Of a DNA stretch of 64,000 nucleotides, positions 1 to 64,000 are shown one piece after another; position 1 is the first letter of the stretch; each line of letters opens with the position of its first letter. Both the position numbers and the translations under genes were made by a program. The DNA is taken from contig JAZDJN010000061.1 of NCBI GenBank assembly GCA_043803945.1, positions 1 to 64,000 of the forward strand, written 5' to 3'. Source of the DNA: a bacterium. Lineage in GTDB: Bacteria > Bacteroidota > Ignavibacteria > UBA10030. The notes beneath the pieces are model-generated. The model saw nothing but the letters and a program-made list of their open reading frames with translations, did not search any database and was not told the origin of the DNA.

Positions 1-1055
1 CAATGTAAATGACGAACCATTGGTTTGAATGATACCGCTCGCATTGTTCGTTAATGATCCATTAACCTGTGCGACTACCGTACTACCTGACTTGTTTTGC
101 AATACTCCACTCGCCTCTACAATCAATGCTCCCTCAAACACGATATCCGGATCTGCACTAATATCGACGATATTCTTCACTCCAGAAGTAATCTTGATCG
201 TTGATACTTTGTACGTTCCCCTGATGTCCTGCGTATTGCCAAACACCATTGTTCCCAAACCTTCTACTCTCCCTGTCGATGACGTCGTTGAATATTGTGT
301 CGTTGTTAAGACTGTCCCGGTTCCTACTCCCAGGCTTCCTCCATCCTGGACAACGAGATAATTGAGCGTCACATTTCCAGTTATCGATCGACCTGTTCCG
401 GCGATAGAGGAATAACCTCCGTAAGCACTCGATCCCTCTATGGTTCCAGTTCCCATAAAATTGGTTGCTGCATTTGTCCACGTACCATTGTTGGTTGTAT
501 TCCCATTCGCATTCAAGGTAAACGTTGAACCATTATTCTGGATTATACCGTCTATATTGTTTACTAATGGTCCGTTCATCTGCATCAAAACTGTACTGCC
601 TGATTTGTTTTGTAATACTCCACTCGCCTCCACCGTCAATGTACCTTCAAACAAGATGTCCGGATCTGATCCTATATCAGGGATACTCTTCGCTCCTGTG
701 GCGATCTTTATCGTCGTTACTTTGTATGTTCCTCTAATGTCCTGCGTTGCGCCGAACACCATTGTTCCGGAGCCTTCTACTTTCCCTGTCGATGACGTCG
801 AAGAATATTCTGCCGTCGTTAAGGTTGTTCCCGATCCTACTCCCAGAATTCCGCCATCCGAAACGGTCATAGTATTTATTGTCACACTCCCAGCGATTGA
901 TCGCCCTGTCCCTGCGATATTACACGCACCTCCATAAGCACTCGGTCCTCCTATGGTTCCGGTTCCCGCAAAATTTGTTACCGCATTGACCCACGTACCG
1001 TTGTTGGTTGTATTTCCATTCACATTCAGAGTAAACGTTGCACCATTGTTCTGGA
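1..1055 (-). repeat. Intragenic tandem repeat, period 513 nt (171 aa), at least 2 copies
   Basis: aatactccactcgcctc starts at 101 and 614; taagcactc at 422 and 935. Protein blocks TFTLNxNGNTTNNGTW, TMVFGxTQDIRGTYKV and EASGVLQNKSGSTV recur. Confidence 0.9.
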
Positions 1056-1428
1056 CCGTTCCATTGTTCTCAAAGGTATTTTGTACAATGAGTGTATAAG
1101 ACGCACCTGAACTATTTTGGACGAATCCTCCTGATTGAATAAGGATGCTACTGCAATTTGAATTGGCATCAACGGTAATAGTATGCCCATTTTGAATTGT
1201 CACCACACCATCGCTCGAGGTGGGAACTGCCACTGCTGCAACCCAATTTGAGCCATCATAACGTTCCCAAGTACTTGCAGCACTCCAGGCCCCGCTCTGC
1301 TTCGAACGGTAATCAGTAACGACACGTGCGAATGCCTGAAGGGCAATCATCATCGCCAATACTGCGATCACCATGAGGCGGGTTAATTGTGTCGTGCCAA
1401 TACGATTAATTCGAAGGGCAGTTTTCAT
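1..1428 (-). CDS. Large secreted Gly/Thr/Ser/Asn-rich repeat protein (adhesin or T9SS-cargo-like), 5' part; runs off the window
   Basis: Manual translation from ATG 1428 (GGAG RBS upstream): MKTALRINRIGTTQLTRLMVIAVLAMMIALQAFA (signal peptide)-RVVTDYRSKQSGAWSAASTWERYDGSNW..., open to position 1. The + strand ORFs 29-361 and 440-937 are its antisense shadows. Confidence 0.85.
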   Translation of the reverse strand, partial: MKTALRINRIGTTQLTRLMVIAVLAMMIALQAFARVVTDYRSKQSGAWSAASTWERYDGSNWVAAVAVPTSSDGVVTIQNGHTITVDANSNCSSILIQSGGFVQNSSGASYTLIVQNTFENNGTVQNNGATFTLNVNGNTTNNGTWVNAVTNFAGTGTIGGPSAYGGACNIAGTGRSIAGSVTINTMTVSDGGILGVGSGTTLTTAEYSSTSSTGKVEGSGTMVFGATQDIRGTYKVTTIKIATGAKSIPDIGSDPDILFEGTLTVEASGVLQNKSGSTVLMQMNGPLVNNIDGIIQNNGSTFTLNANGNTTNNGTWTNAATNFMGTGTIEGSSAYGGYSSIAGTGRSITGNVTLNYLVVQDGGSLGVGTGTVLTTTQYSTTSSTGRVEGLGTMVFGNTQDIRGTYKVSTIKITSGVKNIVDISADPDIVFEGALIVEASGVLQNKSGSTVVAQVNGSLTNNASGIIQTNGSSFTL

Positions 1429-2090
1429 GGCAAGTACTCCATGCATCAATAGTGAAATGGAAGAATTCTCAAACTCAATAGAGGTTCTCTTGCTACTCAA
1501 GAGTTTCCCTTGGCAGTTATGTTAAAGCTATAAAATGGATTTTCGAGGATTGTCGCTGTCAACTTGATAGGATGCTATTATCAAATCAGCCACTCCGGTT
1601 TGTGGTTGAAGCACCAACTGACGGTAGTGTGAAATTCCCGCAGGTGCACTTAAGTCAGGGAGGAAATAATAAGTACATCTCCCCGTTCGAGTTATCAACG
1701 TTAACGTTTCGATTTCCCCATCCTGTCAGTTTCTAAATCTCTCTGAAATATAATCGTTGCACTGAAAAAATCGTGGAATTGGGGTGAGAATAGTACTAGA
1801 AATATCACAATGCTCCCCTTCGACCCAACGATGACCCGTAATCCCCCGGAAAATTAAAAATAATGAGTCGCGCCCGAAAATCTATCCCATTTTTAAAATG
1901 TGAAGATTTATGGGTAATGTTAGATATTCTTAAAGTGAATGTCAAGAACGGGGATCACACTCTCGGAAGATCAAGGAAGTAAGCCTACGCGGCGGAAGAA
2001 GTGATGGAACTGCTCATCCTAACTTCATTGATCCGGGTTTCTCATTAGCATTATTGAGAAGGATCGATATGGGATATAACGATTATCACG

Positions 2091-2984
2091 TTGGATTTCT
2101 CTGTTCTTCGTGGTATTTTCAACCAAGTTCTTTTTCCACCGTCATCGGATATAAGTGAATTGACTGCAAAAAGCTCTTACCATCGAATCCCTGTTAATTC
2201 AAAAGATCTTTCCACCTATTGGGATACCATTTTCAATCAGATTAGGCAGCATCCTTACTATGATACTATTCTAGGCTCCTATAAGGCAGCCTGTATGCTG
2301 GAATACCTGCACATAGTATTGCAGAACAAAACCGGCACACGAATGCTCAAGACCGACCTCTTTGAAGAGGCGATGGAAGTCGACCAAATCCTCCCCGGCC
2401 TGATTGACGGCAATACCTCAATCATCGGTATGGATATTTCTGACAGTGTCACTCGAAAGTCGGCTCAACGCTTTCAATCGCATTTCAATACAACATCATT
2501 CATGACAGCCGATACCCGATTTCTCCCATTCAAAGCGAATTCAATCGACACCATTCTTTCTCCCTCTACGCTCGATCATTTTGATGATCTTCAGTCATTT
2601 GAATCAAGCATAGCAGAATCGGCAAGAGTTCTGCGAAATTCGGGAACATTCATCCTCATTTTGGATAATCCCAGGTATCTCTTCAGAACACTTCTGAAGC
2701 TTAAATCGACGCTCCAGATCACTCCCGCTTTCATCGGAAAAACATATCCGTTATCAGAGCTTCACAGGATTCTCAGTAAATACCAACTGCGAAGTCTCTC
2801 ATCGGCCTATCTCATGCATACGCCGGTGAATACCATTCCCCGATTGTTCCGAATGATGAACACTTTTTTCGGAAGCAGGATGCTGACACTCTATCGACGA
2901 ATCGATCATTTCTCGCAACGAGCCTGGTGGAAATCATTCACCGGTTCCTATCTGGCACTCACAGCGAAAAAGGAAGTTCGGTGA
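2091..2984 (+). CDS. Class I SAM-dependent methyltransferase (start uncertain)
   Basis: IIGMDIS, ADTRFLPFKANSIDTILS, LDHF and ARVLRNSGTFILILDNP are Methyltransf_11-type motifs. Confidence 0.8.
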   Translation: MDFSVLRGIFNQVLFPPSSDISELTAKSSYHRIPVNSKDLSTYWDTIFNQIRQHPYYDTILGSYKAACMLEYLHIVLQNKTGTRMLKTDLFEEAMEVDQILPGLIDGNTSIIGMDISDSVTRKSAQRFQSHFNTTSFMTADTRFLPFKANSIDTILSPSTLDHFDDLQSFESSIAESARVLRNSGTFILILDNPRYLFRTLLKLKSTLQITPAFIGKTYPLSELHRILSKYQLRSLSSAYLMHTPVNTIPRLFRMMNTFFGSRMLTLYRRIDHFSQRAWWKSFTGSYLALTAKKEVR

Positions 2985-4228
2985 CAAAAACTCCTTTCCA
3001 TCAGGCAGAACTAAGTATTGGCACTCACACATTCTACGATCAACAGGGTGCGCTCCTTTGCTATCTTGTGATCGACACCATTATCGACGGACGCTGCTGT
3101 GGAGGCCTCCGGATGGCTGAAGATCTCACAGCAGAGGAGCTTCAAGCGCTAGCCAAAATGATGACGGCAAAATATGCCTATCTTGGAATTCGGCTCGGTG
3201 GCGCAAAAGCAGGAATCATCGGCGATCCCGATGGTGACCCCCAACAAAAAGATGTACTTCTTCAAAAAACCGGAATCGCCCTTGCCCCTCACCTCCGAAG
3301 CGGCCGCTACATTACAGGGCTTGACATTGGTACGAAAGCCGATAATCTCAAGGTACTCCTCTCTTCTGCAGGAGTAGACAGTGATCGCGAATTCTCTTTG
3401 AACGATCGTTCAGGAAGTGCAACAGCGTTATCAGTTTTTTCTTCTCTAAGAACTGCATGTCAGCTTCAAGGAATCGATCTGAACAGTGTTTCCGCGGCGA
3501 TTGAAGGATATGGAAAGGTCGGTTCGGAAATGGCTCACCTAATCTCCGATGCAGGCGGCCATGTCGTGGCGATCTCCACAAGCCGCGGTGGAGTGTACAA
3601 TGCAAGAGGCCTTGATATTACTGTACTGAACTCTCTCCGAAAGCGTTACCAGAATAATTGTGTGAATCATTATCAACCGGCCGAGCAATTACCGAGCACA
3701 AATCTGGCATCGATTCCATGCGATGTGTACGTCCCGTGCGGCCGATTATTCAGCATAACGAATGCCACAATCGCGTCACTCTCTGCCCGAATCGTCTGCG
3801 GTGGTTCCAATTTACAGGTGAGCGAGGGACTCGAGGAGGAATTACACCGCCGCGCAATTTTCTATGTCCCTCCCTACATCGCAAATTGCGGAGCAGTACT
3901 CTGGGGAGTCTGTAAGAAATTCGATTTGAGTTTTGATTTCTTTATTCACTTTCTCGATTCTCGTCTTCAACCTATTTCAAAACAACTATTCAAGAAATCA
4001 CTTCTCAGCGGCAAATCACCGTCCGAGTTGGGGAACAGGATCGTGCGGCAGCAATTAACTGCAATGACCGGGGATGGGCCTCAGTCCGAGTACAGATTGC
4101 TCTTCAAGCAATTCGGTCGATGGGCGAATGGACGGGGCTTGGTGCCGCGAGGCATCAAACGGATTATAGGAAAACAACAACTGGAGTCTTCGATGAACGG
4201 ACTCTCATCTCTTCTGGAGTTATTGTAA
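2981..4228 (+). CDS. Glu/Leu/Phe/Val dehydrogenase family protein
   Basis: GGLRM, MTAKYA, GGAKAG (catalytic Lys), LDIGT, AIEGYGKVG (GxGxxG), ANCGAV. Likely GTG start at 2981 overlaps the upstream stop (GTGA). Confidence 0.85.
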   Translation: MTKTPFHQAELSIGTHTFYDQQGALLCYLVIDTIIDGRCCGGLRMAEDLTAEELQALAKMMTAKYAYLGIRLGGAKAGIIGDPDGDPQQKDVLLQKTGIALAPHLRSGRYITGLDIGTKADNLKVLLSSAGVDSDREFSLNDRSGSATALSVFSSLRTACQLQGIDLNSVSAAIEGYGKVGSEMAHLISDAGGHVVAISTSRGGVYNARGLDITVLNSLRKRYQNNCVNHYQPAEQLPSTNLASIPCDVYVPCGRLFSITNATIASLSARIVCGGSNLQVSEGLEEELHRRAIFYVPPYIANCGAVLWGVCKKFDLSFDFFIHFLDSRLQPISKQLFKKSLLSGKSPSELGNRIVRQQLTAMTGDGPQSEYRLLFKQFGRWANGRGLVPRGIKRIIGKQQLESSMNGLSSLLELL

Positions 4229-4315
4229 TTGGGAAGAGGAATAGGATTAGTTGTACAGTTGGAGAATCATTTTTTGAAATTCATGATCTTATGATTACGA
4301 ACATCTTGGACTTGT

Positions 4316-5206
4316 ATGCCCCGGTGCAGCGTTATCATCCCATCATATAATGGAGCGGCGACAATCCGGATGTGCCTCGAGTCAATTGTTCCTCAGGCAC
4401 AAGCGGCGGATGCGGAGATCATCGTGATCGATAGTTCAACCGATGGCACGTACGAAATTGTGAAGTCCGAATTTCCCACGGTTCGCCTGTTTCATTTCCC
4501 GACGCGGATGTACCCCGATGAGGCGCGGACGTTTGCTATCGCCCAGACATCTGCAGATATCATTGCGTTTACCGATGCTGATTGTACTGTGAATCCGGAA
4601 TGGCTCAACGAAAAAATTCGCCTTCACGATGAGGGGCATGAGATTGTCTTTGGCGCTATTCGCTGTCACCCGCAGTGTAACTTGATTGGCTGGGGCTATT
4701 ATTTTGTCGAATTCTCATTTTTTCTCAGATATTTGGCTCCCGGTTACGTGAAGTCTACGAGCAATTGTAATCTCTCGCTGAAGAGATCTCTCTTTTCGCT
4801 CGTTCAATACCGGCAGGAAAAACTGATGTCACTGGATGCTCAACTGATTCGCGACTTTCATACTCGAGGTAAACGCCCTTACTATGATCCATCGCACACT
4901 GTTTATCATTACTATATCGGTTCTTTAGCAAGAATGCTGCAGCACTTCTTCCATCTAGCGTATGACTGTGTCCTCATCGATTACCAGTTTGGTACGGTTA
5001 GGAAAGGACGGAGGATCTTCTACCTTATCGGTTGGCCGCTGCTTCCAATGTTGAAGATCGCTTTCGTGTTCCCGGTACTTATTAAAAGTAAACGCGAGTA
5101 TCTTGGCAAATTTTTCCTCTGCCTTCCCTACACCCTGGCAGGTTCAGCCGCCTGGGTCAGCGGGGCATGCTGGGCTCACCTTGCTATGATTTGGAGGGGG
5201 AAATAA
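4316..5206 (+). CDS. Glycosyltransferase family 2
   Basis: SVIIPSYN, IVIDSSTDGT, FTDADC (DxD); hydrophobic C-terminus. Confidence 0.9.
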   Translation: MPRCSVIIPSYNGAATIRMCLESIVPQAQAADAEIIVIDSSTDGTYEIVKSEFPTVRLFHFPTRMYPDEARTFAIAQTSADIIAFTDADCTVNPEWLNEKIRLHDEGHEIVFGAIRCHPQCNLIGWGYYFVEFSFFLRYLAPGYVKSTSNCNLSLKRSLFSLVQYRQEKLMSLDAQLIRDFHTRGKRPYYDPSHTVYHYYIGSLARMLQHFFHLAYDCVLIDYQFGTVRKGRRIFYLIGWPLLPMLKIAFVFPVLIKSKREYLGKFFLCLPYTLAGSAAWVSGACWAHLAMIWRGK

Positions 5207-5210
5207 ATCC

Positions 5211-7451
5211 ATGCCTCACATGAGGGAAATACTCTTCTCAATCATCGTACCGACATTTAATCGCATCGAGCAGTTGAAAGAATGCCTCCACGCCCTGCTT
5301 CATCAAACGCTTCCCGCTTCACAGTACGAGATTATCATTGTCAATGACGGCAGCAATGATGGAACCGGAGAGTATCTCCGCTCGCTCTCCCTTGAGAAAA
5401 ATATTCGAACCATTGAGATTCCCAATTCCGGGCCCACGATAGCGAAGAACCGAGGCGCTGAACTCGCACGCGGGACAATCCTTGCGTTCACAGATGACGA
5501 TTGTCTTGTCCCTCCTGACTGGTTGGAAAGAATCGAGCAGTTCTTCGCAACAGAACATCCACAGGCATTAGGGGGCAGAGCAGCGCAACGCACATCGGGA
5601 AGCGCGATTGCACACACTTATTTTTTGATGAATGATTTTTTCTATCAGGATTCGAACCGGGAAGAGGGAAAAGCACGATTTCTCACCACCAATAATTTTG
5701 GATGTTTGCGAAACGATTTTCAAGAGGCTAAAGGTTTCGACGATCGTTTTTACCATGGGGGCGAGGACCGTGAATTTACTGCCCGCCTGATTGCGCTGGG
5801 GAAAAAAGTAGTTTTTACGCCATCATTAATTATCCAACACGACCATCCATTTTCCCTGCTCTCCTACTGCAGGCATCTCTTCATGCAGGGCAAAGGGTCA
5901 TATCTCTTTTATCAAGTTTCGCGTCACGAACATCGTTATGCACCACCTGCTCCTTCGTTCTCACTGTATTTCAAGCTGCTGTCGCATGTCTGGAAGTACA
6001 GCCGAGGTATTGAAGCGTTGATCGTTCTACTCTTAACGCTCATGGGCCAAGCCGCTGCATTTCTTGGCTATCTTACAGCCAGGTGGGATCGCGTCACAAC
6101 TCTCCTAAAGGATTCTGCATCCGGAAAAGCCGGGGTTCAAAGTGAGCGGGGAAGTTCAATAGGGATGCTTTCCTTTCTGGGCGGAACAGTTGTCAGTTCA
6201 TTTTTTGGGTTTCTCACTTTTATTATCATCGCAAATGCCCTGTCGCTTGCCGATTACGGTATCTTCATGCTGGCATTCTCCATTGAATCTATCTGTTCGT
6301 CTCTGGCAAGGATGGGTTTATCAACCAGCACAACCCGCTATGCCGCAGAATATTCCAAAGAAGGCCATGATCATCTGGCTGCTACTGTGATTAAAAGCGG
6401 ATTTGTCCTTCAAAGCTTCATCATCCTTATTATCGCCTCACTTTTAATTGGCATCTATATACTCATCGATATCACCGCATACTACCCCTCGATGACTCCA
6501 GGCCTGTTCGTTTGCATTATCGCGGCTATGACAGTGAATTCGATTTTCGATAACCTCACAACAATCTTTTTTGTCTATCTGCGGTTCAACCATCTTGCAC
6601 TGCTCAGGATGACCGTCTCCGTGACGCGTGTGCTGCTCGTCTTCCTCTATTCTTTGATCTTCACTCCCACACCCGTCATGCTCTTTTTCTTATTCATGCT
6701 TCCGGCAGTGCTCGGTGTCGGTATTGGGCTCGTGGTGCTGCTCCGGCAAATTCGAGGCCGGGGATCCGTTCAGGTTTCTTTCTTTTCCCGGCTTTTGAAG
6801 TACGGCGGCTGGCAATCGATTACACACTTCACCACGCAGCTAACCACTCAATCGGGAATTTTCCTTCTCACGCTTCGTTCTACTCCGACAGAAGCCGGCA
6901 TTTACGGTATCGGATTGACGATGAGTTTTATATTCGGCGTCATTGTGAGCACACTCCTTTCCTATTTCATGCCAATCGGTATGCGCATTCAACACGATGA
7001 AGAAATCCGGGGTTTCATTGTCAGAACACTTCGGCTGGCAGCGCCATTGGCTCTGTTCAGTGGGATTGCCTTATTCCTCTCCGAACCATTTATTCGACTC
7101 TTTTTTGGAGAAGCCCGAACTCTTGCCGTGCCAGTCTTTATCCTGCTCTCATTGTCCAACATCATGCAAATATTTCTTCTGCCGATCACGGTGTTGTTTC
7201 ACTACTTTTTTAAGCCTGGAACAATTTCAATCATCACCGTCAGCAGGGTGTTGCTCTTTATGCTCTTCGGATTCTTCCTTGCGATCTATGGAGCGACGAG
7301 TGTTGCCCTCGTCTATGCCCTGGTCCATGTTTTCGCAGGCATCGTCTTGACGGTTTTCCTGTATCGAGAATTCAAAAAACGATCTCTGAAGTTCGATTCG
7401 TTTCGTTGGTTCTTCTCTGCAACGACCACACAGTCCCGGATGAAACAATAA
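5211..7451 (+). CDS. GT2 glycosyltransferase fused to a Wzx/polysaccharide-export flippase-like domain
   Basis: N-terminal SIIVPTFN, VNDGSNDGT, FTDDDC, GGEDREF; C-terminal ~430 aa polytopic region with LSLADYGIF and EAGIYG, typical of Wzx (MOP family). Confidence 0.8.
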   Translation: MPHMREILFSIIVPTFNRIEQLKECLHALLHQTLPASQYEIIIVNDGSNDGTGEYLRSLSLEKNIRTIEIPNSGPTIAKNRGAELARGTILAFTDDDCLVPPDWLERIEQFFATEHPQALGGRAAQRTSGSAIAHTYFLMNDFFYQDSNREEGKARFLTTNNFGCLRNDFQEAKGFDDRFYHGGEDREFTARLIALGKKVVFTPSLIIQHDHPFSLLSYCRHLFMQGKGSYLFYQVSRHEHRYAPPAPSFSLYFKLLSHVWKYSRGIEALIVLLLTLMGQAAAFLGYLTARWDRVTTLLKDSASGKAGVQSERGSSIGMLSFLGGTVVSSFFGFLTFIIIANALSLADYGIFMLAFSIESICSSLARMGLSTSTTRYAAEYSKEGHDHLAATVIKSGFVLQSFIILIIASLLIGIYILIDITAYYPSMTPGLFVCIIAAMTVNSIFDNLTTIFFVYLRFNHLALLRMTVSVTRVLLVFLYSLIFTPTPVMLFFLFMLPAVLGVGIGLVVLLRQIRGRGSVQVSFFSRLLKYGGWQSITHFTTQLTTQSGIFLLTLRSTPTEAGIYGIGLTMSFIFGVIVSTLLSYFMPIGMRIQHDEEIRGFIVRTLRLAAPLALFSGIALFLSEPFIRLFFGEARTLAVPVFILLSLSNIMQIFLLPITVLFHYFFKPGTISIITVSRVLLFMLFGFFLAIYGATSVALVYALVHVFAGIVLTVFLYREFKKRSLKFDSFRWFFSATTTQSRMKQ

Positions 7452-7452
7452 T

Positions 7453-8595
7453 GTGACCACGAGGATGCCTCAACGAATTCTCCATATCAACCTTACAACC
7501 ACAGCACTCTTGCATTACAGTGTGCACTTCGCGAGGGCACTGCATAATACACTGCCTGAGGGTGCTCTCTCAATCCTCGAGCAGCGAGCTTCGGAATCGC
7601 AGCTCCTCACCAAGACCTTGCACCAGATCCCTGTTCATTATCTGCCGTTCCGAACCTTGAAGGATAAACTTCATACTCTGCGAAGGGTTGTTGACATCGC
7701 CCGGAATTATCACCCCGATATTATTCACTTCACCGATGGGTTTGAACGGCCGCTATATGGTTTTTACCTCTTTCCGATGCTTTCACGATTGGCTCCAATT
7801 GTCGCTACAGTCCATGACCCAGTACCGCATTCAGGTGTAAAACTCTCTATCATAGACAGGTTCGCTGCCAGGATGGCTGAGACCCATTGTTCTCAATTCA
7901 TTGTTCACGGGCCGGAATGTAAGAAACAGGCACTGAAACGCGGTCTGCCTGCACAGAAAATCAGTGTCATCCGGCATGGGATTTTAGATTTACTAACAAC
8001 TCCAAACGGATCAACCATTACGAGAGAACCTGAGACGATTCTTTACTTCGGGCGATTTCAACCAAACAAAGGGGCCGATCTCCTGCCGGAGATAAGTGAG
8101 AAAGTGCACTCTGTTTTTCCTAATGCTAGGTTCATTGTAGCAGGAGAGATTTCAGGGCTGCTCAGGGGAAAGGCGTCACAACATTGGATACAATCGTTCA
8201 GGATAATGCTCGCATCGATGAAGCACTCCAGGTATTTTGAAGTTCATGATCGATATATTCGTGATGAAGAGGTTGAACAGTTCTTTCACCGGGCTTCCAT
8301 CGTTCTCCTTCCGTACCGCGATGCTTCACAAAGCGGAGTTGCTTCATTGGCGATGGCCTATGGTAATGCCATTGTGGCAACCCGGGTTGGTGATCTCCCG
8401 GAGATTATTGAGCAGAATGTCACTGGATTGCTTTGTGACCCAACACCGACTGACCTCTCTGCGGGGATTTGTCAACTCCTCAGCCGGCCGGAAGATATTG
8501 TACGACTCGGCAATGCTGCACAAGATTTTATCCATCGAGAATGCAACTGGCATAAGATTATGGAGCAAACAGTAACAATGTATAATACACTTTAA
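7453..8595 (+). CDS. Glycosyltransferase family 4 (GT-B)
   Basis: TVHDPVPHSG, YFGRFQPNKG, LPYRDASQSGV, ATRVGDLPEII. Confidence 0.9.
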   Translation: MTTRMPQRILHINLTTTALLHYSVHFARALHNTLPEGALSILEQRASESQLLTKTLHQIPVHYLPFRTLKDKLHTLRRVVDIARNYHPDIIHFTDGFERPLYGFYLFPMLSRLAPIVATVHDPVPHSGVKLSIIDRFAARMAETHCSQFIVHGPECKKQALKRGLPAQKISVIRHGILDLLTTPNGSTITREPETILYFGRFQPNKGADLLPEISEKVHSVFPNARFIVAGEISGLLRGKASQHWIQSFRIMLASMKHSRYFEVHDRYIRDEEVEQFFHRASIVLLPYRDASQSGVASLAMAYGNAIVATRVGDLPEIIEQNVTGLLCDPTPTDLSAGICQLLSRPEDIVRLGNAAQDFIHRECNWHKIMEQTVTMYNTL

Positions 8596-8602
8596 GAGAA
8601 CA

Positions 8603-9766
8603 ATGGCTAATCCCTCTCCACGGCGGCTCATCTATCTCTCCTCAGCAGGCGATCGGGCAGGAGGCGAGATTAATTTGCAGCGAGTTTTACAGCACCTTGA
8701 TACAAGCAAGTATCAGCCGCTCGTTCTCTGCTGTCAGGAGGGAAGCTATGCACCTGCACTTCAACAGGCCGGTATTAATGTGATGACGATTCCATTTATT
8801 CTCTCCCGAAGTGCAATGCTGAATCCTTCTCTGCTGCTTCACAACATAACATCGTTACAAGAGGTATACAAAATCCTCTCTCGCCCCGAGCTTGATCTCA
8901 TCGTGATAAACGATAACTTGGTACTCAAGCTGCTTCTTCCGGTCTTGCTGCTCTGCCCAAAGCCGATGCTGTATATGATCAGGAATTACGAATCAAAGCG
9001 GCTCTGGATGATCGACCTTCTCTTCAGAACCCGCATAAAAAAAGCGATAGCGGTTTCCCATTCCGTGAAAACCTATTTCGATGAGACATTACGATTACCG
9101 CCGGAACTTATTACAGCGATCAATACGGGGATCGATACGTCTGTCTTGAACATTCAGAAGAGAGTCGATATCAGAGCAGAACTGGGCATACCGCACCACG
9201 CCCGACTCGTCGGTATGTTTGCTCGTTTTGATGCCTGGAAAGGGCATCAGGTTTTTCTCCGTGCAGCAAAGCGAATCCTTCAAAATCTTCCCAATATCCA
9301 TTTTCTCATCGCCGGTGAATCACGTAATGCCACTCTTTTCCCACGGTTTTCCCTCGTGAAACATGAGGTTATTCAAACGACACAGCAACCTGCTTTGAAG
9401 GAAAATGTTCATATATTACCATGGAGAGAGGATGTTGCAGCAATTATGAAGGAAATCGATATCGTTGTGTGTCCCTCTGAACGTGAACCATTTGGATTAA
9501 CCATCATTGAAGGATTGGCGATCGGAACAGCAGTGATAGCGGCAGACAGCGGTGGGGCCCCTGAGGCTATCCGCCACCTTTCGAATGGGATTCTCTTTAA
9601 GACCAATGACGATGAGGATCTTGCGTCATGGATCGTTCGGCTTCTGCAAGATGACCTTCTCCGGCGGCAGCTCATTGCTCAGGCCCGCATTGATATAGAT
9701 ACCAGATTCAATTTCAAGAGATTTGTTCAGACAATCGAAGCAACGTACGAAGGGATTCTTCAGTGA
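8603..9766 (+). CDS. Glycosyltransferase family 4 (GT-B)
   Basis: AGGE, ARFDAWKG, PSEREPFGLTIIEG (EX7E), DSGGAPE. Confidence 0.9.
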   Translation: MANPSPRRLIYLSSAGDRAGGEINLQRVLQHLDTSKYQPLVLCCQEGSYAPALQQAGINVMTIPFILSRSAMLNPSLLLHNITSLQEVYKILSRPELDLIVINDNLVLKLLLPVLLLCPKPMLYMIRNYESKRLWMIDLLFRTRIKKAIAVSHSVKTYFDETLRLPPELITAINTGIDTSVLNIQKRVDIRAELGIPHHARLVGMFARFDAWKGHQVFLRAAKRILQNLPNIHFLIAGESRNATLFPRFSLVKHEVIQTTQQPALKENVHILPWREDVAAIMKEIDIVVCPSEREPFGLTIIEGLAIGTAVIAADSGGAPEAIRHLSNGILFKTNDDEDLASWIVRLLQDDLLRRQLIAQARIDIDTRFNFKRFVQTIEATYEGILQ

Positions 9767-10767
9767 CAGACTCCGCTCTCCTTCGTATCTCCGCTATCAT
9801 ACCGGCCTACAATAGTGAGCATTCGATCGCAAATTGCCTCAGAGCCTTGTGCTCGGCAAACCCGCCTCTCCATGAGATCATTCTTGTCGATGATTGCTCG
9901 AACGATAGAACCGTGGAAATCGCTACACAGTTCAATACCCGTGTTATCAGGGAATCCCCTCACATCGGTGCCAACCATTGCAGAAACCGAGGTGCCAGGG
10001 AAGCGACAGGAGATATTCTCCTTTTTATTGACAGCGACATTGTCGTTGCCTCTGCGATTACTGCCACGGTACACAGCGCCTTTCTGGAGGAGAGTACGGA
10101 CGCTGTCGTTGGCATTTATTCCGCAAAACATCCTCACTCCGATCTGGCAAGCCAGTATAAGAATCTCTGGATTCGGTATTCGTACCTTAAATCGAACCAT
10201 CATATCGATTGGATATTTGGTGCTGTGGCGGCTGTACGAAAACCGATCTTCTGGGATGCCGGCGGCTTTGATGGGACACTCTTTATGAAACATGGAGGTG
10301 AGGACCTGGAACTTGGCAAACGCATGTCGAACTCCGCTTATCGGATACTGCTTCGGCGTGATCTCGAAGTTATCCATCTCAAGCGGCATACACTTTCCTC
10401 TCTTCTGAAAAATGATTTCTATCGGAGCGGAGGCTTCGCGCATCTGGCAACCCGCCTGGGCCAACTCGGTAAATCCTTTCAGAGCGGCTTTGCAAATATC
10501 TACCCATCGTTCATCTATTCCATCTTCCTTGCATGGTGTATTGTGATTGCCTCGCTTATTGGCTTCTGGGATTCGCGCACCTGGGTGGTTGCAGCCGTCT
10601 GGTTCTTGTTCTATCTGATCATCAATGCTCCATTTCTTCACTTTCTCTCACGGCACCTAAGCATTATCAAGGTTGCTGCCTCTGTAGGGATTCTCTTTCT
10701 CGATCATCTTGTTTCATCTCTTGGAAGTATTCGGGGAGTTTTCCGATGGCTGCGTTCGACCATATAA
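9763..10767 (+). CDS. Glycosyltransferase family 2 with C-terminal membrane segments
   Basis: SAIIPAYN, VDDCSNDRT, RNRGA, FIDSD, GEDLELG. Confidence 0.9.
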   Translation: MTDSALLRISAIIPAYNSEHSIANCLRALCSANPPLHEIILVDDCSNDRTVEIATQFNTRVIRESPHIGANHCRNRGAREATGDILLFIDSDIVVASAITATVHSAFLEESTDAVVGIYSAKHPHSDLASQYKNLWIRYSYLKSNHHIDWIFGAVAAVRKPIFWDAGGFDGTLFMKHGGEDLELGKRMSNSAYRILLRRDLEVIHLKRHTLSSLLKNDFYRSGGFAHLATRLGQLGKSFQSGFANIYPSFIYSIFLAWCIVIASLIGFWDSRTWVVAAVWFLFYLIINAPFLHFLSRHLSIIKVAASVGILFLDHLVSSLGSIRGVFRWLRSTI

Positions 10768-12737
10768 TCAAGAAGAAATACCTCATCCCTCTTTTTCTGT
10801 TCTTCATCTCACTTGGAATTTACATCTCCACACTCTGTCCCACGGTGTACTTAGGCGATAGCGGTGAATTTATTACCAATGCCTACACGCTCGGCATCAA
10901 CCACCCCACCGGCTATCCATTCTATACAGTACTCACACGATTTTTTATTCTTCTTACACCGTTTGCATCTCCGACGTATGGTACAAACCTGTTTTCCGCT
11001 TTATGTGCTGCCCTTACGATACCGGTTTTCTATTCCACCCTGCGACTCCTCACAGACCGAACCATGGTCTCGGCAGTTTCGGCCCTGCTGTACGCAGTCA
11101 GCGCGACACTTTGGTCTAAGTCGTCATCGGCAGAAGTGTATGGCATGAACATATTGTTCATTTCGCTCGCAGTGTATTGGACCTTTCACTGGTATCAAAA
11201 AAAAGATACCCGCAACCTTCTGCTCGTTAGCTTCATCGCTGGATTAGGACTTAGCCAACATGTTACAGGAGTGTTGGTTGCACTGAGCATACTGCTCTTC
11301 CTTGTGGTATCGAATTGGAGAATTCTCTTTCACCTGAACTTTCTTGGTGCGAGTATTTTACTCTTCCTCATTGGTTTCTCCTGTTATCTTTATCTACCAA
11401 TCCGTTCCATGGCAAATCCACCGCTTGATTGGGGAAACCCGGAAACACTCCAAAATCTCGCTCAGCATTTTTTTCCAAAAGCACCGGGTTCGCTTTTCTT
11501 TTCAGCACCGAAATACCAAACAGTGCGAATCGCCTGGACTGTGACGCAGGTCTTCACCAAGGAGTTCTGGTATTTCGGCGGACTTGGGATTGTCGGACTG
11601 TTATTCCTCCTCAGAGAATGGAGGCTGTGGACGTTTCTATCATCCATTGCTGCATTGAATCTCTATTTCAGTTTCAAACGATTCATCCCGCTCCACGCCG
11701 ACTTTGATGCTTCGCTGATGCCGACATATTTCATTATGGCGATAGGAATAGGAACGCTTCTGGCAAAAGGTCAGGATCTCTTTGAGCGAACTCTCCCTGC
11801 GGTGCAGAAACCTCTCTTGACACGATTGGCAGGGATGCTGCTCATGATCGTTCCGGTGATTATTCTTTTACAAAACTGGAAGGAGAGCGATAAACATAAC
11901 AACTACTTCGCATATGATCTCGGTAAGAATATCTATTCAGCGGCGCCGGCGAACTCCATTTTCTTTACGGTCGGCGATGAGCAAACATTTCTGGGATACT
12001 ATCTCAAGCATGTCGACCGCTCCCTCGCTCAAGCAACGATCATCGATAAGAATCTTCTCGGTGCAGCATGGGGAGGCCCGGCAATGTGTGGGAGAGAGTT
12101 GGGAATAACCACAACGCCGACGGATCCATCTGAAACAGTAGCGAAGCAGATCATTTCACACTTTCTGGGAAGAAGAGATATTTACTTCGTCAACAATGTC
12201 CCCTGGAATTTCGTTGTCGAGCAGTATGATGTTGAACATAACGGTATGCTGATCAAAGTTCTGCCAAAAGGAAGCAAGTTTCACTATGCTCCTCCAGCCT
12301 ATACATTTCATCTAGGGTGGGAAGATCAATTTCTCGACCCCCGGGCAGAGTTGATACAGCCGCTTTACCCCCGTGAATATCTCGACAATGCAAACTTCTG
12401 GTATCTCAAAGGAAACAAAGAGGCATCGCTCAACGAGTTGGGTGAGTTTCTGAAATTGAATATGAAAAAGACTCCAGAGCAGTGGTGCACGGCTTATCTG
12501 ATGCTTGCACAGATGCATTCGGATTTTAAAAAATTCGACACAGCGGTAGTCAATATCGATTCTGCACTTGCCTACCAGCCTACCGATTGGCGTTGTTTTG
12601 AAGCACGAGGAAATATTTTTTACCTGATGGGAAAGAATACTGAAGCACTCGCCTCCTGGAAGCAGGCCCTCCTCTATAACCCGAAGAATGAGAAACTCCA
12701 GCGCAACGTCGAGATCCTCTCAACCCTGAAACAATAA
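10746..12737 (+). CDS. DUF2723/TMEM260-like GT-C membrane glycosyltransferase with C-terminal TPRs
   Basis: PTVYLGDSGEFITNAYTLGINHPTGYPFY, SAEVYG, YLYLPIRS...DWGNP; many TM helices; TPR-like tail (ARGNIFYLMGKNTEALASWKQALLYNP). ATG 10746 is the more plausible start. Confidence 0.85.
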   Translation: MAAFDHIIKKKYLIPLFLFFISLGIYISTLCPTVYLGDSGEFITNAYTLGINHPTGYPFYTVLTRFFILLTPFASPTYGTNLFSALCAALTIPVFYSTLRLLTDRTMVSAVSALLYAVSATLWSKSSSAEVYGMNILFISLAVYWTFHWYQKKDTRNLLLVSFIAGLGLSQHVTGVLVALSILLFLVVSNWRILFHLNFLGASILLFLIGFSCYLYLPIRSMANPPLDWGNPETLQNLAQHFFPKAPGSLFFSAPKYQTVRIAWTVTQVFTKEFWYFGGLGIVGLLFLLREWRLWTFLSSIAALNLYFSFKRFIPLHADFDASLMPTYFIMAIGIGTLLAKGQDLFERTLPAVQKPLLTRLAGMLLMIVPVIILLQNWKESDKHNNYFAYDLGKNIYSAAPANSIFFTVGDEQTFLGYYLKHVDRSLAQATIIDKNLLGAAWGGPAMCGRELGITTTPTDPSETVAKQIISHFLGRRDIYFVNNVPWNFVVEQYDVEHNGMLIKVLPKGSKFHYAPPAYTFHLGWEDQFLDPRAELIQPLYPREYLDNANFWYLKGNKEASLNELGEFLKLNMKKTPEQWCTAYLMLAQMHSDFKKFDTAVVNIDSALAYQPTDWRCFEARGNIFYLMGKNTEALASWKQALLYNPKNEKLQRNVEILSTLKQ

Positions 12738-12821
12738 ATAATCCCGACCAACATTCCGAGATGGGATCAGAGACAATTGATCGGGACGGTCTCTATGCAA
12801 CTGGAGATGGAGTGCCAAGCC

Positions 12822-15029
12822 TTACGGAGTCGGATCGAATAAGTATCTCAGCCCAAGTGTGAAACTCCTTCCCCGCGTTGTATAGCCATTGATTTCCGAA
12901 TAGCGAACATCGAAACAATTCTCGATCCGAACATTCAGCAGGAGTTGATCGAGAAGTGTGAAGTGCTGCATCAAATCCACAAGTGTATAAGAGGCGACCG
13001 AGACTGTACCCAACGCGCCATACGGGCCGGATTTCGATTCATAGTACACATCGTTCCGTGAACCGACATATCGGACAGCCGCAGCGAGCTGCCACCAGGA
13101 GTACGGTTGATACTGGAGGCGAACGTTGAGTGTATTTGGCCGCCGGACAAGCCCCTCAGCAGCGACGTTTCCCTTAATAAATTCTCCGCTGTTATAGACC
13201 TGAACATAATTGCCCGCGCTCTCGAGAGGATTGATGGATGAGGAATTGTACGCTATGGTGCCATGAACCAGTGCCGCATTTGCTGTAACCAGAAATTGAT
13301 CGGTGATACGGGCAGAGGCTTCCAGTTCCAGACCTTTGATATCCTGCCTGCCAATATTGAGATAGGTATCGCCCCGATAATCATCGCGCATCCAGTCGGT
13401 GCCGAGCTTGTCGATGGCAATGGCCGGATTCCACAGGTAAACATATTCAATCGCATCATCGATCACCGTTTGATAATAGCTGAGAGAGAGATCAACTTCT
13501 CCTCCCAGTGTCTGTTTAACTCCTAGTTCATAGGTGGCAGAAAACTCAGGACTCAGCTTCTCATTGCCCCGGCGAATTCCGGAAGTGTAATAAGAATCCG
13601 GAGCATAGAGTTGATAAAGGGATGGTGCGTTGAAACCTGTCGAGTATGAGGCGTAAACCATTGTTCCCGTGTTAAACCTGTAGGATGGATTCACTTCTAT
13701 TGTTGACTGACTCCCAAAGCGGCTATGTTCGTTCAATCGTGTGCCTGCTGATACTTCTAATCCTTGAAGACCTTCTGTCAACAGTGAACCATTCAAGTCG
13801 AGATGAACGAAGAGACTCTTCGTAGCGGCGTTCAATCCCAACGGATCGAGATCTGACTGGGATTCAAATAATCCCCACTGGCTATTCAAATAGAGGTAGG
13901 AATGAGCAGTCATGGTCTCTTTATTCCATCCTATCCCGGCAAGAGCCTTCAGTCCACCGATAGAGTATATTGCATGGAGCTCGATGTTCGAGAGGGTTCC
14001 ATTCCAGTCTGCACTTGAGTAGGTATGATCGTAGATCCCCTGGGAAGAGGTCATCGATGAATCATCGACAGTAGAACGATTCATCCGGGAATAACCACCG
14101 CTCAATTTCAACCTCACAGCGTCGTTCACTGAGTACGAAGAGCCGTAGGTGAGGGTCGATCGCCGGTAGGCCAATGTTGCATTATCGTCGTCGCGATAAG
14201 CACCTTTATCGATATCGGCATCGGATGAATTCCTGATCAACGCAATAAAGGCATCGACACGATCAGTCTTATAGCCCACTTTTCCCGTTGCACTCCAATT
14301 GGAAAATCCATCGCGATCACGATTATTCCAGGTGCCGGATTGGGTCACACTGTCCACGGTAGCATCAAGGCCCTTCACGCGTGATTGGGAGAGCTCTGCG
14401 TTAACGTACCATCCCTCGAGTGCAGAATAATTGAACCAGGCATTTTGAGAGAGAGAGAATGTGCCGCTGCCAAAGGTACCGGAATTGAGTGAGAGATCAG
14501 CGTGAAGTCCTGGCTGTCGATTTTTCTGCGTAATGAAATTGATAACGCCGCCGATGGCAGAGGAACCGAAGAGTGTGCTATGTGAACCGCGTACGATCTC
14601 AATGCGCTCAACTCCAGCGAAGGACAGCTCAGACGCATCGAGAGCATTGTTGACCGATGCCGGATCGGTTATGCGCTGGTCATCAATGAGGATCGCGGTT
14701 TGATTATTGCCCGCACCCCGCAGGAAAATACTCTGAATCATCCCCGGATTTTGCCCCGCTCCCACAACATACAGCCCACCCTGCATGGTCAATGCCTCAC
14801 CGACACTCTGATAGAGGCTGTTGCTCACCAGTTGACGGGAGATAACTGAAACACTTCGCCCCACGTCAGTAATTTTCTTCTCAAGACGTGTCGCCGAGAC
14901 AATAACATCCGGCAGATGGTATGTTCGAACTGTATCGCTGAGAACCGGTTCATCAAGAACTTGTATTGCGGATTGCTGTGCGGGAAGCATTGCAGCACCA
15001 ATGAACATCAGGAAGGCTAAGTACTTCAT
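12822..15029 (-). CDS. btuB: TonB-dependent receptor, probable vitamin B12 transporter
   Basis: VIVSATR, plug motifs IFLRG...ILIDD and ERIEIVRGSHSTLFGSSAIGGVINFIT, beta-barrel C-terminus; directly downstream of a cobalamin riboswitch. Confidence 0.88.
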   Translation of the reverse strand: MKYLAFLMFIGAAMLPAQQSAIQVLDEPVLSDTVRTYHLPDVIVSATRLEKKITDVGRSVSVISRQLVSNSLYQSVGEALTMQGGLYVVGAGQNPGMIQSIFLRGAGNNQTAILIDDQRITDPASVNNALDASELSFAGVERIEIVRGSHSTLFGSSAIGGVINFITQKNRQPGLHADLSLNSGTFGSGTFSLSQNAWFNYSALEGWYVNAELSQSRVKGLDATVDSVTQSGTWNNRDRDGFSNWSATGKVGYKTDRVDAFIALIRNSSDADIDKGAYRDDDNATLAYRRSTLTYGSSYSVNDAVRLKLSGGYSRMNRSTVDDSSMTSSQGIYDHTYSSADWNGTLSNIELHAIYSIGGLKALAGIGWNKETMTAHSYLYLNSQWGLFESQSDLDPLGLNAATKSLFVHLDLNGSLLTEGLQGLEVSAGTRLNEHSRFGSQSTIEVNPSYRFNTGTMVYASYSTGFNAPSLYQLYAPDSYYTSGIRRGNEKLSPEFSATYELGVKQTLGGEVDLSLSYYQTVIDDAIEYVYLWNPAIAIDKLGTDWMRDDYRGDTYLNIGRQDIKGLELEASARITDQFLVTANAALVHGTIAYNSSSINPLESAGNYVQVYNSGEFIKGNVAAEGLVRRPNTLNVRLQYQPYSWWQLAAAVRYVGSRNDVYYESKSGPYGALGTVSVASYTLVDLMQHFTLLDQLLLNVRIENCFDVRYSEINGYTTRGRSFTLGLRYLFDPTP

Positions 15030-15057
15030 AACGTGTCCTTTTCATGGTCTCTCCGAC

Positions 15058-15098
15058 CAAAATAAAAAATCCCGGCCTTCGAAAAACGGGACGGGGGA
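15058..15098 (-). terminator. Putative intrinsic terminator (riboswitch expression platform)
   Basis: Minus strand TCCCG-TTTTTCGAAGGC-CGGGA followed by TTTTTTATTTT, between the aptamer and the btuB start. Confidence 0.55.
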
Positions 15099-15159
15099 AT
15101 ATTCTCACCATGACAGACACTGAGTCGATACTCCTTCCCTCGAAGGCAATGAAGATATT

Positions 15160-15368
15160 GCATGGCAGGTCTCCTGGCTTGTCCCACTCTCCTCGTGTCT
15201 TCCCATCGTCGCTGATCGGCGACAGTGACATTGTTGATGCAGAGAGTCCAGCTCACTGGCAAAGGACTTACAGTTGCGGGGCAGCTTCCGAATTTTCCCT
15301 CTTCGAGAGAAGCACGGAATTCCCTTTTCATCCCGATGCGATGCCATCACATCAGGACACCAAGCAGT
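15160..15368 (-). promoter_or_regulatory. Cobalamin (B12) riboswitch
   Basis: Minus strand GGTG...GATGAAAAGGGAATTCCGTG...AAATTCGGAAGCTGCCCCGCAACTGTAAG...GTCACTG...TGGGAAG...AAGCCAGGAGACCTGCC (B12 box). Confidence 0.95.
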
Positions 15369-15459
15369 GGATTACAAAGAACTTTATTACAGAGGCTGAA
15401 TGAAAATAGAGAAGAGGAAAGAGAGAGTCAAGCGGTATTTTTTGGGTATTGGTGCCTAA

Positions 15460-15739
15460 CCGTTCGCTTCACAGCAGAGTTCAATCTGGAGCGAACGGTG
15501 AGCTCAAAGCAGATAGGTGACTGTCACCTCATAAGCGGAATCAAGTTTATATCACGAGGCTGCTTTCCTCCATACCCTCACCCTGATTTTAGGTCGTCCC
15601 TCTCCCATCAATTGGGAGAGGGAATGAGGGTGAGGGCACTAGAAAAACAGATGACCAGCACCTTAAGTGTAATCGCATTGCATTTTCCGTTCGCTTCACA
15701 GCGGAGTTCAATCTGGAGCGAACGGTGAGCTCAAAGCAG
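15460..15739. repeat. Two 53-bp palindromic direct repeats (15460-15512, 15687-15739) flanking a CCCTCACCC/CCCTCTCCC-type palindrome (15575-15636)
   Basis: ccgttcgcttcacagc(a/g)gagttcaatctggagcgaacggtgagctcaaagcag occurs twice with one mismatch; between them ccctcaccct...tccctctccca-tcaat-tgggagaggga...agggtgaggg. Confidence 0.85.
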
Positions 15740-15740
15740 G

Positions 15741-17441
15741 CTACCATCCTCTTGATGCACCATCGCGACGCGGATCAGCGGCTCCAAAAAGTGTATGTGT
15801 CTCCGGATCGATCCAGATTGCATGCACTCCGCCGAAGTAGTTATCGAGACTTTCTTTCATCTCAATTTTCCAACCGAGTTTCTCCAGACTATCAATCGTC
15901 GGTTGAGGCATGCGTTTTTCCATAACGAGGGTAGAGTTTAACGGAAAGAAACGAGGAGCTTTTATTGCTTTATCGAGAGGGAGCCTGCCATCCAACACAG
16001 CAAGGATCACCTGTGCGACCGTTGGAGCAATGCGCGGACCTCCTGGAGATCCGATGACCAGGATAGGTTTTCCATTTTTCCGTACAATCGTTGGAGTCAT
16101 GTTCGATACTGGCCGATGGAGAGGAGTAACGCTATTCCTCCGCGTTGAATCTCCTGAAAAATCACCCATATGATTATTGAGGAGAATACCCAATTGAGGA
16201 GCCATTACTCCGGCACCATAAAAATCATTGATGGATTGTGTCAGGCTGGCAATGTTTCCCGAACTGTCAATGACGACAAGGTGTGTCGTGTTACCGGTTT
16301 TGCGGGCACGCTCTGCATCCCAGGGTTGAATCTTCTCAGGAACTCCTCCGAGTTTCATTCTCTCGGAAGCTGCCCCAATCCATTCATCCGAGAGAAGTCT
16401 CGATACAGGCTGCTCGTCATAATCAGGATCGGAAATCCAGGTTGTTACATCCTTCAAAGCCTGACGGCTTGCCTGAGCCAAACGGTGAATGTATTCAGGA
16501 GAGAGATATGGTAACGACGAAACTTCAAACCGCTCTGCAAATTTTAATATTTCCAGCAGGGCGGTCCCGCCGATACTTGGCGGAGGTAAGGTGATGATTT
16601 CGTACCCGCGATACCAGCCGCGTAACGGTCTTCGATATTGAATTCGGTACGATGCCAGGTCTTCCTGAGAGAGTGTACCTCCACGCGCCTTAACTGCCCG
16701 CACGATATCATCAGCGAAGGGAGATGCATATACGTTTGTCAGCGATGAGTTCCCCAATCGTTTCAATGTTGCTGAGAGCGCCGCTTGCTTAATCCGAAAT
16801 CCTGCTGTGGGTGGAAATCCATCAGCTAAAAATGTGGCTGCAATCGCTGAGTCTGGAAGGATATCCTTCATATGATCCACAATGATAGCACACTGTTTTT
16901 CTGAGAGATCAAATCCAGTATCGGCAACGACTGAGGCGGGTGCTAAAAGCTCCGCTAGCGGTTTGGTGCCAAACCGATCATACAGAGCCTGCCAACCTGC
17001 CGGGGCGCCGGGTGTACCAATTGCAGTAGCGCCGTGCTGACGAATATGTTGGAATGTATCAGCCGCTTGATAGTAGTACTCCTTGATGAGATTTTTCGGG
17101 GCGCGTTCACGATAATCGATCACCAGGAAACTGTCGCTCTTTGCATCATAATAGAGGACGAAACCCCCTCCGCCGAGTCCGGAGGCATGTGGTTCTACCA
17201 CGTTCAATGCAGCGACCGTCGCCACCGCAGCATCAGCGGCATTACCGCCTGAGCGCAGAATTCGGATGCCTATCTCCGATGCGATTGGGTGTGCAGAGAC
17301 AACCATTGACTTTAAGGCTGTTGCATGGAACACCTGCACTGAATCCTTCTCAGCCTGATAGTGCGAAGGGCTAGTTGAGGAGCAAGATGTTATGAACAAC
17401 GAAACAGATAGTATAGAGAGTGGAAAAAGATATCGTGCCAT
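15741..17441 (-). CDS. ggt: Gamma-glutamyltransferase family protein, predicted lipoprotein
   Basis: GGNAADAAVA, SGLGGGGF, DYRERAP, N|TTH nucleophile, GSPGG, GAADPRRDG; lipobox FITSC. Confidence 0.92.
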   Translation of the reverse strand: MARYLFPLSILSVSLFITSCSSTSPSHYQAEKDSVQVFHATALKSMVVSAHPIASEIGIRILRSGGNAADAAVATVAALNVVEPHASGLGGGGFVLYYDAKSDSFLVIDYRERAPKNLIKEYYYQAADTFQHIRQHGATAIGTPGAPAGWQALYDRFGTKPLAELLAPASVVADTGFDLSEKQCAIIVDHMKDILPDSAIAATFLADGFPPTAGFRIKQAALSATLKRLGNSSLTNVYASPFADDIVRAVKARGGTLSQEDLASYRIQYRRPLRGWYRGYEIITLPPPSIGGTALLEILKFAERFEVSSLPYLSPEYIHRLAQASRQALKDVTTWISDPDYDEQPVSRLLSDEWIGAASERMKLGGVPEKIQPWDAERARKTGNTTHLVVIDSSGNIASLTQSINDFYGAGVMAPQLGILLNNHMGDFSGDSTRRNSVTPLHRPVSNMTPTIVRKNGKPILVIGSPGGPRIAPTVAQVILAVLDGRLPLDKAIKAPRFFPLNSTLVMEKRMPQPTIDSLEKLGWKIEMKESLDNYFGGVHAIWIDPETHTLFGAADPRRDGASRGW

Positions 17442-17544
17442 ACTGGTTTTTATCTGGAAGTGAACAATTACTTTGGAGATGATTCACATATTAGAATTTC
17501 TCAGGATGTCGTTTTGCAATGCTGTATTTTCTAATACCTAACAT

Positions 17545-18690
17545 TCAACTCATCTTTTCCATTTTACCCTTGCTTTTCTTCTTCACTTTCGACAATTCCT
17601 GCTCGATTTCTTGCACGGTGGGAAGTGAAGATTTCAAATTTTTAGGAAGTGCGCGTGTCCATTGAGTTTTCCATTGCGCTACACCAATCGGTTTTTGTAC
17701 ATCCCGTAGTGCATACTCGGCAATGAGTTTGTTATGTGTGCGGCAAAGTAATAGCCCGATCGTCGGTTTGTCCTCAGTTTGCCGGAACTGTGCATCTACT
17801 GCGGAAAGATAGAAATTCATCTTGCCCGCATACTCCGGTTTGAACGTACCGTCTTTCAGCTCGATTACCACATAACAATGTAACCGGGTGTGATAAAAAA
17901 GAAGATCGAGATAAAAATCCTGCCCACCAACGTCCATATGAAACTGACGGCCGACATACGCAAATCCGGCTCCCAATTCTACGAGAAACCGTGCAATGTG
18001 CTGCGTGAGCTGTGTTTCCAAATCACGTTCACGGGCATCTGCACTCAACGTGAGAAAATCGAAGACGTACGGATCCTTGAGAGTTTGCTGTGCAAGATCG
18101 GATTGCGGCTGGGGTAACGCGCGGGTAAAGTTTGTAACGGCTTTTCCCTGGCGGCTGCGCAGGTTCGATTCAATTTGTTGTATGAGAATAGTTCGCGACC
18201 AACCATGTTCAGCCGCAGCCTGCGCGTACCACTCCCGTTCGGCCGGGTCCTTCAACTTTTCCAATAAAATTACATTATGCGCCCAGGGTAATTCGGCCAC
18301 CGCCTGTGGCCATTTTACCAATTCCAATTTGGCCACCGCTTGTGGCCAAATTGTCAGATCGTTTTTCGCAAGTGGATAAGCACGGTAGAATGCACGCATT
18401 CTTCGCAGATTGCGAGGAGAAAGTCCGTCCATCCCTGGAAACTCACGCTGGAGGTCGTGTGCTACACGGTCAATTACTGCTGTGCCCCATGCTTCGGTGC
18501 GGGAACGTGAATCAATCATCAATCCAAGATCATAATAAAGAAGAAGCAGCTCCTTGTTTGCCGCAAATGCCGCGCGGAGTTGTGCCGATCTGATGCGCGA
18601 CTTGAGATCGTCAAGAAATATCTTGTAGTTTTTCGGGACTAAAGACTTCACGCCAGCAACTTTACTTATGTTTCTTGAATGGTGGAACAT
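17545..18690 (-). CDS. YhcG/DUF1016 PDDEXK nuclease family protein
   Basis: NLRRMRAFY, LPWAHN, LKDPYVFDFL, LGAGFAYVGRQ, DLLFYH...VIELK, GKMNFYL. Confidence 0.92.
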   Translation of the reverse strand: MFHHSRNISKVAGVKSLVPKNYKIFLDDLKSRIRSAQLRAAFAANKELLLLYYDLGLMIDSRSRTEAWGTAVIDRVAHDLQREFPGMDGLSPRNLRRMRAFYRAYPLAKNDLTIWPQAVAKLELVKWPQAVAELPWAHNVILLEKLKDPAEREWYAQAAAEHGWSRTILIQQIESNLRSRQGKAVTNFTRALPQPQSDLAQQTLKDPYVFDFLTLSADARERDLETQLTQHIARFLVELGAGFAYVGRQFHMDVGGQDFYLDLLFYHTRLHCYVVIELKDGTFKPEYAGKMNFYLSAVDAQFRQTEDKPTIGLLLCRTHNKLIAEYALRDVQKPIGVAQWKTQWTRALPKNLKSSLPTVQEIEQELSKVKKKSKGKMEKMS

Positions 18691-18859
18691 ACAAAAACCT
18701 TATTGGCAGCATAGAATGAGCCGCATTATGCATCGCTTCAAGAATGATTCAGGTGCTTAAAAAATATCAACTATAGTCATCGAGAACCTCCCATAACATC
18801 TACACTATCCAGAGAGATCTTAGAAAGGTATACATGGTCAATGATAACTAATACATACT

Positions 18860-20584
18860 TCAGTACCCTACCGCTTTCGCATCTGGATCGCGAGGATCTG
18901 CCGCACCTTCCCGAAGTCTGCTGCGCGGATCGATGACAATGCCATTCATTCGACCCATGCTTGAGGTCGCCTTTATCTTATGCCCCATTGCCTCAAGATC
19001 TTTTTGGAGTGTACTCTTTAAAAGACTTCGTTCAATGGTGAGAACATCCGGAAGCCATTGATGATGGATGCGTCCGGCATCGACCGCTTCGGCAATGTCC
19101 ATTTGAAAGTCGATCAAGTTAAGAACTACCTGGAAGACTGTATTGATGATTGTACGTCCACCGATTGAACCAATGCAAGCCCAAGGCTTTCCATTCTTCA
19201 CAAGTATGGTCGGTGTCATGCTGGAAAGCATCCGTTTCCCCGGCTCGACAAGATTGGGCATTGTACCGATCAATCCGGACGTATCGGTGACACCGGGAAC
19301 CGGATTAAAATCCCCCATCTCGTTGTTCAACACAATTCCGGTACCCTGCGCGACAATACGGGAGCCATACCAATACTCCAGCGTGTACGTGACGGATACC
19401 ATTGTCCCCTCAGCATCGACAACCGAGTAATGGGTCGTCTCATTGTTCTCATATGATTTCTCAAGGTCTTTCGGATTACTCGTTGATGCCTTCTCCAGGC
19501 TAATGCCGCGTCGGAGTTCTTCAGCATACTTCTTTGACGTCAATCGTTGTATCGGCATCCTCGGATTGAAATCAGGGTCACCGAGGAATTGAGCACGATC
19601 CCTGTATGCCCGCCGCATTGCCTCAGTGAGAAGATGGAGGTATGAATCGGAGTTATGCTTCATCGACTTCAGGTCATACCCTTCGAGGATATTCAACATT
19701 TCGAGTAAGGCAACTCCGCCCGAACTTGGCGGCGCCATCGAGAAAACATCGACTCCCCGGTATGTACCATGGAGCGGAACACGCTCGACCGCCTGGTACT
19801 GAAGAAGATCTTCTTCGGTAATGAGCCCCTTGTTCCGTTTCATATCAACGGCGATGAGCCTGGAAGTCTCACCTTTATAAAATCCGTCACGACCCTGCTG
19901 CTGGAGACGTTTCAGGGTTTTTGCAAGATCCGGCTGACGCCAGCGGTCACCTGCTTCGTACGGAATAGTATCCCGTTGAAAAAATATCTTTGCCGATGAA
20001 GGATACTTCTTAAAGTCCTTGCGCAAATTTCTGAAATCATTTCCCATTGCACGGCTCAACACGAAACCCTCCTCGGCTAACCGGAGAGCGGAAGCTGTGA
20101 CATCGTTCCAGGATTTCGTTCCATACTTTTTCAATGCAAGATCGAATCCCGCGACGGTACCGGGAACGCCAACCGAACGATATCCTTCATGATTGGAATC
20201 TTTACTATACTTACCCTTCGCGTCGATAAACATATTCTTGTGTACTGCCAGCGGCGCCTTCTCGCGAAAATCAATGGCAGTGGCTTTTCCCTCCTTCGTC
20301 ACTATCACCATAAACCCTCCACCGCCGATATTTCCAGCAGCCGGATGCACAACGGCCAGAGCAAGACCTGTTGCGACAGCGGCATCGATTGCATTTCCAC
20401 CATTGCGGAGCATTGCAACTCCGGCTTCAGAGGCCAGTGCGTGCGATGACACCACCATTCCCTTCTTTGATCGAACAGGGATTTTGGCTTGTGCGGTAAG
20501 CGAGAAAATTGTGAAACAGAGAAACACGGTAGAAAGGATCAGCGTGCGGGAAATTCGCGTCCAGTTCATAATGTTGTCCTGCAC
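18860..20584 (-). CDS. ggt: Gamma-glutamyltransferase (secreted)
   Basis: GGNAIDAAVA, AGNIGGGGF, DFREKAP, E|TTHYSV, LNNEMGDF, MLSSMTP, GAADPR. Confidence 0.95.
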   Translation of the reverse strand: MQDNIMNWTRISRTLILSTVFLCFTIFSLTAQAKIPVRSKKGMVVSSHALASEAGVAMLRNGGNAIDAAVATGLALAVVHPAAGNIGGGGFMVIVTKEGKATAIDFREKAPLAVHKNMFIDAKGKYSKDSNHEGYRSVGVPGTVAGFDLALKKYGTKSWNDVTASALRLAEEGFVLSRAMGNDFRNLRKDFKKYPSSAKIFFQRDTIPYEAGDRWRQPDLAKTLKRLQQQGRDGFYKGETSRLIAVDMKRNKGLITEEDLLQYQAVERVPLHGTYRGVDVFSMAPPSSGGVALLEMLNILEGYDLKSMKHNSDSYLHLLTEAMRRAYRDRAQFLGDPDFNPRMPIQRLTSKKYAEELRRGISLEKASTSNPKDLEKSYENNETTHYSVVDAEGTMVSVTYTLEYWYGSRIVAQGTGIVLNNEMGDFNPVPGVTDTSGLIGTMPNLVEPGKRMLSSMTPTILVKNGKPWACIGSIGGRTIINTVFQVVLNLIDFQMDIAEAVDAGRIHHQWLPDVLTIERSLLKSTLQKDLEAMGHKIKATSSMGRMNGIVIDPRSRLREGAADPRDPDAKAVGY

Positions 20585-20641
20585 ATTTTATTACTCAAGC
20601 TATGTAAAAGGTATTTTGAGTACTCGGATTTTAATGGACTC

Positions 20642-20718
20642 TACCGCGAAGAATGCAAAGGATGTTCAAATACAATCAGCTTCTTTTCTTTTGGCGACCT
20701 TGGCGTCATGGCGGTTTA
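20642..20718. repeat. Degenerate ACCGCGAAG...CTTGGCG-type extragenic palindrome
   Basis: accgcgaagaatgcaaag ... cttttggcgaccttggcgtcatggcggt forms an imperfect inverted repeat. Confidence 0.45.
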
Positions 20719-20737
20719 TTTTATTTGCAGTTGGTCA

Positions 20738-20793
20738 TAAAAATGCCTCGTCGTGACTATGCTCCGGAGAACAAGGGAATCGACCGACGAGGC
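20738..20793 (-). terminator. Putative terminator after ssb
   Basis: gcctcgtcg/cgacgaggc stem with a large loop, followed by ATTTTT on the minus strand. Confidence 0.45.
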
Positions 20794-20807
20794 TTGTTAC
20801 ATCTGCA

Positions 20808-21227
20808 TTAAAATGGCAAATCATCCGATTTGCCGCCAGCCGGTTCTTCTGAGGGTGGTGCCGTATACTCAGAACCTCCACCGGATGATCCGCGGCTGTC
20901 GAGCATCACCAATTCGTCCATGACGATCTCGGTGACATAGCGCTTGACACCATTTTTGTCGTCATAGTTACGGTATTGGATCCGCCCTTCCATGTAAATT
21001 TTGCTTCCCTTTTTTAAATACTCACCGCACACTTCGGCAAGCTTTCTCCAGACAACGATGTTATGCCACTGTGTTCGTTCCTGGACATTGCCTTCGGGAT
21101 CTTTCCATGACTCATTCGTCGCAAGCGAGAATGTTGCTACCGCCACACCGCTGTTGGTATAACGCAGCTCCGGATCTTTTCCAATGTGGCCGATGAGGAT
21201 TGCCTTGTTGATACTTCTGGATGCCAT
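20808..21227 (-). CDS. ssb: Single-stranded DNA-binding protein
   Basis: SINKAILIGHIGKDPELRYT, TQWHNIV, YLKKGS, C-terminal DDLPF. Confidence 0.98.
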   Translation of the reverse strand: MASRSINKAILIGHIGKDPELRYTNSGVAVATFSLATNESWKDPEGNVQERTQWHNIVVWRKLAEVCGEYLKKGSKIYMEGRIQYRNYDDKNGVKRYVTEIVMDELVMLDSRGSSGGGSEYTAPPSEEPAGGKSDDLPF

Positions 21228-21338
21228 AATCTCTCCTCCTCCCTGAAGGTTATTGTATTATTTCTAAATTCAAATGAACTGCAGAAAGAAATTAAAATAA
21301 AACAGATTGAATGTCAAGAATGCTGCCCGCATTGAATG

Positions 21339-22706
21339 TTACCGGAGAAATCGCTCCCATTCCTGATCCATTAATTCGCCGCGCTTCGTCGAGTTGACAA
21401 GGAGATATTCGCCAAATCCGGAACGATCCACAAAGATAAACTGGACACCCCCTTCGATACTGTAGTATTGCCAGGTCTCATAGGGCTTGTTATTATCGCT
21501 TGATGGATACCGTTCGATATGGTCAGGTTCTGAATAGAGGATAAACACACGCCCGCGGTCGGTCGACCAGCCCTCCTTCGACATTGCACGGAAACGCTGG
21601 TTTGCTGCAACGACCCGCTGCATATATTGCGACCGTGTAAGCGCCGGTTTTCCGTCACGGCCGGTTTCAACTGCAACCCAGAAATTGGCAAGAAATTCTC
21701 TTCGCCCTTCCAGTGAGGTAATCTCAGAAAACGTCTTCGTATCCTGAGTTGTTGCCACATACTGTGCCCGGCGGAACTCCGCCGCCAGTTCCTCGGTGGT
21801 CAATCCGGCAAGTTCACTCGCTTTGATCGAAGCCGGAGAGGCCTGCTGCGACTTGATATGCGGATTATAGATGAAAAATTTCTTGTCGGTTTGTGCATAG
21901 ACCTTGCCTGTACTATCGCCGAGTGTCAGTATCAGCTTATGCCTGCCTGAAGGCACGGAACCGACATTAATCGGGCCGGCTTCAACGGAATTTCGTGCGC
22001 CGTACTTCCGATCCCGGGAGAGGTCCTTGATGATCTTGCCGTCGTCAGCCATCAGTTGTGTTCGTACGCGATACGGTTTTCCCGGCTCCACGTTATACAC
22101 CTCCATATAGGAAAACATCACTGGCGACGTTGCCACGCCAAAGACCAGAGTGGGATTGGGAACAACGTCCAGAGCGTTTTTATAAAAGAGGTCCGTATTC
22201 GTGGTTGATTCCTTGATATTCGAGCAGAGCTCTATATCGCTGATTGAGGTGCCCATCTCCATTCGTTGTGAGTTCACCAGAAAAATCGCGCTGTCGCGCC
22301 GTGAGGGGATCAGCGAATCGTGGACGACGATAGAAACCTGGTATTCACCGAATGGAAGCGCGTAGCCGATCTGTGTGATATAGGTTGAACGAAACGATGG
22401 GCTGGCCGTATCGACAGCGGTGAGTGGAATATTCATCCACTTATTCACCACGGCAGTCTTGGACTCCGTACGCGTAACGCGCGTATGCATCTTGAGGAGG
22501 CCGTTGTACGATCCTTGACGAAACTCATAGGCAGCGAGCCTCGGATAAAATCCAAGATAGATTTCGAGATACGAAGTGGAATCGTTGTTCTGGAATCGGG
22601 CATAGTCAACATTCAGGACAAAGGCGCCCCTTGGAATCAGTTGCTGCGCCATGACCATGGAGAGGCTAAAGAAGAGGAAACTCACACCGATGCTAAGCCA
22701 TTTCAT
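21339..22706 (-). CDS. GWxTD domain-containing secreted protein
   Basis: Signal peptide; FLANFW...EGWSTDRGRVFILYSEPD...YETWQY...FIFVD. Confidence 0.9.
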   Translation of the reverse strand: MKWLSIGVSFLFFSLSMVMAQQLIPRGAFVLNVDYARFQNNDSTSYLEIYLGFYPRLAAYEFRQGSYNGLLKMHTRVTRTESKTAVVNKWMNIPLTAVDTASPSFRSTYITQIGYALPFGEYQVSIVVHDSLIPSRRDSAIFLVNSQRMEMGTSISDIELCSNIKESTTNTDLFYKNALDVVPNPTLVFGVATSPVMFSYMEVYNVEPGKPYRVRTQLMADDGKIIKDLSRDRKYGARNSVEAGPINVGSVPSGRHKLILTLGDSTGKVYAQTDKKFFIYNPHIKSQQASPASIKASELAGLTTEELAAEFRRAQYVATTQDTKTFSEITSLEGRREFLANFWVAVETGRDGKPALTRSQYMQRVVAANQRFRAMSKEGWSTDRGRVFILYSEPDHIERYPSSDNNKPYETWQYYSIEGGVQFIFVDRSGFGEYLLVNSTKRGELMDQEWERFLR

Positions 22707-22794
22707 TCATCAAACCTTTTCATTGTGTTCGGAGATAAGATACAATTTTTGTCGTCAATTAGAAAGTTGAACGGCGGGCATGGAGCCAGGATGC

Positions 22795-23664
22795 TTATTC
22801 CAACCATCGATATTTGAGGACTCGCCCTGCAGTGAGAAGATAGAGAGCGTTCCCTGCCATTTTCACATCGCGCAGAGATTCAGCCGGTAACAATTCTGGG
22901 AGATTAGAAATGGAAATTGCGGCACGCACTGCTCCCCGCTCATCATACCAGAGTAATTGCTGTTTAAGGGCAACGACGATCTGGTCCGAAGCAGTGTCAA
23001 AACCTACAGCGTCACGGAATAAGGGGCCCTCAATCGTCTGGATGAAGTTCCCCCACGGATCAAAGATGATAAGACGATTCGGCTCCAGTACCAAAATCCG
23101 ATCGGATTGATCGATGAGAATTTTGAGCGGCTGTGTCACTTTACCGCGCAAATCGTTGATCCCGCCGAACTCTCGTTCAAACCGATGCTGCGCATTGAAC
23201 TTCATCACTCTCGAATTTTCCGTATCAAGAATAACCATCTCTCCGCTGCGCGAAAGTGCTATTCCCCCCGGGTATCCAAACCGCGCTGGTGCAAAAGAGG
23301 TGTCCCTGGTAGAAAATGAAGAGATAAAATTCAGATCGCGATCGAATCGGGAAATGCGGTGATTGCCATAGTCGGCCACAAAAATATTGAGGCCATCAGA
23401 TGCCAGTCCGGTCGGTTTGTCGAACGAGGTGGCATCCCACCCCGCTCCGCCCACAATAAGGGGTTCCTCCCTGGGATCACGAAAGCGATAGAGAAGATTG
23501 CGGTCGGCATCGAAAATATAGAACCACTGCTGTGGTGTAATGAGAAGCCCGCTTGCGCTGGAAAACGATCCGAATGACGTACTAAAGGAGAGTACACTAT
23601 CGGGTGCCGCAGAGGCAGCACCCCATAGTGTCGAACTGAGAATTAGTGCAAGTACTGTTGCCAT
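22795..23664 (-). CDS. NHL-repeat (beta-propeller) secreted protein
   Basis: FDKPTGLASDGLNIFVADYGNHRISRFD, FGYPGGIA...ILDTENSRVMKF; signal peptide. Confidence 0.85.
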   Translation of the reverse strand: MATVLALILSSTLWGAASAAPDSVLSFSTSFGSFSSASGLLITPQQWFYIFDADRNLLYRFRDPREEPLIVGGAGWDATSFDKPTGLASDGLNIFVADYGNHRISRFDRDLNFISSFSTRDTSFAPARFGYPGGIALSRSGEMVILDTENSRVMKFNAQHRFEREFGGINDLRGKVTQPLKILIDQSDRILVLEPNRLIIFDPWGNFIQTIEGPLFRDAVGFDTASDQIVVALKQQLLWYDERGAVRAAISISNLPELLPAESLRDVKMAGNALYLLTAGRVLKYRWLE

Positions 23665-25004
23665 TGTTCGTCTTGTTGTTCACCGCGTTTTGTTGAGTGC
23701 ATGAGAATATAATCGCCAAAATTTCGTAAATCGATAAAAACAAAATAGACACCGTTTTCCAGAGATCGATAATGCCACACTTCGTGCGGTTTATTCCCTC
23801 CTGTACTCGGGAAATGTTCGATCTCGTCTGGTTGTCCAAAGAGCAAAAAGACCCTGCCACGATCGGTTCTCCAGCCCTCCTTACCCATAACACGAAATCG
23901 ATCATTGGCAAGCTGAATACGTTGAAAATAGGTTGCCCGCGTGATAGGAGCCGTACCGCGGTTTCCGTTCTCAATCTCATTCCACAGTTGGGCCAGGTAC
24001 TCCCGATGGCCTTCGGCGGAAGTAAGCGACTCGTATTTCTTTTTATCATCTTTGCTCAGGAGATAGCCAATTTGTCTATATTCCAAATTGAGTTCCTCTT
24101 CACTCAAGCCAGCGAACTCGGCCAATCGCGTGCCTGCACTAAAGCCCTTTTTTTGTTCCAAGCCGGGATTGTAAGCAAAAAACAATCTCTCCGAGTGGGC
24201 AATGGGCTTCCCCATTGTATCGGAAAGAGCATAGTGCATTCGATAGGGTGCGGAAGGAATATCACTCACATTGATCGCAAGGACATCCACCGTATTGCGT
24301 GTCCCAAATTTTCGTGTGCGAGTTTGCTCCTTGATCATTTTACCGTTTCGATCGAGTACGGATAACTTTTGATGATACACTGCTTCTGGAGAGAGATTGT
24401 ACAATTCTGAATAGACAAATGCTGCCGGTGAGTTCATCGCACCAAATACCATACTGGGATTGTCCAGCACTCTGTAGGAGTTTTTATAGAAAACATCTTC
24501 CTTGTTCTCGGAGGCTTGAATGCTGGAAGAGAGTTCGAGATCACTGATATAGGTCTCTGTTTTTGGAGTTTCGATTTCAATTTTAAATCCAAGACTGTCT
24601 TTGCGCCTGGGGGTCAGGGAATCAATCGCCATTATCGAAAAAAGATAGGAGCCTTTTGAAAGCGTATATCCTGTTTTCGACAGGAATGGAGTTATGGTAT
24701 TCGCGATTGTGGTATCCGGTATTCGCACGTGTACCATAATTCGATCGATAGCCGTGATGGTATCCGCCTCCAACGATTTGATCATGAGTCGAACATCTGC
24801 CGTCCCGGAAAATCCGTTCTTATCATGCATCAAGCTCAATAATCCCGGATAGAGAGCAATCGAAACCTCAAGATACACCTGCGTCTCATTGTACCGAAAG
24901 CGATTGTAGGCTGAGTTTAAGACAAAAGCACTGCTCGGAACATATTTGTCTTGTGCCGTAAGTCCAACAGTAATAAAGCAGAGCAGAACAACAAATTTCT
25001 TCAT
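23643..25004 (-). CDS. GWxTD domain-containing secreted protein (paralog)
   Basis: Start MKKFVVLLC after GGAGG; EGWRTDRGRVFLLFGQPDEIE...HEVWHY...FVFID. Confidence 0.9.
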   Translation of the reverse strand: MKKFVVLLCFITVGLTAQDKYVPSSAFVLNSAYNRFRYNETQVYLEVSIALYPGLLSLMHDKNGFSGTADVRLMIKSLEADTITAIDRIMVHVRIPDTTIANTITPFLSKTGYTLSKGSYLFSIMAIDSLTPRRKDSLGFKIEIETPKTETYISDLELSSSIQASENKEDVFYKNSYRVLDNPSMVFGAMNSPAAFVYSELYNLSPEAVYHQKLSVLDRNGKMIKEQTRTRKFGTRNTVDVLAINVSDIPSAPYRMHYALSDTMGKPIAHSERLFFAYNPGLEQKKGFSAGTRLAEFAGLSEEELNLEYRQIGYLLSKDDKKKYESLTSAEGHREYLAQLWNEIENGNRGTAPITRATYFQRIQLANDRFRVMGKEGWRTDRGRVFLLFGQPDEIEHFPSTGGNKPHEVWHYRSLENGVYFVFIDLRNFGDYILMHSTKRGEQQDEQWQQYLH

Positions 25005-25083
25005 CCTTACTTCCTCCAATTATGTTTCGTTATCGCATACCGCCAATTCTTCTCCTCGATCGATCGCCGGGAATGGCGCTCTT

Positions 25084-27375
25084 CTAATTCGAGAGAAGAT
25101 TGCAGAACAATTTATAGGCTTCAGTATGCAATAGTTCTAGCTGCTGTTCAAGATTTATGGTACTAAACACCATTATTCCATGTCCAATAGAAAACTCAAT
25201 TACTAAGGGAAGCCGGCCATCGCAGGCTGCGAGCAGGGCTTTAGCATCTGGTGCCAGGGGATACAGCGCATGCCAGGCTTTGGCATAGCGCCACTCCTGC
25301 CACGTCCGGCTATCGAGTGCATAGGGCTTGTTCCGAACAGTCGATGTTGAATCAAGCCAGGTGATATCGCTTTCTACAGAGGTACCTTGATAAACCTGGA
25401 ATTTCACCCGCGCGGTTTCGAATGGAGTATTCGGCTCCATGATAACCGCCCGGCCTCCTTTCTCAATCCATGATTCAATCGTCGATTGATGGTGAGCACT
25501 CCAGCGTGAATAATCGATGCCGCGGTCAAAAAGTAATGTCGCAAATTCATGAATTTGGCTTATGAAATCCCCGGAGGGATCGAGTATTTCAAATTGTGCT
25601 CCTATCCTCTCGAGCGACTTTGCAAAAATACCTCGATTATCATTGGAGATCAAGCCAATGCGCTTTGTCGTATCAATAGATACATCGATACGTTTAACAG
25701 TAAAAGAATCTATCGCGCCGCGTAAACTTTTAAGATGAACCATCGTTGAGGGATTTGAGGGTTTCACATTCCACGGCAAGGGTACCAGCGCATCCGTCTG
25801 ATAATCCTTTCCGAACACGTTGATTTCAAACTTCCCTACCTGACAGAGAGAATCGTCGATCACCAGAGTGCCGCTCAGATTATCTCGTGATGCGCTAAAG
25901 AGCCGAAGCCCCATGGTTCTATCTCCCCAGGCAACGTTGGGAGTCGAAACCTGGATCGATGTAATCGGTGAATGAAGAAGCGGAACAGTATAGGTAGCAA
26001 TGAAACTCCGGAGAACCGATTGATCTTTATGGTAAAGGGAAAAGGTAAAATTTTCTCCTACTTTCCAGGAGTTTTTCCCATTGACATGAAGCGGATAGGT
26101 CATTTGAAGCTTATCCGGAGTTATAACCCTGAAAGTGTCGGGCTGGGTCACGTCCAGATAGTTCTTTGTTTTTTCATTGTAGAACCAATCGACACCATAA
26201 GTCGGCGTAAAGAGGATATAGAGAGGGCCGCCCTTCAGGATTGCAGGGTCAAGCTTATCGACCGTTACATAAAAGAGCTGTGCCTGAGCCAGTATGCTAT
26301 CGCTGACTGAAACAGTCAATCGTACATTGAGCAAACAGAAGTGTAACCGATCAAGATCCTGCTTCCATTGCGTCAGAATGGTTTTATCAAGAACAGAGAG
26401 CGTTCGGCTTTCTTTCACGAGAAGATAATCGAGCTGCCCGATCAAATCGACCACCAGTGAATCGAGTGAACTGCGCTTCATCGTTGGGCGAAGATTCTCT
26501 AGAACCGATTGGATCGGTGCGATCGCTGCAGTCGTTCGCTGAACACCTGACTCGAAGCGGCTCACGGATGATGCTGGCCCGGGAACGATTCGTTCATATC
26601 CGGCTGGATTTCGATCTCTCCCCTCCTTTGCGATATTGCGTGTCCGGTAATATTTAAGAGCCCTCTCGGCCACAGCGGCTGAAGATTTTGAAGGGATGAG
26701 AGTTGCACGCTGTTTGGATGAGGAATTTTCGCTCAGCCAAACCGATTGTGCATTCCAGGGTTGAAGATAGGTAGAGTCTTTTTCCGACCAGACAAGGTTT
26801 TTCTCCCGTGCTTTTATCAGCCCAAGCAAGAGAGATTTTTTGATATAATCCTGAACCAATTGTGCTTGATCGGCGGCGTGATGACGGATGGGCATGACGA
26901 TAATGACATGCGGTTTCAACCGCTGAATGGCTGTGGCAAAATAATTCTCAAGGCTATTTTCCCAGAGTGTATCGAGATCTTTCGTGGATCGTACCAATCC
27001 AGGGTCGGGCAGGTTGAGGAAATGTGCCGGGATATCCGACGCCTTCATAGCACGGTGTGCCTCCATCTTCCGCGTACCGCTAAGAAATGCCGCCGGTTCG
27101 TCACCGGTATCGACTGGAAGGGCTTCGCCATTCGTAATATAGAGGCCTTTTACTTTCCAACCACGATCGAAGCGGAGGGATGCGAGAAGCGGAAAATCCT
27201 CATCACCCGGACGCAGGGAGATGGTAAGAACGGTCAGACCGTTTTGCAAATCCTTAAGGATACCGCCGATTGCCTGAGGGCCGGGATTCGAGAATACGGT
27301 CTGGCTTTGGAGGTTCGATACAAACGAAAGAATAACGAGAATACCAACAGAATAAAAAGTATGTATTCGCTTCAT
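25084..27375 (-). CDS. PIG-L/LmbE deacetylase-like secreted protein with degenerate metal site
   Basis: VLTISLRPGDED (cf. AHPDDE), YITNGEA, RKMEAHRA, FLNLPDPG, IQRLKPHVII; C-terminal alpha/beta domain (WIEKGGRAVI). Confidence 0.7.
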   Translation of the reverse strand: MKRIHTFYSVGILVILSFVSNLQSQTVFSNPGPQAIGGILKDLQNGLTVLTISLRPGDEDFPLLASLRFDRGWKVKGLYITNGEALPVDTGDEPAAFLSGTRKMEAHRAMKASDIPAHFLNLPDPGLVRSTKDLDTLWENSLENYFATAIQRLKPHVIIVMPIRHHAADQAQLVQDYIKKSLLLGLIKAREKNLVWSEKDSTYLQPWNAQSVWLSENSSSKQRATLIPSKSSAAVAERALKYYRTRNIAKEGRDRNPAGYERIVPGPASSVSRFESGVQRTTAAIAPIQSVLENLRPTMKRSSLDSLVVDLIGQLDYLLVKESRTLSVLDKTILTQWKQDLDRLHFCLLNVRLTVSVSDSILAQAQLFYVTVDKLDPAILKGGPLYILFTPTYGVDWFYNEKTKNYLDVTQPDTFRVITPDKLQMTYPLHVNGKNSWKVGENFTFSLYHKDQSVLRSFIATYTVPLLHSPITSIQVSTPNVAWGDRTMGLRLFSASRDNLSGTLVIDDSLCQVGKFEINVFGKDYQTDALVPLPWNVKPSNPSTMVHLKSLRGAIDSFTVKRIDVSIDTTKRIGLISNDNRGIFAKSLERIGAQFEILDPSGDFISQIHEFATLLFDRGIDYSRWSAHHQSTIESWIEKGGRAVIMEPNTPFETARVKFQVYQGTSVESDITWLDSTSTVRNKPYALDSRTWQEWRYAKAWHALYPLAPDAKALLAACDGRLPLVIEFSIGHGIMVFSTINLEQQLELLHTEAYKLFCNLLSN

Positions 27376-27437
27376 AAGTCGGTTGTTGTGCTTCCGATTT
27401 GAATGTGTGCATTACACTGAATTTTTGCAAACCCATT

Positions 27438-27930
27438 GTGGACGAGTTGGCCCGCCTGCACTTACTTGCAACAGAAAGGACGGGCAGGCAACTTGTCCTA
27501 CATTTTAGATAATCCCTATTATTAAAAGGGACTGTGTAAATGACCGCCGTCAAAGACGGCAGCTTCAAAACAAAACACAAAGTCATTCCGTGATGCTTCA
27601 ACACGGAATCCAGATCAAAGAAATCATCTGATTGCTCATCTGCTATCAGGTCTCAAGACGTTCTCTCCTAAAGGCAAGAGAGGCATAGATAGATGTACAT
27701 AACTACCGTCAGAGACGTTGGGCTTCTATGCCTTACTAAAAAGCAAAAATTTAGACGTCACGAACCCCCGCCTGCCATAATAGGTTCAAATGAGGCGGGC
27801 AGCCTGCCTGCCGCAGGCAGGGACTTCGTGACGCAACAGGCAGAAAGCATTCAAATTTTATGTGTTACGGTATGGACCGTGACACCCATGTTTTACTTTT
27901 TAGACGACCCCCTGAAAAAGGGGGGTAAAA
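27438..27930. repeat. Cluster of several different REP-like palindromes, partly nested
   Basis: gtggacgagttg...caacttgtcctaca (27438-27502), gccgtc-aaa-gacggc (27546-27560), gtcattccgtg...cacggaatccag (27582-27613), cgtcacgaa...ttcgtgacg enclosing cctgcctgccgcaggcagg (27756-27833). Confidence 0.7.
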
Positions 27931-28033
27931 AAAATGGAGACCACTGTTTCTCTATCTGAATTACCAATGTTCAGCAACAGTTGCTACTCGGTAGAAAATT
28001 TGGCAATAAATGCTTTGAGAAACAAGCCGCCCT

Positions 28034-28075
28034 AAAAAAATAAAGAGGGGGCTGAGAATAATCTCAGTCCCCTCT
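28034..28075 (-). terminator. Intrinsic terminator after porV-like gene
   Basis: agagggggctgaga-ataa-tctcagtcccctct hairpin with a T-rich tail on the minus strand. Confidence 0.85.
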
Positions 28076-28099
28076 GATAACAGCGACTTCCGAAAAAAA

Positions 28100-29149
28100 C
28101 TAGAAGCCCATACTGACGGTGAACATATTATTGGCACCAAAGTACTTCATAGCCTGGTAGCAATAATCGACACCCAGCGATACCCCTTCAAAGTTGGTTT
28201 TTAAACCAACACCGAATGAGTATGTATACATGAATGAATCTTGACTCAACACATCCTTCTGACTTGTCGGCGCAAGCGAATAACTGCCGCGAGCGAAGAT
28301 CATATTGTCGAATGTATATTCCATTCCGACTTTATACTCATCATCGTAGTAGTTATTGTTGATGAAATTACCGGACAGCTCGATAGCATTCTGATCATCG
28401 AGTTTTTGCATGTACGATGCACCCATCTCGAAGGTTGTCGGTAATTCATTGGGTGAGGTTTTAATGGTCAGCAATTCGTTCTGCCGATCCGGATTATCAC
28501 GGTACGTCGCCCATCGATACAGATCGGAGCCTTCAAAGGAATACGAGGACCCGACGTTACGGATGGCGATACCGATATTCAATCCCTGGACACCCAGACC
28601 AACATATTGGATACCAACACTTGCGGCAACACCGCTCGCTCTGGTATTCATGATGCTCTGAGACAGGAAATTGGCTTGAACACCGACAGCCACACGATCG
28701 ATGAGATAGGTTGAATAGCTGACTCCTACTGCAGTGAACGCCGGAGAAAACATTGCCCCTGTGCCATCGGGAAATTCTTCCGTTGTTACAGGAATGTCGC
28801 CGTACGCTACCGACTTCAAGGTTATGCCGATTGTGCCGAGGCCGCTGATTTTGGCCATGGCACCGACATAGTTCATCTTGATATCTGCAAAGTAGTCATA
28901 ATTCGAAAAAGTGAATTCATAATTATTCGCCGATCGTGCAGCACCGGCGGGATTCCAATAGAGAGCTTCCGCGCCAGTGACGTTCGAGAGTGTCGAACCG
29001 CCCAGGGCTAAACCGCGAGCACCAACAGGGATAAGCAACTCCATCGCACCCGCAGTACCAATGCGGTTCCGATCACCGGCAACCAGCACTGTAGTGCTCA
29101 AGAGAAGCACAATCAATGCCAGAGATAAGAGTTTGCCATATTGTTTCAT
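28100..29149 (-). CDS. porV: PorV/PorQ (UPF0164) family outer-membrane beta-barrel
   Basis: GTAGAMELLIPVGARGLALG, ALYWNPAG, C-terminal Phe. Confidence 0.85.
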   Translation of the reverse strand: MKQYGKLLSLALIVLLLSTTVLVAGDRNRIGTAGAMELLIPVGARGLALGGSTLSNVTGAEALYWNPAGAARSANNYEFTFSNYDYFADIKMNYVGAMAKISGLGTIGITLKSVAYGDIPVTTEEFPDGTGAMFSPAFTAVGVSYSTYLIDRVAVGVQANFLSQSIMNTRASGVAASVGIQYVGLGVQGLNIGIAIRNVGSSYSFEGSDLYRWATYRDNPDRQNELLTIKTSPNELPTTFEMGASYMQKLDDQNAIELSGNFINNNYYDDEYKVGMEYTFDNMIFARGSYSLAPTSQKDVLSQDSFMYTYSFGVGLKTNFEGVSLGVDYCYQAMKYFGANNMFTVSMGF

Positions 29150-29176
29150 AGTTTGTCTCCTTTAGATTGGCTACAG

Positions 29177-32100
29177 TTAGTTAATCCTTCGGTCAAGAAT
29201 TTGTACGGGCTGGATTATTGCCAATTTCAGCGTCTTTGTGACACCGAGACTCGGCATATCGACATAGACAACGTAGATGCCCGATGCTACCGGTAAACTC
29301 GTCTCATTGAGAAGGTTCCACACCGTAAATTGCGATTTGGAATCCTTCACAATGGTTTTCACAAGCTGACCAGTGACCGTGAAGATTCGTAACGTAGCCT
29401 TTTCTGGCAAGTGATTGAAAGTTACAAAACGTGAATATCGATCCCCCTCCTGCTTATTGAATGCTAAGTATGGATTGGGATAGACATTGATCTTTTTAAC
29501 TTGTTCTTTTTCTGTTTCTGTAGAAACTGCTGAGGCATCAACGGCAAAGTTGACTTTGTTCAGGCCTTCGACAAGTGGATTGTTGAAGTTGATACGTAGC
29601 TTATCGCCTGTTCCCCACTTACTGGTAGCAACAGGAACAAGTAACCAGGTTGCATTAGCATCTTCCGGAAGAATTTTCTTTGTCCCTGCCTGGAGGCCTG
29701 CGGCATCATAGTCAGAATAGTTTACGATTATGTATGCACGGCCAGCAAACCGAAGCCATGGATTGCCTGCATAGGCAGTAAATGTGGCGTTGGTGTTACC
29801 CCAAGGTGATTTGGCATCATAGTTACGGTCGATATCGCAATAGTTGATCTGCTTGTTGTTTTCGACATCCCATAACTCAAACGGGCCGCGAACATTTCTG
29901 CCAGTATATGCAGAGACGTTTGCCAGGCTTCTTGCTCCTGCCGGCCACAACGTCATCCATTGGCCACCACTGACAATTTCACTCTCATTGGGATTCGCGG
30001 CATCTTTCGGGACACCGGTAAAGCGCATTTCAAGGTCCCACTGAGATTTCGTTGCTGGAATAGAGCGTGTTCCACCAAAAAAGTCCTGGTACATACCGCT
30101 ACCATAACCAAAGAGTGTGGCGGTTCCCCAGAAAGCTAACGTGGAACCGCTGACCTTTGTTGCTACTGATCCAGTAGGATCCAATGGTGCATCCCAGGTC
30201 AATCCCTCGAACGAAATTTCAAGACCCTTTGCAATGACAGGTCCCGACGGGAATGGATACTCAGTCGATCCTGATGGCGTTTTCAAGGTAAATGTATTCG
30301 CCTTATTGAATTCGATCGAGTAATTACCATTCTCAGGCAGGGTTGGATTAATAACCCTCACCACAGCATTTCCATCAGCTGCTCCGACTTTTGTTGTTTT
30401 CACTGTATCCAGATATTTCACATTATAGGACAGACCAAATGCAAGCGCCTGAGGAACAACCAGACTGACGGCAGGTGTACCGGAAATTGTTTCCGGTTCG
30501 CCTTCTTTTGGGGTTGGATTTTTGCTGAATGCCGAAACACCAAAGTAGTACACATTGCCATTCACCAGTTTGCCGCCCTTTAATTCATCATTGGTGATCT
30601 TAATCTGTCGTTGAATCGCACCGACATTATATTCGGCAAGCTGCTTATCTGCATCGGATGGAGAGTTGCCTTTTAATTGATAGAGACGATAGCCCTGAAA
30701 AGCATATCCACGGCTTGCATAGTTCTCAGTTTCAGAGACTCTCTTTGGATCGCCCCAGTTTAGAATAACGGCACCATCCAATTCGGATTTTAAAACCAAG
30801 GGAGGCGGCGGAGGCGTAACGACCTGGAACAAATTGTCGTATGTATCTTGAGCATCTCTTGCAACCTGTCGCATCTTGGTGACGCTTGATAACCGATCTG
30901 CACCTTGACCGACAAGTGCTGCGACAACGCATTCCTGTACTTCGTCCTTCTGTGTGGTAAAAGGCCCGGTTGTCAAACAGATACGGCGATCACGGGGTCC
31001 ATAAGGATAAACGCCATCGACCCAGCCGGTGTTCGTAACCGGATCTCCGGGTGTTACCCAATTGGTAGCTTTTCCTGAAGCATCTTTCCAGGGCAACCCT
31101 GTTACGCCAACCAATCCTTTCATAAGGTTGTACCATCTCACTGCTCCTGTTAAAGGATTTTTTGAGGCCAGTGACGGATCGGCAAAATCAGATGGGCCGC
31201 CAAGGATGAAGATATTAAAGGAAGACATCTTAAGATTCTTCTTCCCATAAACTCTCTTCAAGTCCACCACTGCAGAATCAGTCGCTGCACCAGGAATTGT
31301 CGGACCTGAGAAGAATACATATCCTGTCGCAGGGGTTGCGGTACCAAACGATGCATCAGGTTTGGCGTTGTACACATACCCCATGCTCAGCAGAGTGTCG
31401 CACCCTGCAAGGTCATCTGTGGCATCGCCGAGATCGATATCTGCCCACATGGTCATATAGGTAGAATCGAGTTTTACACCGCTTTTGTTAAAGACTTTAT
31501 ATCGTAAGAAGATGATGTTTCCCAAAGCGCTTTGACGATTGTATCCCCAGATTGTCCGCTGGATTTCCAAACCAATCGGGTAGCCTGCATAGAAATTGAA
31601 GCAGGTTTGCTCGTTGGTATCGTTATAGACATGCCACATCGTTTGATCGGCATTCGGAATACCGGGAATATCGACGGTAGGATCATATTTGCCGTCAGCA
31701 TTCACGTCGTTATAAGGCGCACCAGACGCTACCGGCCATTCATCCCAATCCTTCTTGTATTCATCGTACATCTCATCGGCTGTCTGATGGACATACCGAT
31801 TTGTCAGCGGGAGCTCTTGAGACTCGATAATCTTGAGGGCTGCCGCACGGTCGATGGTATAAGGATTGACATCGGGACGCACGCGATACATACGGACGGA
31901 AGGAGCTTCTGCATTTTCAGCGACCGCATCGGCTTTATCAACGCCGGTGCCGTTCTGGGTAATTCGACCTGGCACCATACCGCTGCCATACGTCGATCCG
32001 TCCATGAAGAGACGCCCTAATCGATAACCACCGACAAGGAATCCATCTTCATAGTTCACGGTTTTGCCGCTTCCCTTTGGATACTCCATTGCTCCATTAT

Positions 32101-32302
32101 CGGCGATGGGACTTAATGACCCGACGCCGTCACCTTGATAAACATTGAATAATTTATTGATCGTGAAGCATTTCCACGATTTTAAATCAAGAGTCTTATT
32201 TAGTCTCTTTTGATCACCCTTCGGACCTTCGGCTGCACTCGCCAAACCAAAAGCGAGTAGAAGCGTAACGATCACCAAGAGTCTGGTAATTGGCTTTGTC
32301 AT
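29177..32302 (-). CDS. Large secreted protein with T9SS type A/FlgD-Ig-like C-terminal sorting domain
   Basis: Signal peptide; EYPKGSGK, WADIDLG, DDLAGCD; C-terminal INVYPNPY...IFTVTGQLVKTI...WNL...VASGIY...KLAII. Confidence 0.85.
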   Translation of the reverse strand: MTKPITRLLVIVTLLLAFGLASAAEGPKGDQKRLNKTLDLKSWKCFTINKLFNVYQGDGVGSLSPIADNGAMEYPKGSGKTVNYEDGFLVGGYRLGRLFMDGSTYGSGMVPGRITQNGTGVDKADAVAENAEAPSVRMYRVRPDVNPYTIDRAAALKIIESQELPLTNRYVHQTADEMYDEYKKDWDEWPVASGAPYNDVNADGKYDPTVDIPGIPNADQTMWHVYNDTNEQTCFNFYAGYPIGLEIQRTIWGYNRQSALGNIIFLRYKVFNKSGVKLDSTYMTMWADIDLGDATDDLAGCDTLLSMGYVYNAKPDASFGTATPATGYVFFSGPTIPGAATDSAVVDLKRVYGKKNLKMSSFNIFILGGPSDFADPSLASKNPLTGAVRWYNLMKGLVGVTGLPWKDASGKATNWVTPGDPVTNTGWVDGVYPYGPRDRRICLTTGPFTTQKDEVQECVVAALVGQGADRLSSVTKMRQVARDAQDTYDNLFQVVTPPPPPLVLKSELDGAVILNWGDPKRVSETENYASRGYAFQGYRLYQLKGNSPSDADKQLAEYNVGAIQRQIKITNDELKGGKLVNGNVYYFGVSAFSKNPTPKEGEPETISGTPAVSLVVPQALAFGLSYNVKYLDTVKTTKVGAADGNAVVRVINPTLPENGNYSIEFNKANTFTLKTPSGSTEYPFPSGPVIAKGLEISFEGLTWDAPLDPTGSVATKVSGSTLAFWGTATLFGYGSGMYQDFFGGTRSIPATKSQWDLEMRFTGVPKDAANPNESEIVSGGQWMTLWPAGARSLANVSAYTGRNVRGPFELWDVENNKQINYCDIDRNYDAKSPWGNTNATFTAYAGNPWLRFAGRAYIIVNYSDYDAAGLQAGTKKILPEDANATWLLVPVATSKWGTGDKLRINFNNPLVEGLNKVNFAVDASAVSTETEKEQVKKINVYPNPYLAFNKQEGDRYSRFVTFNHLPEKATLRIFTVTGQLVKTIVKDSKSQFTVWNLLNETSLPVASGIYVVYVDMPSLGVTKTLKLAIIQPVQILDRRIN

Positions 32303-32321
32303 TTGCTAGCCTCCTATTAGA

Positions 32322-35312
32322 TTAATATTCTAATTTTACACCAATGATGATCGTTCGCGGAGCTTGAATTAGGCCACCGCCGCCGCCTGGTGTTCTAAAC
32401 CATTCCTGAATCGCTTTCCAACGATCGGCATCCTTACCGCGTGCTGCATAGGCACTCTCGAACTCCGGACTGGTAAAATATCCATCCTGATACACATCGC
32501 CAGTGTGATTGTAAACACTGGTGGCCATTTTGGAATTCGGAATGTTGTTCATACGGATATAGACGTTCGCATTAAGAGTTCCTAATTGGAACGTCTTGTC
32601 GATACGGCCATCCAACTGCATGAACCATGGGGTCATCGAAGCGCCAACCTCTTCCAGTGGGAAAATATTTCGACCGTCAACAAACTTGTTCTCTTCCCGT
32701 GTATAGTTGGTTCCGCTCCGGAATGTGAACAGAAGGTTGAGTCCCATTTGTTCGAAAATCGGCCCGCCATCATTTCGTCCGAAACGATAATCGAGCATAA
32801 TGTTGCCGCGATGAGGATTATTAAACGATGTCGGCAGAATATATTTTGGGATAAACGGAGCGCTACCGACTGAACCGCCATAGAGCAATGCTTTACCATT
32901 GCTGCTCATACCGGTTGCCTTTGAATCGGAAAGTGTATAGTTCGCATTGACCTGAACACGATTCGTTCTGCGTAAGGTGAATTTGAGCTCCAAACCCTTG
33001 GTCGTGGCAAAGTCACCATTGGTGAGCAGAGGAATCGGACCGGCAGCATCGGAACCAGTCGTCGGCAGGAAGTAACGATATTCAACCTGATCGATGATGT
33101 TCTTGTAGAATGCCGTAATATCGAACGAGGCATTATCAGAGAACTGCTGCGCAAAACCGAGCTCGTACTGTGTCGATTTCTGTGGCTTTAATCCGAATCC
33201 GTACGTGGAGCTATAGAAGAATTGACCACGCAGCAATCCGGAGAGAGCAACCTGTGAGGCAACCTCACTTCCAAGTGAACCCTGACCGACGAACTTTCCG
33301 AATTGAGCATGGAAAACCGTACGATCGGTAACCGGGAAGCTGAACCCAAAGCGGGGTTGGATATATCCCTTGGCTTCGGCTTCGGCGAAATTATTCGCTC
33401 GAACGGCGCTGTATTCCGAACTGAACTTAATCATGGACGGATCTATCAGCGGGCGAATATCGGTGGCAATATAATCGTACCGCATACCAATATTCATTAC
33501 GATGTCGCGTAATTCAATCTTCGTTTGAATATAACCGGCTCCGTACGCTGGTTGGATTGGTTTTGGTGCAACTTCAACCACATTTCCCTGCGCATCGGTA
33601 ACGTTAAGAGCATCTTCCCGTTCATTGCCGTACAGATCGTAGCCAATGATATTGCTGCCAGCGATAAGCTGCTTCTCAAAATCTGCTTTGTTTGGATATC
33701 TCTTATTCAGAGCAGCCCAGTTTTGAAGAGAGGGAGGAGAATAGTTGCGGTACTTCGATACCTGGTATTCACCGCCAACTTTTACCTCAATCTCATTTGT
33801 CAATTGGGTGGTAAAGTCTACCTTACCGCCAAATGCAAACTTCGCGTTTTTGTTATATCCATTTGTTGGTCCGGTTCCCGGAGGTGCGATAGCAGTCAAA
33901 CCTGCGGTCTGATCGTTTCGATCGCCCAGCGCCGGTGTCCAGAAACTGGTGGTTGTTCCATCAGCGCGATATTGCACTTTTCGTTGATTCCAGTTTGCCG
34001 CGGAGTCGCCATAGAGATAGAAATTATCCTTGAAGATTGGATCCTGCGAAGTGCTATTGCTGCCATAGAAGCTTCCGCTCACCTCAAGGAAGGTTTTTGC
34101 ATCGATGAATTGTGTAATTTTCAGATCGGCGAAATAGTTTTGGGATGTACCTTCTGCCGTCAGGTCTGGATTCCAATTCTTCGTGTCATATCCAATTCCA
34201 TTCTTGGTGCTTTGCGTGTACATCGAACCGCCAAACCGAACCTGTGTCGATTTGAGATCCCACGTCACGGTACCGACAACGTTGAGGTTTAAATTTTTAC
34301 CCGGGATGCCGCCGCGCAATGGGCCGGCTCCATACTTATATCCCTTTATTGTATCCTGAAGAGCTGTCATTGGATGCTGGGGTGTATATGCAGCCATCGT
34401 CACAAAATCGCCCCATTCCTTCGGTTCGTTCCAAGTCGGATCACTCCCATACAGCGTGCGCTGGTTTTGGGCGCTGATGAACGCGCGGAGGTTATCCATA
34501 AATAACGGACCGCCGGCTGTCAACACAGCAGTATGATAACCGGTGGAGTACGTTCCAAATTGTTTTTGATCCTGACCGGCCCACCGATCAGTTTCCGCTA
34601 ATATTCCAAACCGCCATGATTCACTGCCGGAACGGAGTTGTTGACGAATCAAGCCTGCGTTGGCGCCGCCGAACTCAGCAGAGTATCCGCCCGTCATGAC
34701 TTGTACTTCCTCAACTGCTTCTGCAATGATCGTCACTGCGTTATTCCCGGTAAACGGATCGCGAACTGAAACACCTTCAAGCGCCCAGCCGGTTTCATCT
34801 AATCGGCTACCTCGAATGTAGTATGTTCCCGACGTGCTTCCCGCTACCAAACCGGGCTGCAATGCAATCGCCGCATTGATACCGCGTGAGGGTAATCGAT
34901 CGAATAATGTTTGATCGATAACGCGAACGGAGCTTGTCGCACTCTTATTGACCAACGGGCGTTCTGCAATAATCTCGACACCCTGCAAATCGACGCCGGT
35001 TGAAGTCAACTCGAAATTCCGTTCCGTTGTCAACGCCGAACTGACGATGATATTACGTACCGTTGTACTCTGGTACCCTACATAACTCGCTTTTAAAGCG
35101 TAGGTTCCAGCCGGAACATTGAGGATAAGATACTCACCGTTCACATCGGATACTGCGCCCATTGTCGTTCCTTCCACAACAACGTTGGCCCCGATGAGCG
35201 GGTCTTTTGATTTTACATCCACTACCGTTCCGCGGACCTTTCCTGATTGCGAAAAGAGAATCCCAGGAACAAGTAACAACAGGAGTAAAGCATACCAATG
35301 TTTTGGTTGCAT
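32322..35312 (-). CDS. TonB-dependent receptor with N-terminal CarboxypepD_reg-like domain
   Basis: Start MQPKHW after AAGGAGG; GKVRGTVVD...PLIGANV, YIRGSR, TGGYSAEFG, PRFGFSFP, C-terminal GVKLEY. Confidence 0.9.
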   Translation of the reverse strand: MQPKHWYALLLLLLVPGILFSQSGKVRGTVVDVKSKDPLIGANVVVEGTTMGAVSDVNGEYLILNVPAGTYALKASYVGYQSTTVRNIIVSSALTTERNFELTSTGVDLQGVEIIAERPLVNKSATSSVRVIDQTLFDRLPSRGINAAIALQPGLVAGSTSGTYYIRGSRLDETGWALEGVSVRDPFTGNNAVTIIAEAVEEVQVMTGGYSAEFGGANAGLIRQQLRSGSESWRFGILAETDRWAGQDQKQFGTYSTGYHTAVLTAGGPLFMDNLRAFISAQNQRTLYGSDPTWNEPKEWGDFVTMAAYTPQHPMTALQDTIKGYKYGAGPLRGGIPGKNLNLNVVGTVTWDLKSTQVRFGGSMYTQSTKNGIGYDTKNWNPDLTAEGTSQNYFADLKITQFIDAKTFLEVSGSFYGSNSTSQDPIFKDNFYLYGDSAANWNQRKVQYRADGTTTSFWTPALGDRNDQTAGLTAIAPPGTGPTNGYNKNAKFAFGGKVDFTTQLTNEIEVKVGGEYQVSKYRNYSPPSLQNWAALNKRYPNKADFEKQLIAGSNIIGYDLYGNEREDALNVTDAQGNVVEVAPKPIQPAYGAGYIQTKIELRDIVMNIGMRYDYIATDIRPLIDPSMIKFSSEYSAVRANNFAEAEAKGYIQPRFGFSFPVTDRTVFHAQFGKFVGQGSLGSEVASQVALSGLLRGQFFYSSTYGFGLKPQKSTQYELGFAQQFSDNASFDITAFYKNIIDQVEYRYFLPTTGSDAAGPIPLLTNGDFATTKGLELKFTLRRTNRVQVNANYTLSDSKATGMSSNGKALLYGGSVGSAPFIPKYILPTSFNNPHRGNIMLDYRFGRNDGGPIFEQMGLNLLFTFRSGTNYTREENKFVDGRNIFPLEEVGASMTPWFMQLDGRIDKTFQLGTLNANVYIRMNNIPNSKMATSVYNHTGDVYQDGYFTSPEFESAYAARGKDADRWKAIQEWFRTPGGGGGLIQAPRTIIIGVKLEY

Positions 35313-36009
35313 AGAAGATACCTCCTTCATGTGGGAGTTTGTGTTAAATGAATTGAGGTTTGAATTATATAGCCCAAGGTTTTTTACAAACCGCCGCCCG
35401 GGCATGGTGAGAAAAGTATTGGCAAATAGTCCCGCCCCCATGAGCGAAGAACAACGGCCCATAAGGGACTAGCTTCACCTCCTTCTTTAGGTGTTATAAC
35501 CGATTAAGCTCTAGCCCAATTGCTGAAAGAATATAACCGACACTCCACACTTTGTCAAGCGTTTTTTCCTGAAAGCTTAGATTGATTTGGGAAGGAGGGT
35601 AAATGGTTCAATTCTTCCCTATTCGGTTGAGAATGAGGGAACCGCCACTCTCGCTTAAATTCAACCAATCGCACTCCATGCTCTATAGTAATTGGCACAA
35701 CGAGTAATCCTGGAATGACCTCGATTCAAGGCAGGATAAGTAGTCAGTGAGCTTGGAATGCTTACCCGCCATCCTTCGCGCTTTTTGCGCCCGCTGTCTT
35801 TTGGGTGGATTGGCGGGATTCTATTCAAGGACTGATAAATGGAATTAATGGTTCTTCAATCTACTTCCACTCTCCGCATGATAGATGCTGATTAGAATCA
35901 TATCAGCAACACTAGTAGTTTATCGCCGCATAATAGAACACTGAACACCCAGAACAAACACAGATCATCACAGATCAATGAATATTTGTGTCCTCTGTGT
36001 AATCTGTGG

Positions 36010-38538
36010 TCAAAACTCCATCCGCACACCGAGCCGTACTCTTCGCAATTCGTAGTATGCACTCGGATCGCCTAACTCGCCGCCAATGCGACCGTTCGAG
36101 TCGACCCAGCGAATGTTCTTAGAGTTGAACAGGTTCCGGATATCGATAAAGAGAGAAAGCGAAGAGGTGATGGGGCTTCCTAACTGAAACTCCCTCCTCA
36201 ACTTCAAATCGACAGTCGAGGCATCTTTCATTCTGCTGTTATTCGGAGTGAAGAGAATAGAGGGATCTGCCGCGTTGAAGCCGTCGCGTGTTGGATAGTA
36301 CGTGTACGGCCGTGCTGAATTATACTGAGCGATGAGATTTGCTTGAACGTCCAGCGGCAGATTCATGTCCGCATCCAACTTCACGGTATGCCTTTGATCC
36401 CAACTCAACGGATACGGCCGCGCCACCAGCGGAAATCCCCATTGGGCAAGATTCATATTTTGGTTGACATACTCACCTAAACCTTCCGCCATCATGTAAG
36501 TATAGGAAAGTGTACCATTGAGTATTTCATTGTGTTCACGGCTCAGAAAGAACTCCACCCCGCGTGCGATCGCCGTCGCATTGTTCACGTACGTCGCAAA
36601 ACCATAATCACCGGCATACCTGCTGTCAAACGGTACGAGAGTCTTTGCATCGATCTGGTTTTTCATCTGCTTCTGGAAATATGTTACCGAGGCAACGAGG
36701 CCGTTTCTCAACGCCTGTTTGAATCCAACTTCCCATGCCATTACCCGCTCCGGCTCCAGGTCCGGATTGCCGGCCTGGACATTCTTGGCTCCGAACTTGA
36801 GCTGTGCCGGATTGATACCGGAATACAAATAGTCGAACAGGGGAAATTGAAAATACTGTCCAAAGTTCACAAAAAAGAATCCCTCTTCGCCAATCGGACC
36901 AGCGACCGAAAGCCGCGGACTGATCTGCTGTTTGAGGCTCGCTCTGGCAGTTCCAACAATTTTCTGTGAATACTCTTTTGGAGCAGTGGGGACAAACTCC
37001 ACAATCGGCCGCTCTGCGGTCGGATCGAAGAAATCCCATCGCAGGCCGAGCGTAATAATAGAGCCATCTTCTACAATCTGGATTTTATCCTGAAGGAAGA
37101 CATTGCCGGAACGCGGCTGGTAGGTGTAGGAATTGCTGAAGTTCAACGGCTCGCTGAAGAGTACCGGCTTGCCGAAGTAGTTGGTTTGCGGCTCATACTT
37201 GATCAAGTCGCCAAGCGCGTTGTATTGATTCAGTTCGAATCCGGCCTTGAACAAATGTTGAGCGAACAGTTGTGAGGTAAAGTCGCCCTTGAGGCTGTAC
37301 GTCTGTTGCTGGATATCTGCCCACCAACTTTTATTGCCCTTCACAATGTATCGAAGATAGACATCGTACTCATAAGGTGAATACGTTACATTCTCTTTTG
37401 TTCCATCGCCAAGCCGAGATTGTGTATTAAACCAACTGACACTGAGTGAATAGAAGGATGAATTGGAGATTGTGTGATTGAAGAGGAGTGCCAGCCGGGA
37501 TGATTCCTTTTTCCGCCTGGGAAGCCCATTCAAATTGAAGCGCCATGAAAACTCGTAATCGCGCCACTCCTGTAGTCCATACAATACCTGGAGCGATAAC
37601 CGCGCGAATGGCGAGAAAGCATATTCGATCTTTCCAAAGCCGCTGAATTCCTTCCGAATCGGCGACCGAAAGAACTCCTGCATCTCCTGCCACCAGCGTG
37701 TGTCTGAACGTGCAGCGGTGGCGGCAATAAATCCGAAGAGGCGGTCGGTGATCAGCGGACCGCTTCCAGTCAGCTCCACTTCCTGTGCGCGGTCGGTCTG
37801 TTTGGAAACAGCTTCCGGCAGATTCTGGTCCCGTTCATAACGAAGATTAAACTGCGGTACATCTACAGCAGATTTCGTTATAACGTTGACAACACCTGAA
37901 AGCGCGTTCCCATATTCGGCATCAAATCCTCCGGTATAAATTGTGAGGCCGGTGATGGCGCTTCGCGGCAGGCTCGCTCCTAATCCGCCGCTGATGAGGT
38001 TCTGCACAGGAAGGCCATCGACAAGGTACACCACATCGGTCACTCTTCCACCGCGGACATTTCCTTCGCGTGTCACTCCAGGCTGCAACGTTAGGACATC
38101 CCTGAATTCTGTGATGGGCATTTTTTCCAGTCTCGCCTCGGCGAAGGTAAAGGCTGTGGCGGCAAGATCGCGCTGAATGATTGGCCGTTCCGCCCTGATC
38201 TCCACCTCTTTCATTTCAACACTTGTTTCTTCCAACTCCGCATCGATGCGCGTTCTCAGGTCCGGCAGAATGGTGACCTTCTTCACCTCCTGCGCTGCAT
38301 AGCCGGTCATGCTGATGCGAACCTCATAGATACCAGCGCGGATATTGTTAATCTGGTACCGGCCGTTGACGTCCGTGACTCCGCCCTGCTTCGTGGCAAG
38401 GATGAGCACAGTCGCACCGATGAGAAGCTCTTTTGATTTTTTATCGCGGATGCGTCCTTCAAGAATTCCCGTGATGCCAAAAAATCCGGCATGGAGTTCA
38501 GTACAGCACACGACAAGGATGACGAGGAGCTTGAACAT
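36010..38538 (-). CDS. TonB-dependent receptor
   Basis: GILEGRIRD, VRGGR...YLVDG, TGGFDAEYGNALSGVVNVITK, GNPDLEPE, C-terminal GVRMEF. Confidence 0.9.
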   Translation of the reverse strand: MFKLLVILVVCCTELHAGFFGITGILEGRIRDKKSKELLIGATVLILATKQGGVTDVNGRYQINNIRAGIYEVRISMTGYAAQEVKKVTILPDLRTRIDAELEETSVEMKEVEIRAERPIIQRDLAATAFTFAEARLEKMPITEFRDVLTLQPGVTREGNVRGGRVTDVVYLVDGLPVQNLISGGLGASLPRSAITGLTIYTGGFDAEYGNALSGVVNVITKSAVDVPQFNLRYERDQNLPEAVSKQTDRAQEVELTGSGPLITDRLFGFIAATAARSDTRWWQEMQEFFRSPIRKEFSGFGKIEYAFSPFARLSLQVLYGLQEWRDYEFSWRFNLNGLPRRKKESSRLALLFNHTISNSSFYSLSVSWFNTQSRLGDGTKENVTYSPYEYDVYLRYIVKGNKSWWADIQQQTYSLKGDFTSQLFAQHLFKAGFELNQYNALGDLIKYEPQTNYFGKPVLFSEPLNFSNSYTYQPRSGNVFLQDKIQIVEDGSIITLGLRWDFFDPTAERPIVEFVPTAPKEYSQKIVGTARASLKQQISPRLSVAGPIGEEGFFFVNFGQYFQFPLFDYLYSGINPAQLKFGAKNVQAGNPDLEPERVMAWEVGFKQALRNGLVASVTYFQKQMKNQIDAKTLVPFDSRYAGDYGFATYVNNATAIARGVEFFLSREHNEILNGTLSYTYMMAEGLGEYVNQNMNLAQWGFPLVARPYPLSWDQRHTVKLDADMNLPLDVQANLIAQYNSARPYTYYPTRDGFNAADPSILFTPNNSRMKDASTVDLKLRREFQLGSPITSSLSLFIDIRNLFNSKNIRWVDSNGRIGGELGDPSAYYELRRVRLGVRMEF

Positions 38539-38544
38539 AGACTA

Positions 38545-39192
38545 TTAGTCAAAGATATTTGTGACAATCGTTATTGGCCCGCATTCGGTAACCGCTGGCG
38601 GGCACTCGACGTCGTAATAGTTCATCCAGCAGACATCGACCAGACGCTGTGTAAAGAGCAGCTCCGTTCCTGCAGTTTGAAACAGTCTGAACGACCCGCC
38701 CACAAGGAACTCCTCACGCCGGGCGATTATACGACCGGGGCACGTGCGATCAGACTGTAATTGAAACACAGAATTCCGGAGATCAATCCCTTGATCGTCG
38801 ATAAAATACCAGTCGTACGTAAACGTTGCAGTATCACCCGGATTCATGGTGACTAATCCGGATGCACGATCGTAGAGCCAGTACTCCTTCAGCATGTCCG
38901 GCGTTAGTTGAAACGATTTTTGAATCATCCGCTCGCGCGGCAGGGTAATTTTGAATGCATTTTTAAAGATTGCTTTATCCTGTAATGTTTTATCATACAC
39001 ATTGCGCAGCACGACGCGAATCCGCATGCAATTCATCTGATAGTGCGGCATGATCTTGATATAGTACCGTGCGTCCAGTGTGGCAGTGAGGACGCCTCCG
39101 GGATCATTCCGCGAAGGCATTGGTTCATCGCATGAGACACCGCAAGCGAGCAGAGCGGCAAAGAAGAAGGGTATGATCTTATTCATCACCAT
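38545..39192 (-). CDS. Hypothetical lipoprotein
   Basis: Signal peptide with lipobox-like LLACGVSC; closely packed with both neighbours. Confidence 0.65.
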   Translation of the reverse strand: MVMNKIIPFFFAALLACGVSCDEPMPSRNDPGGVLTATLDARYYIKIMPHYQMNCMRIRVVLRNVYDKTLQDKAIFKNAFKITLPRERMIQKSFQLTPDMLKEYWLYDRASGLVTMNPGDTATFTYDWYFIDDQGIDLRNSVFQLQSDRTCPGRIIARREEFLVGGSFRLFQTAGTELLFTQRLVDVCWMNYYDVECPPAVTECGPITIVTNIFD

Positions 39193-39194
39193 GC

Positions 39195-40460
39195 TTAGCG
39201 TTCTTTTTCTGGAGAATAATCTTTTGGCAATTCATCGGCAAACCGCCTGTTGGCCCACCATCCGCGCAGCGTTAGTGTACGAGATGAAAGAATGTCGCCC
39301 CGTTCATTGACGGTGATGGATCCCGCCGGGGTGGAGATAATTGCAGTTGAGACTGGCGTTTGAATCCCCACAGAAACCGGGGTCGATTCATACTTGATCG
39401 TCACTTGATCAGTGCGCATGAGATCCCTGAAACGGCCTACACGCGTAGGCGGCAGCCGGAAGGTCTGTGTTCCTTGTGCCTGATCACCCTGAGGTTCCGA
39501 TGCAACAGGAAGATCAATAACCTGGAAGAGCGATGAAGGCCAATCTCCCAACCGCTGTTGAGGATCGATCCTTAAGAAGGGTGCATTGAAATTGACCGCG
39601 AAATACCCTCTGCGTGGATTTGGCTTAACTGTTATACTCTCTTCTTCTATTTCTTCGCCTTTCCCTCGGATAAGCTCCTGAAGTGTTCCCTTGGTCAGTC
39701 GATATCCGGTTTCGTCCAATTTTCTTTTCACAAGATTGCTCAGGAAATATCGCAGCGAGGCACGATAACTTTTTTGGCGGTTCTGCTGCCATTCTTCCCG
39801 TTGATGATCATCGCGAGCCGGCAGATCCTGGAAGAGCGCGTAGCCAACCATTTCAAAATGCCCTTTACTATAATTGGAAAGAAAGCGTTCAAGCTGCAGA
39901 GTGATTCGATAACCTAATCCATAATTTTCAATGATCAAGCTGCTGTCTGCCCGTGCATGCAAGACCATCCCGGTTGGATCTGTTGAGAATTGCAGTACTT
40001 CCGGATTCAAAATCTGACATCGGTCAATATGGCGAGATGCGCCGAACAGTTCCGCTCTAAATCTTGGAAGATATTCTTTCCATTCATCCTCGTAGGAAGC
40101 CACAACATCTACGGCATCCGCTTGAATCTCACGAGGAGACAGGGCGACATTCATTACGAGCGATGCCGAATCCGGTATTGTCATCTGTTTGACTACCCGC
40201 TCGTAGCCAACCAGACTAAACACGATTTGATATTCACCGGAAGGAATATTCTGGAGGAGATATCTTCCATCGTCACCAGATGATGCCCCCCGGGTTGTAC
40301 TTTGAAGAAAGACGTTGGCATTGAAGAGTGGTGATTTTGTAACAGAGTCGGAGACGATGCCGGAGATCGTGCTGCTTCCAGTTCGCGTCTGCGATGATGA
40401 ATGTTCAATGGCGATACAGAAAAACAGGATGAGAGATGTGAAGGTACTGAACTTCAGCAT
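39195..40460 (-). CDS. CarboxypepD_reg-like domain-containing secreted protein
   Basis: TISGIVSDSVTKSPLFNANVFL...GEYQIVFSLVGYE; CQILNPEVL, IENYGLGYRI, YRASLRYFL, ADELPKDY. Confidence 0.8.
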   Translation of the reverse strand: MLKFSTFTSLILFFCIAIEHSSSQTRTGSSTISGIVSDSVTKSPLFNANVFLQSTTRGASSGDDGRYLLQNIPSGEYQIVFSLVGYERVVKQMTIPDSASLVMNVALSPREIQADAVDVVASYEDEWKEYLPRFRAELFGASRHIDRCQILNPEVLQFSTDPTGMVLHARADSSLIIENYGLGYRITLQLERFLSNYSKGHFEMVGYALFQDLPARDDHQREEWQQNRQKSYRASLRYFLSNLVKRKLDETGYRLTKGTLQELIRGKGEEIEEESITVKPNPRRGYFAVNFNAPFLRIDPQQRLGDWPSSLFQVIDLPVASEPQGDQAQGTQTFRLPPTRVGRFRDLMRTDQVTIKYESTPVSVGIQTPVSTAIISTPAGSITVNERGDILSSRTLTLRGWWANRRFADELPKDYSPEKER

Positions 40461-40567
40461 GGACTTAACTCATCCTCCTCCTTTCCATCGGTCATGTTGC
40501 TCAAATATACATTCTATTCTTTTGGGATGAAGAAAAATGTGACGAATTGGAAATTGTTTTCATGTAA

Positions 40568-40760
40568 GACGGGACGCCGTCCCGTCCTACAATATTTTTA
40601 ACAGATGATCCGAATTCATTCCAGATTGATCTCTTGTTCGACGGGACGCCGTTACGTCCTACATTTTTTACTGAACACCAAAATTCATTCCAGATTGATC
40701 TCTCGTTCGACGGGACGCCGTCCCGTCCTACATTTTTTACTGAGGATCCGAATTCATCGG
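40568..40760 (-). repeat. REP array downstream of RAYT: 3 direct units (spacing 72, 69 bp)
   Basis: gacgggacgccgt(cc/ta)cgtcctac at 40568, 40640, 40709 (minus strand GTAG-GACGGGAC...GTCCCGTC); conserved linker aattcattccagattgatctc. Confidence 0.92.
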
Positions 40761-40763
40761 ACT

Positions 40764-41534
40764 CTATATCTCTTTAAGTATCCGCTTGGCACAATACGTC
40801 CAAGGCCACTGCTCCCAGCAGTCGACTAAACATGCCACAACAGGATTGTTTATTACATACCATATCGTTTTCTCAAGTTCATCATTATCACGGACGACAT
40901 GATCATAGCTTTCATCCTGCCAGAATGCTCCGCTTCGTCCGAGTATTTTATTCGCCCTTAGGGCAGTAAATTTCTTCAACGAACCTATGATACCTGTAAC
41001 TCCGTAGGACGTGACGCTATCCCGTCCAGTACGCTGTACATCTCCACTCTTGACCTTATGATCAGCACTACCCTTGGGATATGAAAGATCAATAGCAGGT
41101 CCCATTTTCATTATCGTTGACTCAACAAACCGACCGACAAAGTCTCTCTGAAGAGAAAAGACCATATGGACATGATTTGGCATAATACAATACGCATACA
41201 AGTCATATTCTTTGCCATCTCGAAAATGGATTGCCTCTTTAACGATTGATGTAATCTCTGGTTGACGAAGCCACTGAGGCCCGCTATTCTCTTCGTTCAG
41301 AAGAGAATCGAATCGTTTAAAATACCCGTCCTGGATTTTTCGCAAACGGATTTTTCGTTCTTCGATATTCGTTATAGATGTCGCTTCCAATGCACAGTTC
41401 TCAGGTACTCTGCGCAATTCTTCTATCACGCTTTTGGGCAATGAGCCTGCCAATCTAAATGTAACAAAGTAAGTCGCGCCTTCTGGCTGGTAATGCGGCA
41501 AATGACGACGATAATATGATTTCTGTGTACCCAT
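40764..41534 (-). mobile_element. REP-associated tyrosine transposase (RAYT/TnpA-REP, Y1 HUH)
   Basis: YRRHLPHYQPEGATYFVTFRL, YCIMPNHVH (HUH), FWQDESYDHVVR, YVINNPV (catalytic Tyr), WPW; flanked by GTAG-type REPs. Confidence 0.92.
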
Positions 41535-41563
41535 TCTCTTATCTTTCCCAAAGCGTTATCATT

Positions 41564-41840
41564 TAGGACGGGACGCCGTCCCGTCCTACAATATTTTTAA
41601 CTGAATGCCAAAATTCATTCCAGATTGATCTCTTGTTCGACGGGACACCATTCCGTCCTACAATATTTTTAACTGAATACCAAAATTCATTCCAGGTTGA
41701 TCTCTTGTTCGACGGGACGCCGTTACGTCCTACATTTTTTACTGAGGATCCGAACTCAGTCCAGGTTGATCCCTTGTTCGACGGGACACCGTCCCGTCCT
41801 ACAATATTTTAACTGAACACCAAAATTCATTCCAGGTTGA
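41564..41840 (-). repeat. REP array upstream of RAYT: 4 direct units (spacing 72, 72, 69 bp)
   Basis: Units start at 41567, 41639, 41711, 41780, with the same core and linker as the downstream array. Confidence 0.92.
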
Positions 41841-41966
41841 GACATTTACAATACTGTTAAGGAATCGAGTTGTTCTTTATCTAGAAGGATAGTGCAATAG
41901 CTTTTGCTGCTCTCTCTATTGCTTACGGTGACTTAAAGCAAATATAAATACTGGTTGAATAAAATC

Positions 41967-42002
41967 AAAAAAAGCCCAACGCAGCATCGCTGGTTGGGCT
42001 TT
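41967..42002 (-). terminator. Intrinsic terminator of the first oxidoreductase operon
   Basis: aaagcccaac...gttgggcttt hairpin with a T-run on the minus strand. Confidence 0.85.
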
Positions 42003-42021
42003 GTGGAGACGACCATTATGA

Positions 42022-42591
42022 TTAGACGCCGACGGGAGCCGCTTTCGCTGCCAGTTTTTCTATTCCGTATTGGTATCCCTTTTCGAAAGCATTGAGGTTC
42101 AATTCTTCCGTTCCTTTCGGTACAGAAACTTTCACTGCACTGCGCATCGCCTCCACATCCACAATACCGGAAATTGCCGTGGTGAATCCCATCATCACGA
42201 TATTCAGTACCATCTTTTTGCCAAGTTCTTCAGCAAATCGTGTGGCCGGAATCGAAAAATGTTTGATGTCCTTCCTCAGGTTGTGAGGAACCACCAACTC
42301 CTCTTCTGTAATCAACGTGCCACCCGCAGCAAGTTCGGGCGAGAACTTCGTGTATGCTTCCTGCGACATCAACACAATCAGATTGGGTGATATGATGTAC
42401 GGATAGGTAATCGGATCTGTTGAGACAATCACCTGAGCACTGCATGCACTACCGCGGGCCTCCGGACCGAAGGCCTGGATCATCGTAGCAAACTTATTAT
42501 CGTAGATGGAAGCAGCTCTGCCGACGATATAGCCGCTGAGAATGACTCCCTGCCCGCCAAATCCACCAATTTTAATTTCTGTTCTGGGCAT
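42022..42591 (-). CDS. korC: 2-oxoacid:ferredoxin oxidoreductase gamma subunit
   Basis: GGFGGQGVIL, FGPEARGSAC, NIVMMG, NLNAFEKG. Confidence 0.88.
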   Translation of the reverse strand: MPRTEIKIGGFGGQGVILSGYIVGRAASIYDNKFATMIQAFGPEARGSACSAQVIVSTDPITYPYIISPNLIVLMSQEAYTKFSPELAAGGTLITEEELVVPHNLRKDIKHFSIPATRFAEELGKKMVLNIVMMGFTTAISGIVDVEAMRSAVKVSVPKGTEELNLNAFEKGYQYGIEKLAAKAAPVGV

Positions 42592-43480
42592 TGATCATAT
42601 TCCTTATTTCGTTGGAGGGAACATAACGGTCACCAAACTTCTTCTGGTAGTGCTCGTTCATGGAATCGATATAGGTCGGGCGTTCAATATCAACAAACTT
42701 GCCGATAGTAATCTTGCCTTGAAATTCGAGACCGACAGATTTCGTATCGACCCCATTCTTGATCTCGCTGTTGTCGCGATAATACATCAGTTGATCGAGG
42801 CCATCGCCCAGCTTATTCCTTCTGCTGTAGAGTGTCGGACAGGGTGCCAGCACCTCGATAAACGTAAAGCCTTTCTTTCCCAATGCTTCTTTGATCGACT
42901 TGGTGAGATGACGAACATGGAAGGCAGTCCATCGTGCAACATAGACCGCACCGCAGGATTCGGCAAGAAAGGGAAGATTGAACGTCTGTTCAAAATTTCC
43001 ATACGGCGTCGTCGAAGCTGTAGCCGAAAGCGGCGTCGTCGGTGCAACCTGTCCGCCGGTCATTCCATAAATTCCATTATTGATCAGAATCACCGTCAGA
43101 TCCAGGTTTCTCCTCGCTGCATGAATGAAATGATTGCCGCCGATTGCCGTCAGGTCGCCATCGCCGCTGTAGACGATAACCCTGAGCTGCGGATTAGCCA
43201 GTTTCAGTCCGGTCGCAAACGGAATCGCCCGGCCATGCGTTGTGTGGAAGGAATCCAACTTCACATATCCTGCAACACGGCCTGTACATCCGATCCCCGA
43301 AACAATTGAGACTTTCTCCAGGTCGAGTTTACTGGTTTGCAATGCTCGAACAAAACAATTAAGCGTCGTGCCGATTCCACAGCCCGGACACCAGATGTGC
43401 GGAATGCGATCCATGCGAAGAAGTTCTTCGATGGGATTCAAAGGCATTGCTGCTTCAGTATAGAGTTGTTCTTCAGTCAT
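42572..43480 (-). CDS. korB: 2-oxoacid:ferredoxin oxidoreductase beta subunit (TPP-binding)
   Basis: WCPGCG, SGIGC, HGRA, GDGD...GGNH, NNGIYGMTGGQ, CPT. Confidence 0.92.
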   Translation of the reverse strand: MTEEQLYTEAAMPLNPIEELLRMDRIPHIWCPGCGIGTTLNCFVRALQTSKLDLEKVSIVSGIGCTGRVAGYVKLDSFHTTHGRAIPFATGLKLANPQLRVIVYSGDGDLTAIGGNHFIHAARRNLDLTVILINNGIYGMTGGQVAPTTPLSATASTTPYGNFEQTFNLPFLAESCGAVYVARWTAFHVRHLTKSIKEALGKKGFTFIEVLAPCPTLYSRRNKLGDGLDQLMYYRDNSEIKNGVDTKSVGLEFQGKITIGKFVDIERPTYIDSMNEHYQKKFGDRYVPSNEIRNMINAQNRN

Positions 43481-43486
43481 TGTCCC

Positions 43487-44650
43487 TCATCCTTTCACCG
43501 ATTCAACAATCTTCGTATAAATATCCTTTGGCTGGTGCACTGTACCACCGGCGTGAGGAACCAACTCAACATGCGCCTTGCCTGCTGCACAACGCTCCAC
43601 TTCGAGTACCATCTGTCCCATATTCAACTCTGGAACGACAAACGCTTTAACACGCGCGGCGAGTTCACGGATTCTCTTTTCGGGGAATGGCCATACTACA
43701 ACGAGCCGGAGATGGCCAACCTTGAGTCCTTCACTCCGTGCCTGTTCTATTGCCGGGATTGCAGTACGTGATGTAATTCCGTACGTCACCACAACCACGT
43801 CGGCATCTTCGACATTCTCTTCTTTATATTCAATAATCCGATCGGCATTCACTTTGATTTTATCGAGGAGCCGGCGGATAAGCTTCGCCTGGGTGGCGAC
43901 GGTCATATTCGGATACCCGCGTTCATCGTGCGTTAATCCGGTGACGTGAATATTGTAGCCGTCGCCCGCCTTCACCATAAGAGGAACGAGATCGCTTTCG
44001 GCAGCAAAGGGCAGATAGTCTTCCTTGGGGCCCTGATAAAAGCGGCGCTCAACAATATCGATCTGATCAGCCGGCGGTACCACAACCCGTTCGATCATAT
44101 GGCCGACACACTCGTCCATCATGAGCAGCACCGGTACGCGATATTGCTCAGCAAGGTTGAATGCCTTGATAGTGAGATCAAAACACTCCTGGGGTGAATT
44201 CGGTGAAAGTGCAATTATACTGTAGTCGCCATGCGAACCCCAGCGGGCTTGCATCATATCACCTTGTGCCGGCATGGTTGGTAGTCCGGTTGACGGGCCA
44301 GCTCGCTGCACATCGACGAAGACACAGGGAGTTTCCGTCATCGAAGCCAGGCCCAGGTGTTCCATCATCAGAGAGAATCCCGGCCCGGAGGTAACGGTCA
44401 TCACTTTTTTCCCGCCCCATGCTGCGCCTTGAATTGCAATGGACGAGGCGATTTCATCTTCCATTTGAATAAATATTCCGCCGACGAACGGAAACCGTTC
44501 GGCAATGCGTTCGACCACTTCGGTCGATGGTGTAATCGGGTATCCAGCCACAAAGCGACATCCTGCGGCAATGGCACCCTCGCTGCATGCGTGGTCACCG
44601 TCGATGAAATGTGGGCCGGAAAGAACGCCTATTGGATCAGCTTTCGCCAT
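43487..44650 (-). CDS. korA: 2-oxoacid:ferredoxin oxidoreductase alpha subunit
   Basis: Start MAKAD at 44650 overlaps the upstream stop (TGATG); GYPITPSTE, QMEDEIAS, TSGPGFSLM, QRAGPSTGLPT, ELNMGQ. Confidence 0.92.
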   Translation of the reverse strand: MAKADPIGVLSGPHFIDGDHACSEGAIAAGCRFVAGYPITPSTEVVERIAERFPFVGGIFIQMEDEIASSIAIQGAAWGGKKVMTVTSGPGFSLMMEHLGLASMTETPCVFVDVQRAGPSTGLPTMPAQGDMMQARWGSHGDYSIIALSPNSPQECFDLTIKAFNLAEQYRVPVLLMMDECVGHMIERVVVPPADQIDIVERRFYQGPKEDYLPFAAESDLVPLMVKAGDGYNIHVTGLTHDERGYPNMTVATQAKLIRRLLDKIKVNADRIIEYKEENVEDADVVVVTYGITSRTAIPAIEQARSEGLKVGHLRLVVVWPFPEKRIRELAARVKAFVVPELNMGQMVLEVERCAAGKAHVELVPHAGGTVHQPKDIYTKIVESVKG

Positions 44651-44898
44651 CAGTTCTCCTTTGATTTCTTTTTCATAAATCCGTAAATCGCGAAGTCGGG
44701 ACACACCATGCCGCAAATATCGCAGCCGGTGCATGCTTCTTCGCGGGCCAGTACGGGAGGATGATATCCTTTTGCGTTGTACTGACTTGAAAGCTCCAGA
44801 GCATCTGTCGGACAAAATTCGACGCAAAAGCCGCAGCCCTTGCATCGCTCCGCAATAATGACAACTGTGCCTTTCGGTTTCTTTGTTGGTTCTGCCAT
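44650..44898 (-). CDS. korD: 2x[4Fe-4S] ferredoxin, oxidoreductase delta subunit
   Basis: CKGCGFCVEFCP and CTGCDICGMVCPD. Confidence 0.9.
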   Translation of the reverse strand: MAEPTKKPKGTVVIIAERCKGCGFCVEFCPTDALELSSQYNAKGYHPPVLAREEACTGCDICGMVCPDFAIYGFMKKKSKEN

Positions 44899-45016
44899 TG
44901 ATTCTCCTAGTTCATCTGTAATGATCTACGCTCCCACCCACGCCCGCAAGATTGAGTGGTGCAGTGTACCGTACTTCCGGGTACGCCGCAAACACGATCC
45001 GCTTCAACAGAAAAAA

Positions 45017-46258
45017 TTAATCGAGGAAATGAACAAACAGGCCATCTCTCAACTTCGGTTCAAACCATGTTGACTTCGGTGGCATGATTTTCCCTGCATC
45101 CGCAATCGCCATCAATTCCGAAACCGATGTCGGATACATACTGAACGCCAGTTTCATCTCACCTGAGTTCACGCGCCGCTCCAGCTCATGCAGCCCTCTC
45201 ATTCCTCCGACAAAATCGATACGCTTGTCCGTTCTCGGATCTTTGATTCCAAGAAAGGAATCCAAGACATAGCGTTGCAGAATGGAAACATCCAGGCTCT
45301 CAACCGGGTCCTGGATGGAATTCAGTGCATCATTTGCCGTCAGTACATACCATCGTCCATCGAGGAATAATCCGAATTCACCTTTCGCTCCCGGGCGTAC
45401 TACCACCGATGCCTCTGCAATCGTAAAGGATGTTTTGAGCTTCTCGAAGAATTGCTCCTTGCTCAATCCATTCAGGTCCTTCACAACCCGATTGTAATCA
45501 AAGATGCGAAGCTGGCTCCCGGGGAAGTACACCGCGAGAAAATAGTTGTACTCTTCAGCGCCAGTGTGATGCGGATTCTGTTGCTGGCGTTCACGGCCAA
45601 CAATAGCCGCCGATGCCGACCGATGGTGTCCATCGGCAATGTAAAGAGAGCGAATAGTCTTGAAAAGCGTCACAATCTTCTCAATGACAGGCTGCTCTTT
45701 TATGACCCAGGATTGATGACGGATCCCATCAAGTGCAACGTGATCATTTTCCGGAGGCCTGCTCGTGACCTGGCCGACAATCGCATCGATTTCGGGATTA
45801 TCAGGATAGGTCAGAAAGATTGGCCCCGAGTGTGAGTTAGTGACGCGGACATGGTTACAGCGGTCTTCTTCTTTATCTTTTCGCGTTAATTCGTGTTTCT
45901 TTATTGTGTCGTTCCAGTATTCTTCCACCGACGCACATCCGACAAGTCCATATTGTGTGCGGTCCTGCATCGTTTGTGCATAGATATAGAGGTACGGCTC
46001 CTTGTCTTCGAGAAGCATACCATCAGTGATGAGCTTCTGGAGGTTTTGTTTCCCACGCTCATAGACTCGAGGATCGTGCAGATCAATTGAAGAATCAAGA
46101 TCGACTTCGGGCTTACCGACATGGAGAAAGGAGAGCGGATGGCCTTTCGCTTCTTCTCGTGCTTCATCGGAATTCAGAACATCGTACGGCTTGGCCGCAA
46201 CTTCTCCTGCAAATTCCGGTTTGGGTCGAAACGCTTTAAACGGACGGATCGTTGACAT
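45017..46258 (-). CDS. DUF1015 family protein
   Basis: PYDV, IKKHELTR, LYIADGHHR, MPPKSTWFEPKLRDGL. Confidence 0.92.
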   Translation of the reverse strand: MSTIRPFKAFRPKPEFAGEVAAKPYDVLNSDEAREEAKGHPLSFLHVGKPEVDLDSSIDLHDPRVYERGKQNLQKLITDGMLLEDKEPYLYIYAQTMQDRTQYGLVGCASVEEYWNDTIKKHELTRKDKEEDRCNHVRVTNSHSGPIFLTYPDNPEIDAIVGQVTSRPPENDHVALDGIRHQSWVIKEQPVIEKIVTLFKTIRSLYIADGHHRSASAAIVGRERQQQNPHHTGAEEYNYFLAVYFPGSQLRIFDYNRVVKDLNGLSKEQFFEKLKTSFTIAEASVVVRPGAKGEFGLFLDGRWYVLTANDALNSIQDPVESLDVSILQRYVLDSFLGIKDPRTDKRIDFVGGMRGLHELERRVNSGEMKLAFSMYPTSVSELMAIADAGKIMPPKSTWFEPKLRDGLFVHFLD

Positions 46259-46274
46259 AGTGCGACAACGCTCC

Positions 46275-47198
46275 TTACTCTGTATACCGCTCGGGATTGA
46301 GCGCCTTATTCACCTTGACAGCAATCTCTGCTCCTACCCGATCCTGAGCTTCCACCGTCGAACCACCGATATGCGGTGTTACACTGACGCGCGGATGATT
46401 GATCAATGCTTTTTGAGCATCGGTGGGCGGCTCGTTGACAAACACATCGAGTGCCGCTGCTGCTACTTTGCCGCTCTCGAGTGCTTCGAGTAAGGCTTGC
46501 TCGTCGATCACTCCGCCGCGCGCACAATTCACAATGATGACACCCTTCTTCATCATCTCGATTTCTTTCTTCCCAATCACCGGGCCGGCTTTCTTGTCGA
46601 ACGGCAGATGCAGCGAGATGTAATCTGCTTCAGCCAGCACCTTCTCTTTGGTAGTAATATGAACCATAAAATCCATTGGTGTGAAAGGTGGATCGAATGC
46701 GAGAACATGCATGCCCATTCCAAGTGCGCGCCGTGCAACCTCTTTGCCGATATTTCCCAGACCGAACAAGCCCAGCTTCTTATTATAGAGTTCGACACCC
46801 TGGCCAAATTCCTTCTTCGGCCATTTTCCCTGCCGCATTTCCATGCTGCTCACATGGAGAAACCTGCTCACAGCGAGCATATGACCAATGGCCAGTTCTG
46901 CAACCGAAATGGAAGATGCTACAGGCGTATTCAGGACAGGCAGCCCCATGGCTTTTGCAGTATCCACCGCGATGTTGTCGACACCCACACCGCCGCGGGC
47001 AATCACCTTAAGATTCTTGCCTGCTTCAATGACTTCCTTTGTGACCTTAGTGGCTGAACGGACAATGATGCAGTGGTATGGTTCAATAACTTTCACCAAT
47101 TCCTCTGCGGAAACTTTCTGATCATCTACCTCGTGGCCGGCATCGACTAAAATCTTTTTACCCTCTGCCGAGATCCCATCGGTAATTAGTATCTTCAT
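46275..47198 (-). CDS. serA: D-3-phosphoglycerate dehydrogenase (short form, no ACT domain)
   Basis: VRSATKV, RGGVGVDNI, SVAELA, GLGNIG, NCARGG, LDVF..EP, TPHIGGSTVEAQ; adjacent to serC and DUF1015. Confidence 0.85.
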   Translation of the reverse strand: MKILITDGISAEGKKILVDAGHEVDDQKVSAEELVKVIEPYHCIIVRSATKVTKEVIEAGKNLKVIARGGVGVDNIAVDTAKAMGLPVLNTPVASSISVAELAIGHMLAVSRFLHVSSMEMRQGKWPKKEFGQGVELYNKKLGLFGLGNIGKEVARRALGMGMHVLAFDPPFTPMDFMVHITTKEKVLAEADYISLHLPFDKKAGPVIGKKEIEMMKKGVIIVNCARGGVIDEQALLEALESGKVAAAALDVFVNEPPTDAQKALINHPRVSVTPHIGGSTVEAQDRVGAEIAVKVNKALNPERYTE

Positions 47199-47678
47199 GA
47201 TAATATACTCCTCTCTAAATCAGTTTGGTGAATCAATTGTGAACGAGAGAGCAAGTTGGATCTCATCAATACTCAATCCACCCCATCATTATATATCCCA
47301 GCTTACCTTCTCATGATTGAGTCCAACATAGATAAAAATATTTGAACGAGCAACATTAGCGTGCATGTATTTGTCGCTATTGAGAATACGGATTAATCAA
47401 TGGAGTGAGATGGATTCCAGAGTTCAAGTTTCCCCGAAATCCTGCTATTCACATTGCTGTAAAGTCATAATTTTTGAGATTTTAAAGACTGCAAAATCCG
47501 GTAGCCTTCACCCAGAATGACAAGCCTTTGTCTCCGACGTTTTCAACTATGTAGGTAATGCTTAAAAAAAAATCATTCATGACGCAACATGCTTGTAAGA
47601 AAAAAATATCGTAAGTTTATTGCAAGCACAAGATATCGTTTACCCTCACATTATCTATCAGAAACAGGAGATATTCCT

Positions 47679-48764
47679 ATGGCACGCGCACATAATTTCT
47701 TCGCTGGCCCCGCGATACTTCCTTTCTCCGTCTTGGAGGAAACCCGGGACGCTGTTATGGATTTTGCCAACCTCGGTGTCTCGATTATGGAGGTCAGTCA
47801 TCGAGACAAGTCATTTGATAAGGTCGTTGCCGAGGCTTCACAGGATGCCCTGGCTCTTATGGGGCTTTCAGCGGCAGACTACGCTGTCGTGTTTGTCGGA
47901 GGCGGGGCGAGCATGCAGTTCGCCATGGTTCCGATGAACTTCATGCACAAGAAAGCCGACTACATCAACACCGGCGAATGGTCTACGAAAGCCATCAAAG
48001 AGGCAAAGCTGTTCGGTGAGGTCGCTGAGGTCGCTTCCTCAAAAGCAACAAATTTCAACCAGATACCGAAGACCATCACGTTCTCCGGCGATGCCGACTA
48101 TGTTCACATCACCACCAATAACACAATTTTCGGCACGCAGTGGAAATCGATTCCCGATGTCGGAGAAGTACCATTGATCGCCGATATGTCTTCCGATATG
48201 CTCGGCTACAAGAGAGACTTTCCAAAGTATAGTCTCATCTACGCCGGTGCTCAGAAAAATCTCGGGCCTGCCGGAGTAACAATGATCGTCATCAAAAAGG
48301 CATGGATGGAAGCGAAGATGAAGGCCAATATCCCGACGATGCTGAAATACAAGACGCATGTCGATGGTACCTCTCTCTATAATACACCTCCCGTGCTGCC
48401 GCTTTTTGTCGTCGGACGAACATTGAAGTGGATCCTCAAGGAGGGCGGGCTGGAAGCAATTCAGGCACGCAATGAAATGAAGGCGAAGTTGATTTACGAT
48501 GTGATCGATTCTTCCGGCGGCTTCTATAAAGGCTCAGTTGTAAACAAGGAAGATCGTTCGCTGATGAACATAACCTGGAATTTGCCGACACCAGAACTTG
48601 AGGATAAGTTCATTGCTGAAGCGAAGGGAAAGAAAATGCTAGGCCTGAAGGGGCACCGTTCCGTCGGCGGAATTCGCGCCTCGGTCTATAATGCATGTCC
48701 GGTCGAGTCATGCGAACTCCTTGCCAAACACATGGAAGAATTTTACCAGGCAAATAAAGGATAG
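47679..48764 (+). CDS. serC: Phosphoserine aminotransferase
   Basis: Start MARAHNFFAGPA after AGGAG; MEVSHR, ADMSSD, YAGAQKNLGPAG (PLP Lys), YNTPP, GHRSVGGIRASVYNA. Confidence 0.97.
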   Translation: MARAHNFFAGPAILPFSVLEETRDAVMDFANLGVSIMEVSHRDKSFDKVVAEASQDALALMGLSAADYAVVFVGGGASMQFAMVPMNFMHKKADYINTGEWSTKAIKEAKLFGEVAEVASSKATNFNQIPKTITFSGDADYVHITTNNTIFGTQWKSIPDVGEVPLIADMSSDMLGYKRDFPKYSLIYAGAQKNLGPAGVTMIVIKKAWMEAKMKANIPTMLKYKTHVDGTSLYNTPPVLPLFVVGRTLKWILKEGGLEAIQARNEMKAKLIYDVIDSSGGFYKGSVVNKEDRSLMNITWNLPTPELEDKFIAEAKGKKMLGLKGHRSVGGIRASVYNACPVESCELLAKHMEEFYQANKG

Positions 48765-48792
48765 ACGATCCCTCCGAAATACACATTAGAAT

Positions 48793-48840
48793 AAAAACAG
48801 AAACCCCTTAGTGAGAATTCGCTAGGGGATTTTCTGTTTT
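48793..48840 (+). terminator. Terminator after serC (possibly bidirectional)
   Basis: aaaacagaaacccct...aggggattttctgtttt inverted repeat. Confidence 0.75.
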
Positions 48841-49063
48841 AGAATCGTTGAGGCATTTGCACCAGAGGCGCATGCGCCTTCCGCCAATAAGACGGCGGAC
48901 AGGTCGGCGCAGAATCAATGGTTCAATTCTACAATGGTCGGGAGCAGGAGATCCCTCCCAGCATTTAGTTTGAATATGCACTCGGGTGTGACTATCGTCT
49001 GCATCCTGCCTGCTGTTGTCTATTTTCCCCAATCGACATTCCTCTCACCTCACATCTCTCCAA

Positions 49064-49098
49064 TAAAAAACGGTCTCAACATTCGCCAAGACCGTCTT
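49064..49098 (-). terminator. Putative terminator of the second oxidoreductase operon
   Basis: acggtct...agaccgt stem with a T-run on the minus strand. Confidence 0.55.
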
Positions 49099-49147
49099 AA
49101 AACTATTCTCTCTACTGTATACGGTTTACTGTCAACCGTTTATCCGT

Positions 49148-49417
49148 CTACTCTCCTCTCGGTTCGTATGATGACATCACTCCATTGATCGATTCTGCAC
49201 GTGCCTGGATTTCATTTAATTTCTGGTTAATCTTCAGAATACTTACCCCCCCCTTTTCCAGCAAATCTTCAACGAGAGCACGAACATCGGGATAATCACA
49301 CTCCTCCTTCAGATGCTGATAGAATCTCATCATCGCAGTTTCCTCATGCAACGCCTGATTCAACATTGCACACGTGTTACGGCATGCATGCTCACATTGA
49401 ATTGCTTCCTTCTCCAT
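49148..49417 (-). CDS. Small ferritin/rubrerythrin-like helical protein (89 aa)
   Basis: Start MEKEAIQC; ALHEETAMMRFYQHLKEECDYPDVRALVEDL resembles the first helix pair of ferritin-like proteins. Confidence 0.55.
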   Translation of the reverse strand: MEKEAIQCEHACRNTCAMLNQALHEETAMMRFYQHLKEECDYPDVRALVEDLLEKGGVSILKINQKLNEIQARAESINGVMSSYEPRGE

Positions 49418-49454
49418 CTGCCAATCCTTTCCCTCGTGAGTTGATGAATAGGTG

Positions 49455-50021
49455 TTACTGGGCAGGAACCGACAATGCTTCAATCACTAATTCCCTGCCG
49501 CGTGCAAGCGCCTTCTCGTTAATTCCCAACAGGTGCTGGCGATGTGCCGGAAGTACTTTCTTCAACGCTGCAATCACATTCTCCGGTTTCACGATTGGCC
49601 TGCGTTCAAGGAAGGCACCCAACAGAATCACATTGGCGACCACCTTGCTTGTCAGCTTATGCGCTTCATCGATTGCCGGAATGCCGATGATCTCGATATC
49701 ACTGCGATCGGGGACATTAATGATAGTCGACTTCTCATAGAGAAGTAAGCCGCCCGGTTTCACTTTGGCCGCAAATTTATCCATCGACGGCTGATTGAGA
49801 ATAATCGCTGAATCAAATTTCGACAGTATGGGTGAACTGATCCGTGTGGGGGAAACAATGACGATACAATTTGCTGTACCGCCACGCATTTCAGGCCCGT
49901 ACGATGGCATCCAACTCACTTCCTTATCCTCAACCATGGCCGAGTAACTCAGGAGCTGCCCCATCGATAACACTCCCTGTCCTCCAAATCCTGCTATAAC
50001 CATTTCATGCGCTGCTTCCAT
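49455..50021 (-). CDS. 2-oxoacid:ferredoxin oxidoreductase gamma subunit (Vor-type)
   Basis: AGFGGQGVL, SWMPSYGPEMRGGTANC. Confidence 0.9.
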   Translation of the reverse strand: MEAAHEMVIAGFGGQGVLSMGQLLSYSAMVEDKEVSWMPSYGPEMRGGTANCIVIVSPTRISSPILSKFDSAIILNQPSMDKFAAKVKPGGLLLYEKSTIINVPDRSDIEIIGIPAIDEAHKLTSKVVANVILLGAFLERRPIVKPENVIAALKKVLPAHRQHLLGINEKALARGRELVIEALSVPAQ

Positions 50022-50067
50022 TTGCTCATTCCTTATACATGATCAGTGGTGGATTCACCTCTCACCG

Positions 50068-50844
50068 TCAGTTCATATTCGGTGATGGAACTTTAATATC
50101 ACCGAGTGGATAGAAGGGGAACATATGTTCTTCCATCCACTTGTTCGCTTCGAGGGGAGTCATCTTCCAGCCCGACGGGCAGTTCGAGACGATCTCGATG
50201 AAGCAGGTCCCCTTGTTCAACTTCTGATATTCGAAAGAGGCTTTCACAGCCTTCTTTAATTTTCGCACCGCCGTTGGCGTGTGCACCGATTGGCGGGTGA
50301 CATAGTAAGCACCCGGAAGGTTGGCGATCAATTCGGTTATCCTGAGCGGGTAGCCAGCGAGTGCTGCCTGCCTGCCGTAGGGCGAGGTCGTGGTCTTCAT
50401 GCCGAGCAGAGTCGTTGGTGCCATTTGTCCGCCAGTCATACCGTAGACTCCATTATTTATAAAGACGATTAGAATATTCTCGCCGCGGTTGATGGAATGA
50501 ATCGTCTCCGCAGTGCCGATGGCAGCAAGATCGCCATCACCTTGATAGGTAAACACATAGCGATCGGGCAACACGCGTTTTATACCGGTTGCCACTGCCG
50601 TCGCACGACCGTGCGCTGCCTCCTGCATATCGATGTTCATATAATGGTAGGCGAAAACGGAGCAGCCAACCGGAGCGACGCCGATGGTCTTATCTTGAAT
50701 ACCCAGTTCGTCGACAACCTGCATCAAAACGTTGTGTGCAGTACCATGCCCGCAGCCGGGACAATAATGCATCGGGGTATCCGTCAGGGTTTGGGGCTTC
50801 TTGAAGACTAGATCAAATCCAATTGTGATTGGTGGAAGACTCAT
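50068..50844 (-). CDS. 2-oxoacid:ferredoxin oxidoreductase beta subunit (Vor-type, TPP-binding)
   Basis: HYCPGCGHG, APVGCS, AHGRA, YQGDGDLAAIG, YGMTGGQMAPTT. Confidence 0.9.
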   Translation of the reverse strand: MSLPPITIGFDLVFKKPQTLTDTPMHYCPGCGHGTAHNVLMQVVDELGIQDKTIGVAPVGCSVFAYHYMNIDMQEAAHGRATAVATGIKRVLPDRYVFTYQGDGDLAAIGTAETIHSINRGENILIVFINNGVYGMTGGQMAPTTLLGMKTTTSPYGRQAALAGYPLRITELIANLPGAYYVTRQSVHTPTAVRKLKKAVKASFEYQKLNKGTCFIEIVSNCPSGWKMTPLEANKWMEEHMFPFYPLGDIKVPSPNMN

Positions 50845-50848
50845 ATGG

Positions 50849-51946
50849 TTACTTCTCCATTTCTACCGCCGCACCATGGGCGATGGTCTCGATTTCATGA
50901 AGGATATCATCTGGTGAAGGAATCATTCCTCCCATCCGGCCGTGAAAGAAGACCGGACATTTTCCTTCGACACCAAGTTTCACATCTTCCAGCATCTGAC
51001 CCGCATTCATCTCGACAACGAGTACTGCCTTAACCCGCGAGGCAATTTCATGGATCACCGCATATGGAAATGGATAGACGGTAATCGGGCGAACGATGCC
51101 GACCTTCAGTCCATGTTCGCGGGCAAGTTCCTTTGCTTTCTGACAGATGCGCGCGACAAGACCAAACGCTACTAAAACAATGTCGGCATCTTCGGTGTCG
51201 AACGTTTCAAAGCGGAGTTCATTCTTCTCGATCTCTTTGTACTTTGCCTGGAGCTTCAGATTGACCTGCTCCATGACTTCAGGCTGCATGAACAGCGACG
51301 TAATAATGTTTGCATTCCGTGATGGTTCTTTTCCTCTTGTTGCCCATGGCTTCTCGATATATGGAAGAACTCCTTTGGGTTTCAGCACCACTTTCTCCAT
51401 CATCTGGCCGATGGCTCCATCGGAAAGTATCATGACACCCATACGGTATTTCTCAGCAAGCCGGAATCCTTCAAAAACAAAATCGGCCATCTCCTGCACC
51501 GATGAAGGGGCAAGAACGATGAGCCGGTAATCTCCGTGACCGCCGCCTTTAGTCGATTGAAAATAATCCCCCTGTGAGGGTTGAATCGTCCCGAGTCCGG
51601 GACCGCCCCGTTGAATGTTTGCAATGAGGAATGGCAATTCAGCCGACGCCATGTAGGAAATTCCCTCTTGCATCAGACTGATTCCGGGACCTGAAGAAGT
51701 GATCATCACGCGTGCCCCCGCACCTGAAGCGCCGTACACCATATTGATCGCAGCAACTTCACTTTCGGCTTGAAGGATTACTGCCTCGTGATTGGGCTGT
51801 TCTTCCATCAGGTATTCCATCACTTCTGATTGCGGTGTGATCGGATATCCGAAGTACGCTTGCATTCCGGCACGAAATGAGGCTTCAGCAAGAGCCTCGT
51901 TGCCTTTCATCAACCGGACTTCAGGAGTGTTACTGGTTTGTTCCAT
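50849..51946 (-). CDS. vorB: 2-ketoisovalerate:ferredoxin oxidoreductase VorB-type (alpha-like) subunit
   Basis: MKGNEALAEA, GYPITPQSE, QAESEVAAINMVYGA, GLGTIQPSQGDYFQSTKGGGHGDY. Confidence 0.88.
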   Translation of the reverse strand: MEQTSNTPEVRLMKGNEALAEASFRAGMQAYFGYPITPQSEVMEYLMEEQPNHEAVILQAESEVAAINMVYGASGAGARVMITSSGPGISLMQEGISYMASAELPFLIANIQRGGPGLGTIQPSQGDYFQSTKGGGHGDYRLIVLAPSSVQEMADFVFEGFRLAEKYRMGVMILSDGAIGQMMEKVVLKPKGVLPYIEKPWATRGKEPSRNANIITSLFMQPEVMEQVNLKLQAKYKEIEKNELRFETFDTEDADIVLVAFGLVARICQKAKELAREHGLKVGIVRPITVYPFPYAVIHEIASRVKAVLVVEMNAGQMLEDVKLGVEGKCPVFFHGRMGGMIPSPDDILHEIETIAHGAAVEMEK

Positions 51947-51980
51947 ACTATTCTGCCTTCAATTCACAATGAGGAAAAGA

Positions 51981-52232
51981 TTATGCACCGACTGCTGCAG
52001 CAGATTTTTTCGCAGAGTCTTTCGCCTGTCGGTAAACAGTGATTGCCGAATCCGGGCACACCAGGGCACAGTTGATACAACCGGTGCAATTATCCTGGGC
52101 CAGTTCAGCGAAACGATATCCTTTAAGGTTAATTTTTCCCGAGAGGTGAAGACTGTTCTGGGGACATGCATTAATACAGAGCTCGCATCCTTTGCAAATC
52201 TCCACTTCAATTGCGACGGTACCACGGATCAT
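51981..52232 (-). CDS. 2x[4Fe-4S] ferredoxin, oxidoreductase delta subunit
   Basis: CKGCELCINACP and CTGCINCALVCPD. Confidence 0.9.
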   Translation of the reverse strand: MIRGTVAIEVEICKGCELCINACPQNSLHLSGKINLKGYRFAELAQDNCTGCINCALVCPDSAITVYRQAKDSAKKSAAAVGA

Positions 52233-52298
52233 TGAGACTGTCCTTTCAATTGCCGATAAAAAATCAGTCTGACACTACGCGTTCTGAATAAGAATGTC

Positions 52299-52314
52299 GT
52301 CAAGTTTGATGCCA
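52299..52314 (-). promoter_or_regulatory. Putative sigma54 (-24/-12) promoter of the Vor-type operon
   Basis: Minus strand TGGCAT-CAAAC-TTGAC (GG-N10-GA rather than GC), about 70 bp upstream of the ferredoxin start. Confidence 0.45.
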
Positions 52315-52443
52315 TGGCAGAAATGGCATTCTAATGGATGAGAAAGCTGTTTTTTCATTAGAAAGGGCGATTCTATTACCAACTTTGGGAACGGCCAAAA
52401 TCGGCTTTCCTGATTCCAGAAACAGAATAAGAAAATCCCTCAA

Positions 52444-52998
52444 TCATAGGGATTGAGAAAGATTTCGGAGCAGATCCGATAACTGCCGATGGCAGTCTGG
52501 GCATAAATCGGACCTCTTGAGATCGATTTCCTCGACGTACGTTGATGAACGCATTACACATTCGAATTGACGGCAATGGTAGAGGCCGAAGGTATGGCCG
52601 AGCTCATGGATGATTTCCTTTTCGATGCGCTGAATCAACACTGGCCTGCTGGGAGGAATTCCGTAGAACTCATTCATTAAACGGTACATCGAAACGACCG
52701 CCATCGGTCCGTTCAATTGAGCTTCGCCGAAGACGAATGTCAGGACGGGAATAAAGAGATCGACATCGACCAGTGTGACAAGTTTATCTTTCTGGTTTGA
52801 GTACTTCCCCAATTGCTGGGCGAGGATGCCGGTGGAATTATACTGGCCACGCGAGGCATCGAAGACACGCTCGAGGTTGAGCGTTTCCTGAAGAAGTGTT
52901 GTTTGTACTGAAAACACATCGGCGATCCGCGACTCCAGCGGTTTGAGCTGCGCCTCGCTGATCGATGAAGCGTTGAGCATGTGGATCACGGGGATCAC
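52444..52998 (-). CDS. Archaemetzincin family Zn-dependent metalloprotease
   Basis: RGQYNS, DVDLF..LTFVFGEA, HELGHTFGLYHC...CVM..S...EIDLK...CPDC. Confidence 0.92.
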   Translation of the reverse strand: MIPVIHMLNASSISEAQLKPLESRIADVFSVQTTLLQETLNLERVFDASRGQYNSTGILAQQLGKYSNQKDKLVTLVDVDLFIPVLTFVFGEAQLNGPMAVVSMYRLMNEFYGIPPSRPVLIQRIEKEIIHELGHTFGLYHCRQFECVMRSSTYVEEIDLKRSDLCPDCHRQLSDLLRNLSQSL

Positions 52999-54341
52999 TA
53001 CGGTCGCTTCAACCCGTATTTTTCGATCTTATTATATAATGTGACCCGATCGATTTGCAGGATTTCCGCTGACCGGGTAATATTCCAATTATTCTGTTGA
53101 AGGATCATAGAGATATGCGCCTTCTCCATAGAGGCAAGTGATCCGGCCGGAAGAATGTGGTTCTTCTCGTGCAATTGGAAGGGAAGATCTTCCGGTTTCA
53201 TGGTGGGAGGTTTCCCTACGACCATCGCGCGCTCGATAACATTCTCCAGCTCGCGCACATTCCCAGGCCAGTTGTACCGGATGATGGAATCCATCGCTTC
53301 CGACGAGATGCTTTGGATCTGTTTATTCATCGAGCGGGCGTACTTCCTGAGGAAATAATTGGCCAGCAGAGGGATATCCCCTTTGCGCTCGCGCAGCGGC
53401 GGGATGATAATCGTAAAGACATTCAACCGGTAGTAGAGATCTTCGCGGAAGAGTTTTTGTTCGACAGCTTCTTCGAGATCCCTGTTCGTCGCGCAGATGA
53501 TTCTAAAGTCGACCTTGATGATCTCATTGCCGCCGACGCGGCTGAATTGCTTTGTTTCAATGGCTCGCAACAGATCCATCTGGGTTTTCGGATGGATATT
53601 CCCTACTTCATCGAGAAAGAGCGATCCTCCATCGGCAAGCTCGAGTTTTCCTTTGCGGCGGTACTGGGCACCGGTAAAGGCACCACGCTCGTGCCCGAAG
53701 ATTTCACTCTCCAATATTCCCTCAGCCATACCGCCACAATTCACGGCCACAATCGGGAAATACTTCCGATCGCTGTTACTATGAATCGCGCGGGCAATCA
53801 ATTCTTTTCCGGTGCCGCTTTCTCCTCGAATCATGACCGTTGTATCGGTTTTGGCAACCGTCGAAATCAGATTGAAGACATTTTGCATTTGCAGCGACTC
53901 ACCGATAATCTCATCAGCTTTACAGAACTCGGAAATCTGTTCTTTCAGCTTGACGTTCTCGGAAGCCAGCATCCGTTGCTTGAGCGCGTTGGTTACAAGA
54001 TGGGAAAGGTGATCGGGATCGACAGGTTTCGTGACATAATCGAAGGCTCCGGCCTTCAATGCCTGCACGGCAGTATCGACTGTTGCATGGGCGGTAATGA
54101 AAATGACCGCGGCATTCGTGTCAATTTCCCGGATATGGGTATGCAATTCCATTCCATCCATGCCGGGCATTTTAATATCGAGCAGAATGATATCCCATTT
54201 CTGGGCCTGGAGTTGTTTGATCGCTTCAGCAGCGTTTTCAGCAGATTTGAGAGTATACCCATCTTCACGAAACCACTTCGTTAACGAATCCCTCACCACC
54301 TGTTCATCATCTACGATCAGTATCGATGGTACAGATTTCAT
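52998..54341 (-). CDS. Sigma54-dependent response regulator (NtrC/AtoC/ZraR family)
   Basis: Receiver ILIVDDE...LDIKMPG...KP; AAA+ GESGTGKE, ESEIFGHERGAFTGA, FLDEVG, FREDLYYRL, WPGNVREL; Fis-type HTH. Start MKSVP after AGGAG. Confidence 0.95.
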   Translation of the reverse strand: MKSVPSILIVDDEQVVRDSLTKWFREDGYTLKSAENAAEAIKQLQAQKWDIILLDIKMPGMDGMELHTHIREIDTNAAVIFITAHATVDTAVQALKAGAFDYVTKPVDPDHLSHLVTNALKQRMLASENVKLKEQISEFCKADEIIGESLQMQNVFNLISTVAKTDTTVMIRGESGTGKELIARAIHSNSDRKYFPIVAVNCGGMAEGILESEIFGHERGAFTGAQYRRKGKLELADGGSLFLDEVGNIHPKTQMDLLRAIETKQFSRVGGNEIIKVDFRIICATNRDLEEAVEQKLFREDLYYRLNVFTIIIPPLRERKGDIPLLANYFLRKYARSMNKQIQSISSEAMDSIIRYNWPGNVRELENVIERAMVVGKPPTMKPEDLPFQLHEKNHILPAGSLASMEKAHISMILQQNNWNITRSAEILQIDRVTLYNKIEKYGLKRP

Positions 54342-54354
54342 ATGGCTCCTTATA

Positions 54355-56004
54355 TTAATCGAGAGAGGAAAACTTTTTGTCTTCGTCTTTCTTGTTAATG
54401 GAAGATTGATCAACGGACCGTCGATAGGTCGGGAAGACCAATATCACGGTGGTCCCTTTCCCAACTTCCGACTCGACGGAAATTTTGCCTCCATGGCGTT
54501 CCATGATGCCATACACGACTGAGAGCCCCAAGCCGACACCCTGACCATCGACCTTTGACGTGAAGAAGGGTTCAAAAACCTTCGCCCGGTCTTCCTCCAA
54601 GATCCCAACGCCAGTGTCATGGATGTTGATGGTACAAAACTCCTCGTTCTCATCGATAGTCACAGTCACCGATAGTCTGCCCCCATCGGGCATTGCTTCC
54701 ACAGCGTTGACGAAGAGTGCTACCAATGCCTGTTGAATTTGATTCTCATCGCAGAGAAGGGGCACTTCTTTCGGAGGATATGTTGTCGAAAATTTTACAT
54801 TAGAAATTTGCAGGTGATGACGCACAAGCTGTTCCGCTTTTTCTACAATACGTTGTACGGGCGCGGCTGTTAGTTCGCCGATCTGCCGTTTCGAGAACAG
54901 AAGCAAATTATTCACAATCGTTCCGCATCGATCGGTCTCGCGTCGTATCAACTCGATGTCCTCGAGTGTATTTATTATCTCCGGTGTTAACTGTTCCTGC
55001 TTTTGAAGGCGGCGGGCAATCAGTTTTGCGTACGTTAAAATTCCTTCCAGCGGATTATTGATTTCGTGAGCAACCGTCGCCGCCAGCTTCCCCAGCGAGA
55101 CCATCTTCTCGATCTGAACGATCTGATCATGCATTTTGGTGATCTGCCCTGTTTTCTCCTGAACGCGCTGCTCGAGGGTATTTGCCCATTCCAGATTTTT
55201 TTCTTCTGCGGCACGCAAGGAATCCATCATGTTGTTGAAGGATGTGGCAAAACGGCCGATCTCATCCTTTCCACCGATCGGGATCCGAAAATCGATATCG
55301 CCGGATGAAATTCTCTGTGTACCCTCCATCAGCTCTTTCACCGGCCGGAGAATTGTGATATTGAGAAACAGAACAGAAAGCATGGCAATGCCGAAGGTGA
55401 GGACAATGGTGACGATGATAATCTGGGTCTGCGTTTCTGCAAGGCTCTTATCCACCTCCGCGAGCGACATGCGAACATCGAGCACACCGATGATTTTCCG
55501 TTGTTCGGGGCTCGGGTGGCAACTTGCTCCGGCGCAGTTCGGTTCATTCTTGATGGGATTGATGAGGCCAAGGAGGCGTTGCCCGTCGCTGCGTGAATAA
55601 ATTCTGACACGGCTGGGCGCCGGTACCGACTCGAGTGGTTTTTCCTGATCGTGACAACCGTAACACGCCTCAGCTTTTAGGTCGACACTCTTGCCTTTCT
55701 CTGTGCTATCCGTGGAAAACCGTATCTCACCCCGCTTATTATATATCCGAATTCCTTCCACACCAATCTGGCCTCCGATCGTATTCATAATTTGATAGAC
55801 ATCTTCTTTTCTGTTGAGAAGCATGCTATAGTGCGTTGAGCTTTGAATGAAATCGCTCACCCTGGTGGCACTTCCGAGAATTTGCGCCATCATTCTGTCA
55901 CGATAGAAATTGATAAAGTAGTATGAATAAACTCCGAAGAGAATGACGAGGAGAAAGAGAGAGCCGATGATAAGCCGACCGCGTAATGTTTGAATCCAGC
56001 GCAT
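54355..56004 (-). CDS. Sensor histidine kinase with putative heme-c periplasmic domain and HAMP
   Basis: Two TM helices around CYGCH and CAGASCH; HAMP (DEIGRFATSFNNM); VAHEINNPL, NAVEAM, DTGVG, FEPFFT, GVGLGL. Confidence 0.92.
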   Translation of the reverse strand: MRWIQTLRGRLIIGSLFLLVILFGVYSYYFINFYRDRMMAQILGSATRVSDFIQSSTHYSMLLNRKEDVYQIMNTIGGQIGVEGIRIYNKRGEIRFSTDSTEKGKSVDLKAEACYGCHDQEKPLESVPAPSRVRIYSRSDGQRLLGLINPIKNEPNCAGASCHPSPEQRKIIGVLDVRMSLAEVDKSLAETQTQIIIVTIVLTFGIAMLSVLFLNITILRPVKELMEGTQRISSGDIDFRIPIGGKDEIGRFATSFNNMMDSLRAAEEKNLEWANTLEQRVQEKTGQITKMHDQIVQIEKMVSLGKLAATVAHEINNPLEGILTYAKLIARRLQKQEQLTPEIINTLEDIELIRRETDRCGTIVNNLLLFSKRQIGELTAAPVQRIVEKAEQLVRHHLQISNVKFSTTYPPKEVPLLCDENQIQQALVALFVNAVEAMPDGGRLSVTVTIDENEEFCTINIHDTGVGILEEDRAKVFEPFFTSKVDGQGVGLGLSVVYGIMERHGGKISVESEVGKGTTVILVFPTYRRSVDQSSINKKDEDKKFSSLD

Positions 56005-56027
56005 ATACGAGTTTCCGAATCGATTTT

Positions 56028-56043
56028 GTCAGAAACCGTGCCA
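56028..56043 (-). promoter_or_regulatory. Putative sigma54 promoter upstream of the histidine kinase
   Basis: Minus strand TGGCACG-GTTT-CTGAC (GG-N10-GA). Confidence 0.35.
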
Positions 56044-56358
56044 GATACAAACTGTGGAATAATTAAACAATTCAAAGAATCGGAACCTCAAATATGCAGT
56101 TCTAAGAATCAAAATCGGTAAAATTGCTAATGATAGGAAGTGAGGAGTGGAGATTCTGATTTTGAAAATCACATAATTATGATTTTTATCCTTCATTTAT
56201 ACAGAATGTGGAGAAGCAGAATGGGATTAGGAGAGCCAAAGATAATGGTGAAGGAGTAGTCCTTGGATTGAATCACAATTATCTTCTAATGAGGGGGGTA
56301 CTCTAAGGCGGAACAACATCCGGGGCAATGAACGATCTCAACCTCGAATGTCTAAAGA

Positions 56359-57174
56359 TTATTGGATATGGAACTTTAGAAAGACCTCGCTTAGGGCCTG
56401 GCAATATTTCTTTGGGCCAAGAATTTCAGATACTTTATCGATCAGCATACCCCCGTCGGCCATCGTCATTCCTGCACGCGTCTGGCGCTTAGAAAGATAA
56501 CTCACAACGAGATCATTGAATTGCTTAGCATCTTCTCTATACAGGTCTGTGGCGCTTTCGGGACTGAGAAATCGTGACCGTTCATATCCCTCTTTCGAAC
56601 TATCTATATTAAAAAGCCATCCTTCCCCCCAGGCATCTTTTAAAAGCAGATGAGGATTCTTTTTCAGCATTGCATTCGTTGCGACAACCTTTCCCCGGAT
56701 TGGAGAGAAGAGTGGCAGAGTGCCACCCTCTATCACGATCCAACAACAGATTTTATCTTGTGTCAATTGCTCTCCAATGGATGGAAGGATAATAGCTCGA
56801 GGTGAGAGAAGTTTTGAGACAATTCCACTTTCCAAACCAACGATGACCATCTTATGCCCTTCTTCTTTCAACCACATATGCCGAGTATCGTACAGTATGC
56901 CTGCTCGAAGCGTATGCTCTTCTATTGGCGAGGTCGGTTCTTGACGGCTGACAGTTTGTTGGGAATTTTCTTGCGATGTAAGCTCCCCTCGCAGCGCTCG
57001 ATCTAACGGACAGCGCTCGCATTCAAAATTGCGCTCACAGAGCTGATACGAGAGAATACCGGCAGTCATCCAAACACAACGGATCTCATCAGATGGCACA
57101 ATCGGGTGTTTTCCTCTATGGCTGAGATCGCCCATGGAGACACCTTGTTCAGCGTGATCCTGCTCAGTCATCAT
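56359..57174 (-). CDS. GcvH-like protein with N-terminal Cys4 domain, no lipoyl Lys
   Basis: CVWMTAG...CERNFECERC; H-protein motifs HMWL, LPSIG, SPIRGKVVATN, DAWGEGWLF; turn reads IEGG. Confidence 0.75.
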   Translation of the reverse strand: MMTEQDHAEQGVSMGDLSHRGKHPIVPSDEIRCVWMTAGILSYQLCERNFECERCPLDRALRGELTSQENSQQTVSRQEPTSPIEEHTLRAGILYDTRHMWLKEEGHKMVIVGLESGIVSKLLSPRAIILPSIGEQLTQDKICCWIVIEGGTLPLFSPIRGKVVATNAMLKKNPHLLLKDAWGEGWLFNIDSSKEGYERSRFLSPESATDLYREDAKQFNDLVVSYLSKRQTRAGMTMADGGMLIDKVSEILGPKKYCQALSEVFLKFHIQ

Positions 57175-57227
57175 TCACTCCTCTCAAGCTTCTATAAATC
57201 CCCCGACAACATTGTCCTCGAACCTCC

Positions 57228-57944
57228 TCACAAAGATGATGCATCATCGGCATCCGGAACGTCGAGGAGGAATTCTGATGCTATTTCGTGCCATTTGTCT
57301 TGAGAAAGGTTCTTGGCAATACCGAGAACAGGGATTCCTCCGTCCTGAAGAACCATTCCGATATTCCCGCTGCTACGGGCGCGTAACGTGTCCACTGTTT
57401 GCTCCATCCAAGCGCGAGCCAATTTACCCGAGAGAAGATTCGTCACATCATTCTGTAGACCCACCGGACGAATCTTCATGAGCCATCCCTTCTCATAAGG
57501 ATCATCGTTGACAACCTTCGGCGACGCTTGGACTTTTTCATTAACGGCGACTACGCATCCGCTAACCGGCGATCTCATTGGAATAGACTTTGACTCAACT
57601 ATGATATCCCAAGCTCTCTTCCCCTGCTGGATATGCTCCCCAAGCCTGGGAAGATGAATCGTATGCATCTCGCCGATAAGTTTCTGAGCAAAATCGTCCA
57701 TTCCAATGACGACAGTCTCCTTATCCTCTACACGCGCCCAACTGTGGCCTTGATGGAAATACAGACCGTCAACGATCCGAAACCACGGTCGCGACACTGG
57801 CGGCTCGGGAGATACTCTCCCTACTGGAGGAACCGAAGTCTTATTGAGGAATTTCCAGAAGGCAACCAGGGTCAGTAAGAAACCGATCACAAGGAGATAC
57901 TCAATCCCCTTAGTCGCAAATATATCTACATATTGATTACCCAT
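57228..57944 (-). CDS. Membrane-anchored GcvH-like protein
   Basis: N-terminal TM (TKGIEYLLVIGFLL); HSWARVE...IGMDDFAQKLIG, SPVSGCVVAVN, NDDPYEKGWLMKI. Confidence 0.85.
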   Translation of the reverse strand: MGNQYVDIFATKGIEYLLVIGFLLTLVAFWKFLNKTSVPPVGRVSPEPPVSRPWFRIVDGLYFHQGHSWARVEDKETVVIGMDDFAQKLIGEMHTIHLPRLGEHIQQGKRAWDIIVESKSIPMRSPVSGCVVAVNEKVQASPKVVNDDPYEKGWLMKIRPVGLQNDVTNLLSGKLARAWMEQTVDTLRARSSGNIGMVLQDGGIPVLGIAKNLSQDKWHEIASEFLLDVPDADDASSL

Positions 57945-59233
57945 TGCTTTTCTGCTCCTTCTTTCGGTACAAACTTTGTTTCACGGGTCACTTCAGATCG
58001 CGAACGTGCCCAAGCCGGGGGATCGCTCAGGATCGGCATTCTGTTGACGATCCATCGAAGAACGATAATCTCGGCAACGACTACACCCAGTGTGATCTCG
58101 AGTTCCATCCATGAGGGAATATATCTCTCAATTGCATACCATTTGAAAGCGATGATCGAGACATTCAATCTATTTATAACAATTCCTATGAGTGTCACAA
58201 CAGCCGCAATTCGGATCAACGACAAATTGCGGAATCGCACCGCTTGAGTATAGAGACGCACGGGAATCAGGACGAATCCCACAACCTCAACAAGGAACCA
58301 CCATCCCATCGGCGTATTAATGTAATTCCACTGTTGCCCATGGATAAACACAAGGACTTTCAGGAAGAAGTAGATATACATTGTTCCCGCACACACCCGT
58401 GCCAGACCGATCACGATGTCGTCGTGCTCCAAACGATGTTGAGGACTGATTTGTTTTCTGAATACCTTCTGACTGATTGATCCTTCGAAAATGACCATGG
58501 ACAACCCAGCAAAAATGCTGGAAACGAAAAAGAGGATCGGTATGAATTCGGAGTACCAGAGGGGATGGATTTTGCTCTTCGCCATCAGGAACAGGGCACC
58601 AAGACCGGATTGATGCAACGTAGAGAGTGTGATCCCAAAAATGACGGCACCGAGGGTCAATCCGCCAAGGAACTTCCGAATCCGTTTCCATCCCAGCCAT
58701 TCGGCGATTGCCGGAGAGAATTCGACGAACTCAGCTATCATATACAGCATGAAGTGCCACGCAACAAGAAACATCACCGAACTCACACCAAACGAATTGC
58801 CAATAATGGGATTTATGACGTTCCACGGGCGTCCCAGGTCAAACAGGAGCGCACCCGCGTAGAAGACGTAGGCCAGGAAACCGTTCAGAACGGTTATGCG
58901 CACGATCGGATGGTACTTCTCGAGGCGAAGGATGTAGACCATAAATGTCACAACATACGCTCCGCCTGCGAAAGCAACACCTGTGATGACGTCAAACCCG
59001 ATCCAAATTCCCCAGGGGAAGTCCTGAGAAAGGTTGGTGGTCGATGCGAGCCCTTTGGTGAACCGTATCACGAGAAGAACCGCCGCTGTCGCGAGCACAA
59101 CAGCAGCGAACAGGTTGAACGGAGTCAACAGCTTTCCTTTCGGTTTCATTTCACTCTTGAGAAAGCTACCGAACCGTTTGGTTTCAGAGATCAGGAGAGA
59201 CCACTTATTCTCATTGTCCGTCTGGTGTTCCAT
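57926..59233 (-). CDS. NrfD/PsrC family membrane protein (HybB/HmcC-like)
   Basis: PWGIWIGFDV..GVAFAGG, DLGRPW, SSVMFLV, LSTLHQSGLG, HPLWYS, NRLNV, YIPSWME. Confidence 0.9.
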   Translation of the reverse strand: MEHQTDNENKWSLLISETKRFGSFLKSEMKPKGKLLTPFNLFAAVVLATAAVLLVIRFTKGLASTTNLSQDFPWGIWIGFDVITGVAFAGGAYVVTFMVYILRLEKYHPIVRITVLNGFLAYVFYAGALLFDLGRPWNVINPIIGNSFGVSSVMFLVAWHFMLYMIAEFVEFSPAIAEWLGWKRIRKFLGGLTLGAVIFGITLSTLHQSGLGALFLMAKSKIHPLWYSEFIPILFFVSSIFAGLSMVIFEGSISQKVFRKQISPQHRLEHDDIVIGLARVCAGTMYIYFFLKVLVFIHGQQWNYINTPMGWWFLVEVVGFVLIPVRLYTQAVRFRNLSLIRIAAVVTLIGIVINRLNVSIIAFKWYAIERYIPSWMELEITLGVVVAEIIVLRWIVNRMPILSDPPAWARSRSEVTRETKFVPKEGAEKQWVINM

Positions 59234-60080
59234 AGAATTCCTGGTCGCTTTCTTTTTTGGTTGCGTTGCTTAGGCCAAGCAGGAACGCCGGCCACAGAGT
59301 GAGTACCACGGGCACTGCGTAGAGATAGTCTTTGCTGAGTTCCGGATACGGGATTGTTCCCAGGTCAGTCCGAAATCCGAGTTGCCCAAACGGAACACTG
59401 GCAAGATACATGTAGCTTGTCCCTCCAGCCTCATCCTCGCCGTATATGTGGTGTGCATAGGTTGACGGATTGTTCGCGATGAGAGCTCTCCCCGTCTCTA
59501 TCAACTCCCTGCGGTTTCCGAATTTAATTGCCTCAGCCGGGCAAGCATCTGCACAGGCCGGACTCTTGCCTTCTTCGAGCCGATCCCAGCAGAGATTGCA
59601 TTTTTGAATCTTCGGAATCGCGCTGTCATACTCAAACTTGGGAACGTCGAAGGGGCAGGAAAGCATACAGAAGCGGCAACCCATGCATTTATCCTCACGC
59701 CATATGACCGGTCCTTCCTCGGTCTTCAACATCGCTTTTGTAAGGCACGCTGAGGCACAGGCAGGTTGATTACAATGCATGCATTGCTTTTTGACAAACA
59801 TCTCCCCTTTGTCTGTTTGAAAGCGATTGACCACAGACCACTGGATCGTCGACAGCGACCTTTCTTTCTTGAACACCTCGGGATTGGAATCGGGTTCGGG
59901 GAATCCGTGAGCTTCCGCGCAGGCGAGCTCGCAGCTTCGGCACCCGACACAACGCGTGGTATCAACGAGTACTCCGATGAATTCCTTATTCTCCGATCTA
60001 TTTTCAGCCTCCGCGCGATCTACCCCAAGTACCGCTACTCCTACTCCGCTCAGTGTTTTGACAAAGTTCCTTCGATTCAT
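59211..60080 (-). CDS. Tat-exported multi-[4Fe-4S] protein (HybA/HmcB/NrfC-like) with C-terminal TM
   Basis: MNRRNFVK Tat motif; CVGCRSCELAC, CMHCNQPACASAC, CMGCRFCMLSCP, KCNLC...PACADACP; IYGEDEAGGT. Confidence 0.92.
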   Translation of the reverse strand: MNRRNFVKTLSGVGVAVLGVDRAEAENRSENKEFIGVLVDTTRCVGCRSCELACAEAHGFPEPDSNPEVFKKERSLSTIQWSVVNRFQTDKGEMFVKKQCMHCNQPACASACLTKAMLKTEEGPVIWREDKCMGCRFCMLSCPFDVPKFEYDSAIPKIQKCNLCWDRLEEGKSPACADACPAEAIKFGNRRELIETGRALIANNPSTYAHHIYGEDEAGGTSYMYLASVPFGQLGFRTDLGTIPYPELSKDYLYAVPVVLTLWPAFLLGLSNATKKESDQEFYGTPDGQ

Positions 60081-60159
60081 GGATTCCTCTAGCTTAGGTG
60101 TACGGCTGCTCGGCTACTGGATGATCAGTACCGTTCTAATTACCTCACTGGAACCAGCA

Positions 60160-61308
60160 CTAGCGCCTGAAAAACTTGCTGACGACGATATTCCATTCAC
60201 GGTCTTCCAACTTCCCCATTTGCCCGGAATGCAGAGAGTCATTACTCCCGTTTCCTCCACCATTTGGTCGACCGACGGATTTGATGAAGTGGTCAATTTC
60301 TGTTTGGAAGAAGCTCACCGCTGTCTTGCCGATCTTGAGTTTCGAGAGCTCTGCGTCGAAGTTCTCTGCGTCAACGACACAAATCCAGTTTCTGCCGTAC
60401 GGAGTGATCTCCAGCGCCTCAAGGTGTTCACCGAGATACTTGTTGATCTTCGTGACGCGGCCGCTGACAGGAGCTTGGAACGGGATCATTCGATGTCCGC
60501 ATCGTATAGAGAAGAGGGGCTGCCCGGCGTTCACAGTCATCCCAAGATTCGGGAACTCGATATCATCGATTCGCCCAAGCAGTTTCTTGGCAAAATCATC
60601 GACGCCGATCTTGACACCTCCATCCGATTCCATCGTGAGCCAACAATGACCTTCGGAGATGAACGCTCCCCCCGGAATAGCGAACTCGGCAGTCGGGAAG
60701 TATCCCATTTCCGTCACGTGGCTGACATGCACCCTGGGTTTCAGCTCGCTGTTAATTCTCTCCTGACGTCGGAAGAGGAATTTCTTCACCAACTCTATCA
60801 GTTCGTTCTCCGTGAAAGGCTTCTGAACATAATCCATCGCCCCATGTTTCATACACTCCACGGCCGATTGTACAGTTGCATATCCCGTCACGATAATGAC
60901 ATCGATATCGGGGCGTAGATGCTTCACGGACTTCGCTACCTCCTCGCCAGTCATTCCAGGCATCTTCAGATCCGTGAAAAGAAAATCATAGTGATGCTGC
61001 TGGATGAGACCGAGAGCTTCAGAACCAGTTTCGACTGTATCAATGGAATAGCCGTCGAGAACGAGAATCTTTCGAAAACTGTCGAGAATGACAGATTCAT
61101 CGTCCACACAGAGAATCCGAGCTTTCGGATTCTGCACTTCGGCGCGTTTCAACGATTTCGCCTCCCGGCTGAAGTCGAGCCTCAAGCTAACCGCCAAGGC
61201 AGCCTCCCGCTCCTCCCTCAGCTTTTTTTCCTTCATTTTCTTTAACGTGATGCGAAGCAGAAAGTCAGCTACAACAAAGATGATAAGAGCGAGAATGAAC
61301 AATGGCAT
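60160..61308 (-). CDS. Membrane-anchored receiver domain + GcvH-like domain fusion
   Basis: Start MPLFILAL after AGGAGG; receiver CVDDE...TDLKMPG...VTGYA...QKPF; C-terminal HCWL...IGVDDFAKKLLG...APVSGRVTKIN...PYGRNWI. Confidence 0.88.
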   Translation of the reverse strand: MPLFILALIIFVVADFLLRITLKKMKEKKLREEREAALAVSLRLDFSREAKSLKRAEVQNPKARILCVDDESVILDSFRKILVLDGYSIDTVETGSEALGLIQQHHYDFLFTDLKMPGMTGEEVAKSVKHLRPDIDVIIVTGYATVQSAVECMKHGAMDYVQKPFTENELIELVKKFLFRRQERINSELKPRVHVSHVTEMGYFPTAEFAIPGGAFISEGHCWLTMESDGGVKIGVDDFAKKLLGRIDDIEFPNLGMTVNAGQPLFSIRCGHRMIPFQAPVSGRVTKINKYLGEHLEALEITPYGRNWICVVDAENFDAELSKLKIGKTAVSFFQTEIDHFIKSVGRPNGGGNGSNDSLHSGQMGKLEDREWNIVVSKFFRR

Positions 61309-61385
61309 GACGTACCTCCTTTGAACATAATGATCTGCACACAATGTGCTCGACCAGCAGGAATATTATCTTTTAATTTACGTTT

Positions 61386-62207
61386 TCAATGATCTCCGAT
61401 ACATGTTGTCAGCTGTTTGAGCGCATAGGCCACATCTGTTGGGAGGATCCGGTACAACCACGCGGCGAAGTAAGGATCCTTTTCGAGCGCCTTTGGACTT
61501 GCGAGAAGCGTTTCGTTCCGTTCGACGATCCTTCCGCTGATCGGACTCAGGACATTGTGGACGAGACCATCCTCCGATGCGATCTCTGCACACGCCGAGC
61601 CCTGCACAATCTCGTAGTTCAAATCGTAATAACGAACTTCCGCGACGGCTGATACAGTTTTAACGAAAATGTCCGTGACGCCAATCAGGCCGCTGCCGTT
61701 CGGCTCGATGCATGCCCAGCTTAAATTCCCCAGACGGTGGTAATTGGCTGGACACGGCACGGCCAGACCGGATAGATCAATCTCACCCTCACCTCGCGGC
61801 ACTGTGTTTTGAGTCAGCGTATGATACCGGAGACCGCGATGAATCGCACTTTCGAGTTCATCTGCGGTAAAAGGTTTCGGCACAAAATCAATCGCTCCAT
61901 TCTTCAGCGCGTTTACGGCGTTTTGCATCGTCGAGTATCCAGTGATCATTATCAGCGGAGTGAGGACCCCCACACGTTTCATTGAATCAAGAATATAAAA
62001 ACCGTTGAGTTCTGGCAACATGATATCACACACAACGAGCCTGTACGTGTTCTTTTGGAGCTTCTCCAATCCCGTCCTTGCTTCTGCAGCTGATTCGATG
62101 GTCAGTCCTCCGGCCTCGCAAACCCTGCACACCCCATCCCGAACGACCTGTTCATCGTCAATCACAAGTATATCAATCGGTTTACTCACAGCACTCACCC
62201 TTTTCAA
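61386..62207 (-). CDS. Receiver domain + GcvH-like domain fusion
   Basis: Receiver VIDDE...CDIMLP...ITGYS...PKPF; C-terminal SWA...IGVTDIF...SPISGRIVERN...DPYFAAWLYRI. Confidence 0.88.
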   Translation of the reverse strand: MKRVSAVSKPIDILVIDDEQVVRDGVCRVCEAGGLTIESAAEARTGLEKLQKNTYRLVVCDIMLPELNGFYILDSMKRVGVLTPLIMITGYSTMQNAVNALKNGAIDFVPKPFTADELESAIHRGLRYHTLTQNTVPRGEGEIDLSGLAVPCPANYHRLGNLSWACIEPNGSGLIGVTDIFVKTVSAVAEVRYYDLNYEIVQGSACAEIASEDGLVHNVLSPISGRIVERNETLLASPKALEKDPYFAAWLYRILPTDVAYALKQLTTCIGDH

Positions 62208-62250
62208 GAGAATGCGTTGACGGCGACGTGCGCCGTACGATCATGGCTCT

Positions 62251-63999
62251 TCACGAAATAGGGAGCCGGATTCTGAAGGTAGTCCCGCTGCCAAGTTCGC
62301 TTTCCACCGAGATCGTACCATTATGATTATCGATAATCCCCCAGATTACCGCTAATCCAAGTCCTGTTCCCTTCTGACCCTTCGTCGTGAAGAATGGCTC
62401 GAAGATCCTCGATAGGTCTTCCTTTGGGATGCCAACACCTGTATCTGCAACGCACACTTCCACGTACACCTTCTTCCCGACAGAGTCAACAGTAGCCCAT
62501 CGTTGCCAGCCGCACTTTGTATTGATGCAAAACTCGACATCTCCCTGCGCCGGGATCGAAAACGAGAACAGGTTGCTGCCGCACACAGGGCACTTGCCCT
62601 CTTCCATCACGAGAGAGACATTACATTCAGGGCAAACAACATCGAGTTGTTTGTCTTCACGGACTTCGAATTTATATCGATGGCGATTGAGTCCATAAAT
62701 GGGATCCAACATAATGAATCCTTCATCTCCGTTGGATCGCGCTTTTACTCTGATGGAGGGAATACCCTCGATCTTGAACTCCGTGGTAATCAAGTCGTGA
62801 CCGCTCGGACAGCGTGCAGCCTTGATATGGACAATTCCTTGTGGAGGTAATCTCAGGATACCCGAGGCGATCGTCACCGTACCCGTGCTATCCTCGATTG
62901 CATCGGCGGCGTTGACCAGGAGATTGACAAACACCTGCTGCATTTGATTAGGATCCAGAGTGATTTTCGGAACGTGAGGATCGATGCTGCGAACAACCTT
63001 CAGCCCTTTGATGGCAAGTTGATGCTCAACAACTGCCACAGAGCGGTCTATGATTTCATTGATATTAGAGAGGCTCTTCTTTGGAATAGACTGCCGGGCG
63101 AAATCGAGAAGGCTCTTGACAATCTCCCTGCTTCTGATTGTCTCGCGAACAATAATCTTCAGATCGTCATGCAACTCCGGATTGTTCTGGCTTCTCTTGA
63201 GCAGAAAGCTCGCGTACGTCAGAACTCCCGTCAAAGGATTGTTGATTTCGTGAGCTATCCCGGCCGCCAGACGTCCGAGAGAGGCCATTTTGTCTGATTG
63301 AAACAACTGGAGTCGGGCCTCGGATAGCTTCATGGTCATCGTGTTAAAAGATTGCGCCAGAAAACCAATGTCATCCTTTCCCAGATCTGGAACCGTATAG
63401 CTGAGGTTTCCGCTTCCGACCTGTTTTGTGGCGTCAAGAAGTACGCCTACCGGTTTGCTCACCCATCGATTGACGAAGTACGCGATGATGAGGCTCGCCG
63501 CGATTATGGCGCTCAAAGCAAATACGCCGATCTGGATGGCACTTGCCTGAATCCTCTCGTCCACATCTGCGAGGGAGATCGTCACGTCCAGTACACCAAG
63601 AACCTGCTGCTGACTCGAGTGGGCGTGACATGAAGCATCCCAACATGATCGCTCGGTATAGATCGGGTTGATGACACCGAACACCCTTGCAGAATCAGGA
63701 TGAATGCGGAAGATGCGCGTTCGTTCCGAAATGGAGAGCCTCTCGAGAGGCTTGTCCGCGGCGTGGCATCCATAACAGCTCTCGGCTTGTTTGTCTACCA
63801 TCCGACCGATGCTTTCCTTGCGCGAGGAGTAGATGATCTCTCCTTCCTTGTTTAGCACGCGAACTTCGTTGATGGCAGGATCCGATCCGATGTCATTGAT
63901 GATGATATGGATTCGTTCCCGCTGATTCAGGAGCATATCGTACCGCGTTCCGTTCCGTACCGTTTCGCTCAACTGCATCGCGTGCCGCTCGACTTCAGC
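62251..63999 (-). CDS. Sensor histidine kinase with putative heme-c periplasmic domain and a Cys-rich insertion in the HATPase domain (5' end outside the window)
   Basis: Frame is open to the edge (AEVERHAM...); CYGCH, CWDASCH, TM, HAMP, IAHEINNPL, NAADAI-[Cys-rich insert]-DTGVG, FEPFFTTK, GTGLGL. Confidence 0.9.
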   Translation of the reverse strand, partial: AEVERHAMQLSETVRNGTRYDMLLNQRERIHIIINDIGSDPAINEVRVLNKEGEIIYSSRKESIGRMVDKQAESCYGCHAADKPLERLSISERTRIFRIHPDSARVFGVINPIYTERSCWDASCHAHSSQQQVLGVLDVTISLADVDERIQASAIQIGVFALSAIIAASLIIAYFVNRWVSKPVGVLLDATKQVGSGNLSYTVPDLGKDDIGFLAQSFNTMTMKLSEARLQLFQSDKMASLGRLAAGIAHEINNPLTGVLTYASFLLKRSQNNPELHDDLKIIVRETIRSREIVKSLLDFARQSIPKKSLSNINEIIDRSVAVVEHQLAIKGLKVVRSIDPHVPKITLDPNQMQQVFVNLLVNAADAIEDSTGTVTIASGILRLPPQGIVHIKAARCPSGHDLITTEFKIEGIPSIRVKARSNGDEGFIMLDPIYGLNRHRYKFEVREDKQLDVVCPECNVSLVMEEGKCPVCGSNLFSFSIPAQGDVEFCINTKCGWQRWATVDSVGKKVYVEVCVADTGVGIPKEDLSRIFEPFFTTKGQKGTGLGLAVIWGIIDNHNGTISVESELGSGTTFRIRLPIS

Positions 64000-64000
64000 A

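Follow-up and report, generated by a model that had tools for sequence, protein, structure and literature searches.

Two paralogous gene cassettes combining Fe-S/NrfD modules, dihaem kinases and GcvH-fold proteins in a member of the Ignavibacteria

The end of a 64,000-nucleotide stretch of a genome from the Ignavibacteria lineage UBA10030 (positions 1 to 64,000 of contig JAZDJN010000061.1, assembly GCA_043803945.1; referred to as the window) carries a series of genes for haem-binding kinases, GcvH-like proteins and an Fe-S/NrfD pair, and raises the question of how these components might work together. A first-pass annotation had interpreted them as a redox-signalling system in which the Fe-S/NrfD pair reports to the kinases and the GcvH-like domains serve as adaptors, an interpretation that was partly supported by the present analysis.

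Genetic composition and conservation of the array

All ten open reading frames recognized previously on the minus strand between positions 52444 and 64000 were confirmed, along with their Pfam and NCBIfam domains, and the gene overlaps and short gaps match the first description. The complete array comprises 14 co-oriented genes in about 16 kb (contig positions 52444-68194; Table 1), three quarters of which are visible in the window. The HK2 gene is present as annotated and is cut by the window end, beyond which four further co-oriented genes encode a cytochrome c with 13 CxxCH motifs, the protein NrfD2, the Tat-exported Fe-S2 and a GcvH-like protein. The count of four GcvH-like proteins holds for the window, and the array has five. 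The hypE and hypD genes are located just upstream of the array. A Pfam search (E<=1e-8) of the 29 further open reading frames of the window, nine of which are without any Pfam match, and of the neighbouring genes detected no gcvP/T, lipoate ligase, hydrogenase or molybdoenzyme domains, in agreement with the first-pass annotation.

Table 1. Coordinates of genes and putative regulatory elements of the array and its border (contig positions)
Feature	Position	Strand	Evidence or remark
Archaemetzincin	52444-52998	minus	NF033823, 161.7 bits (cut-off 145)
NtrC-type activator, REC-sigma54-AAA-HTH_8	52998-54413	minus	Pfam
HK1, HAMP-HisKA-HATPase	54355-56004	minus	Pfam
Cys-GcvH, soluble	56359-57174	minus	GCV_H, 51 bits
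TM-GcvH (D-GcvH)	57228-57944	minus	GCV_H, 91 bits
NrfD1	57926-59233	minus	Pfam NrfD; NF045714 HmcC, 418.5 bits (cut-off 550)
Fe-S1, Tat 4Fe-4S protein	59211-60080	minus	NF045715 HmcB, 318.6 bits (cut-off 420); Fer4_11
TM-REC-GcvH	60160-61344	minus	Response_reg, 103 bits; GCV_H, 64 bits
REC-GcvH	61386-62207	minus	Pfam receiver and GcvH fold
HK2	62251-64146 (62251-64000 in the window)	minus	631 aa
13-CxxCH cytochrome c	64150-65298	co-oriented with array	
NrfD2	65295-66584	co-oriented with array	
Fe-S2, Tat	66536-67438	co-oriented with array	
Fifth GcvH-like protein, N-terminal TM helix	67523-68194	co-oriented with array	
Sigma54-type -24/-12-like element TGGCACGGTTTCTGAC	56028-56043	minus	5' of HK1
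Second -24/-12-like element TGGCATCAAACTTGAC	52299-52314	minus	5' of vorD (51959-52225)
Terminator-like hairpin and T run, at archaemetzincin stop codon	52436-52460	minus	consensus scan only

The array consists of two paralogous, widely conserved cassettes, each of which joins a periplasm-facing, quinone-interacting module, a dihaem kinase and GcvH-fold proteins lacking the lipoyl lysine. Cassette A (Fe-S, NrfD, multihaem cytochrome, haem kinase, REC-GcvH and TM-REC-GcvH) recurs in Ignavibacteriota, Bacteroidota, Calditrichota and others. Cassette B (one or more TM-GcvH proteins, Fe-S, NrfD, Cys-GcvH, the kinase HK1, the sigma54 activator and the archaemetzincin) recurs within the order of the host. 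The activator and the archaemetzincin belong to cassette B only, the 13-haem c3-type cytochrome to cassette A only.

The co-occurrence survey covered 61 of the 80 loci retrieved with REC-GcvH, the other 19 being receiver-domain matches only. In 46 of 49 loci the gene immediately preceding REC-GcvH encodes the kinase HK2; the three misses are artefacts of the overlap filter, since HK2 is listed in all three loci. The complete set of Fe-S, NrfD, Cyt13 and HK2 preceded REC-GcvH in 39 of 44 loci and TM-REC-GcvH followed it directly in 50 of 52, the relatives counted being kin and not independent observations. REC-GcvH was detected in at least 12 of the 101 genomes of the order (25 candidates scored per genome), and cassette A is accordingly regarded as accessory. 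Four relatives' loci (L115, L118, L119 and L126) contain two TM-GcvH genes, Fe-S and NrfD with no kinase in the 20 kb covered. A catalytic subunit is conserved beside neither cassette, the flanking genes varying among the loci. In most Ignavibacteriota loci cassette A lacks a DNA-binding regulator, and the membrane module itself is the sole co-conserved candidate on which the two receiver proteins could act. The survey thus bears out the expectation that the genes co-occur: they do so strongly, in many genomes of several phyla, as a conserved and apparently undescribed cassette.

Features of the deduced proteins

The highest-scoring profile of both Fe-S1 and Fe-S2 was HmcB (318.6 and 290.7 bits), that of NrfD1 was HmcC (418.5 bits) and that of NrfD2 was HybB (354.5 bits, cut-off 450), followed by HmcC (270.6 bits); Fe-S2 scored 244.7 bits against HybA (cut-off 263). 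No score of either module reached the Hmc, Hyb or Nhc equivalog cut-offs. The translation of Fe-S1 reveals an RR signal and four Cys groups, as in an HmcB/HybA-like, Tat-exported four-cluster ferredoxin with a C-terminal anchor, and the gene order Fe-S1, NrfD1, D-GcvH corresponds to hmcB-C-D. The D-GcvH gene, which shares 19 nt with the stop end of NrfD1, specifies an HmcD-like N-terminal transmembrane helix (HmcD profile NF045712 on residues 9-33, 24.1 bits, under the cut-off of 34), a GcvH fold without lipoyl lysine and a QDGG extension, its N-terminal residues being invariant among five orthologues. Judged by sequence, Fe-S1 and NrfD1 are akin to HmcB and HmcC, and the HmcD-like helix is joined to a GcvH fold. 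The class III cytochrome with its 13 CxxCH motifs abuts NrfD2. The designation of the Fe-S/NrfD pair as an orphan is therefore no longer appropriate. The possibility that a catalytic subunit beyond position 64000 makes this an ordinary respiratory operon applies in a weak form only, as the region encodes the cytochrome, which is an electron-entry and not a catalytic subunit, and the second Fe-S/NrfD pair.

Cassette B contains no cytochrome besides the haem domain of its own kinase, which is more readily reconciled with a sensing role of its Fe-S/NrfD pair than with bulk respiration. An NrfD-type subunit needs a haem-b partner to deliver electrons to the cytoplasm, and no haem-b or CCG subunit for transmembrane electron transfer was detected in the array by Pfam. 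A possible electron donor of the module is a NiFe hydrogenase with a Tat signal that is encoded on another contig without an adjoining membrane-anchor gene; in Desulfovibrio, hydrogen use is linked to Nhc and Tmc in passages of PMC4215793.

Besides the five array proteins, the sole GCV_H match in the genome is one canonical gcvH on another contig. The lipoyl-lysine column, represented by EAVKAVS in this canonical GcvH, is occupied by E, D, H, S and G in the five paralogues, with Gly in Cys-GcvH, and no conserved lysine is present at this position in 35 TM-GcvH, 52 TM-REC-GcvH and 57 REC-GcvH sequences. The GcvH-like domains consequently cannot be lipoylated, and their scores fall below the TIGR00527 and PRK01202 cut-offs. 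The missing lysine fits a non-catalytic role of these domains. The GcvH fold of REC-GcvH, an architecture common to more than 600 clusters at 90% identity, was confirmed by an AlphaFold model (pLDDT 90.9; Foldseek against solved H proteins, TM 0.86 by target, rmsd 1.3-1.7 A). Among 57 REC-GcvH sequences C146, C200 and C263 reach at least 90% conservation, and H211, which belongs to the hairpin where GcvH has its lipoyl lysine, is invariant. Cys-GcvH combines an N-terminal C-x13-C-x5-C-x2-C motif, the GcvH fold and a C-terminal DGG extension; the motif occurs in 11 of 16 aligned homologues, the own protein counted, and is absent from the other five, possibly owing to wrong start calls. TM-REC-GcvH consists of a transmembrane helix with Asp-x3-Arg (50 of 52 orthologues), a receiver domain and the GcvH fold; its GcvH domain forms one clade with those of the TMGcvH5 type (support 97/85), whose helices carry an intramembrane Asp in 15 of 15 cases. 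From these residues, the transmembrane anchors look specific. The hairpin of the membrane-anchored classes contains no conserved Cys, His or Lys (35 TM-GcvH and 52 TM-REC-GcvH sequences). A profile of the QDGG extension matched in 71 of the 101 genomes of the order and in 1478 clusters (50% identity) of a global library (E<=1e-3), nearly all of the best 150 of these 1478 being proteins of about 215-250 aa or fragments.

Both kinases contain CxxCH and CxxxxCH in a periplasmic loop, and the CYGCH and CAGASCH motifs of HK1 align with those of HK2. Their previous recognition as haem-c motifs is supported by their conservation: C115/C118/H119 and C159/C164/H165 are invariant across 47 kinase sequences, HK1 included. 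HK1 is composed of a periplasmic Cache-like domain with both motifs followed by HAMP, HisKA and HATPase, and HK2 of a dihaem Cache-like sensor, HAMP, HisKA and an HATPase that is interrupted by a conserved insertion, roughly 120-130 aa long and rich in Cys; an alignment of 51 sequences shows conservation of both haem motifs of HK2 and of the Cys residues of the insertion. A Cache/PDC fold is predicted for the sensor: the HK2 sensor model (pLDDT 83.3) yielded Foldseek matches of the WalK/DcuS/CitA/GSU0935-like fold, with GSU0935 (3b42) at E 2e-4 among those of the kinase sensor, and places the first CxxCH in a short helix. PF11845 matched neither kinase at E<=0.01, and PF21563 gave a weak match to HK1 (E 0.005).

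Putative sigma54-dependent regulation of the cassettes

The NtrC-type regulator shows Sigma54_activat (228 bits), Response_reg (119 bits) and HTH_8 domains in Pfam and GAFTGA in its translated AAA+ domain, and the genome contains rpoN. The element TGGCACGGTTTCTGAC is located about 25-40 nt 5' of the HK1 start, and a TGGCAY-N5-xTG(A/C) motif was found 28-59 nt 5' of HK1 homologues in seven loci. A TGGCA sequence lies within 120 nt 5' of HK1 in 7 of 14 genes and of the first TM-GcvH gene in 12 of 18 loci, compared with 25 of 291 other genes taken as control. The TGGCAC of the host genome lies about 150 nt before the start of the first gene, farther than in the relatives, and the -12 halves of the putative sites are degenerate. 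Genome-wide searches with strict sigma54 patterns yielded 11 and 10 matches, which is no enrichment over a hand estimate from pattern degeneracy and genome size; as the search pattern was derived from the two sites in Table 1, its rarity in shuffled sequences is no independent test. Taken together, the conserved -24/-12-like elements before the kinase operon and the structural genes suggest autoregulation. The sigma54 output assumed by the first-pass annotation is thus plausible, and its link to the Vor operon is in line with the site upstream of Vor. Its view of the membrane module as input only is not upheld, because the most clear-cut sigma54-type sites are those in front of the operons of the cassette itself, making the module at least a regulated output.

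The archaemetzincin, a Zn protease and the final gene product of the HK1-NtrC operon, has no signal peptide and contains HELGHTFGLYH followed by Cys4. Of 20 loci from relatives, 8 have a homologue encoded beside that of the NtrC protein and 2 more contain one, and a role of this protease in the cassette is presumptive.

Functional interpretation and comparison with known systems

We tentatively favour, at somewhat less than even probability, a reading of the cassettes as Nhc/Hmc-like quinone-linked modules with GcvH-fold cytoplasmic subunits that are subject to transcriptional and receiver-domain control. Nhc-type complexes are thought to transfer electrons between periplasmic carriers and menaquinone, and the modules would do likewise. 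The GcvH-fold proteins would be non-catalytic cytoplasmic subunits in place of HmcE/F of Hmc, either anchored at the membrane through a specific helix at the N-terminus or soluble with Cys/His motifs. The kinase haems might track redox conditions in the periplasm or a haem ligand. HK1 would phosphorylate the NtrC-type regulator, which in turn would drive both the structural genes and its own operon from sigma54 promoters, and HK2 would phosphorylate REC-GcvH and TM-REC-GcvH. Since these two are receiver-bearing GcvH subunits, phosphorylation is proposed to alter their seating on the complex and to tune electron flow post-translationally. Several points count against the favoured reading: the scores stay under the equivalog cut-offs, cassette B lacks a separate cytochrome, the -12 halves of the putative promoters are degenerate, cassette A is accessory in the order, and NrfD without a haem-b partner leaves the cytoplasmic subunit without an obvious redox job. 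A full-text literature search found no report linking GcvH-like proteins to such systems.

A dedicated redox-signalling device, in which Fe-S/NrfD (with the cytochrome in cassette A) poises the kinase haems against the menaquinone pool without bulk electron flow and GcvH-like adaptors tie the receivers to the sensor complex, as in the first-pass annotation, appears less likely. It would account for the inseparability of kinase and module (39 of 44 loci), the invariant haem motifs, the variable flanks devoid of a conserved catalytic subunit and the HK1 haem domain being the only co-conserved periplasmic redox partner of the cassette B Fe-S protein. However, a 13-haem cytochrome and two full four-cluster modules of HmcBC/HybAB-like type are heavy for a probe, four loci have the module without a nearby kinase, and the -24/-12-like elements in front of the structural genes are what a regulated output would show. 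That the GcvH-like proteins are true carriers, binding a metal or Fe-S cluster by Cys3His (REC-GcvH) or Cys4 (Cys-GcvH) or bearing another attached group, and take up electrons or sulfur on the cytoplasmic side, in functional analogy to HmcE/F, DsrC or the sHdr lipoate-binding proteins, is given a low probability. The conserved Cys residues and hairpin histidine of REC-GcvH and the Cys4 motif of most Cys-GcvH sequences speak for it, as does the unknown cytoplasmic partner of Hmc and Tmc mentioned in part of PMC4215793, but the membrane-anchored classes lack such hairpin residues, five Cys-GcvH homologues lack the motif, possibly through wrong starts, and a haem-b or CCG subunit that would carry electrons across the membrane is missing from the array.

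We regard it as improbable that the kinases sense nitric oxide or another ligand within a nitrosative or oxidative stress response for which the membrane module supplies periplasmic reductant. The predicted Cache fold, whose first CxxCH falls within a short helix, is compatible with this idea, and haem Cache domains fused to signalling modules are described as NO and not O2 sensors in sections of a preprint (PMC12889525). The kinases nevertheless lack a PF11845 match, possess two haem motifs instead of one, elsewhere in the fold, and have no conserved NO reductase or detoxifying enzyme in the annotated flanks of the relatives' loci. Least of all do we expect an ordinary HybA/HybB-type anchor of a periplasmic hydrogenase encoded elsewhere with regulators beside it by chance, despite the HybA and HybB scores of Fe-S2 and NrfD2, the neighbouring hyp genes and the anchorless hydrogenase. 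All scores are under the equivalog cut-offs, hyp or hydrogenase genes are absent from the annotated flanking open reading frames and recurrent flanking clusters of the relatives' loci, and the association is not by chance, since the kinase, REC-GcvH and TM-REC-GcvH accompany the module across phyla.

With respect to known systems, the favoured Nhc/Hmc-like reading rests on features described for NhcABCD and HmcABCDEF of Desulfovibrio in the relevant parts of PMC4215793: a multihaem c3-type cytochrome, a Tat-exported four-cluster HmcB-like Fe-S protein, an HmcC-like NrfD protein and a small HmcD-like helix, with the hmcB-C-D order preserved and HmcE/F missing as in Nhc. The array, from Ignavibacteria, differs by its scores below the equivalog cut-offs, by a cytochrome with 13 instead of 9 or 16 haem motifs that is placed after Fe-S/NrfD, by the fusion of the HmcD-like helix to a GcvH fold and by additional GcvH-like proteins, two haem kinases and three response regulators. 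The GcvH-like proteins share the fold of the glycine cleavage H protein (GCV_H, 51-91 bits; Foldseek TM 0.86 for REC-GcvH), which is also common to LbpA, the lipoate-binding proteins of sHdr sulfur oxidation. They are distinguished by the missing lipoyl lysine, the scores under the TIGR00527 and PRK01202 cut-offs, the absence of gcvT/P, lipoate ligase and sHdr genes near the array according to Pfam, and the added transmembrane helix, receiver domain, Cys motifs and QDGG extension.

Like GSU0582, GSU0935 and the sCache_haem/DUF3365 family, the last of which is portrayed in portions of PMC12889525, the array kinases couple an extracytoplasmic Cache/PDC fold with covalent haem-c motifs to HAMP and kinase modules; the same portions place the sCache_haem motif between strands 3 and 4, whereas the array motifs follow predicted strands 2 and 4 in model-based numbering. 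Moreover, the array kinases have no PF11845 match and two motifs (CxxCH and CxxxxCH) rather than one.

Tor and Ttr exemplify respiratory operons that have a two-component system of their own, and ArcB and RegB are quinone-sensing kinases. As in these cases, the array encodes kinase and regulator together with the electron-transfer genes that they probably control, and sensing is tied to the respiratory redox state. We know of no characterised system with a GcvH-fold receiver output paralogous to presumed subunits of a complex, and the literature searches yielded none. In contrast to Tor, Ttr, ArcB and RegB, two of the three array regulators possess no DNA-binding or enzymatic output and instead carry as output domain a GcvH fold paralogous to presumed complex subunits, and the cassette may therefore represent electron flow that is sensed and controlled in a manner so far undescribed.

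Gene content of the array and its GcvH-like proteins

The ten minus-strand ORFs and their domains reported in the first-pass annotation were recovered by Pfam and NCBIfam searches and by inspection of the translations. The window covers the initial 64 kb of a contig of 147 kb and ends within the gene of the kinase HK2, from which a multihaem cytochrome gene is separated by three bases only. Since four co-oriented genes are located directly past HK2, the array comprises 14 genes. The Fe-S/NrfD pair previously regarded as an orphan is one of two such pairs, the second being encoded past the window end, and the number of GcvH-like proteins increases from four to five. The genes can be divided into cassette A (Fe-S, NrfD, multihaem cytochrome, HK2, REC-GcvH and TM-REC-GcvH) and cassette B (TM-GcvH, Fe-S, NrfD, Cys-GcvH, the kinase HK1, an NtrC-type activator and an archaemetzincin). 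In the array, the first gene of cassette B precedes cassette A, which is followed by an HmcBCD-like trio and the remainder of cassette B. The intergenic gaps range from -59 to +79 nt, with the sole exception of 354 nt before HK1.

Genes of the array on contig JAZDJN010000061.1
Feature	Position	Strand	Basis or location
Archaemetzincin	52444-52998	minus	NCBIfam, translation
REC/sigma54-AAA+/HTH_8 activator	52998-54413	minus	Pfam
HK1	54355-56004	minus	Pfam, translation
Cys-GcvH, Cys-rich GcvH-like protein	56359-57174	minus	Pfam
TM-GcvH (D-GcvH)	57228-57944	minus	Pfam
NrfD1	57926-59233	minus	Pfam, NCBIfam
Fe-S1, Tat four-cluster Fe-S protein	59211-60080	minus	Pfam, NCBIfam
TM-REC-GcvH	60160-61344	minus	Pfam
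REC-GcvH	61386-62207	minus	Pfam
HK2, 631 aa, cut by window end	62251-64146 (contig)	minus	ORF read in contig
Class III cytochrome c, 13 CxxCH motifs	64150-65298 (contig)	minus	past window end
NrfD2	65295-66584 (contig)	minus	past window end
Fe-S2, second Tat Fe-S protein	66536-67438 (contig)	minus	past window end
Fifth GcvH-like protein, N-terminal helix	67523-68194 (contig)	minus	past window end

A 380-nt spacer beyond the fifth GcvH-like gene separates the array from hypE, an MFS transporter gene, a URO-D/MtaA-like methyltransferase gene and hypD, which lie directly upstream (contig positions 68574-73193) and were not seen in the annotated loci of relatives. Searches of the array and its flanks against Rfam yielded no family at the gathering score. 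In agreement with the first-pass annotation, no domains of gcvP, gcvT, lipoate ligase, sHdr, hydrogenases or molybdoenzymes were revealed when the remainder of the window was scanned with Pfam; 9 of 29 further ORFs lacked any Pfam match. Elsewhere in the window, two separate 2-oxoacid:ferredoxin oxidoreductase clusters (49455-52225 and 42022-44845) were detected, of which the former, a vorDABC-like cluster, begins with an 88-aa two-cluster ferredoxin. Genes for a DUF1015 protein, a D-2-hydroxyacid (SerA-like) dehydrogenase and a class-V aminotransferase are located near the array (45017-48764). The DUF1015 and aminotransferase genes recur in a Melioribacter MAG (L044:699-3053) and the dehydrogenase gene in L111, L115 and L126, a pattern more suggestive of lineage synteny than of a functional link. 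A YhcG-type PDDEXK nuclease gene lies between two gamma-glutamyltranspeptidase genes (15741-20584).

All five GcvH-like proteins of the array passed the Pfam GCV_H cut-off, and the genome contains a single further GCV_H match, a canonical gcvH (158 bits) encoded on a different contig. The best array score against the gcvH equivalog TIGR00527 was 82.8, compared with a cut-off of 115.85. The column of the lipoyl-lysine, which reads EAVKAVS in the canonical copy, is occupied by E, D, H, S and G in the five paralogues, and no conserved lysine was found at this position in 57 REC-GcvH, 52 TM-REC-GcvH and 35 TM-GcvH sequences. Judged from these alignments, the loss of the lipoyl lysine precludes the usual mode of lipoylation in the GcvH-like proteins. 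On the predicted structures the GcvH fold is not in doubt: the AlphaFold model of REC-GcvH has a pLDDT of 90.9, and Foldseek aligned its C-terminal half with solved H proteins at a TM score of 0.86 (by target) and an rmsd of 1.3-1.7 Å.

Four classes of GcvH-like proteins can be separated. The class represented by the fifth protein, whose closest named relative is from "Ignavibacteria bacterium GWA2_54_16" (77% identity), carries an aspartate within the membrane helix in all 15 sequences. A helix of the same kind is present in TM-REC-GcvH, with D-x3-R in 50 of 52 sequences, and the GcvH domains of both classes form one clade (support 97/85); judged from its sequence, TM-REC-GcvH thus looks like a protein of the fifth type with an inserted receiver domain. 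The D-GcvH type has an HmcD-like N-terminus in the host genome, the residues of which are invariant in five orthologues. The soluble forms contain Cys motifs, namely C-x13-C-x5-C-x2-C in 11 of 16 aligned Cys-GcvH sequences (own protein counted) and C146, C200 and C263 in REC-GcvH (each at least 90% conserved), along with an invariant H211 located in the former lipoyl hairpin.

Moreover, a C-terminal extension with the motif QDGG is common to the TM-GcvH classes and Cys-GcvH and is degenerate in TM-REC-GcvH. With a threshold of E<=1e-3, a profile of this extension alone matched 1478 clusters (50% identity), and with E<=1e-10 it matched 260; in nearly all of the best 150 of the 1478 clusters, the match was terminal in proteins about 215-250 aa long or lay in fragments. 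The extension alone gave no usable match in the ESM Atlas. The Desulfovibrio-type 'GcvH-related protein' NF045810 was considered as a possible known relative and rejected; it was detected in 2 of the 151 genomes sampled from another phylum, and a naive ORF listing of one locus in GC-rich DNA contained no recognisable NrfD module.

Distribution of cassettes A and B in other genomes

The search for REC-GcvH proteins yielded 601 matches at E<=1e-5, and the best 120 listed were all of about 250-275 aa and composed of REC and GCV_H domains. Of 80 related loci, 61 were scanned with the 14 proteins of the array, and 19 with a receiver-domain match only were excluded. This neighbourhood survey, which the first-pass annotation had called for, revealed the co-occurrence of the cassette genes across several labelled phyla. 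In 46 of the 49 loci that extend far enough, HK2 immediately precedes REC-GcvH; the exceptions (L015, L027 and L050) are artefacts of the overlap filter, as a protein scan found HK2 in each of them. The full set of Fe-S, NrfD, cytochrome and HK2 genes preceded REC-GcvH in 39 of 44 loci; the misses comprise the same three loci and two MAGs with a Gammaproteobacteria label, L034 and L039. L034 encodes another kind of multihaem cytochrome upstream, with TM-REC-GcvH ahead of the module, and L039 has the same gene order. TM-REC-GcvH directly followed REC-GcvH in 50 of 52 loci, with L068 and L070 excluded because of broken frames. By their labels, the carriers of cassette A belong to the Ignavibacteriota, Bacteroidota, Calditrichota, Gammaproteobacteria and Elusimicrobia; they include the cultured Rosettibacter primus strain 4148-Me (L027).

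A conserved catalytic neighbour was not apparent when the flanking ORFs of 59 loci were clustered, as no family outside the cassette occurred in more than nine loci; glutamate dehydrogenase, PPDK-like and FAD-oxidase genes were rejected as catalytic partners, being lineage-specific. In the Melioribacter MAG L044, cassette A is followed (L044:12147-20789) by genes encoding an 815-aa fusion of a multihaem cytochrome with a cytochrome b561-like domain, a c554-like cytochrome, a product of 420 aa without Pfam match and two further multihaem cytochromes, and then by ccsA and hemA. The ORF sizes in R. primus match those of this region, which may specify an electron conduit served by cassette A.

Cassette B was analyzed in 20 kb around each of 20 D-GcvH homologues, all within the order of the host. 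The recurring unit consists of one or two TM-GcvH genes, Fe-S, NrfD, Cys-GcvH, HK1, the NtrC-type activator and the archaemetzincin. The structural genes, HK1 and the activator were on one strand in about 12 of the 20 loci, the archaemetzincin gene followed the activator in 8 and was present in 2 more, and two TM-GcvH genes with Fe-S and NrfD stood alone in the 20-kb stretch in 4, these counts being approximate because of the naive ORF caller (longest non-overlapping ORFs), by which genes of relatives were miscalled in L114, L116, L117, L122, L123, L125 and L128. Of the 101 genomes sampled in this order, 71 matched the QDGG profile (69 of the 95 of good quality, in 7 of 9 families), and 12 contained REC-GcvH at E<=1e-40 among the 25 candidates scored for each genome. 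Accordingly, cassette B is common in the order and cassette A is accessory. Two relatives (L123:9435-9719 and L128:9363-9644) share a conserved small Cys-rich ORF of 93-94 aa immediately before cassette B; the window contains no counterpart of this ORF.

Putative haem kinases, sigma54 activator and promoter-like elements

Both kinases contain a CxxCH and a CxxxxCH motif between their two membrane helices. The residues C115, C118, H119, C159, C164 and H165 as well as M62 were invariant and H167 nearly so in 47 aligned sensor regions including HK1, the two motifs being putative sites of covalent haem attachment. The AlphaFold model of the sensor (pLDDT 83.3) predicts one Cache/PDC domain between two long helices, and Foldseek matched it to WalK, KinD, DctB, DcuS and CitA and to the haem-c sensor GSU0935 (E 2e-4); searches of the PDB with the HK2 sensor sequence gave chance-level matches to NrfA haem motifs only (E about 1.4). 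A family of haem-c Cache domains (DUF3365/PF11845) is defined in a 2026 preprint (PMC12889525), in the available part of which signalling members are described to behave as NO sensors and stand-alone ones to have redox roles. The sCache_haem domains have a single CxxCH in a short inserted helix. In the model of the sensor, the Cache/PDC fold is predicted and helix 114-120 contains C115-H119, but a second invariant motif is present and the insertion points are different. PF11845 gave no match for HK1 at E<=0.01 nor for full-length HK2 at E<=0.001, and the sensors are treated as a separate, predicted dihaem variant of the haem-c Cache idea. A Cys-rich insertion of roughly 120-130 residues (about 425-550 of 631 aa), with CPxGH, CPEC, CPVC and two further Cys, interrupts the ATP-binding domain of HK2 and is absent from HK1; its Cys are conserved in 51 orthologues, and it may be a zinc-ribbon-like module.

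The activator combines a receiver, an AAA+ sigma54-interaction domain with GAFTGA visible in the translation and HTH_8, as expected of an NtrC-type protein, and did not reach the NCBIfam cut-offs of the specific equivalogs AtoC, NtrC and ZraR. An rpoN gene is present in the host genome. The sequence TGGCACGGTTTCTGAC is located about 25-40 nt before HK1, and near-identical sites, such as TGGCACGATTTCTGC in a genome of the same family, were found 28-59 nt before HK1 homologues in seven loci. TGGCA was found in the 120 nt preceding HK1 in 7 of 14 loci and in the 120 nt preceding the first TM-GcvH gene in 12 of 18 loci, compared with 25 of the 291 other genes of these loci. The strict pattern TGGCAC-N5-TTGCW with up to two mismatches was rejected as a means of detection in the window (28 matches versus 28.25 expected), and strict sigma54 patterns were not enriched genome-wide above the hand-estimated chance level. 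Owing to the degenerate -12 half, the kinship of the relatives and this lack of enrichment, the sites before HK1 and TM-GcvH are referred to as conserved -24/-12-like elements, i.e. putative promoters. A like site, TGGCAT-N5-CTTGAC, is present upstream of vorD (52299-52314), and its rarity in shuffles provides no independent support because the search pattern was derived from this site and the one before HK1. In L113, L114, L117 and L120, canonical TGGCAY-N5-xTGC sites precede a glutamate dehydrogenase gene flanking cassette B and probably belong to nitrogen control rather than to the cassette system.

The archaemetzincin scored 161.7 bits with NF033823 (cut-off 145) and has the motif HExxHxxGxxH as HELGHTFGLYH; a terminator-like hairpin extends over the stop of its gene.

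Proposed function and relation to known complexes

The Fe-S/NrfD modules, with or without the cytochrome, would exchange electrons between periplasmic carriers and menaquinone, and the GcvH-fold proteins would be their cytoplasmic subunits. A shallow two-chain complex prediction for NrfD1 (7-row alignment) and D-GcvH (5 rows), run without controls, scored 0.27 against a mark of 0.32 and speaks neither for nor against an interaction. HK1 would act via the activator on the cassette's own promoters, and HK2 via the two receiver-GcvH proteins on the module itself, since the module is the only other conserved product in most cassette A loci and the receiver proteins contain neither a DNA-binding nor an enzymatic domain. 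We tentatively propose, as a rather doubtful reading, that the output of this two-component system is the electron-transport complex: phosphorylation by the dihaem kinase would shift the docking on the NrfD module of REC-GcvH and TM-REC-GcvH, which are paralogous to the lipoyl-less GcvH subunits predicted at its cytoplasmic face, and would thereby gate quinone-linked electron or proton transfer within seconds and without transcription. The GcvH fold would then have changed from a swinging-arm cofactor carrier to a regulated membrane-complex adaptor.

The first-pass annotation had regarded the genes as a pure redox-sensing device, a reading to which we likewise assign a low probability. The haem domain of the kinase is the only cytochrome in cassette B and a conserved catalytic partner is lacking, as expected of a sensor, but the machinery is large for this purpose and four loci contain the structural genes without a kinase. 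The conserved Cys and the invariant His of the GcvH forms might instead be taken to indicate carriers, and the likeness of the sensors to haem-c Cache domains to indicate NO sensing by the kinases; both explanations appear less likely.

A plain hydrogenase anchor is also less likely. HybB is the best match of NrfD2 (354.5 bits, cut-off 450) and Fe-S2 scored 244.7 bits with HybA (cut-off 263), so that neither cut-off was reached, and whereas the HybA/HybB anchor of hydrogenase-2 adjoins hydrogenase genes, the nearest matches to NiFe large subunits are at least 15 kb off or on another contig. Three weak large-subunit-like matches lie on the contig of the array (83211-85064, 95524-96789 and 111420-112559), and one strong large subunit is encoded with a Tat-signal small subunit on another contig (C42:87598-90047), without an adjacent membrane-anchor gene. 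That this enzyme serves as electron donor is speculation.

In anaerobic respiration, NrfD/Fe-S modules belong to the most widespread units that interact with quinones, and to our knowledge their cytoplasmic partners and regulation are mostly unknown; the cassettes provide them with a fixed partner set. If the receiver-GcvH fusions act on the complex as proposed, they would represent a new class of two-component output and a case in which electron flow is controlled directly at the post-translational level; a module that feeds the haem kinases instead would provide a new way of reading the quinone pool. In the source records, the proteins bear generic names ("glycine cleavage system H protein", "CheY-like chemotaxis protein" or "hypothetical"), and such automatic labels would lead to errors when the metabolism of Ignavibacteriota, Bacteroidota, Calditrichota and other anaerobes is reconstructed. 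Among open-access full texts, none was found joining GcvH with NrfD and cytochrome c or multiheme, or GcvH-like or GCV_H with a response regulator, and "glycine cleavage" occurred zero times among the matches listed for HmcB/HmcC. The available part of a study on respiration in Melioribacter roseus (PMC5492636) deals with other kinases and with CISM enzymes and not with the present cassette. While the parts are of known kinds, their combination and the receiver domain with a GcvH-fold output appear to be undescribed.

The closest likeness to known complexes is provided by the Hmc and Nhc systems. HmcB was the best-matching profile for both Fe-S proteins (318.6 and 290.7 bits, cut-off 420) and HmcC for NrfD1 (418.5 bits, cut-off 550; NrfD2 270.6), and the HmcD profile matched residues 9-33 of the TM-GcvH protein whose gene overlaps the NrfD1 stop (24.1 bits, cut-off 34), so that Fe-S1, NrfD1 and D-GcvH are encoded in hmcB-C-D order, with the equivalog cut-offs of all three profiles unreached. 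In contrast to the 16 haems of HmcA, the array cytochrome has 13 CxxCH motifs (48.2 bits with HmcA, cut-off 400), and whereas Hmc includes the haem-b protein HmcE and the CCG-type HmcF, the 14 genes of the array specify neither a cytochrome b nor a CCG domain. The simplified complex NhcABCD, described in the available part of PMC4215793 without E and F subunits, shares with the array the architecture alone, i.e. a cytochrome, HmcB-like and HmcC-like proteins and a small transmembrane subunit; the array cytochrome scored 24.8 bits with the nine-haem cytochrome c of Nhc (NF045784, cut-off 640). Since the membrane parts of the array remain below every equivalog cut-off, we claim a resemblance to the Nhc and Hmc complexes rather than membership.
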